51,474 nucleotides of DNA from sequence record MZ501090; one strand, given 5' to 3'. The number at the start of each line of letters is the position of its first letter. Positions within the stretch are counted from its first letter, which is position 1. Under the pieces are notes generated by a model that saw only the letters and a list, made by a program, of their open reading frames with translations, searched no databases and was not told where the DNA came from. This DNA comes from Escherichia phage KarlJaspers. Below are positions 1 through 51,474 of this stretch, piece after piece. Both the position numbers and the translations under genes were made by a program.

Positions 1-522
1 ATGGCTAAAAACGTTGAGCCAGCAGTAAAGGCTTGCAATTTTAAAAAACTATATAATAAGAAATATGGCGATATAGCAAAAATGACAAAGGCGCACAAGT
101 ACACGCCGGAGCAGGTATTTGATCTGGCTGTTCGTTACTTTACGTGGGCTGAGGAAAACCATATACAGGCTGCGGAAACGGCATCCTTTCAGGGTGACGT
201 ATACGAAAGCAAGATTCACAAGCCGCGCGTGTTCACCTTAAACGGATTCCGATTATTCGCTGGCCTTTCTGCTTCCGTGCTTGAAAAATGGCGACGTGAG
301 CCAGGATTCAGCGATGTTATGGACTTTATCGACGGCGTTGTTTACGAGCAAAAATTCCAGCTTGCCGCAAACAATATTGTTAACGCCGGATTCATTGGTA
401 AAGAGATCGGCATTGAAAAGCCAGCTACCGTTACCATTGAGAATAACACAAGCGCCAGCGTTGACGCTGTAACGGCGGAGGAAGTCAAAGAGGCGGTAAT
501 TGACATTCTGGAGAAGATATAA
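1..522 (+). CDS. terminase small subunit (putative)
   Basis: 173 aa ORF directly upstream of and overlapping (TAATG) the large terminase; basic N-terminus; position-based call. Confidence 0.5.
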   Translation: MAKNVEPAVKACNFKKLYNKKYGDIAKMTKAHKYTPEQVFDLAVRYFTWAEENHIQAAETASFQGDVYESKIHKPRVFTLNGFRLFAGLSASVLEKWRREPGFSDVMDFIDGVVYEQKFQLAANNIVNAGFIGKEIGIEKPATVTIENNTSASVDAVTAEEVKEAVIDILEKI

Positions 523-2090
523 TGCTGATTTGGGAAGACTTAACAGCGGCGCAAAAACGCGCCATTAAGGAAATGAGCGAATATTCATTCGAAAAGATGA
601 TCCGCATTTGGTTTCAACTTCTCCAGGGGCAAAGGTTCTTAGGAAACTGGCATTTCAGTTACCTATGCAGCGAAGTTGAAAAAATCATCAAAGGCGAGTC
701 ACAGAATGTAATTTTCAACATAACGCCAGGCAGCGGTAAAACAGAGATATTCTCGATCCACATGTCACCTTATGCGTCATTGAAAAGTAAGAAGGTGAGA
801 AATCTTAATTTGTCGTTTAGTGATGGCCTTGTCCAGCAGAACAGCAACCGCATCAAAGAGATTATTGGTTCTCCAGAATGGCAGGAGCTATGGCCTGGAA
901 AGCTGGCAAAGGCGAGCGCAAAGGATTTGATTGTAACCGATGGCGGCAAGGTTAAATTGCAAGTTAACTCGCGATCAATTGGTGGTCAGGTTACTGGTCT
1001 GCGTGGCGGCTACATGGACGATGGTTTTACTGGTATGTTGGTTCTTGATGATCCAGACAAGCCGGATGACATGCTTTCTAAGGTGAAGCGCGAAGCCGGA
1101 CACATGCGCCTAAAGAACACGGTGCGATCGCGTCGAATGAAAGACACTACGCCAATTGTGATGGTTCAGCAACGTCTACACGTCAATGATTCAACATGGT
1201 TCATGACAAACGGCGGCATGGGCGGCATCCAGTTTAAGGTGGTCAGTATTCCAGCGCTCGTTACTAAGGAATATCGCGAAACTCTTCCTGATTGGTTAAA
1301 GCCTGAGTTTGATCGCGATGTTTTGTCCAGTAAGCCAGTGATGATTGATGGCGTTGCTCATTATTCATTCTGGCCTGCTAAGGAAAGCGCTGAGGAATTA
1401 CTTGCACTTCGCAATGCTGATCCGTACACGTTCGCTAGTCAGTATCAGCAACAGCCTGTTGCGCTTGGCGGTAACGTGTTTAAAACAGAGTGGTTTCAGT
1501 ATTACGGCAGCAGCGAGAAATGCACGCTACCAAAACCGGATCGCTTTGAATATACATTTATCACGGTTGATACCGCGCAGAAAACAGGTGAGCTTAACGA
1601 CTACTCCGTGATCTGTTATTGGGGGATGTATAAAGATCGCGTTTACTTCATTGATGGTGTTCGCGGAAAATGGGAAGCACCAGACCTTGAGAATAATTTT
1701 GTTGCGTTCGTTAATCAGTGCTGGAAGCGCAATAAAGAATGCGGAACGTTGCGAAGGATTCATGTTGAAGATAAGTCATCTGGCACTGGCTTGATTCAGA
1801 GTGCAGCGAAAAAAATCATGATCAAGATCAATCCCGTTCAGCGCGATAAAGACAAGGTTACTCGCGCAATGGACGCAGCGCCAGTAATGCGCGCCGGACG
1901 CGTAGCACTTCCAGAATCGCATCCTATGCTGGCTGAGATACTAGCTGAAGTTGCGGCGTTTACATTCGATGATAGCCATCCTCATGATGATATTGTTGAT
2001 AACATCATTGATGCGGTTAACATTGAAATGAACATGGCAGATGATCCGGTTGGAAGAATGAAAAAATTGGCAGGTTTGCGGAACAAATAG
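522..2090 (+). CDS. terminase large subunit
   Basis: 522 aa; Walker A-like PGSGKTE near N-terminus; acidic C-terminal nuclease-like half; gene order TerS-TerL-portal. Confidence 0.85.
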   Translation: MLIWEDLTAAQKRAIKEMSEYSFEKMIRIWFQLLQGQRFLGNWHFSYLCSEVEKIIKGESQNVIFNITPGSGKTEIFSIHMSPYASLKSKKVRNLNLSFSDGLVQQNSNRIKEIIGSPEWQELWPGKLAKASAKDLIVTDGGKVKLQVNSRSIGGQVTGLRGGYMDDGFTGMLVLDDPDKPDDMLSKVKREAGHMRLKNTVRSRRMKDTTPIVMVQQRLHVNDSTWFMTNGGMGGIQFKVVSIPALVTKEYRETLPDWLKPEFDRDVLSSKPVMIDGVAHYSFWPAKESAEELLALRNADPYTFASQYQQQPVALGGNVFKTEWFQYYGSSEKCTLPKPDRFEYTFITVDTAQKTGELNDYSVICYWGMYKDRVYFIDGVRGKWEAPDLENNFVAFVNQCWKRNKECGTLRRIHVEDKSSGTGLIQSAAKKIMIKINPVQRDKDKVTRAMDAAPVMRAGRVALPESHPMLAEILAEVAAFTFDDSHPHDDIVDNIIDAVNIEMNMADDPVGRMKKLAGLRNK

Positions 2091-2106
2091 CACGAATCGA
2101 CAAACC
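2087..2106 (+). promoter_or_regulatory. conserved intergenic motif, variant copy (ATAGCACGAATCGACAAACC)
   Basis: Matches the repeated ATAGCAC...AAAC element; overlaps TerL stop TAG. Confidence 0.4.
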
Positions 2107-2120
2107 AATATATAATCAAA

Positions 2121-2146
2121 GGCTGGTAAATCCAGCCTTTTTTATT
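2121..2146 (+). terminator. rho-independent terminator
   Basis: GGCTGG-taaat-CCAGCC hairpin followed by TTTTTTATT. Confidence 0.75.
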
Positions 2147-2158
2147 GGAGGAAAGATA

Positions 2159-3439
2159 ATGAGTAAATCACGAATCGTTAAGGCTGATGGCTATAACGAG
2201 ATCTTTAAAGGCGAGAATTGCAAATCGCGAGTAGAGCAACCATTCTACATGCAATCAATGCCATACAAGACACTTGCTGACTTTTACGAAAAAGACGGCC
2301 TGGCAAAAAGGGTTATTGACGTAGTACCAGAGGAAATGGTTTCCCCTGGCTTCACGGTTGACGGCGTGGCAGACGAGGCAGCATTCCGTTCTTTGTGGGA
2401 TGAGAAGCGATTGAATGCAAAAATTATTGATGCGCTTTGCTGGTCGCGTTTGTTTGGCGGATCTGCAATCATTGCTCTTGTTCAGGATGGTCGGGCGCTC
2501 AAATCACCTGTAAAACCTGGTGCCATGCTGGAAGACGTGCGCGTTTACGATCGTTATCAGATTCGCGTTGAAGCGCGAGAAACAAATCCCCGCAAGGTTC
2601 GCTATGGTGAGCCAGTGCTTTACACTGTAACGCCAGGCGGAGACTTGCCGGAATACCAGGTACACTACACGCGCGTTTGCATTATCGACGGCGAGCGGAT
2701 ACCTAACGCAAAGCGACGCAGCAATGATGGCTGGGGTGAGTCAGTTCTTAACAAGCGACTTGTTGAGGCTATTGTTGATTATAACTATTGTGAAACATTG
2801 GCAACGCAATTATTGCGGCGGAAGCAACAGGCTGTATGGAAGGCTAAAGGACTCGCTGACTTGTGCGATGATGAGGAAGGTGTTAGCGCGGCACGCCTGA
2901 GACTTGCGCAGGTTGACGACGAGGGCGGTGTTGGCAAAGCAATTGGTATTGATGCTGAGGATGAGGAATATGATGTTCTTAATTCTGACATCAGCGGCGT
3001 TGATTCTTTCTTGGAAAAGAAAATGGATCGCATCGTTTCCCTTTCAGGTATTCATGAAATCATCCTGAAAAATAAAAACGTTGGCGGCGTTAGCGCAAGC
3101 CAAAACACGGCGCTTGAAACATTCTATAAGCTGATTGAACGAAAACGCATTGAGGATTACAAGCCTATCCTTGAATTTCTATTACCGTTCATCATTAGTG
3201 AGCAAGAGTGGAGCATTGAGTTTTCACCTTTGAGCGTACCTAGCGATAAAGATCAGGCTGAAATTCTGAATAAGAATATCGACTCAATCAGCAAGGCTAT
3301 TGATGGTCAGTTCCTTGATGTTGAAGAAGCGCGAGACACGTTGCGAGCAATCGCCCCAAGCGTTAAACTAAAGGACACTAATAAAATCAAGCTGCCGGAG
3401 CCAGCGGAGCCGGAGCCAGGCACACAGGGGAATGAGTAA
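2159..3439 (+). CDS. portal protein (putative)
   Basis: 426 aa ORF immediately after terminase; GGAGG RBS; acidic C-terminus; synteny. Confidence 0.65.
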   Translation: MSKSRIVKADGYNEIFKGENCKSRVEQPFYMQSMPYKTLADFYEKDGLAKRVIDVVPEEMVSPGFTVDGVADEAAFRSLWDEKRLNAKIIDALCWSRLFGGSAIIALVQDGRALKSPVKPGAMLEDVRVYDRYQIRVEARETNPRKVRYGEPVLYTVTPGGDLPEYQVHYTRVCIIDGERIPNAKRRSNDGWGESVLNKRLVEAIVDYNYCETLATQLLRRKQQAVWKAKGLADLCDDEEGVSAARLRLAQVDDEGGVGKAIGIDAEDEEYDVLNSDISGVDSFLEKKMDRIVSLSGIHEIILKNKNVGGVSASQNTALETFYKLIERKRIEDYKPILEFLLPFIISEQEWSIEFSPLSVPSDKDQAEILNKNIDSISKAIDGQFLDVEEARDTLRAIAPSVKLKDTNKIKLPEPAEPEPGTQGNE

Positions 3440-4203
3440 TGAAAGTGAAGGGCGTCGTTAAACAATGGCGCTTTCCTGAAGCAAGCGAGCGGCAATTTAG
3501 CCGCTCAATTCAGGAGGCAATTAGAGATCTTGTGGTTCTCATGCGCAAGCGAACAAAAGCGATGAAGTTTGACGCAACAGATAATGAGATCAACATCGCA
3601 GAAGATGAAATTAACAGCCTGGCAACTGACCTTATAGCTGGCATTGTTTCAGCTCTTCCTGCAATCGCGTTGACCATTTATAAATTCAATGCGAAGCAGT
3701 TTATCAATGTTGCCAAGTCAACTGGCGGAAAGGATAACACGGCGGTAATTGTTTTGATCGCGGTTGGCGCTAACGCTAACGAGGATTGGTATCAGACGCT
3801 ATACGGTCAATGGCACGGGCTTACAGAATCATCGCTAAGGAAGTTATTCACAAATATTGTGTCTGACTGGTCAACAAACATTCGCAATGCAAACTTTCGC
3901 GGAAGCAATGATAAACAGGTTAATGATCTTGCAGAAAAGAGATTTGCTGTTTATAGCTCCTGGGGTAAAACTAGATCAGAAAACATTATCGGCGCGTGGA
4001 ATAGTCGCCTTATGCGCCAGCGCCTTTATGATGCTAAGGTGACTCATTATTTCTGGCATGGAATGTTAGATGATAGAGAGCGCTTGCAGCATGTGTTATG
4101 GGAAGGTAAAAGAATAGCGCTTGATGCAATTCATGATTTCCCTGGTGAGCCGTGGGGTTGCCGTTGCTGGGCGATTCCAGACTGGAATAATAAAGGAGAG
4201 TAA
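3439..4203 (+). CDS. head morphogenesis / minor head protein (putative)
   Basis: 254 aa ORF start-overlapping portal stop (TAATG); position typical for minor head protein. Confidence 0.4.
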   Translation: MKVKGVVKQWRFPEASERQFSRSIQEAIRDLVVLMRKRTKAMKFDATDNEINIAEDEINSLATDLIAGIVSALPAIALTIYKFNAKQFINVAKSTGGKDNTAVIVLIAVGANANEDWYQTLYGQWHGLTESSLRKLFTNIVSDWSTNIRNANFRGSNDKQVNDLAEKRFAVYSSWGKTRSENIIGAWNSRLMRQRLYDAKVTHYFWHGMLDDRERLQHVLWEGKRIALDAIHDFPGEPWGCRCWAIPDWNNKGE

Positions 4204-4206
4204 TTA

Positions 4207-5319
4207 ATGAAGTCAAAACAAAGATTTGATAGCGTCCAGGTTAAGGCGCATTTTGATGATAATGGCTTTTTAGTGGATCGCCCAATTGTGGCGCGAATTG
4301 GTTTGCAGGAGTACCGCACACCGTATGGAATCAGACGAGAGTTCCGACCAGCGTCAGAGGTGTTTAAGGCTGATTCGCTTGCTACGTTCGCAGGCAAGCC
4401 GATCACTATCGGTCACGTCACAGTGACGCCAGACAATGCGGATCAGGTTGTTGTTGGTTCATGCGCTGGCGCTGGTGTTCCAAATGGGATTGGCGTTGAA
4501 GTTCCGTTAAGCATTTACTCAAAGAGAGCAATTGAGAGCGCAAAAAAGAAAGACACGGCGGAAATTTCAGTCGGTTACACATCGGTTGATATTGATAAGC
4601 CAGGATGGGGTAATAATAAAACTGGTGATTACTTGTTTGAGGAAGACCTTAAGGAAGACTGGAAGCCTGATTCTCCTGATTGGGTTAAATTTGACGCCAT
4701 TCAGACGAATATTCGTGTTAATCACATTGCGCTCGTCTTTCGTGGTCGTGCTGGAATTGCCAAATTAAATCTTGATAGCGAACAGGATTTTCCGTATAGT
4801 GACGAGGTTTCAAATGACAAAGGAGATGAGGAAATGACAGTAAAAATCAAACTTGATGGCGCGGTAGAATTTGATGTTCCAAAGGCCGTTGCTGATCATA
4901 TTGAGGCGCTAAAGGCTGACGCAAAAGCTGCAACCGAAAAAGCTGATGGCCTTGAGGCAGAGCGCGACGCCCTGAAAACTAAAGTCGATGGCATTCCGGC
5001 GCAGATTGCAGAAGCTGTTAAGAAGGCGAAGACTGACGCAGAAGAACACGCCAAGCTGGTTGCAGATGCAACTGAAATTGGCATCAAGTGTGACGGCTTG
5101 GACGCTAAAGCGATCAAGGTTGCTTACGTCAAAGAAGTCACTGGCGCTGATATTTCAGAAAAAGCCGATGCATATATTGAAACAGCTTTTGACCTTGCGA
5201 AGCAGTCTGATAAAATGGCGGCGCAGCGTAAATCTGTTAAGGGCGATTCTTTCGAGTCTGGCAAGAGTGAAAAAACCGACTCCCTTGATCCGACTGCGCG
5301 TTTGAAAAAACTTAAATAA
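4207..5319 (+). CDS. prohead protease / scaffolding-like protein (putative)
   Basis: 370 aa; C-terminal half Ala/Lys/Glu-rich predicted coiled coil typical of scaffolds; position before capsid genes. Confidence 0.4.
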   Translation: MKSKQRFDSVQVKAHFDDNGFLVDRPIVARIGLQEYRTPYGIRREFRPASEVFKADSLATFAGKPITIGHVTVTPDNADQVVVGSCAGAGVPNGIGVEVPLSIYSKRAIESAKKKDTAEISVGYTSVDIDKPGWGNNKTGDYLFEEDLKEDWKPDSPDWVKFDAIQTNIRVNHIALVFRGRAGIAKLNLDSEQDFPYSDEVSNDKGDEEMTVKIKLDGAVEFDVPKAVADHIEALKADAKAATEKADGLEAERDALKTKVDGIPAQIAEAVKKAKTDAEEHAKLVADATEIGIKCDGLDAKAIKVAYVKEVTGADISEKADAYIETAFDLAKQSDKMAAQRKSVKGDSFESGKSEKTDSLDPTARLKKLK

Positions 5320-5331
5320 GGAGAAATAAAC

Positions 5332-5844
5332 ATGGCTACAATTGGAGCAAGTTATTTTGCTGTAATGTCTCGTGCGTTACCTGGTCAGGTTTCTGACACT
5401 TCAGCTTATAATATTGATAGCGCTTGTGTTCTTGAGAATGCGGCAGGCAATCAGAATCAGTCTGTTTTTGTTGGTGTGGCGGTCCAGCATGGCGGCGTTG
5501 ATGCGATGGGTAATAAACTGATCAAGCCCATGGCGGCAAGCGGCAAGGCTTACGGCGTTGCAATTCGATCTCACTTTCAGACAACTTCGTCTGACGGTCG
5601 AATGATTTATGAATCTGGCGGCGGGATCAACGTAATGACTGAAGGGCGTGTTTGGATGTTGGCTAAAGACGCATCCGCGCCAGCGTTCGGCGCTACAATC
5701 AAACTTTCTGATGATGGTCAGGTTGATACCGCGTCTGGCACTATCGAAACAAACTGGATCGCGACTGGTGATTTCACCGAGTTTCAAGGCTTGAAGCTGG
5801 TAGAGGTTCAGGTGCAAAAAGTTCCGGCAGTTTCAGCAGGTTAA
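5332..5844 (+). CDS. head-associated protein, paralog A (hypothetical)
   Basis: 170 aa; shares C-terminal W-I-x-T-G motif with next ORF; good RBS. Confidence 0.4.
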   Translation: MATIGASYFAVMSRALPGQVSDTSAYNIDSACVLENAAGNQNQSVFVGVAVQHGGVDAMGNKLIKPMAASGKAYGVAIRSHFQTTSSDGRMIYESGGGINVMTEGRVWMLAKDASAPAFGATIKLSDDGQVDTASGTIETNWIATGDFTEFQGLKLVEVQVQKVPAVSAG

Positions 5845-5851
5845 TAAATAT

Positions 5852-5875
5852 GGCGCTCACTGAGCGCCTTTTTTA
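5852..5875 (+). terminator. rho-independent terminator
   Basis: GGCGC-tcactga-GCGCC hairpin followed by TTTTTT. Confidence 0.7.
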
Positions 5876-5889
5876 TATTTGGGGTTATC

Positions 5890-6324
5890 ATGAGTGATTA
5901 TTCAGTCATTGTTGGCGCTGAGTCGCCAGGGTGCATGGTCGATTCTTCAATAATGGTGATTAACGGATCTTTCGTGTGCGGAGATGAATTTATTGCGCCA
6001 GGTAAGATTGTGCGACTATCACATATAACAAATGGATACAAAATAGCAAGTGTTAATGGGGATCTTGTTATTGGCGTGGCAGTAAGGCCGCCGGACTCGT
6101 GCATATATGAGGAGTGTGATCCCGTCAATGTGGTTAGTAGAGGTAGTGTGTGGTGCTTAACTTCTGAGAGCGAAGCGCCAGAATATGGAGATAAAGTATT
6201 TGTAACGCAAGATGGAGATGCGGCATACAGTGAAGGCGACTTGCTGACTGGTTGGATCTTTACTGGCGAACATGTAAAGATTGATCATGATTCATATATT
6301 GTCGGGGTAAGCATTATCGCATAA
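5890..6324 (+). CDS. head-associated protein, paralog B (hypothetical)
   Basis: 144 aa; similar architecture to previous ORF (TGWIFTGE vs TNWIATGD). Confidence 0.4.
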   Translation: MSDYSVIVGAESPGCMVDSSIMVINGSFVCGDEFIAPGKIVRLSHITNGYKIASVNGDLVIGVAVRPPDSCIYEECDPVNVVSRGSVWCLTSESEAPEYGDKVFVTQDGDAAYSEGDLLTGWIFTGEHVKIDHDSYIVGVSIIA

Positions 6325-6342
6325 CACAAAATTATGTTGCAC

Positions 6343-6361
6343 GTTTAACAAAAAATGCTAT
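6343..6361 (-). promoter_or_regulatory. conserved intergenic motif copy, reverse orientation
   Basis: GTTTAACAAAAAATGCTAT on + strand, 45 nt upstream of capsid start. Confidence 0.5.
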
Positions 6362-6407
6362 CATTGTGGCGTTACATACTAACAGCCTTTATATATGGAG
6401 GAAGAAA

Positions 6408-7382
6408 ATGGAAAAAGAAAAATTTGATCAGCTAGATGCAGATATTGTTTCTAGTTATCTGGCTACTCGCGGCGTTAAAGGTGATGCGTCCGATATGGGT
6501 ATTTGGACCGCTCAAGAGCTACACAAGATTCGCTCTAATGCTTACGAGAAAGAGTATCCGGCAGGTTCGGCGCTTCGTGTGTTCCCTGTAACTAATGAGC
6601 TTTCTGATACTGATAAGACTTTTGAATACCAGACTTTTGATAAAGTTGGTTACGCAAAAATTATCGCTGATTATACCGACGACCTGCCAACTGTTGACGC
6701 TTTAATGTCCAGCGAGTTTGGTAAGGTGTTCCGACTTGGTAACGCGTTCTTGATCTCCATTGACGAAATCAAGGCTGGTCAGCGTACTGGTAAGAGCCTT
6801 TCCACTCGCAAGGCAAACGCAGCGCAAAACGCTCATGATCAGGAAGTTAACCGCCTGGTGTTTAAGGGTTCAAAGCCGCATAAGATTCTTTCGGTGTTTG
6901 AGCACCCTAACCTGACAAAGATCGTGTCAACTGGCTGGTTAAGTGCTGATGAAAACACTAAGTTCCCGCAGGCGGCATCTGATGAACTGGAAAAGGCTAT
7001 TGAAACAATTCAGACCATCACCAATGGTCAGCATCGAGCAACCAACATCCTGATTCCGCCGTCTATGCGCAAGGTTCTTTCCGTTCGAATGGAAAACACC
7101 ACTGAAAGTTATCTGGAATACTTCCAGAAACAAAACAGCGGAATCACCATTGACTCAATCGCAGAGCTTGAGGATATTGATGGCACAGGAACGAAAGGTT
7201 GCCTGGTATATGAGAAAGACCCGATGAACATGTCGATCGAAATTCCAGAAGCATTTAACATGCTTCCGGCGCAACCAAAAGATCTGCATTTCAAAGTTCC
7301 GTGCACTTCAAAATGTACTGGCCTGACGATTTACCGTCCGTTTACGCTAGTGCTTATTACTGGCTTGAAAAAATCAGGTTAA
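6408..7382 (+). CDS. major capsid protein (putative)
   Basis: ATG at 6408 with perfect GGAGG RBS (ORF track begins at upstream GTG 6366); about 324 aa; flanked by strong terminator. Confidence 0.55.
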   Translation: MEKEKFDQLDADIVSSYLATRGVKGDASDMGIWTAQELHKIRSNAYEKEYPAGSALRVFPVTNELSDTDKTFEYQTFDKVGYAKIIADYTDDLPTVDALMSSEFGKVFRLGNAFLISIDEIKAGQRTGKSLSTRKANAAQNAHDQEVNRLVFKGSKPHKILSVFEHPNLTKIVSTGWLSADENTKFPQAASDELEKAIETIQTITNGQHRATNILIPPSMRKVLSVRMENTTESYLEYFQKQNSGITIDSIAELEDIDGTGTKGCLVYEKDPMNMSIEIPEAFNMLPAQPKDLHFKVPCTSKCTGLTIYRPFTLVLITGLKKSG

Positions 7383-7394
7383 TCGTATAACATT

Positions 7395-7425
7395 GGGGAA
7401 TCCTTAACTGGATTCCCTTTTTTTA
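7395..7425 (+). terminator. rho-independent terminator
   Basis: GGGGAATCC-ttaact-GGATTCCC hairpin followed by TTTTTTTATT. Confidence 0.85.
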
Positions 7426-7439
7426 TTGGAGGTTATGAA

Positions 7440-7712
7440 ATGGCTAAAGAAAAAACTGTAACGCTAAAGGTTTCCGGCGTGTGCCTTATCATTGTTGATG
7501 GTGAGCATTATCATCCAGGCAAAGAGTTTGACGTAGAAGAATCAAAATTGAAAACAAGCGCGTTTGAATATCTAATTGCAAAAGGCGATCTGGAGGTTAA
7601 AGACAACTCCGCATTGAATGAAGAAATCAAACAGAGCGCAGCAAGCAAACGTAAAAAAGACCCGCGAGAGGGCAAGAGCAAAGCCGAACTTGAAGACGGC
7701 GGCATCTATTAA
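7440..7712 (+). CDS. hypothetical protein
   Basis: 90 aa ORF with GGAGG RBS; charged C-terminus. Confidence 0.45.
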   Translation: MAKEKTVTLKVSGVCLIIVDGEHYHPGKEFDVEESKLKTSAFEYLIAKGDLEVKDNSALNEEIKQSAASKRKKDPREGKSKAELEDGGIY

Positions 7713-7759
7713 TAAAGAGGGCGCTATAAGCGCCCTTTGTCATATCTGGAGGAAACACA

Positions 7760-8176
7760 ATGGTTGATGAATTTTTCACTGACGCAGAAATCACGCAGCA
7801 AATCGTGAAATTAGCTCCACCGATGAAACAGATTGATCCAGATTTAATGGTGGCATGGATTGATCTGGCAAAGGAATTTGTTTGCAAGAAGCGGTTTAAA
7901 GAATCATATCCAAAAGCGGTTGCCCTTTATACGTTGCACCTTATGACGCTTGACGGAGCTATGAAGCAAGAAGGGGAAAGCGTAGAGAGTTACTCGCGGC
8001 GCGTGGCGTCATTTTCCCTGACTGGTGAATTTAGTCAGACATTTGATCGCGTGTCAGGCGATTCAAGCGGAAAAGAGATTAGACAAACTCCGTGGGGCAA
8101 AATGTATGAGACGTTAAATAGAAAAAAAGGCGGTGGATTTGGCCTTGTGACTGGATTTCGGAGGCGCTGCAAATGA
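7760..8176 (+). CDS. head-tail connector/completion protein (putative)
   Basis: 138 aa ORF with GGAGG RBS between head and tail genes. Confidence 0.35.
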
Positions 8177-8544
8177 ACTATAACGAGATCGCAAGAATGG
8201 CAACCGAAGGAATTAACTTCTTTAGTGATGGCAACGGTGAGTTTAAGTGCATAACGCAGCGCGGAAGCGTTGAAATCATCGGAGGCGAAGAAGTAGAAAA
8301 GCCAGAGATTAGTGTAATGATTAAGGGTTTAATTAGATCCCCCAAAGTCAGAGAGGTTGACGGCGAGACAATACGAGTAACCGATAAGTTGGGAGTTTTT
8401 AACAATAAAGTTGAAATTAAGAACGGGTATCATATTGATGTTGATGGTGAATTATATGTTGTAGTTGAAGCAAGACCAATCAGACAAACCAATGTCACTG
8501 TTGCTTATCGGCCTATTTTGAGAAGGATTTCTGTACATGGCTAA
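8173..8544 (+). CDS. head-tail joining protein (putative)
   Basis: 123 aa, start overlaps previous stop (translational coupling). Confidence 0.35.
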
Positions 8545-8980
8545 AAACTACACGATAAGGGAATTTCACGGCAACATTGATGCGTGGATAAACGCCGTTG
8601 ATAATGGCCTGAAAGATTGCGTTGAGTTGTTCGCCGAAAAAGTGCATACAGATCTTGTTAAGCGTTCTCCGGTTGATACTGGTCGTTACCGTGCAAACTG
8701 GCAGGTAACAGCAAACAAGCCGCCATTGTATGCGCTTAACCAGTACGATAAGCACGGAGACAAAACGATCGCGGAAGGCAAGCGAGCCATATACGCGATT
8801 TTACGAGGTGGCGGCGCAGTAAGAGCCATTTATTTTTCTAACATGCTTATTTATGCTAACGCGCTTGAGTACGGTCATTCAAAACAAGCGCCAGCGGGTG
8901 TGCTTGGGGTTGTAGCGGTTAAGTTGAGATCTTATATGGCTGAAGCAATAAAAGAGTCGAGGGCTAAAAATGCACTATGA
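8537..8980 (+). CDS. tail completion protein (putative)
   Basis: 147 aa, overlapping coupled ORF in head-tail joining block. Confidence 0.35.
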   Translation: MAKNYTIREFHGNIDAWINAVDNGLKDCVELFAEKVHTDLVKRSPVDTGRYRANWQVTANKPPLYALNQYDKHGDKTIAEGKRAIYAILRGGGAVRAIYFSNMLIYANALEYGHSKQAPAGVLGVVAVKLRSYMAEAIKESRAKNAL

Positions 8981-9368
8981 ATTAATGCTATCGGCGCGTA
9001 AGGCGCTGGCGACTGAATACGAAAGCAGATTCATGATCGCTTATGAAAACGTAGAGTTTACGCCACCTGGTGACGGTTCGCCGTGGTTGAAGTTTGACTA
9101 TGCCGAAGTTGACACAGAATACTTGTCATTGGATCGCAAATGCGTTTCTTATATCGGAATGATTCAGGTTGGTATTGTGTTTCCACCAGGTTACGGAACT
9201 GACAGGCCGCGCGTTCTAGCTAAAGAGATTGCGCAATTCTTTTACGATGGTAAAATGCTGGAGCATGGTTATATATATGAGGGTGCAAGAGTTCACAAGC
9301 CGCTCAAGAGTGAAAGCGGTTGGATTCTCCCAATAAGGTTTTATGTTCGAATTGAAACAAAGGAGTAA
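8970..9368 (+). CDS. tail terminator-like protein (putative)
   Basis: 132 aa, coupled ORF immediately upstream of major tail gene. Confidence 0.35.
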   Translation: MHYELMLSARKALATEYESRFMIAYENVEFTPPGDGSPWLKFDYAEVDTEYLSLDRKCVSYIGMIQVGIVFPPGYGTDRPRVLAKEIAQFFYDGKMLEHGYIYEGARVHKPLKSESGWILPIRFYVRIETKE

Positions 9369-9373
9369 AAATT

Positions 9374-10036
9374 ATGCATTTACCAAATGGATCGCAAATT
9401 TTCGTTGAGAGCAATCGCGGAAGCGAAATCCAAGCAACAGCAGTGTCAAACGCCAAAGATCCTGTTTTCACTGTTGCATCTGGCGGCACTGCGTACAAGA
9501 AAGGTGATTATGTGATCATCACTGCGTCTTCTTGGGGTAAGCTGATTGATCGTGTTATGCGTGTAAAGGCTAACGGTGAAGAAACAAGCGTAACTCTTGA
9601 AGGCGTAGATACTACTGATCAGAACGTTTTCCCGTCTGGCGGTACTGCATCTTTTGCCAAAATTGATGCATGGACTGAGATCCCTTGCGTTCAGGATTTG
9701 TCGCAGGACGGCGGCGAACAGCAATACTACACTTATCAGTGTTTGGCAGACGATCAGGAACAGCAGTTACCTACCTATAAGAGCGCAGTTTCTCTGACAT
9801 ACACTTTTGCTCACGAATACGATAACGCGATCTATCCGCTATTGCGTTCAGCAGATGAATCAGGCGCTGTAACGGCGCTTCGTATGTATGTACCAAAAGC
9901 AAAAGAGATGCGTTGCTGGGCTGGTGTACTTTCGTTTAACGAAATCCCGCAGACCACAGTTAACGAAATGGAAACTGTTTCCCTTTCTGTATCACTGAAA
10001 GGTCGATTCACCTTTCTACCTTCTCAAGTAGAGTAA
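9374..10036 (+). CDS. major tail protein (putative)
   Basis: 220 aa; AGGAG RBS; followed by very strong terminator and then chaperone/tape-measure genes. Confidence 0.5.
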   Translation: MHLPNGSQIFVESNRGSEIQATAVSNAKDPVFTVASGGTAYKKGDYVIITASSWGKLIDRVMRVKANGEETSVTLEGVDTTDQNVFPSGGTASFAKIDAWTEIPCVQDLSQDGGEQQYYTYQCLADDQEQQLPTYKSAVSLTYTFAHEYDNAIYPLLRSADESGAVTALRMYVPKAKEMRCWAGVLSFNEIPQTTVNEMETVSLSVSLKGRFTFLPSQVE

Positions 10037-10040
10037 TAAC

Positions 10041-10066
10041 AAGGGGCGTTGCGCCCCTTTTTTTGT
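10041..10066 (+). terminator. rho-independent terminator
   Basis: AAGGGGCG-ttg-CGCCCCTT hairpin followed by TTTTTTT. Confidence 0.85.
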
Positions 10067-10102
10067 TACTGTACAATCATGATACACGATTCATAATCAA
10101 TT

Positions 10103-10122
10103 CTTTTAACAAAAAGTGCTAT
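10103..10122 (-). promoter_or_regulatory. conserved intergenic motif copy, reverse orientation
   Basis: CTTTTAACAAAAAGTGCTAT on + strand directly before RBS of 10136 gene. Confidence 0.5.
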
Positions 10123-10135
10123 CAAGGAGAAAGAA

Positions 10136-10453
10136 ATGTCAAAAATGAAATTGACGATTGGGCCGCTTCCTGACTTTAAATTACCAGTGAAATTTGCAAT
10201 GCCTAACGGAGAAGATCAAACAATTATCTTCACAGTTCGCCACCGCAAAACAAGTGAGATTCACGAGCGCTACACGTCAGATACTCCAATGAGCGATGTT
10301 GAAATGATCACCTTCCTTGCTTCTGGTTGGAATCTTGATGATGAATTTAACGAAGAAAATATTAAACAGCTTCTTGATTACTACCCAGCAACAGCAATCG
10401 GATTAACTAGCGCATACATGAAAGCGCTTGCGGGGCAGCGAGTAAAAAACTAA
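10136..10453 (+). CDS. tail assembly chaperone (G-like)
   Basis: 105 aa ORF directly upstream of tape measure; ends at slippery A_AAA_AAC. Confidence 0.6.
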   Translation: MSKMKLTIGPLPDFKLPVKFAMPNGEDQTIIFTVRHRKTSEIHERYTSDTPMSDVEMITFLASGWNLDDEFNEENIKQLLDYYPATAIGLTSAYMKALAGQRVKN

Positions 10454-10764
10454 AAAGGGCGGTTTACCTGTTTTATCAGAAACCGCCGACAGATGCAGAG
10501 CTTGAGGCTGTTGGCCTTACAAGGGCAGACTATGAAGGAGAAGATCCGCCAGAGGTTATATTTGATGAAAGCATGATGCAATCATGGGATATATTTTGCG
10601 CAATGCAAACGCAATGGAGATGTTCTGGCGGTGGAGCTTACGGATTTGATTATAATGTCTTGCCTATGCTTTTTGAGATTTACAAGGTTGAGGATCGCGA
10701 GATGGCGCTAAACGACTTGCGAATCATGGAGCAAAAAGCACTTGAAATGATGCATTCAAAATAA
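10136..10764 (+). CDS. tail assembly chaperone GT-like fusion via -1 frameshift
   Basis: -1 frame stays open from 10450 to stop at 10764; slippery heptamer 10444-10450; hairpin 7 nt downstream. Confidence 0.5.
10444..10487 (+). other. putative programmed -1 ribosomal frameshift site (slippery heptamer + stem-loop)
   Basis: A_AAA_AAC in G frame, then GGCGGTTT-14 nt loop-AAACCGCC stem. Confidence 0.5.
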
Positions 10765-10786
10765 GCGCCTACGGGCGCTTTTTTAT
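10764..10786 (+). terminator. rho-independent terminator
   Basis: AGCGCC-tacg-GGCGCT hairpin followed by TTTTTT. Confidence 0.7.
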
Positions 10787-10803
10787 TACCTGGAGGATTA
10801 ATA

Positions 10804-13476
10804 ATGTCAGAACAATACGCAGGCTTGACGCTTGGGGTTGATGTATCTCAACTCAACAATGCTGTAAAGTCTTTGCAGCAATTCAAGAAGGCAAACGACG
10901 ACGCAAAGGGAAGCGTTGAGAGTTTTGTTGATTCAGAGGTTGTTGCAAGACAAAGAGCCAAACAACTGGCTGAGGAATTGGCAAAGCAGAAGCAAGAATT
11001 TAAAGCAATTCAGTCGGCAATAGATCCGACAGCAAGCAAAATGGATAAGTTGCGCCAGGCTGCGACACAGCTTGATGCACTATGGAAAAAAGGAATTGTG
11101 CCGGATGATACATTCTTTGAATTAGGTTCAATTCTTGAGACACAGCAAAACAAGCTGATCGCAACGAAAAAGGCGCTAACAGAAGAAGGCCGAGCGGCGA
11201 TTGAGGAAGCAAAGAATAAAGCCAGGGCAGAGGCTGAGGCCAGAAAGTTCATTGCGGCATTACAGGCACAAGCAGACGCAGCAGAAAAGACAAAATCAGA
11301 ACTTGTTGAAATGAGAGCCGCACAACTTGGAGTTAGTGCGGAGGCCGCGCCATTTATTGCAAAAATGAAGGAGCAGGAAAAACAAGCCTCAAAACTTGGC
11401 GTTTCTATGGGGCAGTACAAGCAAGCAATGGCGCAATTGCCAATGCAGATCACTGACGTTGTTACTTCTCTTGCTTCAGGAATGCCAGTATGGATGATCG
11501 CAATCCAGCAGGGCGGGCAGATCAAGGACTCATTCGGCGGTGTTGCTAATACTTTTAAAGCGCTAATGACATTTGTCACGCCGCTAAGTGTTGGAATGAC
11601 GGCGCTGACTGGTGCTCTTGGGTATGCAGCATATAACGCTTACAAAGCCAACGCACAACTGAAGGAGATCACAAAAACCGTTCAGGATGTAACAGGTCTT
11701 TCCGGTGAGTTTGCAGAGCGGATCGCAACTGGAATCCAGGCGCTATCTGACAAGACAGGAGAGAGCGCAGACAATATCGCAAAGGCTTACATAAGCACTA
11801 AGGATGGAGCAAGCGAGGCTATACAAAAACTCGTCGATGTTGGATTTACCTATGACGAAGCAAAGGCAAAAGTAAACGAATACAAAAACGCATCAAGTTT
11901 TGTAAGTCTTAACAATGAAATTGCTGATCACAAAAACAAAGTTCTTGAGCTTGGCGATTCATGGTATGCGGTCTTAAAAGCAAAACGTGATTATGCTTCA
12001 CCGTCCGGCGGGCTGTTGGGGAAAGAGCTTGGTTATGTGAATCCAATGCTGCAATTTGCGAAGAACACCTATGAGGATATAGGAAAGATCGTAAAAGATG
12101 CGAATAAGGATATGGCGGAACGAGCAGCACGCATCGACAGAGAAAACCTTTCCTTAAACAGAGTTCGAGCGGCGCAAGAGGCTTTAAACAAAGCCATAGA
12201 GGATCAGAAGAACGTAGCAAGGACAGCAGACGAAGAGTTGAAAAAACGAGCGGCTGAGAACGTGGAGTTCAGGAGAAAAGAGCTTGAAGAGGCGAAGAAG
12301 GCGCAGCAGCAAAAGGAAAAAGTTGGTGGAGTTGTAAAAGCACCAACAGAGCAGCTTGATAAGGAGCTATATGTTCTCAAAGCGCAACTTGAAACTCTGA
12401 AAGAGCACCGAACTGTAAATGATGTTATTTCACGCCAGAGGCAATCTTTGTGGAGTATTGAAAAGCAGATCCAGATCCTGGAGGAAGCGCAAAGCAAACG
12501 TAAGCTGACAAAAGCGGAACAGGCGTTACTAAACGAGCAAAAAACAGTTCTTGCCATGGCAAAAGAAAAGGCCGAGATAGGCGATCAGATTGTTTTGCAA
12601 CAGAGAAAGAACAAGCAATACCAGGAAGGGCTAAAGTTCATTCAGCAAACTTCAGATGCCATTGATGCTATGAACTTGCGACAGTCTGGAGCTACAGATC
12701 TGCAAATCCAGCGAGAGCTTGAATTGAAAAAGTTGCGAACTGATTATGTTGCTGGCGGAGGTAGTATCGACGATGAAATTTATCAGCAGATGGAAGAAAA
12801 GCTGAAGGAGTATTACGCCACTGAGGATCAGCTAAGAAATAACTGGATTGCAGGAGCAAAAAACGCATGGGAGGTTTACGGACAAGATGCAATGGATATG
12901 TACGGAAACGTGCAAGATATTGCAAGCGAGGCGCTCAACGGTCTAACCAACCAAATGGCTACATTCCTTGCAACAGGCAAGGCAAACTTTAAGAGCTTCG
13001 CAACGTCAATCATCCAAATGATTATCCAGATGATCACGAAGATGGTTATCTTTAATGCCATATCTGGTGCGATTGGCGGTGACACTTGGACGATTGGAAG
13101 CCTTCTTAAAAATGTTGGATTTGCAACTGGTGGATACACTGGCGACGGCGGGAAGTATGAGCCAGCAGGTGTTGTCCATAAAGGCGAGTTTGTCATGACG
13201 AAGGAGGCCACGAAGCGGATCGGAGTTGGAAATCTTTACAAAATGATGCGCGGTTATGCAAATGGCGGCGTTGTTGGCGGAACTTCATACACTGGCGGCG
13301 GAGTTTCATCTGGAGCAACAAATCTTAATATTGGTGGGATCAGCGTTGATATTAACAACGGAAACGATCCGAAAGGGTTGGAGACTGGCGTAAAAATGAT
13401 TTTCACTGATATGATTAAGCGTTCCTGTACGCAGGGTGGGGAAGTTTACGAATTTGTTATGTCTAAGCGGGGGTGA
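10804..13476 (+). CDS. tail tape measure protein
   Basis: 890 aa; long coiled-coil-like Ala/Lys/Glu/Gln-rich region, hydrophobic segments, Gly-rich C-terminus; follows G/GT pair. Confidence 0.9.
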
Positions 13477-13532
13477 TAGTGAAACTTGAGCAATTCAAAT
13501 GGTGCACGCAAACGCAAGGAGGCGGCGGCACT

Positions 13533-13829
13533 ATGACCACATCAAATAACGACAGGGAAATCTCATTTGGTAATGGTTACACGCAGGTTGCGTCAGGAGG
13601 GTTTAACACTGTACGCAGGGAGTTTTCCATTGTCTATGTGGGTAATGATTACCGAGATGTTGTTGACTTCCTGAATGGTCACAGGTTGAAGCCGTTTTTA
13701 TGGTTTATGCCTGACGGTCAACCTGGTCTATTCAGGGTGAAATCTGGTAGCGTTGGATTGACTCCAATATCAGCAACTGTTCAGGAAGTGAAAGCAACAT
13801 TTACTGAGCAATTTACATCAATGCAATAA
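13533..13829 (+). CDS. minor tail protein (lambda M-like, putative)
   Basis: ATG 13533 with AAGGAGG RBS (track ORF begins at GTG 13473); about 98 aa; first gene after tape measure. Confidence 0.45.
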   Translation: MTTSNNDREISFGNGYTQVASGGFNTVRREFSIVYVGNDYRDVVDFLNGHRLKPFLWFMPDGQPGLFRVKSGSVGLTPISATVQEVKATFTEQFTSMQ

Positions 13830-13832
13830 TTC

Positions 13833-13857
13833 AAGCCGCCTTTGTGCGGCTTTTTTA
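13833..13857 (+). terminator. rho-independent terminator
   Basis: GCCGC-ctttgt-GCGGC hairpin followed by TTTTTT. Confidence 0.7.
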
Positions 13858-13890
13858 TTGATGATACAATGCACGAAAGGAGGTGCAATT

Positions 13891-14652
13891 ATGGCTAATG
13901 AAACAACAGGTCGCGCGGATCTTGAAAATTGTCTGCAAAGCCTTTACCCTGGCGAGATTATCACGCTAATTGAGATTGACGGCACAAAGTTTGGCGCAAA
14001 CATTTACCGCATACACAATGAGAATATCTCATACACTGCGGAAGAATTATTACAGGCGCGAGAAACTGGAGTTCTTCCGCCGAAAGAGATTACATTCCGT
14101 GGTGAGGTTTACGGCGCTCGCCCGTTCGGAATATCTGGAATAAACTTCACAAGCAACGGAAAGGCTGATAAGCCACAATTGATACTATCAAACCTTGATA
14201 GCCAGGTGAGCGCGATGATTCGTAACTTTAACGGCATGATGCAAGCAAAGGTGACAATATGGATCACGCCAGCCGAATTGATGGGAAAAGATGGTAGCAT
14301 TAAAGATGGTGCTTCAAGAAGGCTGGTTTATTACATTGAACGACCAAGCCATTACAATAGAATGATGGCAAAATTTGATCTGACATCGCCTTATGATATG
14401 GATGGAATAATGATTCCTCCGCGAATAACTCAAAGCGTTTGTTATTGGGCGCAGCGTGGATGGTATCGAAGCGGAAAAGGTTGCGGATACAATGGATCGC
14501 GAATGTTTGATAAAGACAACAATCCTGTAACAGATCCATCTCAAGACTTTTGCGCCGGAACTGTAACAGCGTGCAAACTTCGTTTTGGTGCAGATCAGCA
14601 GCTTGATTTTGGCGGCGCACCAGTAGCAAGCCTGTTAAGGAGAAGTCAGTGA
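13891..14652 (+). CDS. minor tail protein (lambda L-like)
   Basis: ATG 13891 with AAGGAGG RBS; C-terminal cysteine cluster (CYWAQ...GCGYNG...FCAGTVTAC) like the Fe-S site of lambda gpL. Confidence 0.65.
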   Translation: MANETTGRADLENCLQSLYPGEIITLIEIDGTKFGANIYRIHNENISYTAEELLQARETGVLPPKEITFRGEVYGARPFGISGINFTSNGKADKPQLILSNLDSQVSAMIRNFNGMMQAKVTIWITPAELMGKDGSIKDGASRRLVYYIERPSHYNRMMAKFDLTSPYDMDGIMIPPRITQSVCYWAQRGWYRSGKGCGYNGSRMFDKDNNPVTDPSQDFCAGTVTACKLRFGADQQLDFGGAPVASLLRRSQ

Positions 14653-15383
14653 TGATTAGTGCAAAAATAAAACTTGAAATAATGCAGCACGTAAAAGATG
14701 AATACCCGCGCGAGGCGTGCGGTGTTATCACTCAAAAGTCGCGGGTACAGAAATATCACCGCATCACCAACGTGCATGATGATCCTGAAAATCATTTTGA
14801 AATGGATGCGGTTGAATACGTTGAAGCGTGTGAAAGTGGAGAGCTTATTGCTGTTGTGCATAGCCATACTGGAGACGGGGCAAGCACAATTCCAAGCGCA
14901 CATGATACATGCATGTGTGATGAAATGGGCGTTTCATGGATTATTGTTTCATGGCCTGAAGGCGACATGAGAATCATTGAGCCTGAATCTCGTCCATTGA
15001 TTGGTCGTCCGTGGTCGCTTGGGGCATATGATTGCTGGGGTCTTATTATGGCATGGCACAAGCAACATGGCGTTATCCTGAATGATTTCAGGAAACCATA
15101 TGAATGGTGGAAGCCTGAGCACGGCGAAAATCTTTACCAGGAAAATTATCTGAAAGAGGGTTTTGTTGAAACAGGAGAGCCGCCAAAACCTGGTGATATG
15201 GTTATCTTCCAGCTTTCCGCGCCAGTGTGGAATCATGCAGGCATTTATCTTGGCAACAATCAGTTGCTTCATCATGCCTTTGGTAAGTTGTCGAGGGTTG
15301 ATTTGTATTCTGGATGGTATCAGGAACATGCAAAAATGGTTTGTAGACATAAGGATCTGAAATATGACTTTGAAGGTAATTAA
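14652..15383 (+). CDS. tail tip assembly protein (lambda K-like; JAB/MPN + NlpC/P60)
   Basis: EACGVI...HSHTGDGASTIPSAHD JAMM-like motif and DCWGL NlpC/P60-like Cys. Confidence 0.75.
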   Translation: MISAKIKLEIMQHVKDEYPREACGVITQKSRVQKYHRITNVHDDPENHFEMDAVEYVEACESGELIAVVHSHTGDGASTIPSAHDTCMCDEMGVSWIIVSWPEGDMRIIEPESRPLIGRPWSLGAYDCWGLIMAWHKQHGVILNDFRKPYEWWKPEHGENLYQENYLKEGFVETGEPPKPGDMVIFQLSAPVWNHAGIYLGNNQLLHHAFGKLSRVDLYSGWYQEHAKMVCRHKDLKYDFEGN

Positions 15384-15960
15384 ATTATCTGGATCTTTAG
15401 GCCGAAGATTTGGAGTATTTCATAAGCTGGCTGTTGATTCATACCCCGAAGCAATACGCGCACTATCTTCGCAGGTGGAAGGATTCAAGGACTACATGCA
15501 AAGCGAAGTAGGATCGCGAATGCGTTATGCTGTATTTGTTGACGGTAATAATGTAGGACAGCACGATGAAAAATCGTGGCAATGCGCAAAGGAAGTGAGG
15601 ATTATTCCAATCCCAACAGGTTCAAAGTCTGGCGGGTTGTTTCAGGTTGTTCTTGGCGCGGTTATTATGGCGACTGCATTTTTCACTGGCGGCGCTTCAC
15701 TTGCTTTGATGGGCGCTTTTGCATCTTCTGCTTTCATGATGGGTGGTGCTATGGTGCTTGGCGGAGTAATGCAAATGATTTCACCGCAGCAAGGAGGATC
15801 AAGATTGTCCTCACAGTCAGCAGAAAACAAACCGTCTTATGCTTTCGGTGGCGCTGTTAACACAACGGCAGCAGGATACCCAATACCATTGCCATATGGT
15901 CAAAGGACCGTTGGGGGAGCTATCTGGTCGGCTGGCAGCTATGCAGAAGATAAGGCTTAA
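15364..15960 (+). CDS. tail assembly protein (lambda I-like)
   Basis: 198 aa, overlapping K-like gene; Gly/Ala-rich hydrophobic C-terminal half; synteny. Confidence 0.6.
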   Translation: MTLKVIKLSGSLGRRFGVFHKLAVDSYPEAIRALSSQVEGFKDYMQSEVGSRMRYAVFVDGNNVGQHDEKSWQCAKEVRIIPIPTGSKSGGLFQVVLGAVIMATAFFTGGASLALMGAFASSAFMMGGAMVLGGVMQMISPQQGGSRLSSQSAENKPSYAFGGAVNTTAAGYPIPLPYGQRTVGGAIWSAGSYAEDKA

Positions 15961-15968
15961 TATAAAAG

Positions 15969-15996
15969 AGTCGCGCGTTGCGCGGCTTTTTTTTTG
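15969..15996 (+). terminator. rho-independent terminator
   Basis: GC-rich hairpin (GTCGCGCG-ttg-CGCGGC) followed by TTTTTTTTT. Confidence 0.8.
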
Positions 15997-16040
15997 CCCG
16001 TATAATTCAACAAATCAAATAGCACAAAAGGTGAAAAAGC

Positions 16041-19000
16041 ATGGCTGAAAATATGATAACGGGCAGTAAGGGTGGATCATCAAAACCTTATGTGCCGAAA
16101 GAGATGGAAGATAACCTGATCTCAATCAACAAAATCAAAATCCTTCTTGCCGTTTCCGATGGTGAGTGCGATCCAGATTTCACGCTTCGCGATCTGTATC
16201 TCGATGATGTTCCGGTAATTGCAGATGATGGAACTGTTAACTATCAGGGTGTGAAAGCTGAATTTCGACCCGGAACGCAGACGCAAGATTACATCCAGGG
16301 GTTTACTGACACATCAAGCGAAGTGACGCTGGCGCGTGACATTACGACGACAAATCCTTATGTAATTTCCGTAACCAACAAAACATTATCGGCTATCAGA
16401 ATCAAAATGCTAATGCCAACAGGCATTAAGCAAGAGGATAACGGCGATCTTGTCGGCGTTAAGGTTACTTATGCTGTTGATATGGCTGTTGACGGAGACT
16501 CTTACAAAGAGGTATTGCTAGACACTATCGAAGGTAAAACGCGTTCCGGTTACGACAGAAGCCGGAGGATTGACCTTCCGGCATTTAATGATCGCGTATT
16601 ACTTAGGGTTAGAAGGGTTACGGCAGACAGCACATCTTCTCGTGTTACTGATCTGATTAAACTACAAAGTTACGCTGAGGTTATTGATGCAAAATTCCGT
16701 TATCCTCTGACTGGTCTTGTTTACGTTGAATTTGACAGCGAATTGTTCCCAAATCAGATCCCTAACATTTCAATCAAGAAGAAATGGAAGCTGATTAACG
16801 TTCCGAGTAACTACGATCCTGTTTTGAGAGAGTATCACGGTTCATGGGATGGAACATTCAAAAAAGCATGGTCAAATAATCCAGCATGGGTGCTTTATGA
16901 CATTATCACAAACCAGCGATATGGATTAGATCAGCGAGAGCTTGGTGTGCAGGTTGACAAATGGAGTCTTTACGAAGCGGCGCAATACTGCGATCAGAAA
17001 GTGCCGGACGGAAAAGGCGGCACAGAGCCGCGTTATCTATGCGACGTTGTGATTCAAAGCCAGATTGAGGCTTATCAGCTTATTCGTGATATTTGCTCAA
17101 TCTTCAGAGGCATGAGCTTTTGGAATGGAGAGAGCTTGTCAATCGTCATTGATAAGCCGCGCGATCCGTCGTACATCTTCACAAATGACAATGTTGTTGA
17201 TGGTGATTTTCAGTACACAACAGCAAGTGAAAAGAGCATGTACACGCAGTGCAACGTGACGTTCGATGACGAACAAAACATGTATCAACAGGACGTAGAG
17301 GGTGTATTCGACACAGAGGCCGCATTGCGATTTGGATACAATCCTACAAGCATAACCGCGATCGGATGTACACGCAGGAGTGAGGCTAATCGGCGCGGTC
17401 GATGGATACTAAAAACCAACTTGCGCAGCACTACGGTAAACTTTGCTACTGGACTGGAAGGCATGATCCCATCAATAGGTGATGTGATTGCTATTGCTGA
17501 CAATTTTCACAGCAGCAACCTTAAATTAAACCTATCAGGGCGCGTGATGGAAGTTTCCGGCTTGCAGGTGTTCGTTCCGTTTAAGATTGACGCGCGACCA
17601 GGTGATTTCATTATCATCAACAAGCCGGACGGAAAGCCAGTTAAGCGCACAATCTCAAAAGTAAGCGGTGACGGAAAAACCATTGAACTAAACATTGGGT
17701 TTGGGTTTGAAGTTAAACCTGACACGGTTTTTGCAATCGACCGCACTGATATTGCATTGCAGCAATACGTTGTAACGAGTATCGGCAAAGGTGATGATGA
17801 TGATGAATTTACATACTCCATCACGGCTGTTGAATATGACCCTAACAAATACGACGAGATTGATTATGGAGTAAACATTGACGACAGGCCAACTTCAATT
17901 GTCCAGCCTGACACAATGGCAGCGCCTGAAAATGTGCAAATATCCTCATACTCGCGAATTGTCCAGGGTGCAAGCGTTGAGACAATGGTTGTGTCGTGGG
18001 ATAAAGTACCTTACGCATCGCTGTATGAAATGCAATGGCGAAAAGGTGATGGCAACTGGCTGAATACACCACAGACCGCAAACAAAGAAATTGAGGTTGA
18101 AGGTATTTATTCAGGAAACTACCAGGTAAGGGTTAGATCTGTTTCCGCTTCAGGTTCTACGTCTCCGTGGTCCAGAATTGTGACAGCATCACTGACTGGT
18201 AAGGTAGGAGAGCCAGGCGCGCCAGTTAACTTAACCGCATCCGACAATGAAGTGTTTGGCATTCGTGTTAAGTGGGGGATGCCAGAAGGGAGCGGAGACA
18301 CGGCATACATTGAGCTTCATCAGTCGCCGGATGGAACGGCTGAAAACTCAAGCCTGCTAACGCTGATCCCGTATCCACAATATGAATACTGGCACGGTAC
18401 GCTTCCGGCTGGTCATGTTGTATGGTATCGGATCAGGAGCGTAGACAGGATCGGCAACGTTTCCGGTTGGACTGATTTTGTTAGAGGTATGGCTTCAGAT
18501 GATGTGGAGGCTGTTTTAGGAGATATTCTTGATAAGATTTTTGATACTGAAGCAGGTCAGGATCTTAAAGAGAACGCCATTGACAGTGCAAACAAGATAA
18601 AGGACCAGGCGCAAGCAATCATCCAGAATGCTCTTGCTAATGATGCTGATATTAAGTGGACGCGAGTACAAAATGGAAAGCGAAAGGCTGAATATGGTCA
18701 CGCGCTTGAGCTTATCGCCACAGAGACTGAGGCGCGAGTTACGCAGATTGAAGAATTGAGGGCGTCAATCGACGAGGATATTGTTTCAAGCATAAAGACA
18801 GTGCAGGAGGCTATCGCCACAGAATCTGAAACGCGAGCAACTCAAATAAATGCTTTGGATTCAAAATTCACAACTGAAATTGACGGTGTAAAACGCGATA
18901 CAGCCGCAAGCATTAATCAGGTTAATCAAACCATTGCCAATGAGTCAGAAGCGCGCGCGCAGGCCGTTAACGCGCTTGATGCGAAGTTCACAAAGGAGAT

Positions 19001-19619
19001 CGAAGATTTAAACGGAGTCATTAAGACTGAGGTTGAGGCTAACATCTCTGAAGTGAAACAGGCTATCGCTAACGAGACAGAGGCAAGGGTGCAGGCTGAC
19101 CAGGCGTTAACAGCTAAGTTTGGAGACGTTGAATCTGCATTAGCTCAAAAACTTGATTCGTGGGCTGGCGTTGATTCGGTTGGCGCTAAGTACGCCATGA
19201 AATTGGGCCTTACTTACAACGGGCAGAAGTACAGCGCAGGAATGGTAATGCAGCTTTCTCAGAGTTCATCCGGCCTTATCTCGCAAATTTTGTTTGATGC
19301 GAATAGGTTTGCGATTATGACTAGCTCGACTGGCGGAGTGTATACGCTGCCTTTCGTTGTTGAAAATAACCAGGTATTCATCAATAGCTTGTTAGTTAAA
19401 AACGGATCAATAAACAATGCGATGATCGGTAACTTCATCCAATCAAACAATTACGTTTGGAATCAAACAGGATGGAGGTTGGATAAAAACGGCACGTTTG
19501 AAAATTATGGTTCTACTCCTGGAGAGGGAGCCATGAAAATGACAAACGAAACGATCAGCGTTAGGGATGCAAACGGCGTTTTGCGTGTTCAGATTGGGCG
19601 TATCACAGGTTATTGGTAA
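16041..19619 (+). CDS. tail tip / host-specificity protein (lambda J-like)
   Basis: 1192 aa; position after M-L-K-I; central repetitive region and C-terminal coiled-coil repeats (TETEARxxQ...). Confidence 0.85.
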   Translation: MAENMITGSKGGSSKPYVPKEMEDNLISINKIKILLAVSDGECDPDFTLRDLYLDDVPVIADDGTVNYQGVKAEFRPGTQTQDYIQGFTDTSSEVTLARDITTTNPYVISVTNKTLSAIRIKMLMPTGIKQEDNGDLVGVKVTYAVDMAVDGDSYKEVLLDTIEGKTRSGYDRSRRIDLPAFNDRVLLRVRRVTADSTSSRVTDLIKLQSYAEVIDAKFRYPLTGLVYVEFDSELFPNQIPNISIKKKWKLINVPSNYDPVLREYHGSWDGTFKKAWSNNPAWVLYDIITNQRYGLDQRELGVQVDKWSLYEAAQYCDQKVPDGKGGTEPRYLCDVVIQSQIEAYQLIRDICSIFRGMSFWNGESLSIVIDKPRDPSYIFTNDNVVDGDFQYTTASEKSMYTQCNVTFDDEQNMYQQDVEGVFDTEAALRFGYNPTSITAIGCTRRSEANRRGRWILKTNLRSTTVNFATGLEGMIPSIGDVIAIADNFHSSNLKLNLSGRVMEVSGLQVFVPFKIDARPGDFIIINKPDGKPVKRTISKVSGDGKTIELNIGFGFEVKPDTVFAIDRTDIALQQYVVTSIGKGDDDDEFTYSITAVEYDPNKYDEIDYGVNIDDRPTSIVQPDTMAAPENVQISSYSRIVQGASVETMVVSWDKVPYASLYEMQWRKGDGNWLNTPQTANKEIEVEGIYSGNYQVRVRSVSASGSTSPWSRIVTASLTGKVGEPGAPVNLTASDNEVFGIRVKWGMPEGSGDTAYIELHQSPDGTAENSSLLTLIPYPQYEYWHGTLPAGHVVWYRIRSVDRIGNVSGWTDFVRGMASDDVEAVLGDILDKIFDTEAGQDLKENAIDSANKIKDQAQAIIQNALANDADIKWTRVQNGKRKAEYGHALELIATETEARVTQIEELRASIDEDIVSSIKTVQEAIATESETRATQINALDSKFTTEIDGVKRDTAASINQVNQTIANESEARAQAVNALDAKFTKEIEDLNGVIKTEVEANISEVKQAIANETEARVQADQALTAKFGDVESALAQKLDSWAGVDSVGAKYAMKLGLTYNGQKYSAGMVMQLSQSSSGLISQILFDANRFAIMTSSTGGVYTLPFVVENNQVFINSLLVKNGSINNAMIGNFIQSNNYVWNQTGWRLDKNGTFENYGSTPGEGAMKMTNETISVRDANGVLRVQIGRITGYW

Positions 19620-19625
19620 AAGCAA

Positions 19626-19653
19626 AGGGAGGCGCATTGCCTCCCTTTTTTTA
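19626..19653 (+). terminator. rho-independent terminator
   Basis: AGGGAGGC-gcatt-GCCTCCCT hairpin followed by TTTTTTT. Confidence 0.85.
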
Positions 19654-20310
19654 TTAGTCATATTTTGATGCGTCTATAGCAAGTATTGATGAAGAATAAT
19701 AAACCCCAAGCGGACCAGGCGTTTGAGCAACCTGCTTTGATATTGAGTAAATATTTGATCCAGATGCGCCGGATTGTGATTCAAATATCATGTGACCGCC
19801 AAGTTGAGGATTTGGAACGGAGTTTATTGCCGTTTGAAATGGCGTTACAGCGCATGTATAACCCAAATAAACATCAAATGTTATTCCGCTAACTGGTATT
19901 TGGTGAGCCTCTAAAGGCTTCATTTTTCCGTGGTATGTCATTTGACCAGCGGAATTATAAAACGCTATTCCGTGACTACCAGGACTTGTTACCATATCGC
20001 TAAAAGCGTAAACCCTAATCCATCCAGGGTTGTCCGTCCTATCAATCCTAAGTGCATGATAACCACCATTATTTATGTGAGAAAAAGCAGTGTATGCACG
20101 AGATCCCATTCTCACAAAGAAAAAGCATACACGATCAAATGGTATTGATGTTTGATAAATGGAGCCGTTATAAACCCCCATATCACCTCGATTAATTAAA
20201 TTCACAGGCGTAAAATCAGGACTTAGCCAAATTGACCCATCCGGCTTTGTGATCTGCATTCCGTACATGTTACCCCCAAAACGTATATATATATCTTGAC
20301 TCGCCAGCAT
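19654..20310 (-). CDS. hypothetical protein (C-terminal part of gene split at TA tract)
   Basis: 218 aa ORF; its first 41 nt overlap the upstream 94 aa ORF in another frame. Confidence 0.4.
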   Translation of the reverse strand: MLASQDIYIRFGGNMYGMQITKPDGSIWLSPDFTPVNLINRGDMGVYNGSIYQTSIPFDRVCFFFVRMGSRAYTAFSHINNGGYHALRIDRTDNPGWIRVYAFSDMVTSPGSHGIAFYNSAGQMTYHGKMKPLEAHQIPVSGITFDVYLGYTCAVTPFQTAINSVPNPQLGGHMIFESQSGASGSNIYSISKQVAQTPGPLGVYYSSSILAIDASKYD

Positions 20311-20554
20311 TAAGACCAGACCACGAAACAGTATTCCCGCTAACGTTTATTGTTGGTGCTCCCCAGTTAACTCCAGCCCACGTCTGCGTTCCAATATATC
20401 CAGCCTTTAATGTTTTTCCTGGCGGCTGATTGTAATATGTCTTGCTTCCTGATGGTTGTGTGAATCTATCCAGGAAGAATACAGGAGTTAATAAACCAGT
20501 AACATCCCTTCCTTGTTCGTCGTAAATTGCGTAACCGTATGCCATTATTTGCAC
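20270..20554 (-). CDS. hypothetical protein (N-terminal part of split gene)
   Basis: 94 aa ORF ending YIYTFWG encoded across (TA)5 tract at 20284-20294. Confidence 0.4.
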   Translation of the reverse strand: MQIMAYGYAIYDEQGRDVTGLLTPVFFLDRFTQPSGSKTYYNQPPGKTLKAGYIGTQTWAGVNWGAPTINVSGNTVSWSGLNAGESRYIYTFWG

Positions 20555-20814
20555 TCCACATAATCAAAATTATCCTCGCTTTGCCACCTGTGAACGAAAG
20601 TTACATATTTTTGTGATGGAGCTACGCGATAGTGTTTTTCACCGAATCTGTTTTCGCGCACAGCGTTTATTTTCACAGGATAGCTATCATTTACAGGGAA
20701 TGTTTTCACCATGTATGAGCCAACGCAATCAACCTCTTTATAGCCCCCATCCATTGACGCAGAACAACCAGTCAGGGCAACGGCGGCAATCAAAACGGCT
20801 ATTAACTTTTTCAT
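20545..20814 (-). CDS. outer-membrane lipoprotein, Cor-like superinfection exclusion (putative)
   Basis: 89 aa; signal peptide with lipobox LTGC; location after tail tip gene as for cor in T1/phi80-type phages. Confidence 0.5.
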   Translation of the reverse strand: MKKLIAVLIAAVALTGCSASMDGGYKEVDCVGSYMVKTFPVNDSYPVKINAVRENRFGEKHYRVAPSQKYVTFVHRWQSEDNFDYVECK

Positions 20815-20869
20815 TTTGGTGTCTCCTTAGTTGTTGTTGGTTGCAACTATACACGATCTTGCGGTGGGC

Positions 20870-20888
20870 GTTTAGCAAAAAGTGCCAT
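20870..20888 (-). promoter_or_regulatory. degenerate copy of conserved motif upstream of cor-like gene
   Basis: GTTTAGCAAAAAGTGCCAT; minus-strand TATAGT and AAGGAG RBS follow. Confidence 0.35.
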
Positions 20889-20959
20889 TCTGTTCTTTTT
20901 GTTCTCCTGCGTTCTCAAATCTGCGGAGGCTTAAATTTAGCTCAAAATGTGAGCAACAA

Positions 20960-21130
20960 TAGAGCGATATACATACAGATAAATATATATACATACATAT
21001 AAATCAATAAGTTAGTAGTATATATATTTATATTTGTTCTTTATTGTTATCTATGTTTTGTGTGATTTTGTGTGTCTGGTGATTTTTCTGTGATTATGTA
21101 TGTGTCAGTGGTTGTGTGTGTCTATATATC
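20960..21130. repeat. AT/GT-rich non-coding island, copy 1 (homologous to 43100-43300)
   Basis: Shares about 48 bp core beginning AAATCAATAAGTTAGT plus GT-rich tracts with second island. Confidence 0.7.
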
Positions 21131-21258
21131 TATATCCGGCGCAAATTGAGGAACAAGAGAACAAAAAGACAACAAAGATATTTATCAATCACTTACATGT
21201 AAGTTTTGTTATCAAAGATGTCTAGAACGTTGTTAGAACAGAAAAAACAAAATAACTA

Positions 21259-21286
21259 TTGACTAAACGCATCAAATAGCTACAAT
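21259..21286 (+). promoter_or_regulatory. sigma70-like promoter for recombination operon
   Basis: TTGACT - 16 nt - TACAAT, 30 nt upstream of 21316 start. Confidence 0.5.
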
Positions 21287-21315
21287 GCAGACATACCAAC
21301 CAATGAGGGCAAATC

Positions 21316-22377
21316 ATGAATAAGTTTATGGCGTACACCAGCGAAGAAATGAGCAACGAGCTTTATCACAATCCAGAAGCGTGGACTGCTGATTATGTTA
21401 GCGGTTCAAGCCTGGCAGAGATTTACAGCACATGCCCGGCAGCGTGGAAGTTCAAGCCGCGTGACGACAAGAGCAAGGCGCTAGTTTTTGGTACGCAGTC
21501 GCATACCAATTTTGAAAGCAAGGAGCTTTTCGAAAAAACCTATCGCCGTGCGCCAGCGCCAGAAGACTTTAAGGATCTGATAACCAGCCAAACGGCGCTT
21601 GCTGCAAAGCTAAAATCATTTGGCCTGAAAGGTACAACAGGAAAGACTTACCCTGAACTTATAAAAATGTTGGTTGACTGCGGAGAAGACCTTAACGTCA
21701 TGTGGTTAATCGACATGATCGCAGAAAGTCAAGCCAGGGCCGATGGGGTTCAGTTAATCGAAGCTAAAGATTACGATGCGTGCGTGGCAATGCGCCAGGT
21801 TCTGGAATCAATACCGGAACATAACGCATGTATGAATAGCAAGACGGCACAACGTGAATTATCGTTATTCGGTGAAATCAACGGCGTAAAAGTCAAAGTG
21901 CGATGCGATCACGTTGACGTAACAAAGAACGTGACAGCAACTCTTATTGATGGTTACGATGAAAAAGGTCAGCCGATTTGCCGCGATATTATTTATCCAG
22001 AAGCTATTGTGATCACTGACTACAAAACAACAATGAGCGCTAATCCGGTTGAGTTTATGCGCCTGGCTTACAATCACGGCTATTATTTGAAAATGGCGTT
22101 GCAATGTGATTTATTCAGAAAAGCGTATCCAGAAGAAAAGCGACCTATAGTTGTGCGACTGTTAGCGCAAGAGAAGAAAGAGCCTTATTTGCCGTTGGCT
22201 TTTCGCATGAATAGCGAGCAATTAAAGATCGGGCGCATTCAGTACATGAGCGTGATTAACCAGTTTGCCATGTGCCAGCAGCATGACGTTTGGCCTTCGT
22301 ATTCAAACGGTGAGCCGGAGGTTTGCCTTGATACTCCTGATTGGGTGCGCCGCCAGTTTAAGCAATATCTTATTTAA
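21316..22377 (+). CDS. PD-(D/E)XK-family recombination exonuclease (putative)
   Basis: 353 aa; VITDYKTT motif; first gene of exonuclease-annealase-SSB module. Confidence 0.5.
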   Translation: MNKFMAYTSEEMSNELYHNPEAWTADYVSGSSLAEIYSTCPAAWKFKPRDDKSKALVFGTQSHTNFESKELFEKTYRRAPAPEDFKDLITSQTALAAKLKSFGLKGTTGKTYPELIKMLVDCGEDLNVMWLIDMIAESQARADGVQLIEAKDYDACVAMRQVLESIPEHNACMNSKTAQRELSLFGEINGVKVKVRCDHVDVTKNVTATLIDGYDEKGQPICRDIIYPEAIVITDYKTTMSANPVEFMRLAYNHGYYLKMALQCDLFRKAYPEEKRPIVVRLLAQEKKEPYLPLAFRMNSEQLKIGRIQYMSVINQFAMCQQHDVWPSYSNGEPEVCLDTPDWVRRQFKQYLI

Positions 22378-22458
22378 ACAGCACAAATAGCTAAACAAAT
22401 GAAAAATGCGGTGTTATAATTCACAGCATAAGTTAACAGTAAACGAGAGGAAATAAAT

Positions 22459-22740
22459 ATGGAAAACAATAAATCAGTATCAGCGGTAGCAGTTCACATC
22501 AATAATTTTGCCACTGGCATGGCTATGTTGCTTCGTGATTTTGTAGCGCCGCTTGACCCAACGGCAGGCGCAGAAGAAATGGAGTACATCAGAAAAGTAA
22601 TGGATGCAGTCGATAACGTCATACTTATTGCAACAATGAGCGAAGACAACGAGGAAGCAATCAAGGCGGTAAAAGAAAGTTCCGATCGCATGATGGAAAA
22701 TCTGATTAAATTACACACCAAAGAAGAAACAAAACATTAA
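22459..22740 (+). CDS. hypothetical protein
   Basis: 93 aa ORF with GAGAGGAAA RBS. Confidence 0.4.
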   Translation: MENNKSVSAVAVHINNFATGMAMLLRDFVAPLDPTAGAEEMEYIRKVMDAVDNVILIATMSEDNEEAIKAVKESSDRMMENLIKLHTKEETKH

Positions 22741-22785
22741 CAGCAATAAGGCGGCGAAAGCCGCCATTAATTACGGGAATTAATC

Positions 22786-23442
22786 ATGAAACTATCAGAG
22801 CAATTCGACAAGGTTTTACCAGCACTGCATAAGGCGCGTAGTTTGTTTGTAAAGGTGAAGAAGGATAAGCAAAATACGCACCTTAAAAACCGTTACGCAA
22901 CACTTGATGCCGTACTTGATGCAATCACTCCAGCATTGAACGATAACGAGCTAATGTTGATGCAGGATATGATTGAAAGCGAACAACCTAACAGAATCAA
23001 GGTTGAGACAACAGTTCTTCATGTTTCTGGTCAGTGGGTTAAATTTTACGCAGAGCTACCAATCGTCAAAAACGATCCTCAAGGCGTCGGATCTGCATTC
23101 ACATACGCGCGTCGTTATGCAGCCGCAGCAGCATTTGGCTTAAGCCAGGCAGACGATGATGCACAAATTGCTGTTAAATCTGCAAACGACTGGAAACGTG
23201 ACATTGAGAAATGCGAGAGCGTAAACGAATTGCAAGAAGTGCTAAAATCAGCATGGAAGGCAAGCGATCCGGCAAGCAAGCAGGTAATTAAAGAGCATTA
23301 CGAAAAGCGCAAGGCAGAGCTTGAGATCGGCAAAGCACGAGGATTTAATCCAGCGCAACCAAAGCAAAATCTTGCCTCGCCAGAAGTTGACACAAAAAAC
23401 GACGAGCAAGTAAAATCACAAAGTATCACTGATTTTGAATAA
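22786..23442 (+). CDS. Erf-like single-strand annealing protein
   Basis: [18 protein letters not shown] resembles the conserved SYARKYA motif of Erf-family recombinases (from memory). Confidence 0.55.
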
Positions 23443-23450
23443 TTGACATG

Positions 23451-23472
23451 GGGCGCTTGCGCCCCTTTCTTA
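23451..23472 (+). terminator. rho-independent terminator (weak)
   Basis: GGGGCGC-ttg-CGCCCC hairpin followed by TTTCTT. Confidence 0.5.
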
Positions 23473-23486
23473 CAGGAGTATAAAAC

Positions 23487-23939
23487 ATGCATATTATTAC
23501 TGGTGAGATCCGAAAAGAGCCGCGAGTAAAGCAAATGCCTAACGGCAGCACACTTTATGTAGTTGAACTTCCAGAGCGATACAAAGATAAAGATGGAAAC
23601 TGGCAATATACAAACTACAGTTTCTTTTTTAATGCTAAAACAGAAGGTATTAAGGGTTGGTATGATGAGGCGTTCCAGGTTGGCAAGGTTATTTCTGTAT
23701 CTTGCGACACTCTGCGCATTGAAACGCGAGAATACAACGGAAAGATGTATTCAAGTTTAATGCCAGGAGGATTTGCAAATCTTATCTTCAGTCAGCGCGG
23801 GGAAAGCCAGCAACAATATCAGCAGCGAACGCAATGGGGATGGGGCCAACCACAACAACAGAATCAACCGCAACAACCGCAACAGCCAAGACAAAGCAAT
23901 CAGCCACCTATGGATTTTGACGACGACATCCCTTTTTGA
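23487..23939 (+). CDS. ssb: single-stranded DNA-binding protein
   Basis: 150 aa; Gln/Pro-rich linker; acidic C-terminal tail DFDDDIPF characteristic of SSB. Confidence 0.85.
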   Translation: MHIITGEIRKEPRVKQMPNGSTLYVVELPERYKDKDGNWQYTNYSFFFNAKTEGIKGWYDEAFQVGKVISVSCDTLRIETREYNGKMYSSLMPGGFANLIFSQRGESQQQYQQRTQWGWGQPQQQNQPQQPQQPRQSNQPPMDFDDDIPF

Positions 23940-23944
23940 TCAGT

Positions 23945-23967
23945 AAAGGGGCATTACGCCCCTTTTT
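23945..23967 (+). terminator. rho-independent terminator between convergent genes
   Basis: GGGGC-attac-GCCCC hairpin followed by TTTTT. Confidence 0.6.
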
Positions 23968-24211
23968 CACCCTCAGCCATCCCAAGAACAGCAATCACCT
24001 TAACAGCAATTCGCTTTGCAAGTTCAGTTTGATGAGCGTTCAGCTTTCCAGTGGTCATTATTGACAACATTCCGCTCATACTTCCAAGCCCGTTAAAATC
24101 TGACATTGCCGATTTCATGATTGATATTGGTGAGTGACCCTCATCAGCTATTGTGTGCGCTCTCTCTGACAGGTCTTTAACTACCTGAGCAATTCCTTCA
24201 CTTTTCGTCAT
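23954..24211 (-). CDS. hypothetical protein
   Basis: 85 aa ORF, last gene of leftward 4-gene operon. Confidence 0.4.
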   Translation of the reverse strand: MTKSEGIAQVVKDLSERAHTIADEGHSPISIMKSAMSDFNGLGSMSGMLSIMTTGKLNAHQTELAKRIAVKVIAVLGMAEGEKGA

Positions 24212-24689
24212 TTGCTTTTCCTTCAGGAGTTGATTGCTGTTCTGGCATTACAGGCCACGGGCTAATTGATTCCCTTTCTGCTACTGGCTTTTCAGGTTCA
24301 ATTCCTAAAAACTTTCCTACAAACTCACCAACAAAATTTGAGCTATCGCTTACATAAACATGCATCCTGTCTAGATCTGCAACAGTAACGCTATTTGGTG
24401 CGATCATGATCCTCTGTTGGTGAAAACCGATATACATCACATTAGCCGGACGCTCAAGAGTCCCCATATTTGGCGCAATTACGCCCATTATCCAACAATA
24501 ATGAATGTTGCCATCAAGCGGCTCACATCCAGCGTTAAGCCAGTTTACTTTCTGGTGAGGAAACGCCATTGATGAATCAGTAGCATCACGCCGTAACGAC
24601 CATTTAACTCCGCCAATCTCAATGATTTGTTTCGGCCTCATCCCGTTGAATTGAGTCACGCCAGCGCCATTTTGATTAATGTTTTGCAT
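24198..24689 (-). CDS. hypothetical protein
   Basis: 163 aa ORF overlapping neighbours by a few codons. Confidence 0.45.
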   Translation of the reverse strand: MQNINQNGAGVTQFNGMRPKQIIEIGGVKWSLRRDATDSSMAFPHQKVNWLNAGCEPLDGNIHYCWIMGVIAPNMGTLERPANVMYIGFHQQRIMIAPNSVTVADLDRMHVYVSDSSNFVGEFVGKFLGIEPEKPVAERESISPWPVMPEQQSTPEGKANDEK

Positions 24690-24703
24690 ATCGGTTAACC
24701 TTT

Positions 24704-25027
24704 TTACATTGATTTCATTTTACGCAATGCGCAGATACAAGCGGCAGCAAGATCGGTTAATTCTTTCTCAATGCCATGATGCGAGCCGTCTGCCTTTTCG
24801 GTCATTAGCTCTTTGTATTCCATTTCTACAATCGACATTAAGCCGCCTGGCTTGTCAATGTGCGCGTCCCAGGTTTTAGGATAGTGCTTAGTTCTTTCCA
24901 TAACACTTCCCATAACTGAATCATGTTTGCTATCTCGCTCATAATCATCATCATGATCATCACTCCCGATTGAAACTCGCGGCAAATGAATGCGCGGTAT
25001 TTTATAGCCAGCATAACGGATCTTCAT
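24704..25027 (-). CDS. MazG-like nucleotide pyrophosphohydrolase (tentative)
   Basis: EMEYKELMTE and EKELTDLAAA segments resemble paired EExxE/ExxxD helices of MazG-type NTP-PPases; start uncertain. Confidence 0.3.
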   Translation of the reverse strand: MKIRYAGYKIPRIHLPRVSIGSDDHDDDYERDSKHDSVMGSVMERTKHYPKTWDAHIDKPGGLMSIVEMEYKELMTEKADGSHHGIEKELTDLAAACICALRKMKSM

Positions 25028-25076
25028 TATCTCACCCTCTTGATGAAAAGCGCCCCGAAAGGCGCTTGATTTATTA

Positions 25077-25778
25077 TCAGCCGCAACAGCCAGTAGGCGG
25101 AGTCTGAGGAGTAGGCAACTTGAAGTTTACCAATTGCTCTACCTGGTTGATTTTGCAATTCAGTGCGGCGGTCTGGTTTGCCTGAGATAGAGCAAAACGC
25201 GCTTCCTGCAACTGAGCTTTCATATCGCAAATCAAAACAGCCTGAGAATCAGCAAACTGTTGACGAATCAGATCTCGCGTTGCGTTACCTTGTCGCTCAA
25301 TGTTCAGGTTAGTCTCGCAGCAACATCTTTCGGCTGCAATCTGCGCCTGATAGGAACGCTCAAGAGCATTAACATCAGCAGCATTAATCGCAGCAACTGT
25401 CTGGTTAGTACCGCTAACAATCGCGGTATTCAGTCCGGCAAAACCTTGCACCGATGCAAGCAGGCTTTGCGTATTCTGGCTGGTAATGCCGTTAAATGTT
25501 GATGCGGCGGAGCGCTCAACGGTAAGGTTTGTGGAGTTTTGGCCTTGCAGAGTTTGCAGCCCCAGGTTGTTTACGCCTGTCTGGATGTTATTAATACCAT
25601 CAAGAACAGCGTTAGCACCGACAGCAACAGCAGCACCATCACCACCATAACCACCACGACCATTAAAGCCATTACCAAACCAAGACCCAATCAGGCCACC
25701 AACAGCACCGCCAAGACCAGCCGCGCCAGCTTCGCCACCAAAACCACCACCAGTAGGGAGTAAAGTCATATCTGACAT
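25077..25778 (-). CDS. glycine-rich protein with glycine-zipper N-terminus and Cys-rich C-terminus (unknown function)
   Basis: 233 aa; GGGFGGEAGAAGLGGAVGGLIGSWFG; Asn/Gln/Ser/Thr-rich middle; CCC and terminal GCCG. Confidence 0.5.
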   Translation of the reverse strand: MSDMTLLPTGGGFGGEAGAAGLGGAVGGLIGSWFGNGFNGRGGYGGDGAAVAVGANAVLDGINNIQTGVNNLGLQTLQGQNSTNLTVERSAASTFNGITSQNTQSLLASVQGFAGLNTAIVSGTNQTVAAINAADVNALERSYQAQIAAERCCCETNLNIERQGNATRDLIRQQFADSQAVLICDMKAQLQEARFALSQANQTAALNCKINQVEQLVNFKLPTPQTPPTGCCG

Positions 25779-25911
25779 AGTAAATTCCTCTTTGACGTTA
25801 AAAAAATTAAAAAAAAGTTTGTAACATTTGCGTTACGACAAATAGTATGCGCCTAACTGTCAGGAATAGATATAAAGAATTTGTAAGCGATATGTCAGCA
25901 ACTGGCATAAA

Positions 25912-25943
25912 GGCGAAAAAAGGCGCAGCCTGAGCCGCGCCTT
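25912..25943 (-). terminator. rho-independent terminator (minus strand)
   Basis: Minus strand AAGGCGC...GCGCCTT hairpin followed by TTTTTT, downstream of tail-fibre gene. Confidence 0.7.
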
Positions 25944-25947
25944 GTGA

Positions 25948-26625
25948 TTAAATGTTGTTATTTTTTATTGATTCAATTTGGCTTTTTAATTGCTCTATTT
26001 CTTCTTTCATCCGTTTCACATGATGAATTAGCGGAACAACCAAACGCTCATACATAACGCCTTCTGCAACCATGCCATTGCTTGAGGCGATTTCTGGATC
26101 ATCACCTTCTTGTAATGGCCTCCAGTGAACGTATTCAGACGCAATCTCTCCAACTTCTTCGGCGATCAGTCCATACCAACCCCAATCTTTTCTGTCATTC
26201 TCGCAAATCGACCGATACCAGACAGGACGCATGTCAAACATTCGATCTGCATATTCATCCATAACAGTTTCAACAGATCTTTTGTATCTTTCGGAAGACG
26301 TTGAACGAAGAACGCTTGACACTGCGGCATCTGGATTGAGATACAAGTTTGCGCCAGCGGTTGTTGTTCCAAGTCTAAAAAAGTAAACGGCCTCTTGTGC
26401 TGTTAATGGGTAAAAGTTTCCGCTATGTGTTCCGCCCTCTAATTCATTTGAAAGCTCGCTTTTCTTCATGTACGTCTTTAACTTGTTGTCAACGTCAGAG
26501 CTTGATGGCTTTGTGTTAACTTCTTGCTGCAACGTGGAAACATTGCCTTGCAACGTGGAAACATTGCCTTTTAAAGCAGTTATATCAGCCGGAATATTTG
26601 TTACGGTAGCCATGATTAAGCCCAC
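25948..26625 (-). CDS. tail fibre protein with C-terminal intramolecular chaperone-like domain (putative)
   Basis: 225 aa; tandem NVSTLQG repeat; C-terminal WGWYGLIAEEVGEI...ERLVVPLIHHVK resembles S74 chaperone domains. Confidence 0.5.
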   Translation of the reverse strand: MGLIMATVTNIPADITALKGNVSTLQGNVSTLQQEVNTKPSSSDVDNKLKTYMKKSELSNELEGGTHSGNFYPLTAQEAVYFFRLGTTTAGANLYLNPDAAVSSVLRSTSSERYKRSVETVMDEYADRMFDMRPVWYRSICENDRKDWGWYGLIAEEVGEIASEYVHWRPLQEGDDPEIASSNGMVAEGVMYERLVVPLIHHVKRMKEEIEQLKSQIESIKNNNI

Positions 26626-26894
26626 TCCCTAAGTTTTTGATCCGTCACAACGGTTCTGCTATTGAATAATTTCGCATCGTAATTATCATTAATGATGCGA
26701 GCGTTCACAAAATAACCATCATTTTTCTCTACAATTTCCTCTCCTTCTTCCGTTACAGATACAACAGTGTAAGTGTTCCCGATAACGTCGAGAAGAATTG
26801 CATCCTGAATGGATTCGTTTTCGTTCCATTCAATTTCTTCAAGAAAGGCAGAAAACTCTGCCTTGTCTGCAAATTTCAGTGTTAAATCTCTCAT
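26616..26894 (-). CDS. hypothetical protein (tail-fibre associated)
   Basis: 92 aa ORF coupled between two tail-fibre genes. Confidence 0.4.
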   Translation of the reverse strand: MRDLTLKFADKAEFSAFLEEIEWNENESIQDAILLDVIGNTYTVVSVTEEGEEIVEKNDGYFVNARIINDNYDAKLFNSRTVVTDQKLREWA

Positions 26895-28849
26895 TATACA
26901 ATTTCCCCCAATTGATGATCTGTTAATGCCTTATGCCAGATCCTAAAGTTTCTAATGTGTCCAAACAAATGGCGCTCTCCAGTTCCTGTTTGTCCGCCAA
27001 ACCTGATATTTTTATCTCCTGTTACGCCTATGTAATCGCAGTATGAATCAGACACTGCTATAGCATTGGTGACAACATGAAATTTGCCATCAGATTTTGC
27101 AATGCATCCAAAAGTGGATTTTTTTGCAAACACATCAGATGCCGCGCTATTAATATATGCCCCAGCAGGCGTTGATAAACTCATGTATAATTTTCCACTT
27201 CCTCTATTTATTGCCGCAATTGCTGATTGACCAGTATTTGCAGCAGCTATATCCCAAACACGAGGGGCAGAATTTGGAGCAACATCCCAACACTTACTAA
27301 CCTCAAGCAAAAAAGTAAACGGCAATTTATATAGGTTGTTTTTTGTTGGAATGCTAACAAGATCGCTAGCTCTCGTTGTTGGCATTGAAGTTATAATAAA
27401 TGACGATGCTGTATTTCCAAGTTCAATTTGCGGCGTAGCCATCGTTAACGTTGAATCAGAATAAAATGGTTCGTTGTTAATTTTATTAGTCATGTAAAAT
27501 GCACAATTAACAGTGTCAACATTTGTATTGGCTGTATATGTCGCTTGATAATACATCCATTCGCCATCCTGTTCCACTTTAGCGGTTATAAGTGAAGTGT
27601 CTCCACTTACCGATGCAACCAAAGTATCAAGATCCAAATAAGAATCAGCAGAAAATGTATCTACTCCATCAATAATTGTAGACACTCGAAGCCTGCATCT
27701 TGCTTTAGCACCTTTAACCCTACAAGAAAAGGTGAAACTTTCACCTGACACCAAAGGGAATCTATCGGCTGTAACAACTCCATGAACGGTATAACCTCCA
27801 GTAGTACCAACAATACTTTCTACAGGGGTGACTGTAGCGTAGTTAAAACCACGATCATCCGTTCCGAAAGTTTTATTTAAAGAAGAATGAATAGTCCAAG
27901 AATCTGTTTTATTTGAGTTTCTTAGATAGTTAGTTCTTTGCCCTTCGATTAAAAGACCTTCTTTTTCAAAACGAGGTTCGTCAATCTCCGCAACAGTCAA
28001 TACACCTGATTTGTTAATATAAGTTGCTGTTGAAGCGCGTGAAAATGTAACTACTTTATCTGTTGGCATAGTTATAACATCATTACCAACTGTTATTTTT
28101 TTGTAACCAGGTGCAAAGCCTGTAATCATCTCAAGAGAATCATTAAACGGTATCCACACGTCGGGCAGCGGTTGCAATAAATCTTTGTAAGGTTCTGCGG
28201 CCTGCCTTGCGTATTCCTCCGCTTGATCTCGCGCACTTTCAGCTCCTGCCTTTGCAGTGTTCGCAGCGTTACGCGCGGATTCAGCGCCAGACTTTGCTGT
28301 TTCAGCGCCAGTCTTTGCAGTGTTTGCAGCGTCGCGCGCGGATTCAGCAGCGGTCTTTGCAGTATCAGCGCCTTTCTTGCTGTTTTCTGCATTTGTTGCG
28401 CTTTTCTTCGCGTTATTCTCGCTAGTTTTAGCGGCCTTCTGGCTTGCTGCGGCCGCAGCAGCATCGCTCTTTACGTCAGCCTGTATCTGTTGAAGTTTAT
28501 CCCAATCAAATGTTTCGATGATCTCAATGAATCTGGCAAATTCAGTTTCTTTACCCTGGTAATATCGCAGTGTTTCAGCGACATCTTGCGCCAGGCCATC
28601 AACAGTTATTGAATCATGAAGCATGATCAGATAGTTTGTCTTTGCTACAACAGCGCCGCCAGTAGTAATGGCGCGAATGCTTGTGTCGCTAATAACCTCA
28701 GTGATTACAGCGGCTTGCATTGGATTTGTTAAGAAAAATATTGTTGCACCAGGGCGAATGAGTGTTAGCTGTTCGCGCCATTTTGTGCCGTATCCAGTTA
28801 TATAACCTTGCGCGTCCATTGACGCCTGTCCGGTTCTGTAAATTGCCAT
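26894..28849 (-). CDS. tail fibre protein (Ala-rich repeat shaft, lectin-like C-terminus)
   Basis: First ATG at 28849 with GGGAG RBS (track ORF starts TTG 28903); repeats AxTAKxGAESARxAANTAK; C-terminus RFGGQTG...NFRIW. Confidence 0.6.
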
Positions 28850-28906
28850 GCGTTTTCTCCCATGTTGTATGTTAATGTCAATGCAGATAATAGCATTTGA
28901 CAAGGC

Positions 28907-28930
28907 AAAAAAAAACCCCGCAATGCGGGG
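28907..28930 (-). terminator. rho-independent terminator (minus strand)
   Basis: Minus strand CCCCGC-att-GCGGGG hairpin followed by TTTTTTTTT, downstream of primase gene. Confidence 0.8.
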
Positions 28931-28947
28931 TAAAGTAGCAGTGACAT

Positions 28948-29880
28948 TTAGAGAATTGATTCAGGTTTGAAAACCTTCCTCTCTATCCCTTGCCTGTAAT
29001 TATCATTAATCGGCATCATAATTTCAAGTCCTCTTTCCTCGGCAGCAATGATCGCGTCACGGTCTGTACTCTTACAGACAACTCTCATTCTTCTGTTTCC
29101 CTTATACCTGTAAGCCACAATCTCAATGTTAGTTGCATCAAAGCAGGCCCAGACCTCTTGACCAGTTGCAAGGTGGATGTGTTGCGCATCAATCCAGTCA
29201 ACGCAAAGATAGATCGTCTTATCTGTACTTCCTGTTCTCACAATCGACCCTCGCGTGTAGTCCTTTGCGAGAAAAGACTGATTGCCGTCTTCATCAATGA
29301 AAAGCACATTGCACATTTCATCATCAATCTCATCTGAGTGTACCAGGTGACACGGTAACGCGTGAATGTATCGGCCATCTTTTACGCCGCAATCATAATG
29401 ACCATCTTCAGGCGGGTATATTCCTTCATATGTGCTTAACGGCGTGCGATCAAATTTTAGTGTTTTTGACATAACGCGCTCGCAGCATTCATGGCTTGCC
29501 TGTTTCCCAAACGAATAACCAGAATCACGAGATACTCGCTTATTTGCCTTGATCCTATAGTCCTGCGGAACTTTTCCAAGAAAACGGCCCAAAATATTGA
29601 TCACTTCGCTGTAAGGTTCTCCGGTTAGCTTCATGATCCAACCAATTCCGGTATCATTACCGCACACGTTGCAGATCGCACCGCCATCGCCTTTTTTATC
29701 GCCAAGTTTATCCGTCCATCTGAAGCGATCCTTTCCGCCGCAGTGTGGGCAAGATTGATGCTTTCCGTTAAAAACTTCATTTGGAAGACCGCAAATACTT
29801 TGTAGCGCCTCACGCCACAATCCTTGCATATATGGGAGAACATCTTCCTTTTGATAAACCATAAAGTTTTCGTTATTCAT
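28948..29880 (-). CDS. DNA primase (zinc-ribbon type, putative)
   Basis: CPHCGG...CNVCG zinc-binding motif and acidic DEIDDE segment; start ambiguous (29880 with GAGGTG RBS, or 29982). Confidence 0.55.
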
Positions 29881-29935
29881 ATACACCTCAAACAAAAAAG
29901 CCTGACAGATGATAACATCATGCCAGGCATTGTTT

Positions 29936-30409
29936 TTAGCAATTAGTGCTTTCAGGTTTATACAGGAATCCGCCAGGTTCATAATCTGACATTCTTACCA
30001 CTCGCAACATTTCACGCTTATCACATCTCTTTGTGAGCGGTTTGCCATTGGAATCAAATCGCAGGTCTGGACGACAGAATGATGCGCGATAGCCTTGACA
30101 TCCATATTTTTTGTAATCGTTATGCACCTTTTGAGCGCCAGCGGCTGAAATCATACCGCGAACGCGCCACTGATTTACAGTTTGCTGGCTAACGTTAAGA
30201 CGTTTTGCCATTGCTGACACGCTTCCGTAATACTCAATAAGGATGTCAAGTCGCGCTTTTAGTCCGGCGCGCACTTCATCTTTTAAAACATAGTATCCCG
30301 TAGGGCGCTTGCGCTTCTTCTTATCCTTTCCTCTTCGAGTTCCGTTATTGCCATTAATTGTGCGCTTGTCAATCTTGCCTGTTGATACTGCGATTCGTTG
30401 CTCTTTCAT
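29936..30409 (-). CDS. HTH DNA-binding protein (putative transcription regulator)
   Basis: 157 aa; basic N-terminus; helix-turn-helix-like SVSAMAKRLNVSQQTVNQW. Confidence 0.5.
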   Translation of the reverse strand: MKEQRIAVSTGKIDKRTINGNNGTRRGKDKKKRKRPTGYYVLKDEVRAGLKARLDILIEYYGSVSAMAKRLNVSQQTVNQWRVRGMISAAGAQKVHNDYKKYGCQGYRASFCRPDLRFDSNGKPLTKRCDKREMLRVVRMSDYEPGGFLYKPESTNC

Positions 30410-30422
30410 TATTCATTCTCCA

Positions 30423-30441
30423 ATAGCATTTTTTGTTAAAC
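30423..30441 (+). promoter_or_regulatory. conserved intergenic motif copy upstream of helicase
   Basis: ATAGCATTTTTTGTTAAAC, then TATTAT about 19 nt downstream. Confidence 0.5.
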
Positions 30442-30498
30442 GATGATTTAATGATTGTGTATTATACACGCCAAATGGCATTACTCAAAGGTTTTAGA

Positions 30499-32538
30499 AT
30501 GATTCCAAACATTGAAAAGCAAATATCAACACTTGGTGAAACGGTAATTAAATCCATTCAGGAGCGATTCACTGTTGGCGAGATTGTGCCTTACCATTAC
30601 CAGTGCGTTGCATACGCTGAGATCGCAAAGCGTATGAAAAATTATGAGCATCCATTCTTTGTTAAAGCGTCCGTATCGGCTGGCAAAACATTGATGTTTG
30701 CAATGGTTGCTCACCAGTGCCGGAAAATGGGCTTGAAAATGATGGTCCTTGCTCGCCAGGCTGAGATTGTGGATCAGGATTCTGAAGAGATAACAAATCT
30801 TGGTGTGCCGAACTCCATCTATTGTGCAGGACTGAAGACAAAAAGCGCATACTTTCCGATCGTTGTTGGTTCTGAGGGAACTGTAGTTAATGGACTGTTT
30901 AAAGCGCTTGGCGACTATGTTCCGCACGTTATCGGGATTGACGAGTGTCACCAGGTGGATTGGGAAGACCTTGCCGACGCAATAGAGAAAGACGAATCAT
31001 TTTTACAAATGACAACGAAGAAAGGCGAAAAAGTACCAAATCCAGATTATGACATAACGAGCGATAACGAATGCGAAGAGTTCCTGATTGGTGAGGATGG
31101 CTTGCCAATGGAGGGAACAGGCCGCACACAATACACTGTCATTATCATGGAAATGATGCGCCGCTGCCGGAAAACATATGGTCATGAACTGCGCATATTT
31201 GGCATGACTGGATCGGAGTTTCGCGGCGTAGTCCCGATCCTGGTAGAAGACAAAAAACAGAAAGGATTCTGGCGTGAACAGGTTACTAATATTGACACCA
31301 ACTACCTGATCAAATTCGGTTCTGTTGTGCCAACAAATTTTGGCGACGTTGGCGATCTAGGGTATGACCTTTCAGAGTTTGAGGCATCCAGTGAGGATGG
31401 AGTTGCAGACTTTGACGCTAAAACGCTTCGCAGGATGGAACAAAAAATTCATGAAGAAGCGACCATGACAAAGCGCATCATGGCGAAAGTTCACGAGATC
31501 TGTAAAAACCGCAACGGCGTACTTGTGACATGTGCAGGAGAAAGGCATTGCAAAGAGGCAGCGGCAGCGTTGCCACCTGGAACTACTTACAGGATCATTA
31601 CTGGTAAGACTGGCGACAATCAGCGCAAGGAGTGGTTGAGGGAAGCATACGAAGGGAAGGTAAAATACATCTTCCAGGTTCAGGCGCTAACTACTGGCGT
31701 TAACGTGCCGTTTTGGGATACGTCTGTTATTCTGCGTAAGATTGGATCGCTAACTTTGCTGATTCAGCTTTTAGGACGCGGAATGCGACTTCTTAAGAAA
31801 TGGCATAAGGAACAAGGCTTCAAGAAAGATGATCACCTGGTTATGGATTTTTCAGGAACGATGGACGAGTTAGGTGAGCTTTATTTTGATCCGATACTGG
31901 AACAGGCGCAACATCAGAAGCGATTCAGGAACGGTAAAGATCCGAAGCCTTGTCCTGTTTGCGGAACTCTTAATAGCTATTATGCTCGTCGTTGTATGCA
32001 CGTAGACGAAAACGGCAACAGATGCGAGTGGTTCTTTAAATTCAGGACATGTGATGATCAGATTGACCCGCGCACTAAAAAGATTATTCAGCGCGGTTGT
32101 GGAACGAAAAATGATATTGCGGCCAGGGTATGCAGACATTGCGACATGTCATTGATTGACCCTAACGAGAAGTTAAGCGGAAAGCACTACACAAAAAACG
32201 ACTGGTTTCAGGTGCAATCTTTCTCGGTTGACATGACGAAAAACCAGAAAGGGATAATATTTAATTATGAGCTTTCCGATGGCATAGATACTTTCAGGGC
32301 GAGAGAGATATTTTTCCCTGAATCTGAGAGCCAAATTTGCCGCGCAAAATGGCGAAGCGTTGCTCTTAAGCACATACCAGATCGCCGTGTTGCTGGCATG
32401 GTGGCGAGCTATCGTAATGCACGAAAAATAATGCAATATGTTAATCACATTATGCCGCCATCGCGTGTTACTCACAGAAAGACTAGCAATGGCGAAGATA
32501 ATTTATACAAGAAGGACTTTAATTATGGCAATGACTGA
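30499..32538 (+). CDS. ATP-dependent DNA helicase (SF2, DEAH-like)
   Basis: Walker A SAGKT, IGIDECHQ motif II, C-terminal Cys4 zinc ribbon; start 30499 chosen because motif overlaps track start 30433. Confidence 0.75.
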   Translation: MIPNIEKQISTLGETVIKSIQERFTVGEIVPYHYQCVAYAEIAKRMKNYEHPFFVKASVSAGKTLMFAMVAHQCRKMGLKMMVLARQAEIVDQDSEEITNLGVPNSIYCAGLKTKSAYFPIVVGSEGTVVNGLFKALGDYVPHVIGIDECHQVDWEDLADAIEKDESFLQMTTKKGEKVPNPDYDITSDNECEEFLIGEDGLPMEGTGRTQYTVIIMEMMRRCRKTYGHELRIFGMTGSEFRGVVPILVEDKKQKGFWREQVTNIDTNYLIKFGSVVPTNFGDVGDLGYDLSEFEASSEDGVADFDAKTLRRMEQKIHEEATMTKRIMAKVHEICKNRNGVLVTCAGERHCKEAAAALPPGTTYRIITGKTGDNQRKEWLREAYEGKVKYIFQVQALTTGVNVPFWDTSVILRKIGSLTLLIQLLGRGMRLLKKWHKEQGFKKDDHLVMDFSGTMDELGELYFDPILEQAQHQKRFRNGKDPKPCPVCGTLNSYYARRCMHVDENGNRCEWFFKFRTCDDQIDPRTKKIIQRGCGTKNDIAARVCRHCDMSLIDPNEKLSGKHYTKNDWFQVQSFSVDMTKNQKGIIFNYELSDGIDTFRAREIFFPESESQICRAKWRSVALKHIPDRRVAGMVASYRNARKIMQYVNHIMPPSRVTHRKTSNGEDNLYKKDFNYGND

Positions 32539-32944
32539 TAAAGGCGATTATCTTGAGTTTTACGAAAGAGATCCGACGGATACGCTAAAAGAGGAATCAC
32601 ACCAGATTGGGGCGTTTCAATGGTTAACTTATGCTCATCCTGAATTGCTGGCATGGCATACGAAAAACGAGGGCGACAAGGGAATCGCCACAGCAATGAT
32701 GGATCAGCAAGCTGGACTTGTTAAGGGAGTAAGTGATTTTATCATCCTGATTGGATTAAAAGGCCGTTACCCGTTCGCGGCAATAGAGATGAAGCGCGTC
32801 AATAAGTCCGGCAAGGGGAAGGCTTCACCAGTCAGCAAGGAGCAAAAAGCCTTCTTGCGCCGCGTGCGTGAGCTTGGCGGATTCGCTGCCGTAACATACG
32901 GATATAAGCAATTCATGATCGCGGTAGAATACATGATGAAATAG
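32525..32944 (+). CDS. VRR-NUC domain nuclease
   Basis: GVSDFIILIGL...AIEMKR...KEQKAFL typical VRR-NUC signature; ATG 32525 with AAGGA RBS. Confidence 0.65.
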   Translation: MAMTDKGDYLEFYERDPTDTLKEESHQIGAFQWLTYAHPELLAWHTKNEGDKGIATAMMDQQAGLVKGVSDFIILIGLKGRYPFAAIEMKRVNKSGKGKASPVSKEQKAFLRRVRELGGFAAVTYGYKQFMIAVEYMMK

Positions 32945-32960
32945 CACTTTTTGTTAAAAC
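32941..32960 (+). promoter_or_regulatory. conserved intergenic motif copy
   Basis: ATAGCACTTTTTGTTAAAAC overlapping stop TAG; followed by GGCGC...GCGCC hairpin and ATAATA. Confidence 0.6.
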
Positions 32961-33018
32961 AGGCGCGAAGGATTGCGCCATAATAACACAAGTTCAACAA
33001 GCAACAGGTAATTAAGAA

Positions 33019-33720
33019 ATGAGTAAAGAAACTGAAGTGACATTTGAACAAATAGAACGAGAAACATTCATTGGCAATGCTCTTGCTACTGGAGGCCATT
33101 ACCAGGCTGTTAAACCAAATCAATATTTCAAAGTGACTGGCAACCGCTATAACGGCAGCAATACGCCTGACATTGTGCGCGATTTGTGGTCTACGCCGTA
33201 TGAACTTGTCGCATGGATGGAAAGCGAATACGGTGATTATGACATCGACGCGGCGGCAAGCAAAGAAAATGCTGTATGTGAAAAATTCTACAGCAAGGAA
33301 ACAAATTGCTTAAAGCGTTGGTGGGGTAGTAACAAGCATATATGGCTGAATCCGCCGTACAGCAATATAACGCCTTTCGTTAAGAAAGCGATTGAGCAAA
33401 TGGAGCACAATAACCAGATCGACATTCTGTTACCTTGCGACACATCAACAGGATGGTTTTATGAAGCGCAGCAGCGCGCAGCGGAAATCATCTGGATCAC
33501 TGGCGAAGTTTACCAGGAGGACGGAACAGAATATTCCCGCACAGGACGCCTTGCGTTTACCTCTGCTCTTACAGGTAAACCAGTACAGGGAAACAACAAA
33601 GGAAGCGTTATTTTCATCATGCGCGAACTTAAAGAAGGTGAGCAGCAGAAAACTCGATACGTTAAAATCAGCGACATTTGCCCTTCGGTGGCAGACCGTC
33701 GCGCACGGAAACGGAGCTAA
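33019..33720 (+). CDS. dam: DNA N6-adenine methyltransferase (phage Dam-type)
   Basis: NPPY catalytic motif (HIWLNPPYSN); 233 aa. Confidence 0.8.
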   Translation: MSKETEVTFEQIERETFIGNALATGGHYQAVKPNQYFKVTGNRYNGSNTPDIVRDLWSTPYELVAWMESEYGDYDIDAAASKENAVCEKFYSKETNCLKRWWGSNKHIWLNPPYSNITPFVKKAIEQMEHNNQIDILLPCDTSTGWFYEAQQRAAEIIWITGEVYQEDGTEYSRTGRLAFTSALTGKPVQGNNKGSVIFIMRELKEGEQQKTRYVKISDICPSVADRRARKRS

Positions 33721-33724
33721 AACA

Positions 33725-33985
33725 ATGCAGAAAGAAAGAAGAGTTGTACTTAATGAAGATGGCGAATTTCTTTTGTATCGCGCTATGGTATGCGATGCAC
33801 TTGATAAAAACCCTAACGTGAAAAAGATGATTGATTGCGATCCGTGGGAATTTTCAAGCGCATTAGATATGAGCTTTGAGGAGACAAAAAAACTCCCACT
33901 TGAAAAATGGCACGAACAAATCAGAAATGACATGCAAGAATTTGTCGATTCGTGGAATTTTCAGAACGGAATGATCCACCAATAG
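33725..33985 (+). CDS. hypothetical protein
   Basis: ATG 33725 after Dam stop; track ORF 33392-33985 upstream part overlaps Dam out of frame. Confidence 0.4.
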   Translation: MQKERRVVLNEDGEFLLYRAMVCDALDKNPNVKKMIDCDPWEFSSALDMSFEETKKLPLEKWHEQIRNDMQEFVDSWNFQNGMIHQ

Positions 33986-34001
33986 CACTTTTTGTTAAAA
34001 C
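33982..34001 (+). promoter_or_regulatory. conserved intergenic motif copy
   Basis: ATAGCACTTTTTGTTAAAAC overlapping stop TAG; GCCCGAC-cttgt-GTCGGGC hairpin then ATAATT. Confidence 0.6.
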
Positions 34002-34057
34002 GCCCGACCTTGTGTCGGGCATAATTATTTCATCAAAACGAACAAGAGGAAAACAAA

Positions 34058-34237
34058 ATGGTTGTTTACGATCCACGCGCTTTTAAAATTGCTCAAGAAG
34101 TTTCACGCGAATCTGTTGCTGGCGGTTCGGTTAACGGATATCAGTTTGATTGGTCGGCAGCAATGACCCTGCTTAAGGTTGCATATGGTCACGCGCCAAT
34201 TGAAACAGCGGAGGAATATTATAAGCATGAAGGTTGA
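34058..34237 (+). CDS. hypothetical small protein
   Basis: 59 aa ORF (below track cutoff) with GAGGAAAA RBS, downstream of motif copy. Confidence 0.4.
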   Translation: MVVYDPRAFKIAQEVSRESVAGGSVNGYQFDWSAAMTLLKVAYGHAPIETAEEYYKHEG

Positions 34238-34469
34238 ACAAGGTAGGCAGGCCGTATGGGATCACGCAAAGGAGTGCGGGATCTCTGAAGACATAGCCAT
34301 GATAGCAAAATATTTTGATATTGCTGACATAAGCATTATCAGCGGCGACAAAATGACATTTCTCAATGAACGACCGCGCAAGATGCATCGCGTACCAGCA
34401 ATACCAACAAAGATTGATTTCAAAGAGGCTATGGCGAAAATTCGCGAGCCGCGCAAATACTACAAATGA
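34227..34469 (+). CDS. hypothetical protein
   Basis: ATG 34227 with GGAGGA RBS, overlaps previous small ORF. Confidence 0.35.
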   Translation: MKVEQGRQAVWDHAKECGISEDIAMIAKYFDIADISIISGDKMTFLNERPRKMHRVPAIPTKIDFKEAMAKIREPRKYYK

Positions 34470-34567
34470 GGATTATTATCATGTGGCGTTTGTTACTTTT
34501 GCCCTTACCTGTTATGATGGCGATCTCTATTGTATACGTTGTCATAATGAGATAAGGAGAATTTTTG

Positions 34568-35683
34568 ATGAAGCAAATCAAAATCACAGATGAACAATTT
34601 ATCAATGAGCGCAAGCAGGGAAAGACATATAAGCAGATCGCTAATGAGTATGGCATGAACGTTCGCAGCATTGAGCGCCGCGCGGCACGATTAGCAAAGC
34701 AAGGTAAAGTTACAACCATCGGATCGCCTGGTTTTGGTGTTACTGGAGAATCAAAGCTAATTGATAAAGATGGCAATGTGGTTATGACATGGATTAAGAC
34801 AAGTAAGGACCGCGAACAGCTAGAAGCATTAATGCAGGCCGCTATTGATGCATTTAGCGAAGAAGTCCCTCGACTTGATCCGCAGCCAGAATCACAAAAG
34901 GATTATAGCGAGACGTTATCACTGTATCCGATCTTTGATATGCACTTGGGCGCAATGGCGCATAAGCATGAATGCGGCGAGAACTGGGATACAGCAACAG
35001 CAGAGCGCGTAATGAATAATTTCATTGATTATTCCATCCAGTGCGCGCCGGATAGCGAAAATGCTGTTTTGCTGATTGGTGGTGACATGCTGCATAGTGA
35101 CGGCCTGGAAGCGGTGACACCTGCAAGCGGTCACGTATTGGATCAAGATAGTCGATACGCAAAACTTGTTTATGTTGCCATCCGGTCAGTGCGTAGAGCA
35201 ATTACAAAGCTGTTATCAAAACACAAAAACGTCGAGATTCAGATCATTGAAGGCAACCACGACCAAAGCGGCATGATCTGGTTGCGCGCAGCAATGGCGG
35301 CAGCATATGAGAATGAGCCACGAGTGCATGTTGATGTGTCTCCGCGAGTAGTTCATCACACACAATATGGCAAAACATTCCTGGCATACCATCACGGGCA
35401 CACTATCCGCAAGCCTGAAACATTGCTCATGATGTGCGCAGCAGACTGGCGCGAAGACTTCGGCAATTCAAAAATGATGTATGCTCACGTAGGGCATTGG
35501 CATCATCAAACAGTAACCGAAACAAGCCTGGGAATTGTTGAAGTGCATAGCACTATGGCGGCAAAAGATGCATATGCGGCGCGCGGTGGATGGCGTTCTC
35601 GCCGCCGTGCGGCTGTTATTGTTTATGATAAAGAATACGGAGAAGTGGGGCGATTTATGCATTATCCAGAAATTGCTGGTTGA
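34568..35683 (+). CDS. calcineurin-like metallophosphoesterase with N-terminal HTH-like region
   Basis: DMHLG, GGDMLH, GNHD, HHGH, GHWHH motifs; N-terminal KTYKQIANEYGMNVRSIERR helix-turn-helix-like. Confidence 0.6.
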   Translation: MKQIKITDEQFINERKQGKTYKQIANEYGMNVRSIERRAARLAKQGKVTTIGSPGFGVTGESKLIDKDGNVVMTWIKTSKDREQLEALMQAAIDAFSEEVPRLDPQPESQKDYSETLSLYPIFDMHLGAMAHKHECGENWDTATAERVMNNFIDYSIQCAPDSENAVLLIGGDMLHSDGLEAVTPASGHVLDQDSRYAKLVYVAIRSVRRAITKLLSKHKNVEIQIIEGNHDQSGMIWLRAAMAAAYENEPRVHVDVSPRVVHHTQYGKTFLAYHHGHTIRKPETLLMMCAADWREDFGNSKMMYAHVGHWHHQTVTETSLGIVEVHSTMAAKDAYAARGGWRSRRRAAVIVYDKEYGEVGRFMHYPEIAG

Positions 35684-35726
35684 ACTTTTAATCATTAAAA
35701 TATAAATATAAATCATCAATTTAATT

Positions 35727-35756
35727 GGGCGTGGCATTTTGCTTCGCCCTTTTTTT
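35727..35756 (+). terminator. rho-independent terminator
   Basis: GGGCG-13 nt loop-CGCCC hairpin followed by TTTTTTT. Confidence 0.65.
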
Positions 35757-35829
35757 ATTCCTTTTTGTGCGTTCAATGGTTAGGATACAAACAATTAATT
35801 GTTGACTTTTATATACAGGAGATCTAATC

Positions 35830-36045
35830 ATGAAAGATTTTTTAAACGCTGCAACTTCCGGCACTGGCGGCGCGTCAATCACTGGCGCGGTAACTGGTCA
35901 AACAACTATTGCAATAGCCAGCTTCGTTTTGATGGCTGCATTTGGTATGTGGGGCGCTTATCTTCGCTGGCGTGATAGTAAGGCGCTACGTGACGCGCTT
36001 GAATGCGGTGATATTAAGAAAGCTATTGAGATCAGAGGGAAATAA
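35830..36045 (+). CDS. holin (putative)
   Basis: 71 aa; one clear TM segment, charged C-terminus; immediately upstream of endolysin. Confidence 0.55.
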
Positions 36046-36533
36046 TGAGTATAAAACAAAGAGTGACCGCTGCGGCTTTTGGCGTTGCTCTTGCCCTTAC
36101 TTCTCCGCTACTGGAGGAAATAGAAGGAGTAAAACATAAGCCGTACAAAGATATTGCTGGGATATGGACGGTTTGCGCCGGAATAACTGGACCTGACGTA
36201 ATACAAGGCAAAACGTACACACAAAGAGAGTGCGATGCACTACTGGCAAAGCATATCAAGATCGCAAAGGATGAAGTTGATAAGCGTGTAAAGGTTGACA
36301 TTCCTGATACAATGCGCGCAGCAATGTATTCATTCACATACAATGCTGGAACTGGAGCTTTTAGAAATTCAACCATGCTTAAGCTGATTAATAACGGTCG
36401 TTATATGGAAGCGTGCAATCAGTTATGGCGATGGACAAAATACACCAATCCAAAAACAGGAAAGAAAGAAACGTCTAAAGGACTGCGCAACCGCCGCGCG
36501 GTGGAATTTAAATATTGCATTAAGGATCTGTAA
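36045..36533 (+). CDS. SAR endolysin (T4-lysozyme-like muramidase)
   Basis: N-terminal signal-anchor-release helix; catalytic E-D-T spacing ([23 protein letters not shown]). Confidence 0.85.
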
Positions 36534-36535
36534 TC

Positions 36536-36934
36536 ATGAGAAAGTTATCAGCAATCGCGATCGCTGTTATTTTGTCTGGATGTTCAAGCGTTACGCCACT
36601 GACCGGATTAATCGGTAGTAAGCCGGAAATCACAGCACAGGCAGGAGCGGAGAACGTAAAGCAGACCGTTGGCGTTACCGCAAAGCAGGACACCAGCACA
36701 AAACAGGAAACTACAATAAAGGAATCTGCGGTTGATAAGGTGGACACTTCCAGCAAGAAGGATTTCACTACGTCAACCATTCAGGCTAACACCATCAAGG
36801 CTGATAAAATCCAGGTTGTGCAGGGTGAGCAAAGTAAGTGGTACGATCCTATAATCTATTGCGCTGCAATTTTCAGTGGTCTTTTGTCAATGCTTTACTT
36901 TTCCTACCGCAAAGGCAACAAAAAGGAGGCTTAA
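36536..36934 (+). CDS. unimolecular spanin (lipoprotein with C-terminal TM)
   Basis: Lipobox ILSGCSS at N-terminus plus C-terminal TM helix; architecture as described for T1 gp11. Confidence 0.7.
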   Translation: MRKLSAIAIAVILSGCSSVTPLTGLIGSKPEITAQAGAENVKQTVGVTAKQDTSTKQETTIKESAVDKVDTSSKKDFTTSTIQANTIKADKIQVVQGEQSKWYDPIIYCAAIFSGLLSMLYFSYRKGNKKEA

Positions 36935-36950
36935 CGCCTCCTTTGTTTTA
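36924..36950. terminator. bidirectional terminator-like hairpin between convergent genes
   Basis: AGGAGGC-ttaac-GCCTCCT hairpin with T-rich flanks on both strands. Confidence 0.45.
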
Positions 36951-37184
36951 TAGTGAATCCATCAAATCTTGAAAGCTGTTTCCGCTATAATCATTCTCGA
37001 CAAGAATGTAAGCACCTTTCTTCTTTATATCCCATAGCATTTCATTGTATTCGTAACGATTTATTTCAAACGTGCTGCCATCTTCTCTTGTCGCAGTTCC
37101 TTTGTCGTTGAAAACATCAAAAGTTACATTGATGATTTTTGTCTCTTTCTTTGTTACTTTGATAGCCATTTTTAAAATCCTCAT
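36948..37184 (-). CDS. hypothetical protein
   Basis: 78 aa ORF downstream of motif copy 37227-37246. Confidence 0.4.
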   Translation of the reverse strand: MRILKMAIKVTKKETKIINVTFDVFNDKGTATREDGSTFEINRYEYNEMLWDIKKKGAYILVENDYSGNSFQDLMDSL

Positions 37185-37226
37185 ATTCGTTCCGATGAAA
37201 CAAATATACCCGATACGAGATCGGGA

Positions 37227-37246
37227 GTTTTAACAAAAAGTGCTAT
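37227..37246 (-). promoter_or_regulatory. conserved intergenic motif copy
   Basis: Minus strand ATAGCACTTTTTGTTAAAAC, then CCCGAT-ctcgt-ATCGGG hairpin and TATATT. Confidence 0.6.
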
Positions 37247-37437
37247 TCAATACGCTTTACAGTAACCAACAAAACGCCGTCCTCATCACACAAATTATGC
37301 TCTGATATATCAAACGCTCGCATGTCAGAATGAATGAGCGTTAACATTGCGTGCATGAAGTCGTCATGTGAGATTGAACTTACGGCGCAGAACTTCAATA
37401 TTTTGTCTATTAGCATTTGACGTAAACAATTCTTCAT
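37243..37437 (-). CDS. hypothetical protein (uncertain)
   Basis: 64 aa ORF overlapping 37364-37756 by 74 nt in another frame. Confidence 0.25.
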   Translation of the reverse strand: MKNCLRQMLIDKILKFCAVSSISHDDFMHAMLTLIHSDMRAFDISEHNLCDEDGVLLVTVKRIE

Positions 37438-37756
37438 CGCTCATTTCTCCGATCCTTAAAACATCCCTTACCCATTCGTTTTGCATACCTTCCAGGCTGT
37501 AAAGTTCAAACGAGAAAGGGCGATTTGCTGATCCTTTCTTACACCAGAACTTTCCACCAACTCCATCAAGATAACCAGCGGTCATCATTCTTGCGCAAAA
37601 CTCTTTTGAAACGGCGGTTGCAAACATTCTCGGCGTAAATCCTGCGGCCCTTGCGAGCCGCTCACATTCTCTATGCTGAAATATAAATTTTGCGATATGT
37701 TGACGTGTAAACCATTCGAATGACTCACACCAGCGATACAGATCCAGAAGAAACAT
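37364..37756 (-). CDS. hypothetical protein
   Basis: 130 aa ORF immediately downstream of DUF3987-like gene. Confidence 0.4.
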   Translation of the reverse strand: MFLLDLYRWCESFEWFTRQHIAKFIFQHRECERLARAAGFTPRMFATAVSKEFCARMMTAGYLDGVGGKFWCKKGSANRPFSFELYSLEGMQNEWVRDVLRIGEMSDEELFTSNANRQNIEVLRRKFNLT

Positions 37757-37758
37757 AA

Positions 37759-39342
37759 TTACCCCAGCAATGTTGGATTTACGAAAACAACGCCATTAAT
37801 CACACAAATATAATTTCTTTCCTCAAGCATCGGAAGCAGTTGCGTTTCCATGCGCTTCATTACGCCAGCCTGACCAACAAACGGCTTAACTTTTCGTGCA
37901 GCCTCATATATGGCGCGAACATTCAAGATTCCCTTATTAGCCTTTCCGTGTCGAGTGATGATCTCGATTAGTTTACCCATTTCAGCATCATCACCAGCGT
38001 AGCCAGAAGCGTTGGCGGCGCTAATGTATGTTTTGCTCAACTCGCTAAACATCAACAATGCTTCCTGAACGGTTTCAACCTCAATTTCTTTCGACTTCTG
38101 AGGGTATCCACCAGGATTAAACCAGTTGCGGATAGTGTGCAAAACTGAAGCAATCCTGATCACCTGCTTATCCATTTTGCCAAGCGCGCCGCGCAGCATT
38201 GTATGCGAATACTTTCCGCCATCGGCAAGGTGCGGTTCCATCTCCTGACGAGCCATGTTAAGAACTCGCATTGCTGATTTGCTGATCTTAAGCTGGATGT
38301 TTGATTCGCTCATTATGTTATGGATCAGCTTGAAATATTGGCTTTTCAGTTCCCCGTCAACAGGTTCATAAGTAGAATCACCGTTATCATCAACAAACTT
38401 TCTACGGCCTAAAAATGATTCCTCACGCACAAGCAAATAACGCTCACTTACACCGATACCGCGCGATCCTGCATCCATGATGGCATTGATTGTTTCATCC
38501 TGGGCAATTACCGCCATACAGCCAAGAGCTTTAAAACTCATATTGTTGTCAGCGTTTGCACGAGCTATAGAAACATGACCATGATCCCAGGCTTTTAATA
38601 CAAGTTCGCTGTTGGTTTTACGTTCGCTATTGGCATATGTCAGACCTAAAAGGCTGTTAATACTCGTTGCCTCGTCTGAAATTACAGCAAAGTTTCCCTG
38701 GCGGTTGTTGATTCTTGCAAGTCCTTCCGGCGTGGTGTCGGAGACAGGGAAAACAATGTCACACATCTTTTCCAGTTTTTCTTCCAGATCTTCTTTCTCC
38801 TGGTATAGCGATTCCATATCAGCGCCGGAACGCTCGCTTTTCATCTCTTTTGCAAGACCTGCCAACTTTGCCTGAATCTTTTTTCTTTCCTTCTTTCGCT
38901 GATCGTTAATTCTTTCCACTTCTGCAACCATTGGAGCAAGTGCCAGGCTGTTAACGGCAGACTTACCAGTTGAAGGAGGCTGGCTTGTAACAACGTACAG
39001 AGCGGTTGGTTGATCCGTTCCGTGATACTCAACCGTGAAGCGTCCAAGCATTGCAGCAGACACGCAGCCGATAAAATGCATATATGCCGATGATTCAGGG
39101 AATTGAACAGATCGAGCAATGTTGCGCGCCAACTTTCCAACAACATCAACATCATTGCCAAGAGAAATTATAGGGTAGCGATCGTTTCCGTTATTAACAT
39201 CATTAACCTCACCCCAAAAGCTGGACGATTGACGGTATCCGTTTGCCTGAATGGACACGCGCACCGGAGACAATCCTTGTGCATCAGCTAATTCGATAAT
39301 TTGTTTTGGTGTTAGTTTATTGGTTTCAAACGAAAAATTCAT
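37759..39342 (-). CDS. P-loop protein, DUF3987-like (putative replication/primase-associated)
   Basis: 527 aa; Walker A-like SQPPSTGKSA; family assignment from memory, unverified. Confidence 0.4.
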   Translation of the reverse strand: MNFSFETNKLTPKQIIELADAQGLSPVRVSIQANGYRQSSSFWGEVNDVNNGNDRYPIISLGNDVDVVGKLARNIARSVQFPESSAYMHFIGCVSAAMLGRFTVEYHGTDQPTALYVVTSQPPSTGKSAVNSLALAPMVAEVERINDQRKKERKKIQAKLAGLAKEMKSERSGADMESLYQEKEDLEEKLEKMCDIVFPVSDTTPEGLARINNRQGNFAVISDEATSINSLLGLTYANSERKTNSELVLKAWDHGHVSIARANADNNMSFKALGCMAVIAQDETINAIMDAGSRGIGVSERYLLVREESFLGRRKFVDDNGDSTYEPVDGELKSQYFKLIHNIMSESNIQLKISKSAMRVLNMARQEMEPHLADGGKYSHTMLRGALGKMDKQVIRIASVLHTIRNWFNPGGYPQKSKEIEVETVQEALLMFSELSKTYISAANASGYAGDDAEMGKLIEIITRHGKANKGILNVRAIYEAARKVKPFVGQAGVMKRMETQLLPMLEERNYICVINGVVFVNPTLLG

Positions 39343-39394
39343 TAATGATAACTCCTTTTTTGATGCGGCAATAATACCGCACCAATGCTACCCG

Positions 39395-39414
39395 CATTTA
39401 ACAAAAAATGCTAT
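39395..39414 (-). promoter_or_regulatory. conserved intergenic motif copy
   Basis: Minus strand ATAGCATTTTTTGTTAAATG, then palindrome TGCGGTATTATTGCCGCA. Confidence 0.55.
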
Positions 39415-39632
39415 TTGATCCGCTCTATGCTAACTAAGATTTTTTCTGGTTCCCTTGCGCTATAGCAATTCGCGGTTACGGAATCAGCAAAATCAAAATA
39501 AAGTGATTTGTGGTAAGAAAGACCAATCAGCCATCCAACCATCGTTTTCTTTATTGGCCTGACTATATCGCCAGGCTTGAAGGTTTTTGTTGCTGAATGA
39601 GTCACCTTATAGCGATATTCAGCCTTGATCAC
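39411..39632 (-). CDS. hypothetical protein
   Basis: 73 aa ORF. Confidence 0.4.
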   Translation of the reverse strand: MIKAEYRYKVTHSATKTFKPGDIVRPIKKTMVGWLIGLSYHKSLYFDFADSVTANCYSAREPEKILVSIERIK

Positions 39633-40015
39633 TTATACATAGCCTCAAACAAATGACATCCACCAGCGGAAAAGCCTACTTCTTCGCGGTATAGCGTCCA
39701 GCGGTCGCCAGCTTCATCAAACACATAACCAGCAACAGCGCCAAGCGCGCGGCCTTGCTCAATCTGGTAGCGCTTTCCTTCTTTGAAATGCTTTTTGCAC
39801 GGGATCTTGTGATCTACAAAGGTGCATTTAATTGTTTTTGTCTTGATATGACGATAGTCAGACTCAACAGCGTTTTGCCACTTGCTACCCTTTGTAATGC
39901 TCTTTACCTGGAATTGTTCCAATTCGATCACATCATCGCTACCAGCAATTTTTTCGTATACAGCTATATAACGACCGTTCATCAAAACATTGGTTTTATT
40001 GCAGATAACTTTCAT
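39629..40015 (-). CDS. hypothetical protein
   Basis: 128 aa ORF downstream of motif copy. Confidence 0.4.
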   Translation of the reverse strand: MKVICNKTNVLMNGRYIAVYEKIAGSDDVIELEQFQVKSITKGSKWQNAVESDYRHIKTKTIKCTFVDHKIPCKKHFKEGKRYQIEQGRALGAVAGYVFDEAGDRWTLYREEVGFSAGGCHLFEAMYK

Positions 40016-40070
40016 CGTTTATTTCTCCTTTCGTTCCGGTGAAGTGATTATGCCAGGCTTTTACACCTGG

Positions 40071-40090
40071 CTTTTAACAAAAAGTGCTAT
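40071..40090 (-). promoter_or_regulatory. conserved intergenic motif copy
   Basis: Minus strand ATAGCACTTTTTGTTAAAAG, then GCCAGG...CCTGGC hairpin and ATAATC. Confidence 0.6.
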
Positions 40091-40797
40091 TTTGCGTTTG
40101 CTTCAAAGACGGCGCGAGCAAAACCGCGCGGTGTGAGGGAGCGGATCATCTTTGTGCGAGATGATTTTCCGCCAGTTTTGGCCCAACCAGGATTATCCTT
40201 GTCGTCCTCTTTCGGAAGGATTGTTGCGCGCGGAGGAATAACAAAACCGTTTCCAGTCCAAAGACATGTTTTCTTAAAGTACCGATCCCGCGCCGGAATA
40301 ATATCAGGGAAGTCGGGATGCTTATCATCTTCCGGCAGATAGCCAGCATAATCGCACGGATGGAACGTATAATCAGGCTTGCGCCATAACGTTGACAGCT
40401 TGCCTACAGGATTCTCTATCATGTACGGAACACCGAAATAATCAGCGATATGCGACGCAATTTTGCAAGTGTCGGCGGCCTCATCCTGGAAAGATGGATT
40501 CTCAAGGCGTTTTTTGGCCCAATGGCGAGATCCGCTATTTGCAAGGTCAGTGCATGGAGGGAATGCCATAATAAAATCAGGCTTACCCCAATTTTCAAGT
40601 TTTGCGGTATATTTGAATAGCTCATCAATCCACACATTAACGTAAAAAATATTGTCGTGGATTATGCGCACTGATTGGTAGTCGCCATGATCTGCATCAT
40701 CGTAATTAAAGCAAATGCACTTATATCCAGCGTCGGCCCAATCTTTAACAGCCTTTCCAGATCCATCAAACAAAGAGAAAATTAAACCTTTATACAT
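40087..40797 (-). CDS. C5-cytosine DNA methyltransferase-like protein (compact)
   Basis: Motif I LFDGSG, motif IV FPPCTDLANSG, ENV-like MIENPVG, motif IX-like RSLTPRGFARA; only 236 aa. Confidence 0.5.
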   Translation of the reverse strand: MYKGLIFSLFDGSGKAVKDWADAGYKCICFNYDDADHGDYQSVRIIHDNIFYVNVWIDELFKYTAKLENWGKPDFIMAFPPCTDLANSGSRHWAKKRLENPSFQDEAADTCKIASHIADYFGVPYMIENPVGKLSTLWRKPDYTFHPCDYAGYLPEDDKHPDFPDIIPARDRYFKKTCLWTGNGFVIPPRATILPKEDDKDNPGWAKTGGKSSRTKMIRSLTPRGFARAVFEANAK

Positions 40798-40806
40798 TTC
40801 ATTACC

Positions 40807-41031
40807 TCAAAACGGAAAGCATCTAGGACAGTTCGGATCAAAATTGCAACCACAATCATTAACAATCATAGTTGGATCTGCAAATGCAGCGCCGCATTCA
40901 TGGTTCATATCCATTTCACCCAACGCATCATCAAGCGTCCTGATTTTATATGCGACTTCAAGCGCTGCCTCTTTATTCAGTCCGGCATCTTCTGCTTTTT
41001 GCAGTCGCTCAAAAAAACCGTCTTGACTCAT
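40807..41031 (-). CDS. hypothetical Cys-rich small protein
   Basis: 74 aa with HECG and CGCNFDPNCPRC cysteine cluster. Confidence 0.4.
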   Translation of the reverse strand: MSQDGFFERLQKAEDAGLNKEAALEVAYKIRTLDDALGEMDMNHECGAAFADPTMIVNDCGCNFDPNCPRCFPF

Positions 41032-41141
41032 TTAATAAACTCCTTAACAACAGCAAGAATAATCACAAGCCCAGCAGTAAAAACAAGCAAACCGACAAGG
41101 CCAATCATAACACCAAATAAAATATCAAGCGTCTTAATCAT
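41028..41141 (-). CDS. small single-TM membrane peptide (37 aa)
   Basis: MIKTLDILFGVMIGLVGLLVFTAGLVIILAVVKEFIK; stop TGA overlaps next ATG (ATGA); not in ORF track. Confidence 0.35.
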   Translation of the reverse strand: MIKTLDILFGVMIGLVGLLVFTAGLVIILAVVKEFIK

Positions 41142-41188
41142 TTATTCACCATTGATAAAACGGGAGTCGGAAACCTCCCATTGATTAA

Positions 41189-41449
41189 TCATACAGCCTT
41201 CCAGCTTTCAATAAACATGCTGTTTTCTTCCAGCAGTTTAATCAATTCTTCGCGCGTATATTTGCGGATTTTACTACCTGGATGTGAGCCAACAACAAAC
41301 ACACCTTTACCACTCGTGATTGTTAACTGGTTGATTCCGCAAGATTTATCCATCTTAATGGCGACGCGGTGATGTGCATCAACAGTGTGCATGATGTTAG
41401 TGACTTTAGCTTTCATTATGCGATCCTCATTGTACTTAGTGTAGGACAT
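41189..41449 (-). CDS. hypothetical protein
   Basis: 86 aa ORF. Confidence 0.4.
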   Translation of the reverse strand: MSYTKYNEDRIMKAKVTNIMHTVDAHHRVAIKMDKSCGINQLTITSGKGVFVVGSHPGSKIRKYTREELIKLLEENSMFIESWKAV

Positions 41450-41454
41450 TATAT

Positions 41455-41688
41455 TTACTTCAAATTCTCGATCTTGTTATTGCCAATTGAAGAATGAACG
41501 CAACGCTCTTGCGACTCCTTGTCGCCATGAACATCAATATAATAACCAGGTATGACAGTAAAAAACCAATTGCCACGCCAGAAGAAATAAAGGCCATGCT
41601 TGCTTCCTTTCGCGCATTTATTAGCATTTTTAGGTATTGGAAGTCCGTGTACTCTACGCAATTCTACATTCTTGTTAAAATTTGGCAT
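41455..41688 (-). CDS. hypothetical protein
   Basis: 77 aa ORF. Confidence 0.4.
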   Translation of the reverse strand: MPNFNKNVELRRVHGLPIPKNANKCAKGSKHGLYFFWRGNWFFTVIPGYYIDVHGDKESQERCVHSSIGNNKIENLK

Positions 41689-41882
41689 TACACAACCTCC
41701 ATAATAGTATTGAATCCACGCAGTTTGAAAGCATTTCCATGTTTAACAACGTTCCATGTCAGGCCGGAGTGATACGCAACCATATCCTCAAGATCAATGG
41801 TGATGATAGCGCCTTTCTTAAAGATTCCTTTCTCGTGAGTAGTGTCACGCTGTACAACTTTAACATCAACTTGATTTTCCAT
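41688..41882 (-). CDS. hypothetical protein
   Basis: 64 aa ORF downstream of motif copy. Confidence 0.4.
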   Translation of the reverse strand: MENQVDVKVVQRDTTHEKGIFKKGAIITIDLEDMVAYHSGLTWNVVKHGNAFKLRGFNTIMEVV

Positions 41883-41937
41883 TTTTAAATCCTCGTTCGT
41901 TGTCGATGCGCATAATATACCAATCAGAGGCGCATCG

Positions 41938-41957
41938 GTTTTAACAAAAAGTGCTAT
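41938..41957 (-). promoter_or_regulatory. conserved intergenic motif copy
   Basis: Minus strand ATAGCACTTTTTGTTAAAAC, then 8-bp CGATGCGC stem with TATATTAT in loop. Confidence 0.6.
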
Positions 41958-42263
41958 TTAGTCCAGGAGTTCGATTTCGCGCTCGCCAGTTAACGGATCT
42001 TTAATCCAGAATCCAAGCGCCTCACCGTAAATACCGCCATAGAATCCAAGCGCCGACAGTTCCTCACCTTTAACAAATACCAGATCACCGCTACGGCTTA
42101 CGTGAGACACGTTAACGATAACCGGAAATGTGCGGTTTTTAAATGCAGGCCGCAGGGCGTAACACCCGTTATTGAGAAAACGTGCTTTGCGCTTAACTGG
42201 AATAGGTGCATTGATTCGCGCCATCTTTATTTCTCCTTCATTGTTGATCGTGTTTAACGGCAA
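41958..42263 (-). CDS. hypothetical protein
   Basis: 101 aa ORF. Confidence 0.4.
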   Translation of the reverse strand: MPLNTINNEGEIKMARINAPIPVKRKARFLNNGCYALRPAFKNRTFPVIVNVSHVSRSGDLVFVKGEELSALGFYGGIYGEALGFWIKDPLTGEREIELLD

Positions 42264-42483
42264 TCAGAACATCACAGGACTCGTTAATAAATTTTGCCAT
42301 GCGCTTATCATCACCAACAGGGATTAGCGCATTACACTCGCGCTTGCTACTGAATACCGTCACTTTATGAAACGATGCGAACGGCATCGACGGGAACTCG
42401 ACTGTTTGCGTCAAGATCCGCAATCCCATCTTTTTGGCCCTTACCTGGGCCTCGGCAAGTTCAAAATCCACTTCATTAATCAT
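42238..42483 (-). CDS. hypothetical protein
   Basis: 81 aa ORF. Confidence 0.4.
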   Translation of the reverse strand: MINEVDFELAEAQVRAKKMGLRILTQTVEFPSMPFASFHKVTVFSSKRECNALIPVGDDKRMAKFINESCDVLIAVKHDQQ

Positions 42484-42752
42484 TTCTTGATCTCCTCAGC
42501 AATAAATTTCAGGACTTTGCGCAAAAACACTTCATTATTGATGGTCGCTGGCAATTCCTCTTTCACTTCTTGCGGCAGGTAAACGTTGCCATGCCAGGTC
42601 AAGCAATCGTAGTTGATACGATAAGAGCAAAGCCACTCGCAATCGTTATCCGCTTCCCAAATGCAGAGTTGCAGAACATCGCCGAAGTCTTCAACAGTCA
42701 GGTCCAGACCGTGACGCTTTGCAAAGTTGAAAGTGGTTTTGCTGATGTTCAT
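42480..42752 (-). CDS. hypothetical protein
   Basis: 90 aa ORF, first gene of leftward early operon. Confidence 0.4.
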   Translation of the reverse strand: MNISKTTFNFAKRHGLDLTVEDFGDVLQLCIWEADNDCEWLCSYRINYDCLTWHGNVYLPQEVKEELPATINNEVFLRKVLKFIAEEIKK

Positions 42753-42815
42753 TTGCTTTCTCCTGATGGGTATCTCGTTTCGATGGGATAACTATACCAG
42801 GTTATCCCGATCGTG

Positions 42816-42834
42816 CTTTAACAAAAAGTGCTAT
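42816..42834 (-). promoter_or_regulatory. conserved intergenic motif copy
   Basis: Minus strand ATAGCACTTTTTGTTAAAG, then GGGATAA...TTATCCC hairpin with TATAGT. Confidence 0.6.
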
Positions 42835-43099
42835 TTGCTGACTGGTCATTATTCCACATATTCCATTAATCAGGAATAACAGGAATAATTCATTCGCGAT
42901 CACCTGGATTGTGAGACTTTGAGTTTGATCAATTTTAATCAGTTGATTAACTTTTTGTGTGGAGGGGATAGAGAAATGCGGCCCTCTTGCATCCTTTCCG
43001 GCAATCCTGGCGCGCACATCTGTTATTTCTGTTCCCCGTGTTATCTCAAATAAGCCTCCGCACTTTTAGATAACAGAATCGGCGTTCATCAACAAAAAG

Positions 43100-43300
43100 A
43101 ACAAAATAAAATTTATATATATACCCATAAAATCAATAAGTTAGTTATATATGTATTTATATTTGTTATTTACTGTTGAGCTTGTTCTATTGGTATATGG
43201 TGGGGTGGTATTGTTTGTGGTGATATGTATGTGTGATTGTATATTTTTTAATCAATGGTGATGTGTGGTGATTTTTGTATGTATATATATGGGTATGGGG
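43100..43300. repeat. AT/GT-rich non-coding island, copy 2 (homologous to 20960-21130)
   Basis: Core AAATCAATAAGTTAGT at 43130-43145 plus GT-rich tracts (GGTGATTTTTGTATG). Confidence 0.7.
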
Positions 43301-43424
43301 CAATCCTCCGTCAACCAAGTCAACAAGGTCATTTTTAACAGAAAAACCAATGGCTTAACTGAAGCATTTTGTTATCTTTAAACACGCCATGCGCCAAAAA
43401 TTGTTATTAAAACACAAAAATACA

Positions 43425-43455
43425 TTGACATGCAGGAAGGGCAAGGCAATAATGC
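43425..43455 (+). promoter_or_regulatory. candidate promoter for rightward early operon
   Basis: TTGACA at 43425-43430; -10 assignment ambiguous (TAATGC at 19 nt). Confidence 0.3.
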
Positions 43456-43489
43456 ATTAAGTTTAAACGCAACAAAAGGAGTAGATGCC

Positions 43490-43960
43490 ATGATCGAAGA
43501 AAATATTAGCACCATGTCGCGTAGTGAGTTCTGCGATATGCTTCGCGACCTGGGCGCGGCAATTGGTAGTGGTGAGCGTAATAATGTATTCATGCCAGCG
43601 CTTTTTTTGTGCGCTAATGTGGAGAACGGCGAAGCAATTACGGCATCGTACATGCGCCAGGTTGTCAACCGCGTACCTGAAGTAAAGCAAAAAGGCGTGA
43701 TCAGCATTAAGCGAAAGGTGACTGATGAGGGTGATGGCTTTGTGTTTGCGCTCACTGAAGCCAAAAGCAAACCTCGTGTTCTGACTGGGGATGATATAGC
43801 GAAACTTGAAATCAAGTGGCGAGCAAAGTTTATTGCTCAACTACTGAAAACACAGCCGCGAATCAGTGATCTGGAAGGTGAGCGCCTGGAGGGTGCGGCA
43901 ATCGCACTTGAGCGAATGAATGAAATGCTCAACGAGATGGTAAAGGTGGGGGATGAATAA
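43490..43960 (+). CDS. hypothetical early protein
   Basis: ATG 43490 with AAGGAG RBS (track start 43430 lacks RBS); 156 aa. Confidence 0.45.
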   Translation: MIEENISTMSRSEFCDMLRDLGAAIGSGERNNVFMPALFLCANVENGEAITASYMRQVVNRVPEVKQKGVISIKRKVTDEGDGFVFALTEAKSKPRVLTGDDIAKLEIKWRAKFIAQLLKTQPRISDLEGERLEGAAIALERMNEMLNEMVKVGDE

Positions 43961-44220
43961 TGAATAAGGCATTAATTGGAGTTTTGATTGCAATTGCTAC
44001 CCTGACCGGATGCGAAAAGGCATCTGAATCAACGGTAGTCGTAGGCGTGGAGTCAGATTTTAAAGTCGGTCGCCTGTTTACTGTTGATGGATGCACTGCG
44101 TACCGATTCTATGACAACGGTCGGGCAATCTATTACACCAATTGTAAGGGCGCAACGGATAGCACATACCGCAGCGGCAAAAACGTAATGCACCAACAAG
44201 TCACAACAGATATGAAATAG
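43960..44220 (+). CDS. early lipoprotein (possible exclusion protein)
   Basis: Signal peptide with lipobox LTGC; 86 aa. Confidence 0.5.
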   Translation: MNKALIGVLIAIATLTGCEKASESTVVVGVESDFKVGRLFTVDGCTAYRFYDNGRAIYYTNCKGATDSTYRSGKNVMHQQVTTDMK

Positions 44221-44236
44221 CACTTTTTGTTAAAAC
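44217..44236 (+). promoter_or_regulatory. conserved intergenic motif copy
   Basis: ATAGCACTTTTTGTTAAAAC overlapping stop; GCCAGG-tgcaaat-CCTGGC hairpin then ATAATA. Confidence 0.6.
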
Positions 44237-44292
44237 GCCAGGTGCAAATCCTGGCATAATAGCCTCATCGAAACGAGATTGAGGAAAACAAA

Positions 44293-44478
44293 ATGGCACG
44301 TCGCATTACCAAAGACCTTAAAGTACTGAACAAAGAAAACGTAGTTAAAATCCTGGTAATCTGGGGATACAACGAAGAAACAGCAAAGCAGAAGGTAGAT
44401 GCGGGTTATGACCTGGCTGTAAAAGCAATGCCAAACGACGACGCCAAAGGCATTGCAAACTATGTAGCTTTCTTTTAA
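44293..44478 (+). CDS. hypothetical protein
   Basis: 61 aa ORF with GAGGAAAA RBS. Confidence 0.4.
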   Translation: MARRITKDLKVLNKENVVKILVIWGYNEETAKQKVDAGYDLAVKAMPNDDAKGIANYVAFF

Positions 44479-44493
44479 TTAGCAGGTGAATAA

Positions 44494-44679
44494 ATGAAAA
44501 CGAAATTAGTCCATAAATCAGAAATCAAGATCGGCGATACTGTGATTCACAACGGAGAGCTTAGAACGGTTGGCAAAGAGTCAATAAGCCGCGATGAATT
44601 TATGGGGATCTTGTTGTTCGGTGACTCTTATCGGCTGGGTTATAAAATGGTTGAGCTTGTGGAAGAGGTAAAATTCTAA
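44494..44679 (+). CDS. hypothetical protein
   Basis: 61 aa ORF. Confidence 0.4.
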   Translation: MKTKLVHKSEIKIGDTVIHNGELRTVGKESISRDEFMGILLFGDSYRLGYKMVELVEEVKF

Positions 44680-44699
44680 ATAGCACTTTTTGTTAAAAC
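44680..44699 (+). promoter_or_regulatory. conserved intergenic motif copy
   Basis: ATAGCACTTTTTGTTAAAAC directly after stop TAA; ATAATA downstream. Confidence 0.55.
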
Positions 44700-44777
44700 T
44701 CAAAAACGATAACCAGGCATAATACACACATAGGGCGGCACGGCGTCGCCCAGTTAAACCAATCAGGAGAAAGCACT

Positions 44778-45668
44778 ATGTTAAAACTTGCTAACATTAA
44801 ATTCCCGATCACCTTCGAATCTCGCGGCGTTGGTCACTTCATGTTTTCCGACAAAAATACATGCACTAAGTTTAACGAATACGGAAAGCCTGATGTTTCA
44901 ACAATGGAGATTGAGCACCTCATTGATGCGCACAATAAGCACTACAACTCGCTTAAAGACTATGGCTACGCAATGCCAGGCTATACATGTTTTCACTACA
45001 AGCCATATAAGGGCCAGGTGTTACCAGTGCGCTCACCGGAACGCGCAGAGATTCCGATGGTCGAGATGAAAACCTGCGACTATAAAAAATTGTGGTGCTT
45101 AAGAGTGGATAACATCAAGTATCCGATCACGTTCTACACGGCTGGTAATTCAACGATTCGCTTCACATCGCGCGAAAATGGCGTTTATAGCGATGGTACG
45201 AAATCAGAGTTGAAAGTTGATTTCTTTGTCAATGGTCACAACAAATTCAATCCGCACAACGAAGAGGATAAGGTTTACTACGTGGAAGACATTACAAAAC
45301 ACTTGTTTGGAGATGCGCCAATTGGCGGCGGGAAGACGTCAATTCAGCAAATCATTGGCGAGGAGATCCACAAGGCAGCCGTTAAAATGAAAGCACCTGT
45401 AGGCTGGCGTATTGACAAGAGCGCCTTTGCATATCAAGAAATCGTAACGCAGGGCAAAATTGAAGATATGCCGCTTGGCGCTTCAATCATCGGCATCAGA
45501 GACAATAACGGCGACTGGAATGATGTTTCATTCCCTGTCAAGCGGATCGAGTTGCACGAAGACCTGATTTGCATCCTGGCGCATCATGGCAGCTATAAGG
45601 ACAAGCCATTCGCCGCCGAGCTTAACATCAAGCGCGGAACTATGGTTAAGTGGAAAGTCAAAGTGTAA
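44778..45668 (+). CDS. hypothetical protein with internal duplication
   Basis: 296 aa; NIKFPITFESRG (N-terminus) repeated as NIKYPITFYTAGN about 100 residues later. Confidence 0.45.
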   Translation: MLKLANIKFPITFESRGVGHFMFSDKNTCTKFNEYGKPDVSTMEIEHLIDAHNKHYNSLKDYGYAMPGYTCFHYKPYKGQVLPVRSPERAEIPMVEMKTCDYKKLWCLRVDNIKYPITFYTAGNSTIRFTSRENGVYSDGTKSELKVDFFVNGHNKFNPHNEEDKVYYVEDITKHLFGDAPIGGGKTSIQQIIGEEIHKAAVKMKAPVGWRIDKSAFAYQEIVTQGKIEDMPLGASIIGIRDNNGDWNDVSFPVKRIELHEDLICILAHHGSYKDKPFAAELNIKRGTMVKWKVKV

Positions 45669-45688
45669 ATAGCACGAATTGTTAAAAC
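45669..45688 (+). promoter_or_regulatory. conserved intergenic motif copy (GAATT variant)
   Basis: ATAGCACGAATTGTTAAAAC; GGCC...TATAAT...GGCC downstream. Confidence 0.55.
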
Positions 45689-45741
45689 TCAAATGTGGGG
45701 CCAGGTATAATGGCCTCACTTTCAACGAAGGAGATAAAACG

Positions 45742-45960
45742 ATGTACATTAGCAAGAAGATGAAATGCGTTTCCGTTAATTATGGTTGTGCTGGAATGTT
45801 CAAGCCTGGCGAAATCTATACGGCGCAAAAACTGAAATCATCAACCGGATCCTTTTACGTCAGCAACAGCAAAGGGCATCGCATGTTCCTGAACGGAGGT
45901 GAAGGCACTAAGGTTATGGCACACGCTATGGTAATTGCTGAATTTGAGGAAGTGAAATAA
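45742..45960 (+). CDS. hypothetical protein
   Basis: ATG 45742 with AAGGAG RBS; 72 aa. Confidence 0.4.
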   Translation: MYISKKMKCVSVNYGCAGMFKPGEIYTAQKLKSSTGSFYVSNSKGHRMFLNGGEGTKVMAHAMVIAEFEEVK

Positions 45961-46499
45961 TGAAAAAATACGAATTTGAACTTTGGGGCAGCAAATACCA
46001 TTTTTCCACTAGCAAGCCGATTGTTATCGTTGACCTGGACGGAACGTTATCAGACGGAACGCATCGCTTACACCTTCTTCCGACAGAGGATTTACACCTT
46101 ACAGAAAGCTGGTCTGAGTTCAATAAGGCGGCTGTTGGCGATTCGCCGATTAAGAGCACTGTTGCAGTGGTTAACGGTTTGTGGATGTCAGGATTTGCCA
46201 TCGTTATCCTGACCGGACGTAGCGATGAAGTGATGGAGGACACCTGCAAATGGATTAACGAAAACGGCATCAAGTACGATGCGTTAATCATGCGCCGCAA
46301 GGAAGACAACCGCAAAGACACAATCATCAAAGAAGAAGTCTTGCGCGCTATCGGACTGGAAAACATTGTGTGCGCTTTTGATGATTCGCCGAACGTGGTT
46401 AAGCACTTCCGAAGCCTGGGAATCACAACCTATCAGGTCACGGAATACGACAAGCCACACAATCATATCCAATCGCATGGCGTGGAGGAATTGAAATGA
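45960..46499 (+). CDS. HAD-family phosphatase (T4 Pnk phosphatase-domain-like)
   Basis: DLDGT motif I, TGR motif II, RKDTIIKEEVL and FDDSP; resembles T4 Pnk phosphatase (recalled from memory). Confidence 0.55.
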   Translation: MKKYEFELWGSKYHFSTSKPIVIVDLDGTLSDGTHRLHLLPTEDLHLTESWSEFNKAAVGDSPIKSTVAVVNGLWMSGFAIVILTGRSDEVMEDTCKWINENGIKYDALIMRRKEDNRKDTIIKEEVLRAIGLENIVCAFDDSPNVVKHFRSLGITTYQVTEYDKPHNHIQSHGVEELK

Positions 46500-46657
46500 C
46501 CTGGATTCTATTTGTGATTATCACAAGCTACAATTCAGCCGCCATTGAGTCTCGCGAGTTCCACGGTGAATCAAGATGTCAGGCCGCGAGAGAGCAAGTA
46601 ATTTTGCATATGTCAGATAACGATAAAGAAGTTGAAGTATTCTGCATTCGTAAATAG
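46496..46657 (+). CDS. hypothetical small protein (53 aa)
   Basis: ORF below track cutoff; hydrophobic N-terminus WILFVIITSY; stop TAG inside motif copy. Confidence 0.3.
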   Translation: MTWILFVIITSYNSAAIESREFHGESRCQAAREQVILHMSDNDKEVEVFCIRK

Positions 46658-46673
46658 CACTTTTTGCAAAAAC
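46654..46673 (+). promoter_or_regulatory. conserved intergenic motif copy (variant)
   Basis: ATAGCACTTTTTGCAAAAAC; GGGCTT...AAGCCC hairpin enclosing TATAGT downstream. Confidence 0.55.
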
Positions 46674-46728
46674 AGATTGTCGGGCTTGCGGTATAGTAAG
46701 CCCATCGACAACAAACGAGGATTAAATC

Positions 46729-46992
46729 ATGGTTAATAAAGTTGAGTTTTTCAAAGCGGTAGACAAGATTGACGGCGCGCCAAGTTTCTTTGCTATCCAT
46801 TCCATTGACGGCGAAGACGTTGAATACAACGTGATTAGTCGAGACGGTATATCAAAACTTAGTGACCTGGTGGGTTATATTGTGGCGAACGGGAAATGTG
46901 CATGGCCCGATTCACCACGAGAGCCGCGCCGCCGCGACATGCAAAATCCAGTTCTGCTTTACACGCTGGTAATTGAAGTAGTCAACAAATGA
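46729..46992 (+). CDS. hypothetical protein
   Basis: 87 aa with GAGGA RBS. Confidence 0.4.
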   Translation: MVNKVEFFKAVDKIDGAPSFFAIHSIDGEDVEYNVISRDGISKLSDLVGYIVANGKCAWPDSPREPRRRDMQNPVLLYTLVIEVVNK

Positions 46993-47174
46993 TTTGGTTA
47001 CTTGTATTTTTAGTAGTTTTCTTTTATATTTCAGGCTTATTCATCTTCCGCGCATTGGTTAAAGAGTGTGATTGCACTGATAAAGATCAGCCTCTTGTTC
47101 TGATGTTCTGGTTTGTGTGGTTTTGGGTGGCGCTTTACCAGATTGTACGGGATGAAAGCGGTTTTAAGTGGTGA
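46989..47174 (+). CDS. small membrane protein (two predicted TM helices)
   Basis: 61 aa; LLVFLVVFFYISGLFIF and LVLMFWFVWFWVALY hydrophobic stretches. Confidence 0.4.
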   Translation: MIWLLVFLVVFFYISGLFIFRALVKECDCTDKDQPLVLMFWFVWFWVALYQIVRDESGFKW

Positions 47175-47229
47175 TTCTTACTATAGCGCATTCACGCAGT
47201 GCGCTATGTTGAGATAACAACAGGAGTTC

Positions 47230-47367
47230 ATGAAGATGCGAAACTTCGAAAAAATCGTAACCAAGAAAAAGCGCTACAGCTACGACGAGCACCGCGAGAT
47301 GAATCAACGCTATCGCAAGAAGCGCCAGCGCACAGGTAAACATTCAAGCAGATATGGAGAAAACTAA
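47230..47367 (+). CDS. hypothetical small basic protein (45 aa)
   Basis: CAGGAG RBS; Lys/Arg-rich; stop adjoins kinase start; not in ORF track. Confidence 0.3.
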   Translation: MKMRNFEKIVTKKKRYSYDEHREMNQRYRKKRQRTGKHSSRYGEN

Positions 47368-47368
47368 T

Positions 47369-47959
47369 ATGAAGCGAGACATTATCATCCTTAACGGACC
47401 GCCAGGAGTTGGCAAGGATACGCTTGCGGCATACTTAACTGGCCATCGTTACGCAGCCGTTAAAGCGTCGTTTAAGCAACCGATGTTTGATATTGCATTC
47501 TCCATGCTTGGCGTTTACCTATATGACGAGTTCATTGATCTGTATAACGACCGCGAGCAGAAAGAAAAGCCTCAAGCAATCTTGCAAGGCAATTCGCCTC
47601 GCAAGTTCATGATCTGGATTAGCGAAGAAGTCATGAAGCCAGCTTTTGGCGAGCAATATTTCGGAAATCGCATGGTTGAGCAAGTACACGAGATGTACAG
47701 AGATTTGGCTGTTGTAATTAGTGATGGCGGATTCCCTGAAGAAATCAAGCCGCTCGTTAAGGCAGGCCATGAAGTTCACATTTGCCGACTGCATCGCGAA
47801 GGATTCACGTTTGATGGCGATTCGCGAAACTATATTGACCTGAGCGGATACCATCACCGAGTCAAGCATTACGACTTCACAATGATTGATGGCGAGCCAG
47901 AAAAGACTGTTGACGAGATCATCAAAACGGTGCAGTGGAAACACACAAAGATTGAATAG
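47369..47959 (+). CDS. P-loop nucleotide kinase (dNMP kinase-like, putative)
   Basis: Walker A GPPGVGKDT near N-terminus; ATG 47369 preferred over 47354 (GGAG 9 nt upstream). Confidence 0.5.
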   Translation: MKRDIIILNGPPGVGKDTLAAYLTGHRYAAVKASFKQPMFDIAFSMLGVYLYDEFIDLYNDREQKEKPQAILQGNSPRKFMIWISEEVMKPAFGEQYFGNRMVEQVHEMYRDLAVVISDGGFPEEIKPLVKAGHEVHICRLHREGFTFDGDSRNYIDLSGYHHRVKHYDFTMIDGEPEKTVDEIIKTVQWKHTKIE

Positions 47960-47975
47960 CACGAATTGCTAAAAG
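47956..47975 (+). promoter_or_regulatory. conserved intergenic motif copy (GAATT variant)
   Basis: ATAGCACGAATTGCTAAAAG overlapping stop TAG; TATAAT downstream. Confidence 0.5.
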
Positions 47976-48029
47976 CGGGGCACAATGCCTCGCTATAATA
48001 CAAACACCAATCAACGAGAGGAAATCATC

Positions 48030-48431
48030 ATGGTAGAGTTAAACGACATTCGCGTTGGGACAAAATTTCGCGTAACCTGGGCAGATAAATATTGCGGAGT
48101 TAGCAAGGGCCAGATTGTTACTGTGGATAGTATTTATCGCGGATGCAGCAAAGACTTTCGGCGCCCACGCATCAAGAATGGCTATATCATTACTCGCCGT
48201 TTTGGGTTTGATCATTATTGCGTAGTGTCAACTCAAGGCGCTTTGATTGAGCTTAAGCGAATAAGCGATCATCGCGGCTGTCATGTTAAGACAATGAAAA
48301 CACCATTTCAGCGAGCGCGATACGATGCGCGACGGATGCGCCGACTTGCTCGAAATGCGATCAAGTTCAAAAAGCCTGGCAGTAATTTTTACAGAATGTA
48401 CAAAGGGATTGCGCGAAATGCTGGGAAATAA
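48030..48431 (+). CDS. hypothetical protein
   Basis: ATG 48030 with GAGAGGAAA RBS; basic C-terminus. Confidence 0.4.
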   Translation: MVELNDIRVGTKFRVTWADKYCGVSKGQIVTVDSIYRGCSKDFRRPRIKNGYIITRRFGFDHYCVVSTQGALIELKRISDHRGCHVKTMKTPFQRARYDARRMRRLARNAIKFKKPGSNFYRMYKGIARNAGK

Positions 48432-48530
48432 CAACAACGCAACCAATCCAAAGCCGCCATTTGATTTTCATGAAATCATGATTGTGTTATTCTTGATTCT
48501 CTTAGTTGTTTATTCAGTGAGGGCCGCAAT

Positions 48531-48794
48531 ATGGTTTTTAATGCACTAAAACGAATCTTTAAACCTGAATACCGGATCGTTGCTTGCACAGAATGTAAGA
48601 TTTATTACCTGCAACGCCGCCGCGTTATTAGTGGGGATTGTGAATATCTAACTGATGATGCTTTCGGATTTTGGGCTATGGAGTTCAATAGCTACAGCGA
48701 AGCGCGTGAATACGCTAAAAAGTTGCACAAGTTCAGACCTTACAAGCTGCGTTTGCTGGTTGTCAAAAAATGCGATGTGTGGGATCACGAATGA
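48531..48794 (+). CDS. hypothetical protein
   Basis: 87 aa ORF. Confidence 0.35.
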   Translation: MVFNALKRIFKPEYRIVACTECKIYYLQRRRVISGDCEYLTDDAFGFWAMEFNSYSEAREYAKKLHKFRPYKLRLLVVKKCDVWDHE

Positions 48795-48970
48795 AAAGAG
48801 TAATTATCATTTTTATTGCCGTTATCGCTGGTTGTTACCTGGCTTATAATTATAGCGGCATTGTTGAGTCAATCGGCGGGTTGATTATCTTCATGGCTGG
48901 TGGGTATGCTGGCTATTGTGATGGATTCGAGAACGGAAAGCGTTACGTGCTGACCGGAAAAAAGAAGTAA
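48791..48970 (+). CDS. small membrane protein
   Basis: MKRVIIIFIAVIAGCYLAY and GGLIIFMAGGYAGY hydrophobic segments. Confidence 0.35.
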   Translation: MKRVIIIFIAVIAGCYLAYNYSGIVESIGGLIIFMAGGYAGYCDGFENGKRYVLTGKKK

Positions 48971-49013
48971 TGTTAACCGCGCCGCTTCGGTGGCGCTAAA
49001 AGGAGGAAACAAA

Positions 49014-49301
49014 ATGGCTAAAAGCAATCGTAAAATGTTGATTAACGCATTCGAAAAGGAAGCGCTTGAGCGTGGTTGGAATGACTCATTTCACACAGCA
49101 AACTGTATCCGCCGTTACGGATTCAAGGATTGCCGATCCTGGGCGCGTCAAATGGCTTCATGGTATGATCTTGATGCGCATTACCTTGATATGGATTGCG
49201 CCCTGGTTGAAATGATTGAGCAGGCCGCACTAGAGGATCGACCATTAACGCAATCTGATTTTGACGATTTTGTGCGCGATGAAATCTATTACATGAGCTA
49301 A
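49014..49301 (+). CDS. hypothetical protein
   Basis: ATG 49014 with AAAGGAGGAAA RBS; 95 aa. Confidence 0.45.
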   Translation: MAKSNRKMLINAFEKEALERGWNDSFHTANCIRRYGFKDCRSWARQMASWYDLDAHYLDMDCALVEMIEQAALEDRPLTQSDFDDFVRDEIYYMS

Positions 49302-49320
49302 TAGCACTTTTTGTTAAAAC
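49301..49320 (+). promoter_or_regulatory. conserved intergenic motif copy
   Basis: ATAGCACTTTTTGTTAAAAC overlapping stop TAA. Confidence 0.55.
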
Positions 49321-49376
49321 TTCCGCGAGGGCATTTGTTAAAGTGTCCTCATTGAAGCGAAACAGAGTAAATCAAA

Positions 49377-49589
49377 ATGAAAATTCGAATCACCAGGGTT
49401 GACATTGACCGTAACGACGGAAGCATTACCCTTGAACAATGTGGATTCAAAGTTGGTGACATTGTAGAGGTTGACGGATTCTTTCGCGATGGTTCTTACT
49501 GCGTGTTAGCAATCCGCAACACGGAAGAAATTCGAATCGGTGATAACATCGGCGTAAACCATGACGAATGCGAGGTAGTAGAGGAATGA
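49377..49589 (+). CDS. hypothetical protein
   Basis: 70 aa ORF. Confidence 0.4.
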   Translation: MKIRITRVDIDRNDGSITLEQCGFKVGDIVEVDGFFRDGSYCVLAIRNTEEIRIGDNIGVNHDECEVVEE

Positions 49590-49894
49590 TCACGATTAAC
49601 CTTTCAGAAGAGCAAGCAAAGAAACTCCTGCATGCTGTAGGTTCTCGTGCGCTTTGCGGATCAACTGATGAAATGATGATTGATCATGAGGTTGCAAGAG
49701 AGCTTTTTACTCAGCTTGAGCAAAAATTCTCACCACGTCCGACTGACGCGGCAGAAACCGCAAAATGGCTTGCTGAGAATGGATACACGGCTTTAAAAGT
49801 TCATAACTGGAAGCGAAAGAATGAAAGCATGGAGTCGGCATTTGCCAATTACGCCAAATCAGTTGCAAAGCAGGTAACGGAGAAATATAAATGA
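49586..49894 (+). CDS. hypothetical protein
   Basis: ATG 49586 overlapping previous stop (ATGA), GAGGTAGTAGAGGA upstream. Confidence 0.4.
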   Translation: MITINLSEEQAKKLLHAVGSRALCGSTDEMMIDHEVARELFTQLEQKFSPRPTDAAETAKWLAENGYTALKVHNWKRKNESMESAFANYAKSVAKQVTEKYK

Positions 49895-50205
49895 TTTACA
49901 TTCACTACTACCATATCGGGACAAACGAAAACAAGCAGGAGCGCAGAACAATTTGTGACACACTCGACGATGCTAAAGCACAGCAACGCGTTTTGGGTGG
50001 TGTAATTCAGGCTTTTGAGCCAGTGGAAGACATAGAGCACCGAGAGCATTTGAAAGAGATTATTGTTGATGAAATTTCATCACTAATCGACGACATGACA
50101 AATCACGGTCCTGGTTCTACGTGGGAAGAAGCTGGATCGACGGAGTGGGATTGTGCTAAGGTTGCAACGCTTAACAACTTTCGTGAGTTGCTCGACGATT
50201 TTTAA
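49891..50205 (+). CDS. hypothetical protein
   Basis: 104 aa ORF, coupled start. Confidence 0.4.
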   Translation: MIYIHYYHIGTNENKQERRTICDTLDDAKAQQRVLGGVIQAFEPVEDIEHREHLKEIIVDEISSLIDDMTNHGPGSTWEEAGSTEWDCAKVATLNNFRELLDDF

Positions 50206-50215
50206 TTAAAATTGA

Positions 50216-50260
50216 ATGCCTCATACAGCGAACAGGACGCATTTTGACGAGGCATTTTTT
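50216..50260 (+). terminator. terminator-like hairpin
   Basis: ATGCCTC...GAGGCAT stem with long loop followed by TTTTTT. Confidence 0.45.
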
Positions 50261-50275
50261 AGGTAAGGTGATTCA

Positions 50276-50404
50276 ATGGATAGCTACATAAAACCGTCGC
50301 AGTGGTGCGCACAGAAGCAAGAGGAAGCATTGGAGCGCGGCGATACTGAAACAGCAATGCACTATTTCGAAATGTACAACTTGTGGAAGGGTAGAGGTCT
50401 GTAA
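50276..50404 (+). CDS. hypothetical small protein (42 aa)
   Basis: AAGGTGA RBS; stop overlaps next ATG; not in ORF track. Confidence 0.3.
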   Translation: MDSYIKPSQWCAQKQEEALERGDTETAMHYFEMYNLWKGRGL

Positions 50405-50634
50405 TGTTTGGAATGAATGAGGCGCAATTCAACGCTGCAAAACGCCAGGCTAAGAAGTGCGGCGAGGCAATGAAGGCGGATGTTGAAAAGCGCGGGAAGT
50501 ATGTTGATGAAGTCATGAAGGGCATTATTGCCGAACATTATCAGCCAGTTGCGCCAATGCTGACAATTACCCAATTCATCTGGTTGTGTGGTTATCTTCG
50601 TGGGAGATGGGGAAACGCATTTGACCGCGAATGA
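50404..50634 (+). CDS. hypothetical protein
   Basis: 76 aa ORF. Confidence 0.4.
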   Translation: MFGMNEAQFNAAKRQAKKCGEAMKADVEKRGKYVDEVMKGIIAEHYQPVAPMLTITQFIWLCGYLRGRWGNAFDRE

Positions 50635-50663
50635 TTGACAACGATTTCCTGATTGGTTAGCAT
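50635..50663 (+). promoter_or_regulatory. sigma70-like promoter
   Basis: TTGACA - 17 nt - TAGCAT. Confidence 0.5.
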
Positions 50664-50669
50664 ATTCAA

Positions 50670-50770
50670 CGTTTACATAAGAGCGGCATTAGTGCCGAAC
50701 GGGTGGCGCGGTTGCCACGCAACAACGGCGATATGCAGGTTTTTACCGTAAGACGTATCGCCTTTTTTTT
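50670..50770 (+). ncRNA. candidate small RNA or leader/attenuator (three hairpins ending in terminator)
   Basis: Downstream of promoter: CGGCA...TGCCG, GTGGC...GCCAC, GGCGATA...TATCGCC + TTTTTTTT; no ORF. Confidence 0.3.
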
Positions 50771-50782
50771 ATAGGTGAATAT

Positions 50783-51016
50783 ATGGAAAAGTACAAATTA
50801 ACTTTCATGTTTAATAGCATGGTGATGAATCCATTAAATGGTTACGCTTGCAATAGCTTTTCTGTTACCGTTAATGAGGATGAAATTGATGATGATGGAA
50901 AACTCATTCGAATTGGTGAATACTTGTACCCCGTTCACAATATCAATTGCATCAAACGCGAGATCGTAAAAGATGAAGTACAAGGTAAGGTTGACGATCA
51001 GGCGAATGGGGCGTAA
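50783..51016 (+). CDS. hypothetical protein
   Basis: 77 aa ORF with AGGTGA RBS. Confidence 0.4.
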   Translation: MEKYKLTFMFNSMVMNPLNGYACNSFSVTVNEDEIDDDGKLIRIGEYLYPVHNINCIKREIVKDEVQGKVDDQANGA

Positions 51017-51158
51017 TTGCTCGTCATGTAGACAAAGTTTTGAATGTGAGGTTGAAGCGCGCGGAGAGCTTGAGGCAGCAGCAAGAGCAAAAGAGTTGTC
51101 CGGCGCTAATCAAGACACTCACCAGTTTTCAATAGATCTTGTAAGGAAAATGTCATGA
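50973..51158 (+). CDS. hypothetical protein (start uncertain)
   Basis: 61 aa ORF overlapping previous gene in a different frame. Confidence 0.25.
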   Translation: MKYKVRLTIRRMGRNCSSCRQSFECEVEARGELEAAARAKELSGANQDTHQFSIDLVRKMS

Positions 51159-51394
51159 GTTCTGTAATTATTGGTTTGGTTGCTTTAATCATTGGTGTTC
51201 TAATCGGCTTTGTTGCTGTATCTTTCGTGGTGGCTGTCGGTGTTCGCTATAAGTCAAAAAAAGGTGAATTTGCTTTAGCGTTTTGGGATGAAGAACAGAA
51301 AGTTTGGCAGGTTCGCGGTCACTATTTATCAATCGGTGGCAGGATTCACAGCACTATGAAGACAAATCCAGAAAAAGTAAAATACAAGTATTGA
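51155..51394 (+). CDS. small membrane protein
   Basis: 79 aa; N-terminal TM helix VIIGLVALIIGVLIGFVAVSFVVAV; AAGGAAA RBS. Confidence 0.45.
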   Translation: MSSVIIGLVALIIGVLIGFVAVSFVVAVGVRYKSKKGEFALAFWDEEQKVWQVRGHYLSIGGRIHSTMKTNPEKVKYKY

Positions 51395-51401
51395 ACAACT
51401 A

Positions 51402-51425
51402 CCCGCCAAATGGCGGGTTTTTTAT
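51402..51425 (+). terminator. rho-independent terminator
   Basis: CCCGCC-aaat-GGCGGG hairpin followed by TTTTTTAT. Confidence 0.8.
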
Positions 51426-51474
51426 TGCCTGCAATTTGTCTATAATGAGGCTTTGTTATAAAGGAGGGCGCATT

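Follow-up and report, generated by a model that had tools for sequence, protein, structure and literature searches.

A left-arm accessory region of 25 small genes in the T1-like Escherichia phage KarlJaspers, with its repeated cassettes and a structured leader RNA

The window, which is the whole stretch of 51,474 nucleotides analysed (Escherichia phage KarlJaspers, MZ501090), is a complete genome of a Hanrivervirus (T1-like, Drexlerviridae) with 92-95% nucleotide identity to the deposited Hanriverviruses. The initial annotation described a rightward early block of about 20 small genes at 43490-51394. The block was found as described and is indeed rightward, with small and non-structural genes, but the count is 25 in the present gene model, all densely packed on the plus strand. 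Coding sequence makes up 7115 of 7905 nt (90%), and the GC skew is positive across the entire block. The block is not purely coding: promoter-type cassettes recur in it, and it also holds three terminators and a structured RNA. The start at 43490 was correctly placed; an AGGAG Shine-Dalgarno (SD) sequence lies 8 nt upstream, while an alternative ATG at 43430 was rejected because it sits within a TTGACA-17-AATAAT promoter. All 25 ORFs, even those of 42-45 aa, are kept as proteins across six Hanriverviruses, and pN/pS is below 1 for every one of them (0.01-0.60). The coding support is weakest for g14, due to its shortness and its overlap with both neighbours. At 13 of the 24 junctions, neighbouring genes share 1-44 nt, and the number drops to 12 with a g12 start at 47369, in agreement with the translationally coupled starts noticed before. 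Searches of Pfam, PHROGs, NCBIfam, PADLOC, and PDB sequences assigned a function to only two products, g7 and g12; the other 23 match families of unknown function or nothing. The earlier remark that most ORFs lack recognisable motifs needs correction for g7 (HAD_PNKP) and g12 (PHROG 139). Homology of most ORFs to housekeeping or structural phage proteins was looked for and not found.

The first gene, g1 (43490..43960, 156 aa), belongs to DUF7174; TLS gp01 is 38% identical to it, and T1 ST77 matches the family weakly. Its structure model (pLDDT 80) shows an alpha/beta domain and a helical hairpin, with no significant structural neighbour except uncharacterised Drexlerviridae proteins, and no fold was assigned to it. 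The early lipoprotein reported before is g2 (43960..44220, 86 aa), whose predicted signal peptide and lipobox LTGC (Glu at +2) are present; its match to DUF4884 is weak and under the cut-off. With its small size and canonical lipobox, g2 is comparable to the exclusion lipoproteins Cor (T1/phi80) and Llp (T5), and the same may apply to g16. However, g2 does not adjoin receptor-binding genes, and its resemblance to the lipoprotein at the Cor position of the same genome is confined to the signal peptide, the mature parts being unrelated. Next come g3 (44293..44478, 61 aa, DUF7421) and g4 (44494..44679, 61 aa, phrog_3623, function not assigned). In g5 (44778..45668, 296 aa), the internal duplication was verified: an N-terminal unit of about 55 aa recurs at residue 108 (residues 2-54 versus 108-157, 28% identity, E 2e-6). 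Both copies are matched by T1 ST70, and residues 107-295 match phrog_7116, T1 ST70, and TLS gp06, while residues 241-285 are hypervariable. The predicted structure model of g5 was unusable. For g6 (45742..45960, 72 aa), an upstream TTG start is unlikely, as the AGGAG SD belongs to the start at 45742.

The g7 product (45960..46499, 179 aa) is a stand-alone HAD 3'-phosphatase of the T4 Pnkp type (HAD_PNKP profile, 2e-22). It aligns with the phosphatase half of T4 Pnkp and retains the catalytic motifs (DLDGT, LTGR, RKD, and FDD); in the comparison with T4 PseT (PDB 1LTQ, 5UJ0), motifs I-IV of the HAD phosphatase domain are kept, whereas the P-loop 5'-kinase domain is absent. The label 'polynucleotide kinase' in database records is an overcall. 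The g8 gene (46496..46657, 53 aa), with a borderline hydrophobic stretch at the N-terminus, occurs in some relatives only, and g9 (46729..46992, 87 aa) has allelic variants of 69-98% identity. Then follow g10 (46989..47174, 61 aa), with two transmembrane (TM) segments, and the very basic g11 (47230..47367, 45 aa, net +11). The g12 product (47354..47959, 201 aa, or 196 aa from 47369) is a P-loop kinase (GPPGVGKD) of the dNMP-kinase family PHROG 139 (6e-50). This family is spread phage-wide (1439 phage records), and dNMP kinase is a frequent annotation in it. g12 resembles the phage dNMP kinases of the T4 gp1 and T5 Dnk type in profile and P-loop, but outside the P-loop no similarity to any solved or characterised kinase of this kind could be detected.

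In the right half, g13 (48030..48431, 133 aa) has a net charge of +23 and no match in family searches. It is overlapped by g14 (48418..48549, 43 aa), which also overlaps g15 (48531..48794, 87 aa, four Cys). The g16 product (48791..48970, 59 aa) has a signal-like N-terminus with the second lipobox of the block (IAGC) and a further hydrophobic segment. The one- and two-TM peptides mentioned in the initial annotation are thus g14, g16, and g25 with one segment each, and g10 with two. Further genes are g17 (49014..49301, 95 aa, phrog_8758), the acidic g18 (49377..49589, 70 aa), g19 (49586..49894, 102 aa, DUF7180), whose alleles are highly divergent and whose homologs are T1 ST60 and TLS gp21, the strongly acidic g20 (49891..50205, 104 aa, net -13), g21 (50276..50404, 42 aa), to which TLS gp23 is 83% identical, and g22 (50404..50634, 76 aa, phrog_303). 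The last of these occurs in 829 phage records and is invariant among Hanriverviruses (pN/pS 0.01).

Promoters, cassettes, and terminators, all on the plus strand, divide the block into at least nine short units. The g1-g2 promoter is of sigma70 type (43425..43453, 11/12). Cassette 1 (44217..44268, before g3) consists of ATAGCACTTTTTGTTAAAAC, a dyad, TGGCATAAT, and CAT. Five further cassettes precede g5 (44680..44731, at a 98-nt distance and with a GC hairpin in the leader), g6 (45669..45720), g9 (46654..46705), g13 (47956..48007), and g18 (49301..49352). The general layout of this family-specific cassette is ATAGCAC-N3-TTGnTAAAAC, a variable GC hairpin, a G-n-TATAAT-like box, and CAT; 18 copies were observed versus 2.8 expected, and they align gap-free with an invariant G-14 and near-invariant A-11 and T-7. 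The cassette has the same sequence and orientation as the 21-nt direct repeats of TLS, T1, and Rtp (aaATAGCACnnnTTGnTAAAA; PMC11447400), and likewise lies about 76 nt upstream of start codons, a distance which the TLS paper gave for the repeat while terming the TLS block products 'presumptive early'. To these repeats, the present analysis adds the fixed-distance G-n-TAtAnT box with CAT, the variable-sequence hairpin, significant in 85% of the copies, and the finding that copies in sense orientation precede non-structural genes only. Sense cassettes also stand 5' of the primase, two helicases, Dam, and the exclusion-type lipoprotein at the Cor position, and never before a structural gene, which supports early or middle expression. 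Since a -35 element at the 17-bp spacing is missing (the distance of TTGTTA from the hexamer is 22 bp) and the hexamer is often in a hairpin loop, the cassette may not be a plain sigma70 promoter; a factor-dependent promoter and an RNA element are the alternatives. A terminator-like hairpin with U6 follows g20 (50214..50260, z -3.4), and an intrinsic terminator (51401..51424, 7-bp GC stem and T6) separates the block from terS at the same place where one is annotated in T1, G29-2, and Motto.

It was revealed that g23-g25 form a separate unit with its own promoter, structured leader, and terminator, which had been overlooked. The genes are g23 (50783..51016, 77 aa), missing from JakobBernoulli, g24 (50973..51158, 61 aa, CxxC, phrog_2919), with homologs T1 ST56 and TLS gp27, and g25 (51155..51394, 79 aa, DUF7299), with an N-terminal TM segment. 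A second sigma70-type promoter (50635..50663, TTGACA-17-TAGCAT), whose -35 is overlapped by the g22 stop codon, drives a leader or small RNA of about 105 nt (50668..50775) with two 5' hairpins followed by a terminator hairpin with U8. Covariation supports the structure: double changes were found in 11 of the 22 pairs, which none of 500 shuffles equalled. The position of the promoter is conserved in six Drexlerviridae genera; the promoter, the 5' sequence, and the two covarying hairpins are co-positioned in T1, TLS, Motto, and the Hanriver-, Warwick-, and Henuseptimaviruses. The U-tract terminator is missing in T1, TLS, and Motto, and hence attenuation is not universal. In AHS24, the transcript at this position carries a tRNA, which suggests a generic expression slot. 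The leader has no family or similarity in Rfam, and this conserved structured RNA seems to be undescribed before. Judging from these signals of its own, the g23-g25 unit may be of another temporal class than the rest of the block.

The region is syntenic in T1 and TLS, where the pac site is likewise followed after about 0.5 kb by the small-gene block, and a terminator and terS come next. Their left arms (T1 ST77-ST55 and TLS gp01-gp28) hold 23-28 small genes on the same strand, including pnk and dmk, and have the same intergenic repeat and a terminator before terS. T1 and/or TLS homologs were found for 11 of the 25 genes (g1, g5, g7, g10, g12, g17, g19-g22, and g24), while the other 14 have no detectable counterpart there. 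Conversely, the HNH endonuclease of T1 (ST63) and the Stp-like peptide of TLS (gp05) are not in the present block, the homologs of T1 ST74 and ST71 sit in the leftward arm, and g5 has an extra N-terminal repeat. The block is mosaic, with some genes present or absent between relatives. Among phages, g1, g5, g6, g8, g9, g18, g19, and g25 alternate between about 40-75% and 97-100% identity, while the flanking genes are 95-100% identical.

Does this mosaicism mean an arsenal against host immunity? The initial annotation supposed host-takeover and anti-defence functions, and its interpretation was only partly supported, the links of block genes to such functions being indirect. A cluster of short and mostly unannotated genes that are swapped quickly between conserved flanks does resemble the accessory regions rich in counter-defence genes (Silas et al. 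preprint, 10.1101/2023.04.06.535777), and the pre-early region of T5 and the early host-takeover regions of T4 and T7 are likewise small-gene clusters expressed before structural genes; however, about half of the block genes are family-conserved (g7, g12, g19, g21, g22, and g24). T4 Pnkp acts in tRNA repair countering PrrC. In this reading g7, of which it is the closest characterised relative, would mend tRNAs that anticodon nucleases have cleaved, and g5, g19, g25, g1, and g9, all hypervariable, would be arms-race effectors. The Stp-like peptide in the homologous TLS block, the resemblance of g20 to DNA-mimic inhibitors in acidity, and the focusing of g5 variability on one C-terminal segment fit this. 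On the other hand, no product matches the known anti-defence families that could be tested, and no Stp homolog was found here. The T4 repair pathway is incomplete, as g7 lacks the kinase half and the annotation of the close relative JakobBernoulli, whose curated genome is collinear, lists no RNA ligase. The pN/pS values stay below 1 even for the variable genes. In the BASEL work, RM systems act strongly on most Drexlerviridae, with no genomic correlate found. Druantia and ARMADA also restrict them broadly. That most of the small genes inhibit host immune systems is thus rather doubtful. Still less likely is that g7 and g12 are a split polynucleotide kinase-phosphatase, in which g12 phosphorylates 5'-OH ends, g7 strips 3'-phosphates, and the host ligase seals the break. 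T4 Pnkp is just such a P-loop kinase fused to a g7-type phosphatase, T1 and TLS have kept g7 and g12 alike, and in unrelated phages (e.g. Sin4, PP99, phiAS7, and PYps3T) g12-family genes are often neighbours of a gene for a DNA ligase or for a 'polynucleotide kinase / HAD phosphatase'. Yet g12 matches the dNMP-kinase PHROG strongly and no Pnkp kinase domain in PDB, its P-loop ends in GKD, which would be typical of T4 gp1-type dNMP kinases, and the two genes lie 850 nt apart in separate transcription units.

The right end (the promoter at 50635, the leader, and g23-g25) might also not be early but an entry for late or packaging transcription. The leader would let RNA polymerase pass the leader terminator and the one before terS, either by itself, as in HK022 put, or together with a phage protein, for which the invariant g22 is a candidate. 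By analogy only, HK022 put RNAs and lambda PR'-6S RNA-tR' share a constitutive-looking promoter, an immediate two-hairpin RNA, and terminators standing ahead of downstream genes. The co-positioned promoter, 5' sequence, and hairpins across genera, the two downstream intrinsic terminators, the want of a good sigma70 promoter directly 5' of terS, and the frozen g22 always immediately 5' speak for this. It is nonetheless improbable: T1, TLS, and Motto do without the leader terminator, a near-consensus sigma70 promoter is expected to fire early without a phage factor, the AHS24 tRNA points to generic use, the leader resembles neither those RNAs in sequence nor any Rfam family, and no Q-like protein was identified.

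The explanation I favour, with reasonable confidence, is that the block is a conserved T1-like left-arm accessory region of small non-structural genes, expressed early or middle as a chain of short units. Early expression is plausible from the promoter class and the gene neighbours, and a strong terminator keeps the block apart from terS; no transcriptome or other expression data for any T1-like phage were found in the searchable literature. Lying between the divergent control region (the pac site in T1 and TLS) and the terminase genes, the block would be transcribed by host RNA polymerase. The near-consensus sigma70 promoter would drive g1-g2, the six cassettes would restart transcription before g3, g5, g6, g9, g13, and g18, and g21-g22 would lie behind the terminator 3' of g20. 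The second sigma70 promoter and the terminator-containing leader would control g23-g25, and the strong terminator would end the block. The lipoproteins g2 and g16 and the TM peptides g8, g10, g14, and g25 would be targeted to the envelope, probably for exclusion or membrane remodelling, and the basic g11 and g13 and the acidic g18 and g20 probably bind host or phage macromolecules. Such a block is a known, real, and ordinary feature, well known just 5' of the DNA-packaging genes in every T1-like phage and mostly uncharacterised. Within it, g7 and g12 would process nucleotides and nucleic-acid ends; nucleotide salvage or end-processing explains them no worse than counter-defence does, and such a role is consistent with the known reuse of host DNA by T1.

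Megablast searches of 43400-51474 and 1-20000 against GenBank phage records placed the window in the genus Hanrivervirus (Drexlerviridae, Tempevirinae), as a T1-like siphovirus with 92-97% identity to herni, Henu8, JLBYU41, JakobBernoulli (Bas07), pSf-1, and others. The first base of the window is the ATG of the small terminase gene, terS, and the ribosome-binding site of terS (AAAGGAGGG) lies at the extreme window end. Thus, the record is a complete, circularly permuted genome, and the rightward block of small genes is its right end, directly upstream of terS. In the block and in the window, no tRNA was found by ARAGORN and no RNA family by Rfam (E up to 1). I built a gene model from all plus-strand ORFs, candidate start codons, and Shine-Dalgarno (SD) sequences. 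The initial annotation had described about 20 small rightward genes; all of them are on the plus strand, but their number is 25 (g1 to g25, left to right), and they cover 90% of 43490-51394. The left boundary at 43490 was confirmed by an AGGAG SD sequence. An ATG at 43430 was rejected as the g1 start codon because no SD sequence precedes it and it falls within a TTGACA-17-AATAAT promoter. A TTG at 45679 was rejected for g6, since it lies inside one of the repeat cassettes described below and the AGGAG-ATG at 45742 agrees with the annotation of relatives. Each ORF, down to 42 aa, is kept as a protein in six Hanrivervirus loci (tblastn), and pN/pS ranges from 0.01 to 0.60 for 25 of 25 genes (Nei-Gojobori count). 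The weakest coding support is that of g14, which has 43 aa, an overlap on both sides, and 20 substitutions only. Other features noted before were also found: overlaps of 1-44 nt at 13 of the 24 junctions; transmembrane segments in g10 (two), g14, g16, and g25; a canonical lipoprotein signal (…ATLTGC) in g2 (43960-44220); and an internal duplication in g5 (44778-45668), whose N-terminal 55 or so residues are repeated at residue 108 (E 2e-6). The region is real and was accurately described, and it is an ordinary, already-catalogued region of unknown function in this phage family.

The T1 and TLS reference genomes have the same layout. They begin at pac, which is followed by about 0.5 kb without coding sequence; next come 23-28 small rightward genes, pnk and a dNMP kinase gene among them, and finally a terminator and terS. 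Homologs of 11 of the 25 block genes are present in T1 and/or TLS. Since ST77, the first gene of T1, has a weak full-length match to DUF7174, the first gene of the block, g1, appears to be family-wide. Among Hanriverviruses, the block is mosaic. Eight genes (g1, g5, g6, g8, g9, g18, g19, and g25) swap alleles, at about 40-75% identity versus 97-100%, or are missing, while terS and the leftward genes on the flanks, as well as many genes inside the block, stay at 95-100%, the pattern of an accessory region. The genes stable at 95-100% are g2-g4, g7, g12, g15, g21, and g22 (50404-50634); the last of these is invariant, with a pN/pS of 0.01, and is present in 829 phage records. Within the block, E. 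coli Hanriverviruses share 92-100% identity with about 20 records of "Campylobacter phage" (MG0656xx, host C. jejuni), which probably carry a wrong host or name assignment or are contaminated.

A mirror-image leftward arm of small genes of unknown function lies at about 37200-42800 (minus strand) and is also punctuated by cassettes. The homologs of T1 ST74 and ST71 were found in this arm of KarlJaspers (41458-41688 and 41964-42191, minus strand), whereas they belong to the rightward block in T1. Thus, the two divergent arms exchange genes, and the annotated block is one half of a bipartite divergent region. The intergenic region between the arms, 42840-43430, is unusually long (about 650 nt), with an AT- and TG-rich low-complexity stretch at 43100-43300 that has weak repeats only (TGTGGTGAT twice) and no clear iterons. 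In T1 and TLS, pac is placed in the equivalent region. In KarlJaspers, 42840-43430 could be the site of pac, of an origin, or of curved promoter-upstream DNA. The best-supported reading is that the block is the conserved accessory/early arm of a T1-like phage.

For most ORFs of the block, no recognisable motifs had been reported. In Pfam, PHROGs, and NCBIfam, searched with most or all of the products, 23 of the 25 match DUF7174, DUF7421, DUF7180, DUF7299, PHROGs of unknown function, or nothing, but g7 and g12 were assigned to enzyme families by the same databases, in which g13, g14, g15, and g23 have no match at all. PDB sequence and profile searches with g1, g5, g13, g17, g20, and g22 gave nothing significant. 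Some products are extremely basic (g13, +23; g11, +11), and g20 is strongly acidic (-13). The g5 protein has hundreds of homologs, only 75-95% identical, with the variation concentrated in residues 241-285; T1 ST70 matches both copies of its repeat. Besides this repeat, no paralogy was detected within the block below E 0.03. An AlphaFold2 model of g5 from a 56-sequence alignment (pLDDT 54) was too poor for a fold search. Several names given in relatives (L002, L004, and SFP17) have no profile support: "tail fiber protein" for the g5 homolog, "RCC1", "HNH endonuclease" for the g13 homolog and genes at the g6 position, "methyltransferase type 11" for g18, and "inducer of pleiotropic effects" or "fusion protein" for g22.

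A basic n-region, a hydrophobic h-region, and a lipobox of the form [LVI][ASTVI][GAS]C were found in both g2 (MNKALIGVLIAIATLTGC) and g16 (48791-48970; MKRVIIIFIAVIAGC), the latter being the second lipobox protein of the block (IAGC). I considered g2 as a relative of the Cor/Llp superinfection-exclusion proteins and rejected it, as only its signal peptide aligns with an 89-aa lipoprotein encoded at 20545-20814 (minus strand). Moreover, Cor/Llp genes adjoin receptor-binding genes, whereas g2 is 23 kb from the tail-tip locus. The 89-aa lipoprotein (MKKLIAVLIAAVALTGC...), whose mature part is unrelated to g2, is cassette-driven and adjoins the tail-tip/RBP locus. Superinfection-exclusion genes of the Cor/Llp type classically occupy this position. 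The six small block proteins predicted to be envelope-targeted suggest exclusion or membrane functions.

Is the block an anti-defence island? PADLOC gave 0 matches for 10 block proteins, and no defence-escape mutation mapping to the block was found in the literature. In TLS, a peptide of 26 aa is annotated as Stp, which activates the PrrC anticodon nuclease, whereas no Stp-like peptide was found in the KarlJaspers window by tblastn with TLS gp05 or T4 Stp. According to published reports, Drexlerviridae show broad sensitivity to RM, Druantia, and ARMADA. An anti-defence role is possible for some of the variable block genes, without support from homology.

The g7 protein (45960-46499, 179 aa) matches HAD_PNKP at 2e-22. 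Its nucleophile motif DxDxT is DLDGT at residues 25-29, and its LTGR, RKD...KEE, and FDD align to SGR, RKD...KEE, and IDD of T4 Pnkp, which are motifs II-IV of the HAD phosphatase domain. The PDB matches are limited to phosphatase halves (residues 196-308 of Pnkp1 and 201-298 of T4 Pnkp, 1LTQ), and one of them, 5UJ0, is an isolated phosphatase domain. In T4 Pnkp, a P-loop kinase is in the same polypeptide as the phosphatase. In contrast, g7 is a phosphatase only; neither the PDB matches nor the sequence has an N-terminal 5′-kinase domain or a P-loop. Thus, the label "polynucleotide kinase" in relatives overstates g7. The phosphatase gene has two forms. KarlJaspers, JLBYU41, phiE31-2, and G29-2 have the 179-aa form followed by the 53-aa g8, while JakobBernoulli and herni have a single 237-aa phosphatase with a different C-terminal extension. 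The long form lies at L001:4128-4841 and L003:4357-5070 in the comparison loci and was compared with 45960-46657 of the window.

The g12 protein (47354-47959; 196-201 aa) matches phrog_139, "deoxynucleoside monophosphate kinase", over residues 3-194 (5.8e-50), and its P-loop is GPPGVGKD. Against the PDB, phmmer gave generic P-loop matches only (E above 0.3), with no likeness to a solved kinase beyond the P-loop. T1 and TLS degrade the host DNA and reuse its nucleotides, according to the TLS paper (PMC11447400). The pair of a 3′-phosphatase, g7, and a dNMP-kinase-family protein, g12, fits a putative role in the salvage of host nucleotides, and the recent KanT1 paper gives the same salvage reading for the pnk/dNMP kinase gene pair. 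A rival explanation is that g7 and g12 may be a split end-healing kinase/phosphatase, as the g12 family, found in 1439 phage records, often adjoins a PNK/HAD phosphatase or a DNA ligase. In the collinear JakobBernoulli genome, none of the 91 curated features is a partner RNA ligase for tRNA repair, as judged from the annotation.

Six intergenic gaps of the block, each 70-98 nt in length, have a 21-nt family repeat, ATAGCAC-N3-TTG-N-TAAAA, which was described in the TLS paper. The repeat (ATAGCACnnnTTGnTAAAA) is oriented with transcription and lies about 76 nt upstream of the start codons. The window has 18-24 copies (24 at three or fewer mismatches), six of them in the block, versus 2.8 expected. 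The block copies, at 44217, 44680, 45669, 46654, 47956, and 49301 (all plus strand), precede g3, g5, g6, g9, g13, and g18, and each begins on the stop codon of the gene before. Outside the block, copies are at 6361, 10122, 20888, 29952, 37246, 39414, 40090, 41957, and 42834 on the minus strand and at 30423, 32941, and 33982 on the plus strand. The repeat is one element of a cassette of roughly 75 nt. A gapless alignment of the 16 sense copies extends over about 80 nt, in the order of the element, 17-18 nt, an invariant G (G-14), one base, a TATAAT-like hexamer (A2 and T6 near-invariant), CAT, a semi-conserved leader (CGAAACGA), an SD sequence, and an ATG at 72-78 nt. The consensus is identical in 31 copies pooled from T1, TLS, and the window. 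Elsewhere in the window, sense copies precede the genes for the primase, two helicases, Dam, small leftward proteins, and the 89-aa lipoprotein at the Cor/Llp position, and none of the 16 faces a structural gene. Since sense cassettes precede non-structural genes and never a structural one, the block may well be expressed non-late, and this placement is the main argument. No transcriptome of a T1-like phage was found in the literature.

Two antisense copies lie in the structural module, at 6290-6361 and 10040-10122 (both minus strand). One is just upstream of the major capsid gene and is followed by a 43-aa ORF, while the other fires into a bidirectional terminator behind the major tail gene. 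These copies may yield antisense RNAs against late transcripts. T1 has an ATAGCAC copy at L007:8362-8396, only 34 nt upstream of the terS start codon, which lacks the hexamer and the hairpin, unlike all others.

Terminator-like signals divide the right part of the block. A terminator-like hairpin with U6 is found behind g20, and a strong terminator lies between g25 and terS; g21 and g22 lack a promoter of their own and are flanked by terminators. At 50635-50663 lies a second near-consensus promoter, of the sigma70 type (TTGACA-17-TAGCAT), its -35 box being overlapped by the g22 stop codon. The RNA of the next 105 nt or so folds into two small hairpins, followed by a terminator hairpin with U8, and stops immediately short of the SD sequence of g23. 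The unit of the promoter and this leader RNA (50635-50775, plus strand) is present in 129 phage records. Compensatory changes were seen in a MAFFT alignment of nine copies from Hanriver-, Warwick-, and Henuseptimavirus. A covariance model built from those nine copies detected the leader in T1 (E 4e-5), Motto (5e-5), and TLS (5e-3), each time in the syntenic position, with the elements in the comparison loci at L007:7621-7705 (T1), L008:7821-7954, and L015:1184-1267, but no second copy in the window. When 14 sequences were aligned, pairing held in 97.8% of cells and double-sided changes were seen at 11 of 22 pairs, although these counts are somewhat biased because the alignment was fitted to the model; compensatory changes are also seen in the MAFFT alignment. 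The covariation was reached by 0 of 500 shuffles, and slid controls pair at 22-51%. Webervirus and Rogunavirus likewise retain the promoter and the transcript start (cgt-A/G-ACA-n-AAGAGG), and Rogunavirus AHS24 (L016:1385-1721) has an annotated tRNA-Arg in the equivalent transcript, at 1614-1688, between the conserved promoter and the next gene. Rfam gave no relevant match to the leader at E up to 1.

How might these elements work? The cassette has a -10-like hexamer and the invariant G-14 but no -35 box at 17 bp; a TTGTTA is 22 bp from the hexamer. A GC-rich hairpin with a copy-specific stem sequence was predicted in 28 of 33 copies (85%; mean z -3.2, p 2e-11). It fills the spacer or brackets the hexamer, which is often in the hairpin loop. 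Thus, the cassette may be a restart promoter joined to a hairpin that acts as a terminator, a 3′-end, or a processing signal, or else it may depend on a factor. As for the leader, the terminator hairpin and U-tract are present in Hanrivervirus and Warwickvirus, whereas the U-tract is missing in T1, TLS, and Motto. Thus, termination is not universal. The RNA could serve g23-g25 as a leader or attenuator, cause antitermination in the manner of put, be bound as an operator by a protein, or act as a small RNA. A bolder proposal, which I regard as unlikely, is that the leader RNA and the ATAGCAC cassettes are two parts of an undescribed regulatory system common to all Drexlerviridae. The leader would then be a new class of cis-acting RNA gating transcription from the block into the packaging/late genes, either by put-like antitermination/attenuation or by serving as the operator of a phage protein, for example the invariant g22. 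The cassettes, which have no -35 box and whose -10 box is embedded in hairpins of variable sequence, would act as factor-dependent promoter/terminator modules, and their switch would be a protein encoded in the block, for example g1, whose gene comes first after the only canonical rightward promoter.

The gene block itself adds little; the same array is present in hundreds of deposited T1-like genomes, and earlier accounts of T1 and TLS already gave it as hypothetical early genes. With its transcription-unit boundaries, the clean 25-gene model can guide the joint deletion or expression of genes, and functional screens can set the fast-evolving g1, g5, g9, g19, and g25 against the frozen g22, g21, g3, g4, and g15. 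About half of the T1 proteins still have no assignment. Among the labels, "polynucleotide kinase" is corrected to 3′-phosphatase only, and "tail fiber", "HNH", "methyltransferase", and "RCC1" are unsupported. Since T1-like phages are common laboratory contaminants and phage-therapy candidates, an understanding of the region has practical value. The interest is regulatory and lies in the cassette architecture and the undescribed leader RNA: the hairpin-bearing cassette and the leader could explain how gene expression is timed in a phage that has neither an RNA polymerase nor a sigma factor of its own.

Follow-up and report, generated by a model that had tools for sequence, protein, structure and literature searches.

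Two genes that lie close together in Escherichia phage KarlJaspers (sequence record MZ501090), one for a HAD phosphatase and one for a P-loop kinase, raise the question of whether they form a split polynucleotide kinase/phosphatase (Pnkp) acting on nucleic-acid ends or an independent nucleotidase plus a dNMP kinase. Both possibilities were put forward in a preliminary description, and the whole stretch of 51,474 nucleotides (hereafter the window) was analyzed in this study. The window comes from a Hanrivervirus-like, T1-type phage of the Drexlerviridae, and both open reading frames (ORFs) are real (Table 1). The pair is located upstream of the terminase genes, in a variable region with many small ORFs that have no assigned function, and this position suggests that the region may be an early one.

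Table 1. Features of the window; positions count from its first nucleotide, and residue numbers refer to the encoded protein.
Feature	Position	Strand	Length	Evidence
SbcD/Mre11-like metallophosphoesterase ("DNA repair exonuclease")	34565..35683	+	372 aa	phrog_704, 1.4e-150
Stand-alone HAD (DxDxT) phosphatase, Pnkp type (predicted)	45960..46499	+	179 aa	ATG start; Pfam HAD_PNKP, phrog_415, PDB phmmer, Foldseek, hhalign
HAD motif I, DLDGT (D25-T29)	46032..46046			
HAD motif II, TGR (T85-G-R87)	46212..46220			
HAD motif III, R118..K124 (RKDT, R118-T121)	46311..46331			
HAD motif IV, D141-D142-S143 (within FDDSP, F140-P144)	46380..46388			
Small ORF, 4-bp overlap with HAD stop; variable insert	46496..46657	+	53 aa	ORF list; phrog_5579, 1.6e-7
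Small ORF, no assigned function; variable insert	46729..46992	+	87 aa	phrog_25318, 2.7e-6
Small ORF, hydrophobic; variable insert	46989..47174	+	61 aa	phrog_9755, 2.4e-28
Very basic ORF	47230..47367	+	45 aa	ORF list; phrog_8176, 4e-4
P-loop kinase, T4 gp1/T5 Dnk (dNMP kinase) type (predicted)	47369..47959	+	196 aa	Walker A; phrog_139
Kinase Walker A, GPPGVGKDT (residues 10-18)	47396..47422			

The HAD ORF contains the four motifs that had been read from it, and several comparisons show that they are not there by chance. Pfam HAD_PNKP (PF25109) matches the protein with 80 bits (E 2.4e-22; curated gathering threshold 27.6 bits), residues 21-162 covering profile positions 3-140 of 143, and the protein belongs to phrog_415 (E 7e-66). 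Its best phmmer match in the PDB is the phosphatase core of Capnocytophaga Pnkp1 (4xrp, 8e-9), a component of the Pnkp1-Rnl-Hen1 RNA repair complex, accompanied by T4 Pnkp (5uj0 and 1ltq, 1e-6 to 8e-6). Foldseek likewise placed the T4 Pnkp phosphatase and Pnkp1 on top for the HAD model, T4 Pnkp being the best match among solved structures, and the family profile aligned with residues 157-301 of T4 Pnkp in hhalign at a probability of 99% (E 4e-18). The suggested resemblance to the phosphatase domain of T4 Pnkp is thus backed by sequence, profile and fold.

The 3′-phosphatase domain of T4 Pnkp (PseT; 1LTQ, 2IA5, 5UJ0) shares the HAD/DxDxT subfamily with the window protein, in which the nucleophile, general acid, metal ligands, lysine, and architectural arginine and aspartate are all conserved. 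D25, D27, R36, D61, T85 and R87 correspond to D165, D167, R176, D187, S211 and R213 of T4 Pnkp, and R112, D120, K124, D141 and D142 to R246, D254, K258, D277 and D278; R279, replaced by Ser143, is the sole exception among the catalytic and architectural residues. Across the family, D25, D27, T29, R36, D61, T85, R87, D120, K124, D141 and D142 are invariant or nearly so. The HAD family as a whole comprises 8778 clusters. Different from T4 Pnkp, the window protein has an extra N-terminal beta-hairpin, a strongly conserved cap that is about 14 residues longer, and no kinase domain; searches of the window found no RNA ligase that could act as its partner. Because the cap (residues 29-62), the part expected to set specificity, has a pLDDT below 50, substrate specificity is not legible from the model. 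We identify the ORF as encoding a stand-alone HAD phosphatase of Pnkp type, of which any substrate is a prediction from sequence.

Phage T5 Dmp (T5.001), a proven deoxynucleoside 5′-monophosphatase, also belongs to phrog_415 (3.6e-57), is likewise a stand-alone protein and carries corresponding motifs (DLDGT..HR, T-x-R, KDxxxK and DD). At 244 aa it is nevertheless a distant relative: BLASTP aligned motif I only, Pfam gave no match for Dmp, and a comparison with the profile of the HAD family reached 83% probability over 133 columns with all four motifs aligned. These motifs and its phrog_415 membership place Dmp among HAD proteins and not among HD-domain enzymes, which makes it a key protein for comparison.

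Zhu and colleagues are reported to have found in 2007 that Arg279 of T4 Pnkp, together with Arg246, binds a polynucleotide substrate at its penultimate phosphodiester; the window protein retains R112, the equivalent of Arg246. At the R279 position, nearly all of the 30 closest cluster representatives, together with both fusion proteins in that comparison, carry S, N, L or D; Arg stands there in all four representatives with a recognizable N-terminal Pnk-type P-loop. An arginine after motif IV therefore sets the clade of the window and the fusions apart from the Pnk-fused proteins. It was rejected as a clean marker of polynucleotide versus mononucleotide phosphatases, since most of the distant stand-alone homologues keep it. 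For this reason, the loss of R279 is a weak argument that the substrate may be a mononucleotide.

The kinase ORF, mechanically called from position 47354, more probably begins at 47369, where the preliminary description had placed it, because GGAG lies 9 nt upstream and nearly all homologues have about 196 aa and begin with MKRD. The protein carries the Walker A motif, belongs to phrog_139 (5.8e-50) together with T4 gp1 (1.8e-65) and T5 Dnk (1.4e-51), and keeps both the P-loop sequence GKDT and, after strand 2, the segment conserved on the NMP side. The closest fold to its model is 1DEK, a structure of the gp1/Dnk type of kinase, at about 15-17% identity, and its best relatives in both sequence and fold are dNMP and NMP kinases. 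This kinship is visible by profile and fold only: phmmer against PDB sequences gave nothing significant, and Pfam and NCBIfam searches gave sub-threshold generic P-loop matches. Pfam DNMK (PF21448) did not match the kinase at E values up to 1, and this model appears narrow, since T5 Dnk itself covers only part of it (43 bits). The kinase is also shorter than gp1 and Dnk (241-250 aa), lacking about 45 residues of gp1, and this, with the failure to reach the DNMK model, indicates that its acceptor site could differ. We predict from these comparisons a dNMP kinase of the gp1/Dnk type.

The 5′-OH acceptor site of T4 Pnk depends on the general base Asp35 and on Arg38, both essential and located after strand 2 (PMC2831316). 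At this place, the window kinase has S34-F35-K36-x-P38, invariant across 59 homologues, with Lys36 standing where Asp35 would be and no equivalent of Arg38. The homologue alignment further contains four invariant arginines and several invariant lysines, a pattern that we infer to be typical of kinases with a phosphate acceptor. Comparison with T4 Pnkp by hhalign covered the P-loop alone, and outside this motif the kinase shows no homology to the kinase domain of Pnk. A split Pnk, in the sense of a Pnkp divided between two genes, is not supported by these results, and T4 Pnkp matched the window by tblastn in its phosphatase half only (residues 152-300).

In the 146 related loci that carry both genes, the HAD gene invariably comes first and the kinase gene second, both on one strand, with identities to the window proteins of about 40-97% for the kinase and 43-97% for the HAD protein. 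The kinase followed the HAD gene on the same strand in 80 of 80 HAD-anchored IMG/VR loci, and the HAD gene preceded the kinase in 70 of 80 kinase-anchored ones. The gap is often just a 4-bp ATGA stop/start overlap, as seen in Webervirus-like phages, while Tempevirinae and T1 have a spacing of 0.7-2.2 kb that contains unrelated small ORFs or an HNH endonuclease gene. In three clusters (P0256, on three contigs; P0391; and P0259), the two are fused into one protein. P0259 is only 37% identical to P0256, and the fusions look independent. A word-indexed search for further fusions returned these three clusters and no more, so they are real but rare. Taken together, the HAD and kinase genes constitute a conserved module, newly recognized here, in which the two are often coupled in translation and occasionally joined in one fusion gene; its distribution across the family is nearly universal and not patchy. 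Of the earlier proposal of an independent nucleotidase and dNMP kinase, the kinase part is supported by phrog_139 and the 1DEK fold, and the independence is not. Different from this module, gp1 and Dnk are neither genetically coupled nor fused to a phosphatase: T5 carries both families, with the pre-early dmp about 21 kb from dnk and uncoupled.

The window has four small ORFs between the two genes, three supported by PHROGs and a fourth of 45 aa, instead of the two that had been noted, and T1 has an HNH endonuclease gene there. The 53-aa ORF was found in few related loci only, whereas tblastn matches to the 87-aa ORF occurred in 42 of 146 loci at varying positions, to the 61-aa ORF, which is probably membrane-associated, in 32 of 146, and to the 45-aa ORF in 16. 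The last of these ends 1 nt ahead of the kinase start codon and has a weak, sub-threshold match to Pfam Phage_1_1 (T7 gene 1.1; E 0.022). A promoter and terminator scan of positions 42000-49000 yielded fewer promoter-like sites than shuffled sequences and nothing informative between the HAD and kinase genes.

Nuclease genes recur near the module. The SbcD-like gene is 10 kb from the pair in the window and directly upstream of it in other genera; in about 60 loci a homologue with 42-64% identity starts about 1.1-1.2 kb upstream of the HAD gene on the same strand, and such an adjoining gene has also been described in PMC13164509. This SbcD/Mre11-like nuclease is a possible third member of the module. 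In T7-like loci without a HAD gene, the kinase directly follows genes for a gp6-like exonuclease and a gp3-like endonuclease, which by homology are predicted to act in host-DNA degradation.

The absence of an RNA ligase nearby, as previously remarked, held in further searches. Neither T4 Rnl1 nor T4 DNA ligase had a tblastn match in the window (best E 0.3, a search that could miss very remote ligases), an Rnl1 homologue within 10 kb was found in 0 of 156 related loci, and the annotations of close relatives list no ligase. All KxDG matches in the window lie in ORFs far from the pair and were taken as chance. An RNA repair cassette of Pnkp, ligase and tRNA was rejected on these results and on the lack of tRNA genes found in the window. 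The Pnkp1 system differs in the same way: the bifunctional Pnkp1 includes a Pnk-type kinase and has a ligase and Hen1 as partners, and the window contains none of these three.

During infection by T1 and TLS, the chromosome of the host is broken down and its nucleotides are re-used, by genes not yet identified (PMC11447400). From the family assignments, catalytic residues, gene order, overlaps, fusions and nuclease neighborhood described above, we infer a link to host-DNA recycling, together with the substrates and reaction order proposed in the following. The explanation that we favor, with moderate confidence, is that the HAD protein and the kinase form a nucleotide-pool module that handles mononucleotides set free by breakdown of the host chromosome. 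The gp1/Dnk-type kinase would convert 5′-dNMPs to dNDPs. T1-like phages have no DNA polymerase gene of their own, so the dNDPs would pass to the nucleoside-diphosphate kinase and the replisome of the host. On the same pool, the HAD protein would act as a Pnkp-type phosphomonoesterase. Most likely it would strip the 3′-phosphate from 3′-dNMPs, deoxynucleoside 3′,5′-bisphosphates or 3′-phosphate-ended fragments, leaving a usable 5′-dNMP or an unblocked 3′-OH end; the phosphatase of T4 Pnkp has been assayed on 3′-dTMP (PMC3592404). Less likely, it may resemble T5 Dmp in trimming 5′-(d)NMPs that are not wanted. An independent suggestion of a role in nucleotide supply has been published (PMC13164509), and the lack of ligase and tRNA genes found in the window also favors the nucleotide-pool module. 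Against this explanation, T4 Pnkp and Pnkp1, which are end-healing phosphatases, are clearly nearer relatives of the HAD protein than Dmp is, and a 5′-nucleotidase that is coupled with a dNMP kinase or fused to it would run a futile cycle, opposing the re-use of nucleotides by T1, whereas T5 discards host nucleotides. Nucleotide-pool recycling therefore needs the assumption of 3′-specific or otherwise non-overlapping substrates. The cluster of nuclease, phosphatase and dNMP kinase is a concrete and easily testable candidate for the genes of host-nucleotide re-use in T1-like phages.

It is possible, although we consider it unlikely, that two functionally separate enzymes merely share an early operon, with co-regulation and shared ancestry accounting for their linkage. 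The HAD protein would then be a polynucleotide 3′-phosphatase cleaning DNA ends for replication or recombination, and the kinase would supply precursors as an ordinary dNMP kinase. The family assignments fit such a division, T4 and T5 carry the corresponding functions at distant loci, the kinase sometimes occurs alone, and the wide spacing in Tempevirinae and T1 causes no apparent harm. However, the order and strand are invariant over 146 loci despite the wide range of identities, 4-bp overlaps are common and independent-looking fusions, including P0259, exist, all of which goes beyond what shared regulation usually leaves.

Rather unlikely is a previously unrecognized bifunctional type represented by the coupled or fused pair. 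It might be a non-orthologous end-healing enzyme, in which a Pnkp-type 3′-phosphatase and a gp1-type kinase are combined with the domain order reversed. Alternatively, it might be a sequential salvage enzyme, whose phosphatase would free 5′-dNMPs from deoxynucleoside 3′,5′-bisphosphates or 3′-phosphate breakdown products and pass them directly to the kinase. With the upstream SbcD-like nuclease, such an enzyme would then represent the long-sought machinery that lets T1-like phages make their DNA precursors from the host chromosome. If the two activities work sequentially or in a complex, a Pnkp-type phosphatase would be paired with a kinase in a new way.

End healing taken by itself, as a two-subunit and sometimes fused functional "split Pnkp" with a different, non-orthologous kinase and reverse domain order, appears quite improbable. 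The HAD protein would remove 3′-phosphates, the recruited gp1-like kinase would phosphorylate 5′-OH ends of DNA or RNA, and a host ligase could then seal nicks left by nucleases with 3′-P/5′-OH chemistry; for DNA, this could be the host NAD-dependent DNA ligase. The nearest characterized relatives of the HAD protein are end-healing phosphatases, members of its HAD subfamily that have the HRLH-type cap are fused to Pnk-type kinases (P0302, P0327 and P0380), a phosphatase tightly coupled or fused to a P-loop kinase follows the logic of Pnkp, and the Mre11/SbcD-like nuclease adjoining in about 60 loci would suit an end-processing set. The kinase, however, resembles Pnk in the P-loop only, with Lys36 in place of the general base and no Arg38 equivalent, its best relatives are dNMP and NMP kinases, and its Arg/Lys pattern would be typical of phosphate acceptors. 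Further against end healing are the loss of R279, the lack of a ligase found in the window or related loci, and the occurrence of the kinase without HAD beside T7-type host-DNA nucleases. A counter-defense device that restores or reshapes the nucleotide pool against dGTPases, dCTP deaminases or Clover-type systems, or destroys a phosphorylated signaling nucleotide, is very improbable: T5 Dmp, also in phrog_415, modulates dNTP levels and carries mutations that allow escape from the Clover dGTPase defense (PMC12265719), and the module lies in the variable region described above, but it is nearly universal where accessory anti-defense genes are usually patchy, and no sequence feature points to a signaling-nucleotide substrate.

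The HAD and kinase genes themselves are already annotated in T1-like phages, and it is their linkage as a module that is new. T1 ST64 ("polynucleotide kinase") and ST62 (hypothetical) are orthologues with 55% and 45% identity in the same order and strand, TLS has the orthologous pair Gp09 and Gp14, and published annotations already name these proteins PNK and dNMP kinase. RefSeq, PHROG-based annotations and Drexlerviridae papers label the HAD protein "polynucleotide kinase" or "3′-phosphatase, 5′-polynucleotide kinase". Because the 179-aa polypeptide has no kinase domain, and matches the bifunctional phrog_505 in the phosphatase half only (158-292 of 295), the label "polynucleotide kinase" is wrong for it; with T5 Dmp in the same PHROG, it suggests an RNA or DNA repair capacity that is not seen in the genome.

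Both open reading frames named in the preliminary description are present in the window, together with the HAD motifs (D25-T29, T85-R87, R118-T121, and F140-P144) and the Walker A sequence GPPGVGKDT (kinase residues 10-18) reported there. The kinase start at 47369 is preferred over the mechanical ORF start at 47354 because it has a GGAG at a distance of 9 nt on its 5' side and because homologous proteins, about 196 aa in length, begin with MKRD. The region 45000-48500 shares 88-95% DNA identity with numerous Hanrivervirus phages (Drexlerviridae, Tempevirinae) of Escherichia and Shigella, including egaa, pSf-1, and 2019SD1, and the window has the length of a complete Hanrivervirus-type genome, with terminase genes at its start. 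No tRNA genes were found in the whole window. Proteins 93-94% identical to the window HAD and kinase are also encoded in "Campylobacter phage" entries (MG065685, MG065670, and about 20-39 others); these T1-like sequences in Campylobacter jejuni phage records are probably mislabelled or contaminant.

The resemblance of the HAD protein to the phosphatase domain of T4 polynucleotide kinase/phosphatase (Pnkp), first noticed in the sequence alone, is borne out by several comparisons. The protein matches Pfam HAD_PNKP (80 bits; cut-off 27.6) and phrog_415 (7e-66), and matches the bifunctional Pnkp family phrog_505 in its phosphatase half only (positions 158-292 of 295). A sequence search of solved structures retrieved Pnkp1 (4xrp, 8e-9) and T4 Pnkp, and a profile built from 64 varied stand-alone homologues aligned to T4 Pnkp 157-301 with 99% probability. 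The T4 Pnkp phosphatase domain and Pnkp1 were likewise the best Foldseek matches to an AlphaFold model (mean pLDDT 75, core >88) that is poor at the part deciding specificity, with the cap (residues 29-62) and the C-terminal tail below 50. Among T4 Pnkp residues that we take to be catalytic or architectural, D165, D167, R176, D187, S211, and R213 map to window D25, D27, R36, D61, T85, and R87, and R246, D254, K258, D277, and D278 map to R112, D120, K124, D141, and D142; the sole exception is R279, which is replaced by Ser143.

A kinase domain is absent from the HAD protein, and its widespread "polynucleotide kinase" label is therefore a misnomer. The label is the name of phrog_415, though this family contains phosphatase-only proteins and the T5 phosphatase Dmp, and it has spread to many phage records of kinase-less proteins (e.g., RefSeq YP_009901449.1 and YP_003880.1). 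The HAD family comprises 8778 clusters (50% identity, E up to 0.001), and of the 150 representatives nearest to the window protein the great majority stand alone, at 140-170 aa, with only about five Pnk-fused. Homologues 84-97% identical to the window protein (clusters P0001, P0003, P0004, and P0027) bear C-terminal add-ons: a Cys4 zinc-ribbon-like segment (KPKIECEGEHCFSVVDGKCLRCG) in the 206-aa form, a beta-rich domain of ~57 aa in the 236/237-aa forms, and both in the 264-aa form. The window copy, which has neither, ends at 179 aa, its stop overlapped 4 bp by a 53-aa ORF.

For the kinase, Pfam and NCBIfam returned generic, sub-threshold P-loop matches only, and a PDB sequence search gave no match. 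It belongs to phrog_139 (5.8e-50), which also holds the experimentally known dNMP kinases T4 gp1 and T5 Dnk. Profile comparison aligned it with T5 Dnk over 69 columns (95% probability) and with T4 gp1 over 73, the three sharing an unusual GKDT P-loop, SF(K/A)xP after strand 2, and DR..KE. The top Foldseek match to its confident AlphaFold model (pLDDT 92.7) was T4 dNMP kinase (1DEK, TM 0.71), all other matches scoring 0.55 or less and adenylate kinases around 0.45. Alignment with T4 Pnkp was limited to a 27-residue P-loop stretch. The Pnk acceptor site is defined by the general base Asp35 and by Arg38 (PMC2831316); no counterparts of these were found in the kinase, which has an invariant S-F-K-x-P at that place. 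Family membership, profile alignments, predicted fold, and the missing acceptor residues thus identify the protein, as judged from sequence and model, as a gp1/Dnk-type nucleotide kinase and by descent no polynucleotide kinase. Of the two possibilities raised in the preliminary description, the dNMP kinase is supported, and the kinase half of a split Pnk is not.

Linkage of the two genes was surveyed in 156 IMG/VR loci retrieved through relatives of the HAD protein or of the kinase, with both genes placed by tblastn. Among the best-scoring 80 loci per search, which have contigs in common and represent Drexlerviridae-like and a few other phages, both genes stand on one strand with HAD first in 80 of 80 HAD-anchored and 70 of 80 kinase-anchored loci. 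Of the HAD-anchored loci, 31 have a gap of at most 25 bp, 12 one of 26-250 bp, 21 one of 251-1000 bp, and 16 one above 1 kb; Webervirus-like phages of Klebsiella show an ATGA overlap between the stop codon of HAD and the start codon of the kinase. The pair is also present in phage T1 as ST64 (55% identity) and ST62 (45%), where an HNH endonuclease gene separates the two, whereas the 870-bp gap in the window holds not two small genes, as initially described, but three small PHROG-supported ORFs and a fourth, basic 45-aa ORF. Since these four are only patchily conserved elsewhere, the gap is a place where small accessory genes settle, and with the HNH genes listed in the table it looks like an insertion hot spot.

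Natural fusions of the pair form three protein clusters (P0256, P0391, 74% identical to P0256, and P0259, 37%), in which PHROG domain matches confirm an N-terminal HAD domain and a C-terminal kinase of the same family, the reverse of the domain order in T4 Pnkp. Three contigs carry the P0256 fusion as an intact ORF, including a phage-like one of 60.7 kb; on that contig it is followed by genes for a 386-aa protein, a PAPS-reductase-family protein, and a Dam-type methyltransferase.

T5 Dmp bears the same four HAD motifs as the window protein, matches phrog_415 over its full length (3.6e-57), and aligns with the stand-alone HAD profile over 133 columns (83% probability); it has no match in Pfam. 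It is a deoxynucleoside 5'-monophosphatase (Mozer and Warner, 1977, via PMC12265719; also a 2026 bioRxiv paper), and a standard assay substrate of the T4 Pnkp phosphatase is 3'-dTMP (PMC3592404). The HAD clade spans T4 Pnkp (polynucleotide 3' ends, 3'-dNMPs) and T5 Dmp (5'-dNMPs), so that family membership is compatible with either kind of substrate. The Arg at the R279 position is lost in the window's HAD clade and in the HAD-kinase fusions, and is kept in each of the four representatives whose Pnk-type P-loop can be recognised and in many distant stand-alone homologues. According to one paper, R279 of T4 Pnkp reportedly grips the penultimate phosphodiester of the polynucleotide substrate; its loss, compared with retention in Pnk-type proteins, would point weakly to small substrates.

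The SbcD/Mre11-like gene of the window has a homologue in about 60 loci that is the immediate upstream neighbour of the HAD gene, in the same orientation, and forms a three-gene cluster with the pair; in the window itself the gene sits 10 kb from the pair. The same nuclease adjacency was reported for KanT1, with a suggested role in nucleotide supply (PMC13164509). Ten kinase loci, T7-like genomes among them, have no HAD gene, and in three kinase-anchored T7-like loci of ~44 kb (L042, L044, and L048) genes for a gp6-like 5'-3' exonuclease and a gp3-like endonuclease VII directly precede the kinase. These neighbours are, by homology to T7, presumably host-DNA breakdown genes. Neither an Rnl1-type ligase nor a Pnk-type kinase domain was detected within 10 kb in any fetched locus or in the window, in agreement with the initial remark that no RNA ligase motif lay nearby.

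Features of the HAD-kinase module, its surroundings, and related phage loci
Feature	Location	Strand	Remarks
SbcD/Mre11-like metallophosphoesterase, "DNA repair exonuclease"	window 34565-35683		phrog_704, 1.4e-150
DUF7174 protein	window 43430-43960		Pfam, 2.8e-45
296-aa ORF	window 44778-45668		phrog_7116 in two stretches
HAD phosphatase	window 45960-46499	+	179 aa
Very basic 45-aa ORF	window 47230-47367		ends 1 nt before kinase start
gp1/Dnk-type kinase (predicted)	window 47369-47959	+	196 aa
HNH homing-endonuclease gene	within L166 (phage T1) 4948-6534		between or beside HAD and kinase
HNH homing-endonuclease gene	within L002 (phiE31-2) 3743-6314		between or beside HAD and kinase
P0256 HAD-kinase fusion gene	within L164 8001-12436		60.7-kb phage-like contig

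Phages T1 and TLS break down the host chromosome, re-use its nucleotides, and encode no DNA polymerase, and the responsible genes have not been identified (PMC11447400). A gp1/Dnk-type kinase would convert 5'-dNMPs to dNDPs, which would fit nucleotide re-use directly. The HAD protein may be a 3'-specific phosphatase acting on 3'-dNMPs, 3',5'-bisphosphates, or 3'-phosphate-ended fragments, and its products could supply the kinase or clear the way for further digestion. This reading is inferred, whereas the homologies, the preserved active sites, the linkage and fusion of the genes, and their neighbours are observed. The 3' specificity, as in the closest characterised relative, is favoured because a Dmp-like 5'-nucleotidase coupled with a dNMP kinase would run a futile cycle and work against re-use. 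That the two genes serve unrelated functions and are simply co-regulated is unlikely, a reading weakened by the gene overlaps and fusions. Still less probable is a functional split Pnkp that has recruited a kinase of the gp1 type. In its favour are the combination of a phosphatase with a kinase, the fusions, the neighbouring nuclease, and the occurrence in this HAD subfamily of Pnk-fused proteins (P0302, P0327, and P0380); against it are the family and fold of the kinase, its lack of the acceptor motif, and the fact that no ligase was detected in the window or within 10 kb in the fetched loci. A counter-defence role is very improbable; its sole hint is how T5 Dmp behaves towards the Clover system (PMC12265719).

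The HAD and kinase genes themselves are known, their orthologues having been annotated in T1 since its genome publication and being called PNK and dNMP kinase in recent papers (PMC13164509, PMC11447400). The phosphatase-only nature of this "PNK", its common family with T5 Dmp, and its pairing with a gp1-type kinase (always in one gene order, frequently with translational coupling, and in some cases as a fusion) appear undescribed in the literature searched, as does the frequent trio with the SbcD-like nuclease, beyond the adjacency itself in the KanT1 paper.

Several further features of the region were noted. The SbcD-like protein has a possible N-terminal helix-turn-helix (Pfam HTH_28, sub-threshold). 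The 45-aa ORF before the kinase shows a weak, sub-threshold resemblance to the T7 gene 1.1 protein (Pfam PF08200, E 0.022), a phrog_8176 match (4e-4), and tblastn matches in 16 related loci. The DUF7174 gene is the first in the rightward small-ORF block that holds the module, and 58 related loci carry a homologue of it at 1.7-3 kb upstream of HAD. The 296-aa ORF looks internally duplicated from its sequence, with the motifs NIKFPITFESRG and NIKYPITFYTAG repeated ~100 residues apart.

Follow-up and report, generated by a model that had tools for sequence, protein, structure and literature searches.

A conserved RNA stem-loop occupies the gap between a small membrane-protein gene and a small basic open reading frame (ORF) in the early region of Escherichia phage KarlJaspers (record MZ501090; the whole stretch of 51,474 nt that was analysed is hereafter called the window). 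The hairpin spans positions 47176-47214 on the plus strand. It is an unannotated conserved cis-element that is absent from Rfam, none of whose covariance models overlapped it even at E-values of up to 10. Most likely, it adjusts how stable the message that carries it is, or how that message is processed or translated, and is in that sense an element of an ordinary kind. We place it at the level of the mRNA because the structure is strand-asymmetric, the substitutions found in relatives preserve its pairs and it lies inside a polycistronic unit. Among the specific roles, we favour that of an intercistronic determinant of mRNA stability or processing, a tentative assignment that we hold at just under an even chance and that we infer from the anatomy of the site alone.

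At the centre of the structure is a perfect 7-bp palindrome, TAGCGCA-ttcacgcag-TGCGCTA, with its 5' arm at 47184-47190 and its 3' arm at 47200-47206 (both on the plus strand, by direct reading and exact pattern match). An earlier note on this DNA had the sequence right but placed it at 47191-47217, an interval that begins inside the loop and overshoots the 3' arm by 11 nt, a shift of about 7 nt. It correctly located the palindrome between the membrane ORF, whose TGA stop codon lies at 47172-47174, and the small basic ORF (47230/47236-47367). The 7-bp stem that it described is the core of a larger structure, an RNA stem of 16 bp that it under-described. A perfect 7-bp stem is not evidence by itself, because 64 inverted repeats of this kind, perfect over 7 bp and with loops of 3-12 nt, occur in the window, compared to 44 ± 8 after Markov-1 resampling. 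The 1.6 kb around the palindrome has seven perfect ones of 7 bp when spacers of up to 40 nt are allowed.

Folded as RNA, the plus strand pairs 47176-47180 with 47210-47214 and, beyond a 1x1 C.U internal loop, 47182-47192 with 47198-47208. The apical loop is the 5-nt CACGC (47193-47197, plus strand), which reads CATGC or AATGC in relatives, positions 47193 and 47194 being variable. The stem, therefore, comprises 5 bp plus 11 bp, or 16 pairs, three of which are G.U. The minimum free energy and centroid folds both have an energy of -18.4 kcal/mol, with a z-score of -4.2 relative to dinucleotide shuffles. Hairpins as stable as this are not rare in the window: 22 out of 10,286 sampled 47-nt windows of the plus strand were equally or more stable, which places the element in the top 0.2%. 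An RNAalifold consensus of 12 sequences from relatives independently recovered the same helix and extended it by two outer pairs, G47171-C47218 and U47172-A47217. These pairs are invariant and involve the first base of the stop codon. The maximal helix (47171-47218, plus strand) has about 18 bp over some 22 stacked positions, interrupted by 1x1 and 3x2 internal loops. The RNA of the minus strand keeps an 8-bp core alone, and folds computed with DNA parameters are weak on both strands (z about -2). In these models, the structure is stable on the mRNA strand as RNA only, with three G.U pairs lengthening its stem.

Around the hairpin, the sequence shares 96% identity with Escherichia phage egaa (Drexlerviridae, Tempevirinae, Hanrivervirus), and 121 phage records were matched. 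The window is therefore an essentially complete T1-like, Hanrivervirus-like Drexlerviridae genome. Copies of the junction were gathered from INPHARED records, from IMG/VR and through a pattern search of metagenomes and IMG/VR that was anchored on the flanks and left the hairpin sequence free; about 36 of the 47 metagenome matches of this last search were chance fits to its degenerate pattern. A protein-anchored search of IMG/VR contributed 10 loci, and tblastn searches with both flanking ORFs against INPHARED were used to find further hairpin diversity. The conservation in relatives that had been proposed as a check on the palindrome was found: the hairpin is present in all Hanrivervirus and Warwickvirus copies examined, with the exception of one deletion variant. 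None was found beyond these two genera in INPHARED, IMG/VR or the metagenomes, and just two haplotype classes carry it.

Hanrivervirus and Warwickvirus agree at 35 out of 39 positions of the element (90%), compared to 62-70% for the end of the upstream coding sequence and 52% for the downstream spacer (binomial p of about 0.003). Across about 25 copies, the variable sites of the hairpin were the pair 47185/47205, position 47180, loop positions 47193 and 47194, and position 47208. Sites 47185 and 47205 are strictly linked and differ between the genera by a compensatory swap from A-U to G-C. The change at 47180 converts A-U into G.U and is also polymorphic within Hanrivervirus, a wobble pair adjoining the internal loop is lost at 47208 in some copies, and the two loop sites differ among otherwise near-identical phages. 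In total, 99.4% of the stem cells in these copies were paired and no Watson-Crick pair was broken, whereas sliding the 3' partner by 1-3 columns as a control lowered the pairing to 28-56%. The covariation amounts to one compensatory event, fixed between two genera, and 13 of the 16 pairs are invariant. This conservation argues for a present function of the hairpin. It also exceeds what pairing alone would need, which could mean that a sequence-specific ligand is involved.

The deletion variant is Shigella phage 2019SD1 (locus L009 of our set, IMGVR_UViG_2974632794_000001), in which a deletion of about 60 nt (at about 1349-1420) takes the 3' arm of the hairpin and, from the basic ORF, its first third. 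In the same phage, the dNMP kinase gene downstream is shortened by another deletion and matches residues 45-201 only. If this assembly is correct, the hairpin and the basic-ORF/kinase module would both be dispensable.

The hairpin lies within a block of small plus-strand genes that covers about 43.4-51.4 kb and precedes the terminase genes. Immediately before it is a 61-aa membrane ORF with two hydrophobic segments (46989-47174, plus strand), which is present in the ORF list, matches phrog_9755 (2.4e-28) and is a CDS in relatives; the stem begins 2 nt past the stop codon of this ORF. On the other side, the Shine-Dalgarno sequence of the basic ORF, AGGAG (47222-47226, plus strand), comes 7 nt after the stem, and both this sequence and the AUG are free in the predicted fold. 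Warwickvirus has GGGGG at the equivalent site. The basic ORF itself (47236-47367, plus strand) encodes a highly basic product of 43 aa, beginning MRNFEKI, from a conserved ATG at 47236, with an in-frame alternative ATG at 47230. Its match to phrog_8176 is weak, and its stop codon lies 2 nt ahead of the start of a dNMP kinase gene.

Although unannotated in several close relatives, such as egaa and PGN590, the basic ORF (MRNFEKI..KKR.R..KHS.RYGE) has homologues with 55-60% identity in Warwickvirus and in Klebsiella Drexlerviridae. It lies beside the dNMP kinase gene in all the genomes examined, directly upstream of it in Hanrivervirus, some Warwickvirus and Klebsiella phages, and with one small ORF in between in other Warwickvirus. 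By this comparison, it is a real small gene that is linked to the kinase. The kinase gene (47370-47959, plus strand; phrog_139, 5.8e-50) has been assigned its start from relatives: its longest ORF begins at 47354, and the corresponding egaa gp70 is 591 nt long and starts ATGAAACGAGAC.

The ORF that precedes the membrane ORF, orf87, overlaps it (orf61) by 4 nt, and the gap between the basic ORF and the kinase gene is 2 nt; a polycistronic message is, therefore, implied. The nearest upstream promoter module, identified by motif search and register analysis (46653-46697, plus strand), consists of the repeat AATAGCACTTTTTGCAAAAAC at 46653-46673 and a -10 hexamer, TATAGT, at 46692-46697. It is a putative promoter that presumably drives the transcript bearing the hairpin. 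According to the register analysis, the next module downstream (47955-47999, plus strand) has its repeat at 47955-47975 and a -10 hexamer, TATAAT, at 47994-47999. The hairpin would sit inside a presumed unit that runs from the module at 46653-46697 through orf87, orf61, the hairpin, the basic ORF and the kinase gene and ends at the module at 47955-47999, and this region appears to be co-transcribed as one unit. In the longest ORF that follows, 47985-48431, the ATG at 47985 falls inside the downstream promoter module. Both the conserved leader and relatives, such as egaa with its gp69 of 133 aa, indicate that an ATG near 48030 is probably the true start of this ORF.

The earlier note's view that a terminator is unlikely agrees with both the structure and the gene order. 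No T-run follows the palindrome, either in the sequence or in the terminator scan. The GC-rich stem of an intrinsic terminator is present (16 bp with a GCGC core), but the U-tract is absent: the full stem is followed by UAACAACA and the upper stem by GUUGAGAU, neither of which has the roughly five or more U in 8 nt that define a U-tract. Nor does the site mark the end of a unit, the next two genes having no promoter of their own before the module at 47955-47999. The hairpin site was not listed by the terminator and promoter scan, which found no -35/-10 pair of a sigma-70 promoter there. Two candidate -10 hexamers were rejected: TATAGC (TATGGC in Warwickvirus) lacks the invariant final T, and TATGTT (47205-47210) is unsupported by a -35 element, a TGn or a repeat.

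The promoter modules against which the hairpin has to be compared are numerous. The 21-nt repeat [A/G]ATAGCACTTTTTGTTAAAAC occurs at least 18 times in the window (17-nt core, up to 3 mismatches), compared to 1.2 expected. Located by core search and given as the position of the C of CAC, nine are on the plus strand (30427, 32945, 33986, 44221, 44684, 45673, 46658, 47960 and 49305) and nine on the minus strand (6357, 10118, 20884, 29948, 37242, 39410, 40086, 41953 and 42830). The repeat is known in T1-like phages, and the TLS re-annotation paper calls its function an open question (PMC11447400). In the window, it always comes directly after a stop codon and stands in a fixed register to a -10 hexamer at motif positions 35-40 (CATAAT, TATAGT or TATAAT), usually with TGn or GGn before it and the conserved leader CATCGAAACGAG..GAGG..ATG after it. 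There is no -35 element at 17 bp, and the TTG of the repeat lies 22 bp upstream of the -10. In its sequence, the module looks like an UP-like element combined with an extended -10 promoter.

Thirteen of the 18 modules contain a stable inverted repeat (z below -2) that either occupies the spacer or flanks the -10 hexamer on both sides, so that the hexamer lies in or beside the loop (e.g. 46682-46703, 45681-45705, 49313-49336, 33988-34006 and 47975-47993). The orthologues of these module hairpins in other genera, examined in relatives L006, L013, L020, L021 and L083, pair despite their changed sequence. By eye, pairing is kept in the series GAGGGC..GTCCTC, AAGGGC..GCCCTT, AAGGCC..GGCCTT and AAGGCACA..TGTGCCTT, as well as in GGGCTT..AAGCCC and GGCCT..AGGCC. 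A hairpin around the -10 hexamer is unusual for sigma-70 promoters. This context is more useful than the intercistronic hairpin itself, which sits where related genera have the repeat; in the window, the repeat keeps a fixed register to the -10 and is usually accompanied by a covarying hairpin around it.

Such modules are strung along the early region, at 44221, 44684, 45673, 46658, 47960 and 49305, and the gap studied here is among the few without one. A weight matrix was built from the 18 repeat-type promoter modules of the window. Around the hairpin (47140-47235), the best match to the repeat scored -8.4, whereas each of the 18 real copies reached at least 20.8, and of the repeat only an ATAGCGC box is present; the full module scored -20, compared to at least 27.9, and the score for the leader CATCGAAACGAG was unremarkable. 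The palindrome had been called isolated, and it is unique in the window, but a second hairpin that lacks a T-run occupies another early gap, and most of the other early gaps have hairpins within promoter modules. This second hairpin, GCGCCGC-TTCG-GTGGCGC (48979-48996), has a UUCG tetraloop and one G.U pair; a stop codon (48970) comes before it, and just after it comes the Shine-Dalgarno sequence of the next gene, AAAAGGAGG. Its stem does not vary among the Hanrivervirus loci examined, and its loop is TCAG in one phage. Two more early gaps stand apart from the others: the gap at 50206-50275 has a hairpin and T-run that resemble a terminator (AATGCCTC..GAGGCATTTTTT), and the 148-nt gap at 50635-50782 contains a classical promoter-like site, TTGACA-17-TAGCAT, and folds strongly (-41 kcal/mol).

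Under the explanation that we favour, the stem-loop would form in a polycistronic early mRNA, presumably one made from the module at 46653-46697, and would split two closely spaced and probably coupled gene pairs, orf87/orf61 on one side and the basic ORF and the kinase gene on the other. It may block 3'-to-5' exonucleases and shield the upstream segment, and/or be a cleavage site for a double-strand-specific (RNase III-type) enzyme that sets the end of the basic-ORF/kinase segment. By either route, the two halves of the operon could accumulate at different levels. In the literature on T1-like phages that we searched, we found no transcript maps and no transcript-end or cleavage data. The earlier note had proposed an RNA processing site as one of two possible roles; reading the hairpin at the level of the RNA fits the evidence, and processing in particular is something that we infer.

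The same position in the message could serve translation, a possible though unlikely alternative in each of its forms taken together. Once folded, the hairpin places the membrane-ORF stop codon and the Shine-Dalgarno sequence of the basic ORF no more than about 8 nt apart, which may promote coupling through termination and reinitiation, or prevent coupling by blocking scanning ribosomes; otherwise, as a 5' structure beside a ribosome-binding site, the hairpin may determine how fast the basic ORF and the kinase are translated. The succession of stop codon, 2 nt, stem, 7 nt and Shine-Dalgarno sequence is kept in both genera despite differing spacer sequences, the Shine-Dalgarno sequence and the AUG are unpaired in the fold, and a terminating ribosome would have to melt the 5' arm, given the size of its footprint. 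Hairpins that bridge translational signals are found in T4 genes 25 and 38. However, basic-ORF homologues are found in relatives without the hairpin, with a promoter module upstream in Klebsiella phage K50 and an 8-nt gap in P-K7R, so the hairpin is not required for translating this ORF. The Klebsiella phages that have the ORF without the hairpin also led us to reject an obligatory pair of basic peptide and hairpin, as in N/boxB-like autoregulation. A lambda-type nut/boxB site with an N-like peptide was rejected as well, with a stem of 16 bp compared to about 5 and with variable loop positions, as was recoding of the stop codon (a bacterial SECIS or readthrough element): an in-frame TAG lies 4 codons past the UGA, and the length of the extension differs in Warwickvirus.

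A rather unlikely explanation is that the hairpin was once half of a T1-like promoter module, since remodelled or decayed and left at a gene-exchange junction, and that it is perhaps a weak promoter through TATGTT (47205-47210). Relatives suggest such a history: a module of repeat, hairpin and -10 comes directly after the stop codon of the Tlsvirus homologue of the membrane ORF, and the homologous basic ORF of phage K50 has its module upstream. The 5' arm CTATAGCGC (TTGCTATAGC in some Hanriverviruses) is like an ATAGCAC box and also like the extended -10 of K50, TTGCTATAGT. Moreover, GCGCTATGTT is in the top 0.1% for the weight matrix of the module -10 region, which is about a 1-in-10 event for a region of this size. 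Degraded half-PeSLs (promoter-early stem-loops) at indel junctions have been documented in T4-like phages (PMC4122927). Against such a decay, the matrix scores indicate that the repeat is absent, the loop has no -10, the leader is missing, and the candidate -10 hexamers lack the final T or the supporting elements. A relic, moreover, would not keep 90% identity amid flanks of 52-70%, nor would it show a compensatory change.

That the hairpin has no function of its own is decidedly unlikely. It could have arisen by chance and been kept because divergence is low or through hitch-hiking, or it could be a structure of plus-strand single-stranded DNA that serves replication or recombination. Its restriction to two genera, the single compensatory event, the chance occurrence of similar free energies elsewhere in the window and the deletion in 2019SD1 would all be compatible with this. 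However, the neighbouring spacer and coding sequences have diverged far more (52-70%) over the same distance, the substitutions spare Watson-Crick pairs, and the DNA fold is weak (-7.7 kcal/mol, z -2.1).

We also consider it quite improbable that the hairpin descends from the T1-like repeat/hairpin promoter module in a remodelled but working form, is recognised as a structure, and governs how strongly the membrane-protein half of an early operon is expressed relative to its kinase half. Its recogniser would be a host or phage factor, such as RNase III or a structure-specific protein, acting on the RNA hairpin or on extruded DNA. If this were true, the hairpins that overlap the -10 hexamers of the 21-nt repeat modules would share the same structure-based regulatory system.

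The other role proposed in the earlier note, a DNA operator for a dimeric phage or host DNA-binding protein such as the helix-turn-helix (HTH) protein encoded at 29936-30409, is highly improbable despite the perfect 7-bp dyad and a sequence conserved beyond the strict need of pairing: the palindrome is a single copy, with no related palindrome within 3 mismatches in the window, none near any promoter and nothing similar in the surroundings of the HTH gene (29860-30520); the half-sites TAGCGCA and TGCGCTA are present, but TAGCGCA occurs at chance frequency (8 observed compared to 8.0 expected), no promoter overlaps or adjoins them, and their centres are 16 bp apart, which is 1.5 turns and opposite faces of the helix; and the G.U extension of the stem is meaningless in duplex DNA. 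The two arms changed together between the genera (47185/47205), altering a putative recognition base, and because this change is complementary, it is pairing rather than half-site identity that has been preserved.

The hairpin adds one conserved cis-element to the early region of Hanrivervirus and Warwickvirus, where regulation is almost unstudied. It matters little on its own, and it offers a simple target for mutational studies of mRNA processing and stability.

Several known systems resemble the hairpin in part. Like the T1-like 21-nt repeat modules (aaATAGCACnnnTTGnTAAAA; PMC11447400), it follows a stop codon and precedes a Shine-Dalgarno sequence; relatives carry a module at the homologous junction, and the modules also hold stable hairpins. 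Unlike them, it has no repeat, no -10 in its loop and no conserved leader. The PeSLs of T4-like phages are likewise stem-loops at places where the content of neighbouring genes varies, and half-elements that keep just the stem-loop have been described (PMC4122927). The phage family, the sequence and the arrangement differ, however, and the hairpin studied here is well conserved rather than decaying. Going by the relatives, it sits where gene modules have been exchanged, and it might descend from a repeat module, as degraded PeSLs do.

Nearer to the favoured role, the RNase III substrates of Escherichia coli typically have two helical turns (about 20-22 bp), often interrupted by internal loops (PMC1540722). 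The helix of the phage hairpin is also broken by small internal loops and reaches about 22 stacked positions with its outer pairs, whereas its 16 pairs (18 in total) fall short of the roughly 22 bp of classic substrates. As with the early RNase III sites of T7 (R1.1) and the lambda N leader, the hairpin lies between genes of a polycistronic early mRNA of a phage; unlike the T7 early sites, it is single and not one of a series between every gene. Intercistronic stem-loops that confer segmental stability are exemplified by the REP hairpins of malE-malF in E. coli and by the hairpins of the Rhodobacter puf operon. The phage hairpin differs from these in that it is phage-encoded, is not a REP and is not repeated in the genome, and it resembles them in being a stable hairpin without a U-tract that lies between cistrons, right after a stop codon, with neither a promoter nor a terminator.

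Follow-up and report, generated by a model that had tools for sequence, protein, structure and literature searches.

The genome of Escherichia phage KarlJaspers contains, shortly upstream of its terminase genes, what is close to certain to be a real, conserved and strand-specific structured RNA with its own promoter, ending here in a hairpin followed by a U8 tract. Its best reading is as a leader that heads a short operon flanked by the block of early small genes on one side and the terminase genes on the other. The original prediction had assumed a genuine RNA element, and this premise is borne out by the strand-specific and covarying structure, by a conserved promoter of its own and, within the clade, by a conserved hairpin and U-tract. 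The element had also been regarded as local to one phage; it is instead a family-wide module. The RNA family appears undescribed, its kind being that of a phage promoter-proximal leader or of a small RNA with an intrinsic terminator.

The window, that is the whole stretch of 51,474 nucleotides that was analysed, is a complete T1-type phage genome, Hanrivervirus-like, and its last 1.3 kb are 95-99% identical to the Hanrivervirus phages phiE31-2, pSf-1 and Henu8. terS begins at window position 1 and the ORFs between 43430 and 51394 are all on the + strand. The element is located downstream of the ipe gene region and about 0.7 kb before terS (Table 1); the gene upstream of it, ipe, encodes a protein of 76 aa homologous to T1p59 and to 'Ipe' of mEp021, and ends with a TGA stop codon (50632-50634) that adjoins the -35 box. 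An ipe-type gene is present in 834 phage records, and the ipe homologue served as an anchor to gather about 100 loci across Drexlerviridae. Ipe proteins beside the element are only 33-57% identical between genera. The 166-nt region itself matches 129 phage records, 61 of them at 80-99% identity and 68 at 60-80%. In the temperate phage mEp021, from which the name 'ipe' originates, dam directly follows ipe and the element is absent.

Table 1. Features of the element and of the genes that follow it, in window coordinates.
Feature	Position	Strand	Remarks
sigma-70-type promoter	50635-50663	+	-35 TTGACA 50635-50640, 17-nt spacer, -10 TAGCAT 50658-50663
conserved CTGATTGG in promoter spacer	50649-50656	+	family form CTGAYYGG
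13-nt single-stranded 5' motif GUUUACAUAAGAG	50671-50683	+	starts 7 nt after -10; unpaired in consensus fold
hairpin hp1 CGGCA-UUAG-UGCCG	50684-50697	+	5 bp, covarying
linker AACGG between hp1 and hp2	50698-50702	+	family consensus (G)AACGnG
hairpin hp2 GUGGC-GCGGUU-GCCAC	50703-50718	+	5 bp, hexaloop GCGGUU
A-rich single-stranded linker GCAACAAC	50719-50726	+	between hp2 and hp3
hp3 terminator stem, DNA GGCGATATG/CGTATCGCC, RNA GGCGAUAUG/CGUAUCGCC	50727-50762	+	fold and covariation
U8 tract	50763-50770	+	directly 3' of hp3 stem
AUAGGUGAAUAU between U8 and ATG	SD GGTGA 50774-50778; ATG 50783	+	
ORF, 77 aa	50783-51016	+	first after U8
ORF, 61 aa	50973-51158	+	phrog_2919
ORF, 79 aa	51155-51394	+	DUF7299, E=6.5e-27 (Pfam family)
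canonical terminator ACCCGCC-AAAU-GGCGGGU-U6	51401-51418	+	end of transcription unit
terminator then TATAAT ahead of terS	51401-51446	+	terminator scan and relatives

The promoter had been part of the original prediction and lies exactly where it was placed, TTGACA-17-TAGCAT scoring 10/12 against the consensus in a promoter scan. Taken alone, this match is within chance expectation, four promoter-like matches being observed in 45000-51474 vs 12.6 expected from shuffles. Folding energy alone is not unusual either (z-score -2.0; 8/200 shuffles fold equally well). Neither the promoter match nor the fold energy is exceptional by itself; the significance of the element rests on conservation and covariation across the 129 matching phage records and the roughly 100 loci gathered. 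A search pattern (TTGAC and a -10 hexamer separated by 16-19 nt, then (G/T)TnnAC after a further 6-8 nt) recovered the promoter and the RNA 5' motif as a module at set spacing in 98/107 sequences, which come from several genera and represent 82 distinct versions, and TTGAC(A/G)-17-(-10) stands constantly 7 nt ahead of the conserved RNA 5' motif. From the promoter geometry, the transcript is predicted to start at G50671 +/-1.

Covariation was apparent already in a six-way alignment, with compensatory changes in all three stems. In the core formed by hp1 and hp2 (29 sequences, alignment A3), 90.9% of the cells are paired vs 22-55% when the partners are slid by 1-3 columns, two-sided changes affect 9/10 pairs, and the covariation score was reached by 0/500 shuffles. 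Two-sided changes are found in 5/5 pairs of hp1, the three outer ones varying for example as CG:15/GC:10, GC:14/CG:13 and GC:17/UA:9; the inner two pairs are weaker (the fifth pair accounts for 19 of the 26 unpaired cells of the helix). In hp2 all cells (100%) are paired, with two-sided changes in 4/5 pairs, and the loop starts with a conserved (G/A)CG. The unpaired segments are conserved as well. The 5' motif has the family consensus GUnnAC-A(U/C)AAGAG, and its positions U2, A5, C6, A9 and A12 are invariant in A3, as are the AA and both G positions of the linker that separates hp1 from hp2. Almost all positions of the 5' motif vary somewhere in the wider family, where variants such as ACAUAAGAG, ACACAAGAG and ACAUACGAG occur. 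The linker between hp2 and hp3 is kept as CA(A)CAAC within the Hanrivervirus/Warwickvirus/Henuseptimavirus clade.

The third hairpin was aligned in 20 full-length sequences of this Hanrivervirus/Warwickvirus/Henuseptimavirus-like clade. Its stem has 9 bp, 5 of them G-C, and the hairpin folds alone at -13.8 kcal/mol; the 18-nt loop is atypically large and partly structured (an inner C-G pair and a GG/CC helix) and contains the conserved motif CCGUAAGA. In the alignment 99.5% of the cells are paired, with compensatory change in 6/10 pairs. One pair is a U.G wobble in 15/20 sequences and C-G in the remaining 5/20, and overall 23 cells are G.U or U.G wobbles vs 1 unpaired. Since wobble pairs turn into A.C mismatches on the opposite strand, the hp3 structure is that of the + strand RNA, and + is also the direction of the promoter and of the U-tract. 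A U-rich tract follows hp3 in 20/20 clade members, ranging from U5-U9 down to interrupted forms such as UUCUUUCC, and the U tail is as short as 4 nt in some relatives (UUUUAA). With a stable G+C-rich stem and a U-tract directly next to it, hp3 and U8 are predicted to complete an intrinsic terminator, and its 3' end would give an RNA of about 98-100 nt. Our terminator scan allows loops of 3-8 nt and missed hp3 because its loop exceeds 8 nt. The two short GC hairpins and the terminator hairpin with its run of 8 T, as first described from this genome, are all found at their positions; a correction applies to 50783, which had been given as the RBS of the next gene and is its ATG start codon, 12 nt past the end of the U-tract.

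Other identities were sought for the element and for its parts. Rfam 15 gave 0 matches at gathering scores over the whole window, and at E<=10 only a chance snoRNA match in 50560-50860; ARAGORN detected 0 tRNA or tmRNA genes in the window. We found no homologue of the element in 5,426 complete E. coli genomes, only a 31-nt chance match among PLSDB plasmids, and no publications on ncRNAs, promoters or transcript maps of Drexlerviridae. Several further structural or motif proposals showed no covariation and were dropped: pairing of the 5' GUnnAC with GUAAGAC or with the pre-RBS region, a pseudoknot between the AACGnG linker and the hp2 loop, a kissing interaction of the hp2 loop with the CCGUAA loop, a K-turn in hp3, mini-ykkC-like ACGR loops, and an ops-like GGCGGTA in Klebsiella phages.

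A covariance model built from the core alignment, R1, finds a single copy in the window (50671-50730, 71 bits; next match 8.5 bits) and a single copy in T1, at 7624-7681 (48.5 bits) in the unannotated gap between ST58 and ST57; with filters off, R1 found no second copy in either genome. Scores are 48-73 bits in Tlsvirus, Tunavirus, Kyungwonvirus and related clades and 11-25 bits in Rogunavirinae and Webervirus, where the element has diverged, and the same layout was judged by eye to be present in Braunvirinae (IMM-001) and L072. The core is distributed, as one copy per genome located past the ipe gene region and ahead of terS, over Tempevirinae, T1 and Kyungwonvirus and, in more diverged form, over Rogunavirinae, Braunvirinae and Webervirus. 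The family plan runs from a promoter with a CTGAYYGG spacer through GUnnAC-AyAAGAG, hp1, AACGnG and hp2 to a variable middle and a last hairpin with (C/G)GUAA at the end of its loop, some 10 nt ahead of the next feature (hairpins with a CNTAA loop were counted by a crude, unevenly strict script and serve as examples only).

It is at the 3' end that the clades differ. In the clade of the window the last leader hairpin is lengthened and a U-rich tract is added, and from the sequences compared the U-tract terminator is specific to this one clade. The leader of Tlsvirus-like phages, T1 and Shfl1 has a hairpin of 5 bp at its end (of the form GCGGG-AACCGUAA-CCCGC in the Tlsvirus type), followed by the RBS without a U-tract, and in Rogunavirinae, L101, L103, L105, L072 and IMM-001 phage tRNA genes come directly after the leader. 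In every clade examined, the leader lies just upstream of either the RBS of a variable first gene or tRNA genes. BEK1-23 and JakobBernoulli carry a different ORF immediately behind the U-tract, and at about 50767 the nucleotide similarity to relatives whose downstream gene is another one ceases; in T1 and Shfl1 the upstream neighbour is a T1p58 homologue, not ipe. Since the downstream gene is swapped after the T-run and the upstream neighbour differs in T1, the promoter-leader(-terminator) behaves as a portable unit. And since the 5' platform (the 5' motif, hp1, linker and hp2) persists where the terminator is absent, its conserved function cannot be the control of hp3-U8 alone.

Three ORFs separate the U8 tract from the terminator that closes the transcription unit. 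No + strand promoter-like site was found between 50664 and 51474, and the three ORFs should for this reason depend on read-through of hp3-U8, which is predicted to be their sole route of transcription. In every clade examined, with relatives from Tlsvirus, Tunavirus, Kyungwonvirus, Webervirus, Warwickvirus and Rogunavirus, terS is preceded by a terminator of the same form and then a TATAAT-type hexamer, usually an extended -10 (TGn), and because this hexamer directly follows the conserved pre-terS terminator, terS probably has its own promoter. Further on, the 20-kb + strand late block contains 32 terminator-like sites vs 18.3+/-4.5 expected, with strong intergenic + strand terminators at 2118, 5852, 7395, 10041, 10763, 13833 and 19624, several late-block terminators running directly into the RBS of the next gene without a promoter; the T1 record has 11 annotated terminators between terS and cor. 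The annotations of T1 and Bas07 include no N- or Q-like regulator. The sole annotated 'transcriptional regulator' is a protein of 157 aa (29936-30409 in the window), whose N-terminus is very basic and which shows a weak Cro-like HTH.

We tentatively favour, at a little short of an even chance, a cis-acting leader or attenuator with a factor-binding 5' domain, whose main product would be the RNA of about 100 nt, which could also act in trans. In such a leader, host sigma-70 RNA polymerase would initiate at about G50671 and the first 50 nt or so would fold into a sequence-conserved platform. hp3 would fold by default, so that most transcripts would stop and the short RNA would be abundant, and the three ORFs at 50783-51394 would be made only by polymerases that pass hp3-U8. 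Because loops and linkers are conserved across genera and no fold competes with hp3, read-through is expected either to leak at a fixed level or to depend on a factor recognising the 5' platform, be it RNA polymerase itself or a protein of the phage or the host; in the latter case the logic would be that of nut/put or of lambda pR'-6S-tR'. We infer the transcription start, the efficiency of termination and the existence and identity of the factor.

The leader reading draws on the conserved, covarying module, on the constitutive hp3, on the same 5' RNA heading an operon in each clade, with or without a terminator, and, as context, on the many intrinsic terminators of the late block toward which the unit points. 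It has to accommodate that (i), there is no boxA or boxB on the transcribed strand, no similarity to put and no annotated N- or Q-like protein, (ii), terS has a TATAAT of its own, so that the late genes need not rely on the promoter at 50635 and, (iii) a promoter-RNA-terminator cassette with a U8 tail would suit a gene for a trans-acting sRNA equally well. A regulated leader controlling read-through into the last genes had been one of the two original proposals, and it gains support from the missing promoter before the downstream ORFs, the operon-heading position in all clades and the swapped first gene. What it loses is the two-state attenuator. The ensemble pair probability of hp3 is 0.98 in the window and 0.87-1.0 in 20/20 relatives, no conserved alternative helix competing with it was found among these 20, and there was no known aptamer match, so that hp3 appears constitutive and a riboswitch was rejected too. 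The hp2 loop does resemble the hp3 5' strand (GCGAUA), a likeness that is not kept across the clade.

Rather unlikely, in our estimate, is the reading in which the RNA of about 100 nt is a trans-acting phage sRNA that pairs through its unpaired 5' end with a host, less likely a phage, mRNA, probably with Hfq bound to the U8 tail and the AAC-AAC linker; in a variant, the RNA would sequester a host protein, and the downstream ORFs would be passengers expressed by leakage. The cassette does look like a gene, being about 100 nt long with a near-consensus promoter in front and a stable hairpin plus U8 behind, and its ends match mosaic breakpoints, on one side where the gene is replaced after the T-run and on the other where the T1p58 homologue stands upstream in T1 and Shfl1. 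Primary sequence is best conserved at the single-stranded 5' end, a pattern also shown by sRNAs with a 5' seed. Where the promoter and core directly precede tRNA genes, the site is a stable-RNA locus, and RNase P cleavage would free the leader. Several clades, however, lack the terminator and have the RNA simply as a 5' UTR, the U-tail length is not constant within the clade, and the variability of nearly every 5' motif position within the family speaks against the sRNA reading. Moreover, a search of the phage genome for antisense targets of the 5' motif (reverse complement, 1 mismatch) returned only the element itself, with about 10 chance matches expected, and complement matches to the CCGUAAGAC motif were at chance expectation in the phage genome.

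It is improbable that the element is passive punctuation, a strong promoter with hairpins that only stabilise the mRNA or tRNA precursor and a leaky terminator that closes the ipe operon and fixes a low downstream level without any factor. Transcripts coming from the + strand genes further upstream would run into hp3-U8 as well, given that the ipe stop abuts the -35 box, T1-type genomes are dense in terminators, terminator-promoter junctions recur in the window (e.g. 51401-51446 and 13833-13870), and hp3 is without sign of switching. A generic stabiliser, however, needs only a stem, and here GUnnAC..AAGAG, AACGnG, the (G/A)CG loop and CCGUAA are held across genera. RNase E senses 5' ends, and 5' stabilisers are not unpaired at the 5' end, unlike the element with its 13 unpaired nucleotides.

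A DNA-level signal (pac, origin or operator) or a small protein like that annotated as bas07_0089 is highly improbable: the CTGATTGG spacer could be an operator, the element is close to terS and a 35-codon CDS is annotated over it in Bas07 (G29-2 has a 5'-extended CDS), but the hp3 wobbles fit + strand RNA only, the T1 terminal repeat, where packaging starts, is at 1-2800 vs 7624 for the element, and the window and Bas07/BEK1-23 (about 94% identical) are out of frame with each other owing to an indel of 2 nt in the hp1 loop. The claim that the element holds no ORF was right in substance: a 32-codon TTG frame overlaps it (50653-50751), but relatives do not keep this frame, no ATG or GTG start with a conserved frame was found downstream of the predicted TSS in the window, and the changes in the stems are compensatory, not synonymous.

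The boldest reading, which we consider improbable, is that the 5' platform founds its own class of antitermination RNAs acting close to the promoter, with no relation to put or nut, and makes host RNA polymerase termination-resistant alone or together with some small T1-type protein. If this were true, polymerases that start at this single promoter would pass hp3-U8, the pre-terS terminator and at least seven late terminators over the packaging/head/tail block of about 20 kb; the platform would then act as the missing switch to late genes in T1-like phages, with the RNA of about 100 nt as the default, unmodified product, like lambda 6S RNA.

Drexlerviridae are among the commonest coliphages and Klebsiella phages and are used in defence screens (BASEL Bas01-13, SECphi27) and therapy collections. 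The element is the sole strongly conserved non-coding structure found at the junction between their early small genes and packaging genes, and it is unannotated or mis-annotated as a CDS. As a regulatory leader it would open a way into T1 gene control and supply a compact part made of promoter, leader and terminator; if it acts in trans, a virulent phage family would possess a conserved sRNA.

Among known systems, T4 species 1 and 2 (rnaC and rnaD) are stable small RNAs co-transcribed with phage tRNA genes. The element similarly shares its promoter with, and adjoins upstream, tRNA genes in Rogunavirinae, Braunvirinae, L072 and L101, but the window is without tRNA genes and the RNA here has a terminator of its own. 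The rrn leader (boxA/NusB-NusE) is comparable in that, in some clades, the element is a leader ahead of untranslated tRNA genes; it differs in that the transcribed strand of the element has no boxA. Hfq-dependent sRNAs of phages and prophages, such as DicF, IpeX and StxS, form another group. Like the element, they have a promoter of their own, are about 100 nt long and combine a conserved unpaired segment with a Rho-independent terminator whose U tail is long; the differences are that the phage here is virulent, that sister clades have the RNA as a 5' UTR, that it has no E. coli or plasmid homologue and that no target was found for it in the phage genome.

In the lambda pR'-6S RNA-tR' system, a strong constitutive sigma-70 promoter is followed within about 100-200 nt by an intrinsic terminator, and a short RNA is made by default. 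The element is alike in this arrangement, in its predicted short default RNA, in its strand, which points toward the packaging and structural genes, and in the read-through needed downstream. It is unlike lambda Q/pR' in that no TAnnnT pause element occurs in the initial transcribed GTTTACATAAGAG, that annotation, the one source consulted on this point, lists no Q-like product in T1 or Bas07, that terS here has its own downstream TATAAT and that the terminator is absent outside one clade; furthermore, lambda Q systems need no structured RNA, whereas the RNA here is structured and covarying. A nut site was rejected: the + strand has no CUCUU in 50671-50770, so no CGCUCUUA-like boxA, and hp2 has a hexaloop, GCGGUU, where boxB has a GNRA-like pentaloop. 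A boxA-like octamer, CGCTCTTA, occurs only on the minus strand, at 50685-50678, and in this clade only.

The put sites of HK022 are structured RNAs at or near +1 of a strong promoter, with unpaired conserved nucleotides and with terminators after them (PMC9378689). They are about 70 nt long and consist of two long bulged stems and a triplex, and no dedicated phage antiterminator protein is known for them (PMC9378689). Homology was sought and rejected (the best R1 match in HK022 has 5.7 bits, E=5.4, and a local alignment with putL scores 14, the shuffled mean being 14.0). HK022 has two copies of put and the element is single copy; the predicted +1 of the element precedes its pair of hairpins by 14 nt, and their stems have 5 bp vs the long bulged stems of put. 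In arrangement the element partly resembles put, with promoter-proximal stem-loops, conserved unpaired nucleotides and terminators in the same unit.

The promoter and RNA core of the element (the unpaired, predicted transcript start, or 5' motif, followed by hp1, a linker and hp2) mark the stable-RNA locus of Drexlerviridae: in several other clades of the family, the same promoter and core are followed directly by phage tRNA genes (see the table), whose number varies among these clades from one (Arg-CCU or Ser) up to six. About 10 nt upstream of the first tRNA, these loci carry a 5-bp hairpin whose loop reads AUUC(C/G)GUAA; in L108, the loop is AUGCGUAA and the hairpin is placed farther upstream. 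The window itself contains no tRNA gene. Two public coding sequences overlie or reach into the RNA element in relatives (bas07_0089 and G292_00023) and, because their reading frame is not conserved over it, both are probably mis-annotations. About 20 MG0656xx records titled 'Campylobacter phage' are 92-96% identical to the window over the element and its flanks; these records are probably mislabelled, or represent coliphage contaminants of those preparations.

Features in loci of relatives (coordinates local to each locus)
Feature	Locus	Position	Identifier
CDS over or into RNA element	L026	1238-1345	bas07_0089 (MZ501079 50517-50624)
CDS over or into RNA element	L001	3013-3315	G292_00023
tRNA after promoter and core	L035	2203-2278	
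tRNA after promoter and core	L096	2214-2289	
tRNA after promoter and core	L097	2203-2278	
tRNA after promoter and core	L103	2022-2176	
tRNA after promoter and core	L105	1994-2147	
tRNA after promoter and core	L101	2102-2189	
tRNA after promoter and core	L072	1907-2554	
tRNA after promoter and core	L108	3265-3340	
Pre-terS terminator and TATAAT-type hexamer	L031	2485-2530	
Pre-terS terminator and TATAAT-type hexamer	L034	2664-2710	
Pre-terS terminator and TATAAT-type hexamer	L030	2569-2615	

The 9-mer CTCTTATGT (50675-50683), obtained by reverse-complementing the 5' motif, has a single match in the 51.5 kb when both strands are searched with one mismatch allowed, namely the element itself (shuffled sequences, 10.1 ± 3.0). 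The rest of the genome may avoid the 5' motif, this being the single pattern tested. On the minus strand, 50685-50678 reads CGCTCTTA, identical to lambda boxA; we take this as a coincidence because that strand is not transcribed and the octamer is not conserved in other clades. The sole candidate regulator annotated in these phages is a 157-aa protein (29936-30409, minus strand), a homologue of the T1 ST23 'transcriptional regulator'. Its N-terminus is highly basic (TRRGKDKKKRKRP), and it matches Cro/YdaS-type HTH domains weakly, under Pfam cut-offs.

Terminator-like structures are found elsewhere in the window. At 50214-50265, 3' of the ORF at 49891-50205, there is a second hairpin with a large loop (AATGCCTC...GAGGCATT) and a T6 run after it; the 42-aa ORF and ipe (the gene just upstream of the element), which have no obvious promoter of their own, are therefore flanked by two terminator-like sites. 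Immediately before terS, a conserved terminator is directly followed by a TATAAT-type hexamer (51401-51446 for the pair), preceded in most relatives by TGn to give an extended -10, and this terminator-promoter junction is kept in all clades examined. Across the plus-strand packaging, head and tail block (1-19650), promoter-like sites are not enriched (26 vs 33) and intrinsic-terminator-like sites are (32 vs 18.3 ± 4.5 expected), with those at 2118, 5852, 7395 and 10763 directly followed by the next RBS; in the equivalent block of T1, 11 terminators are annotated.
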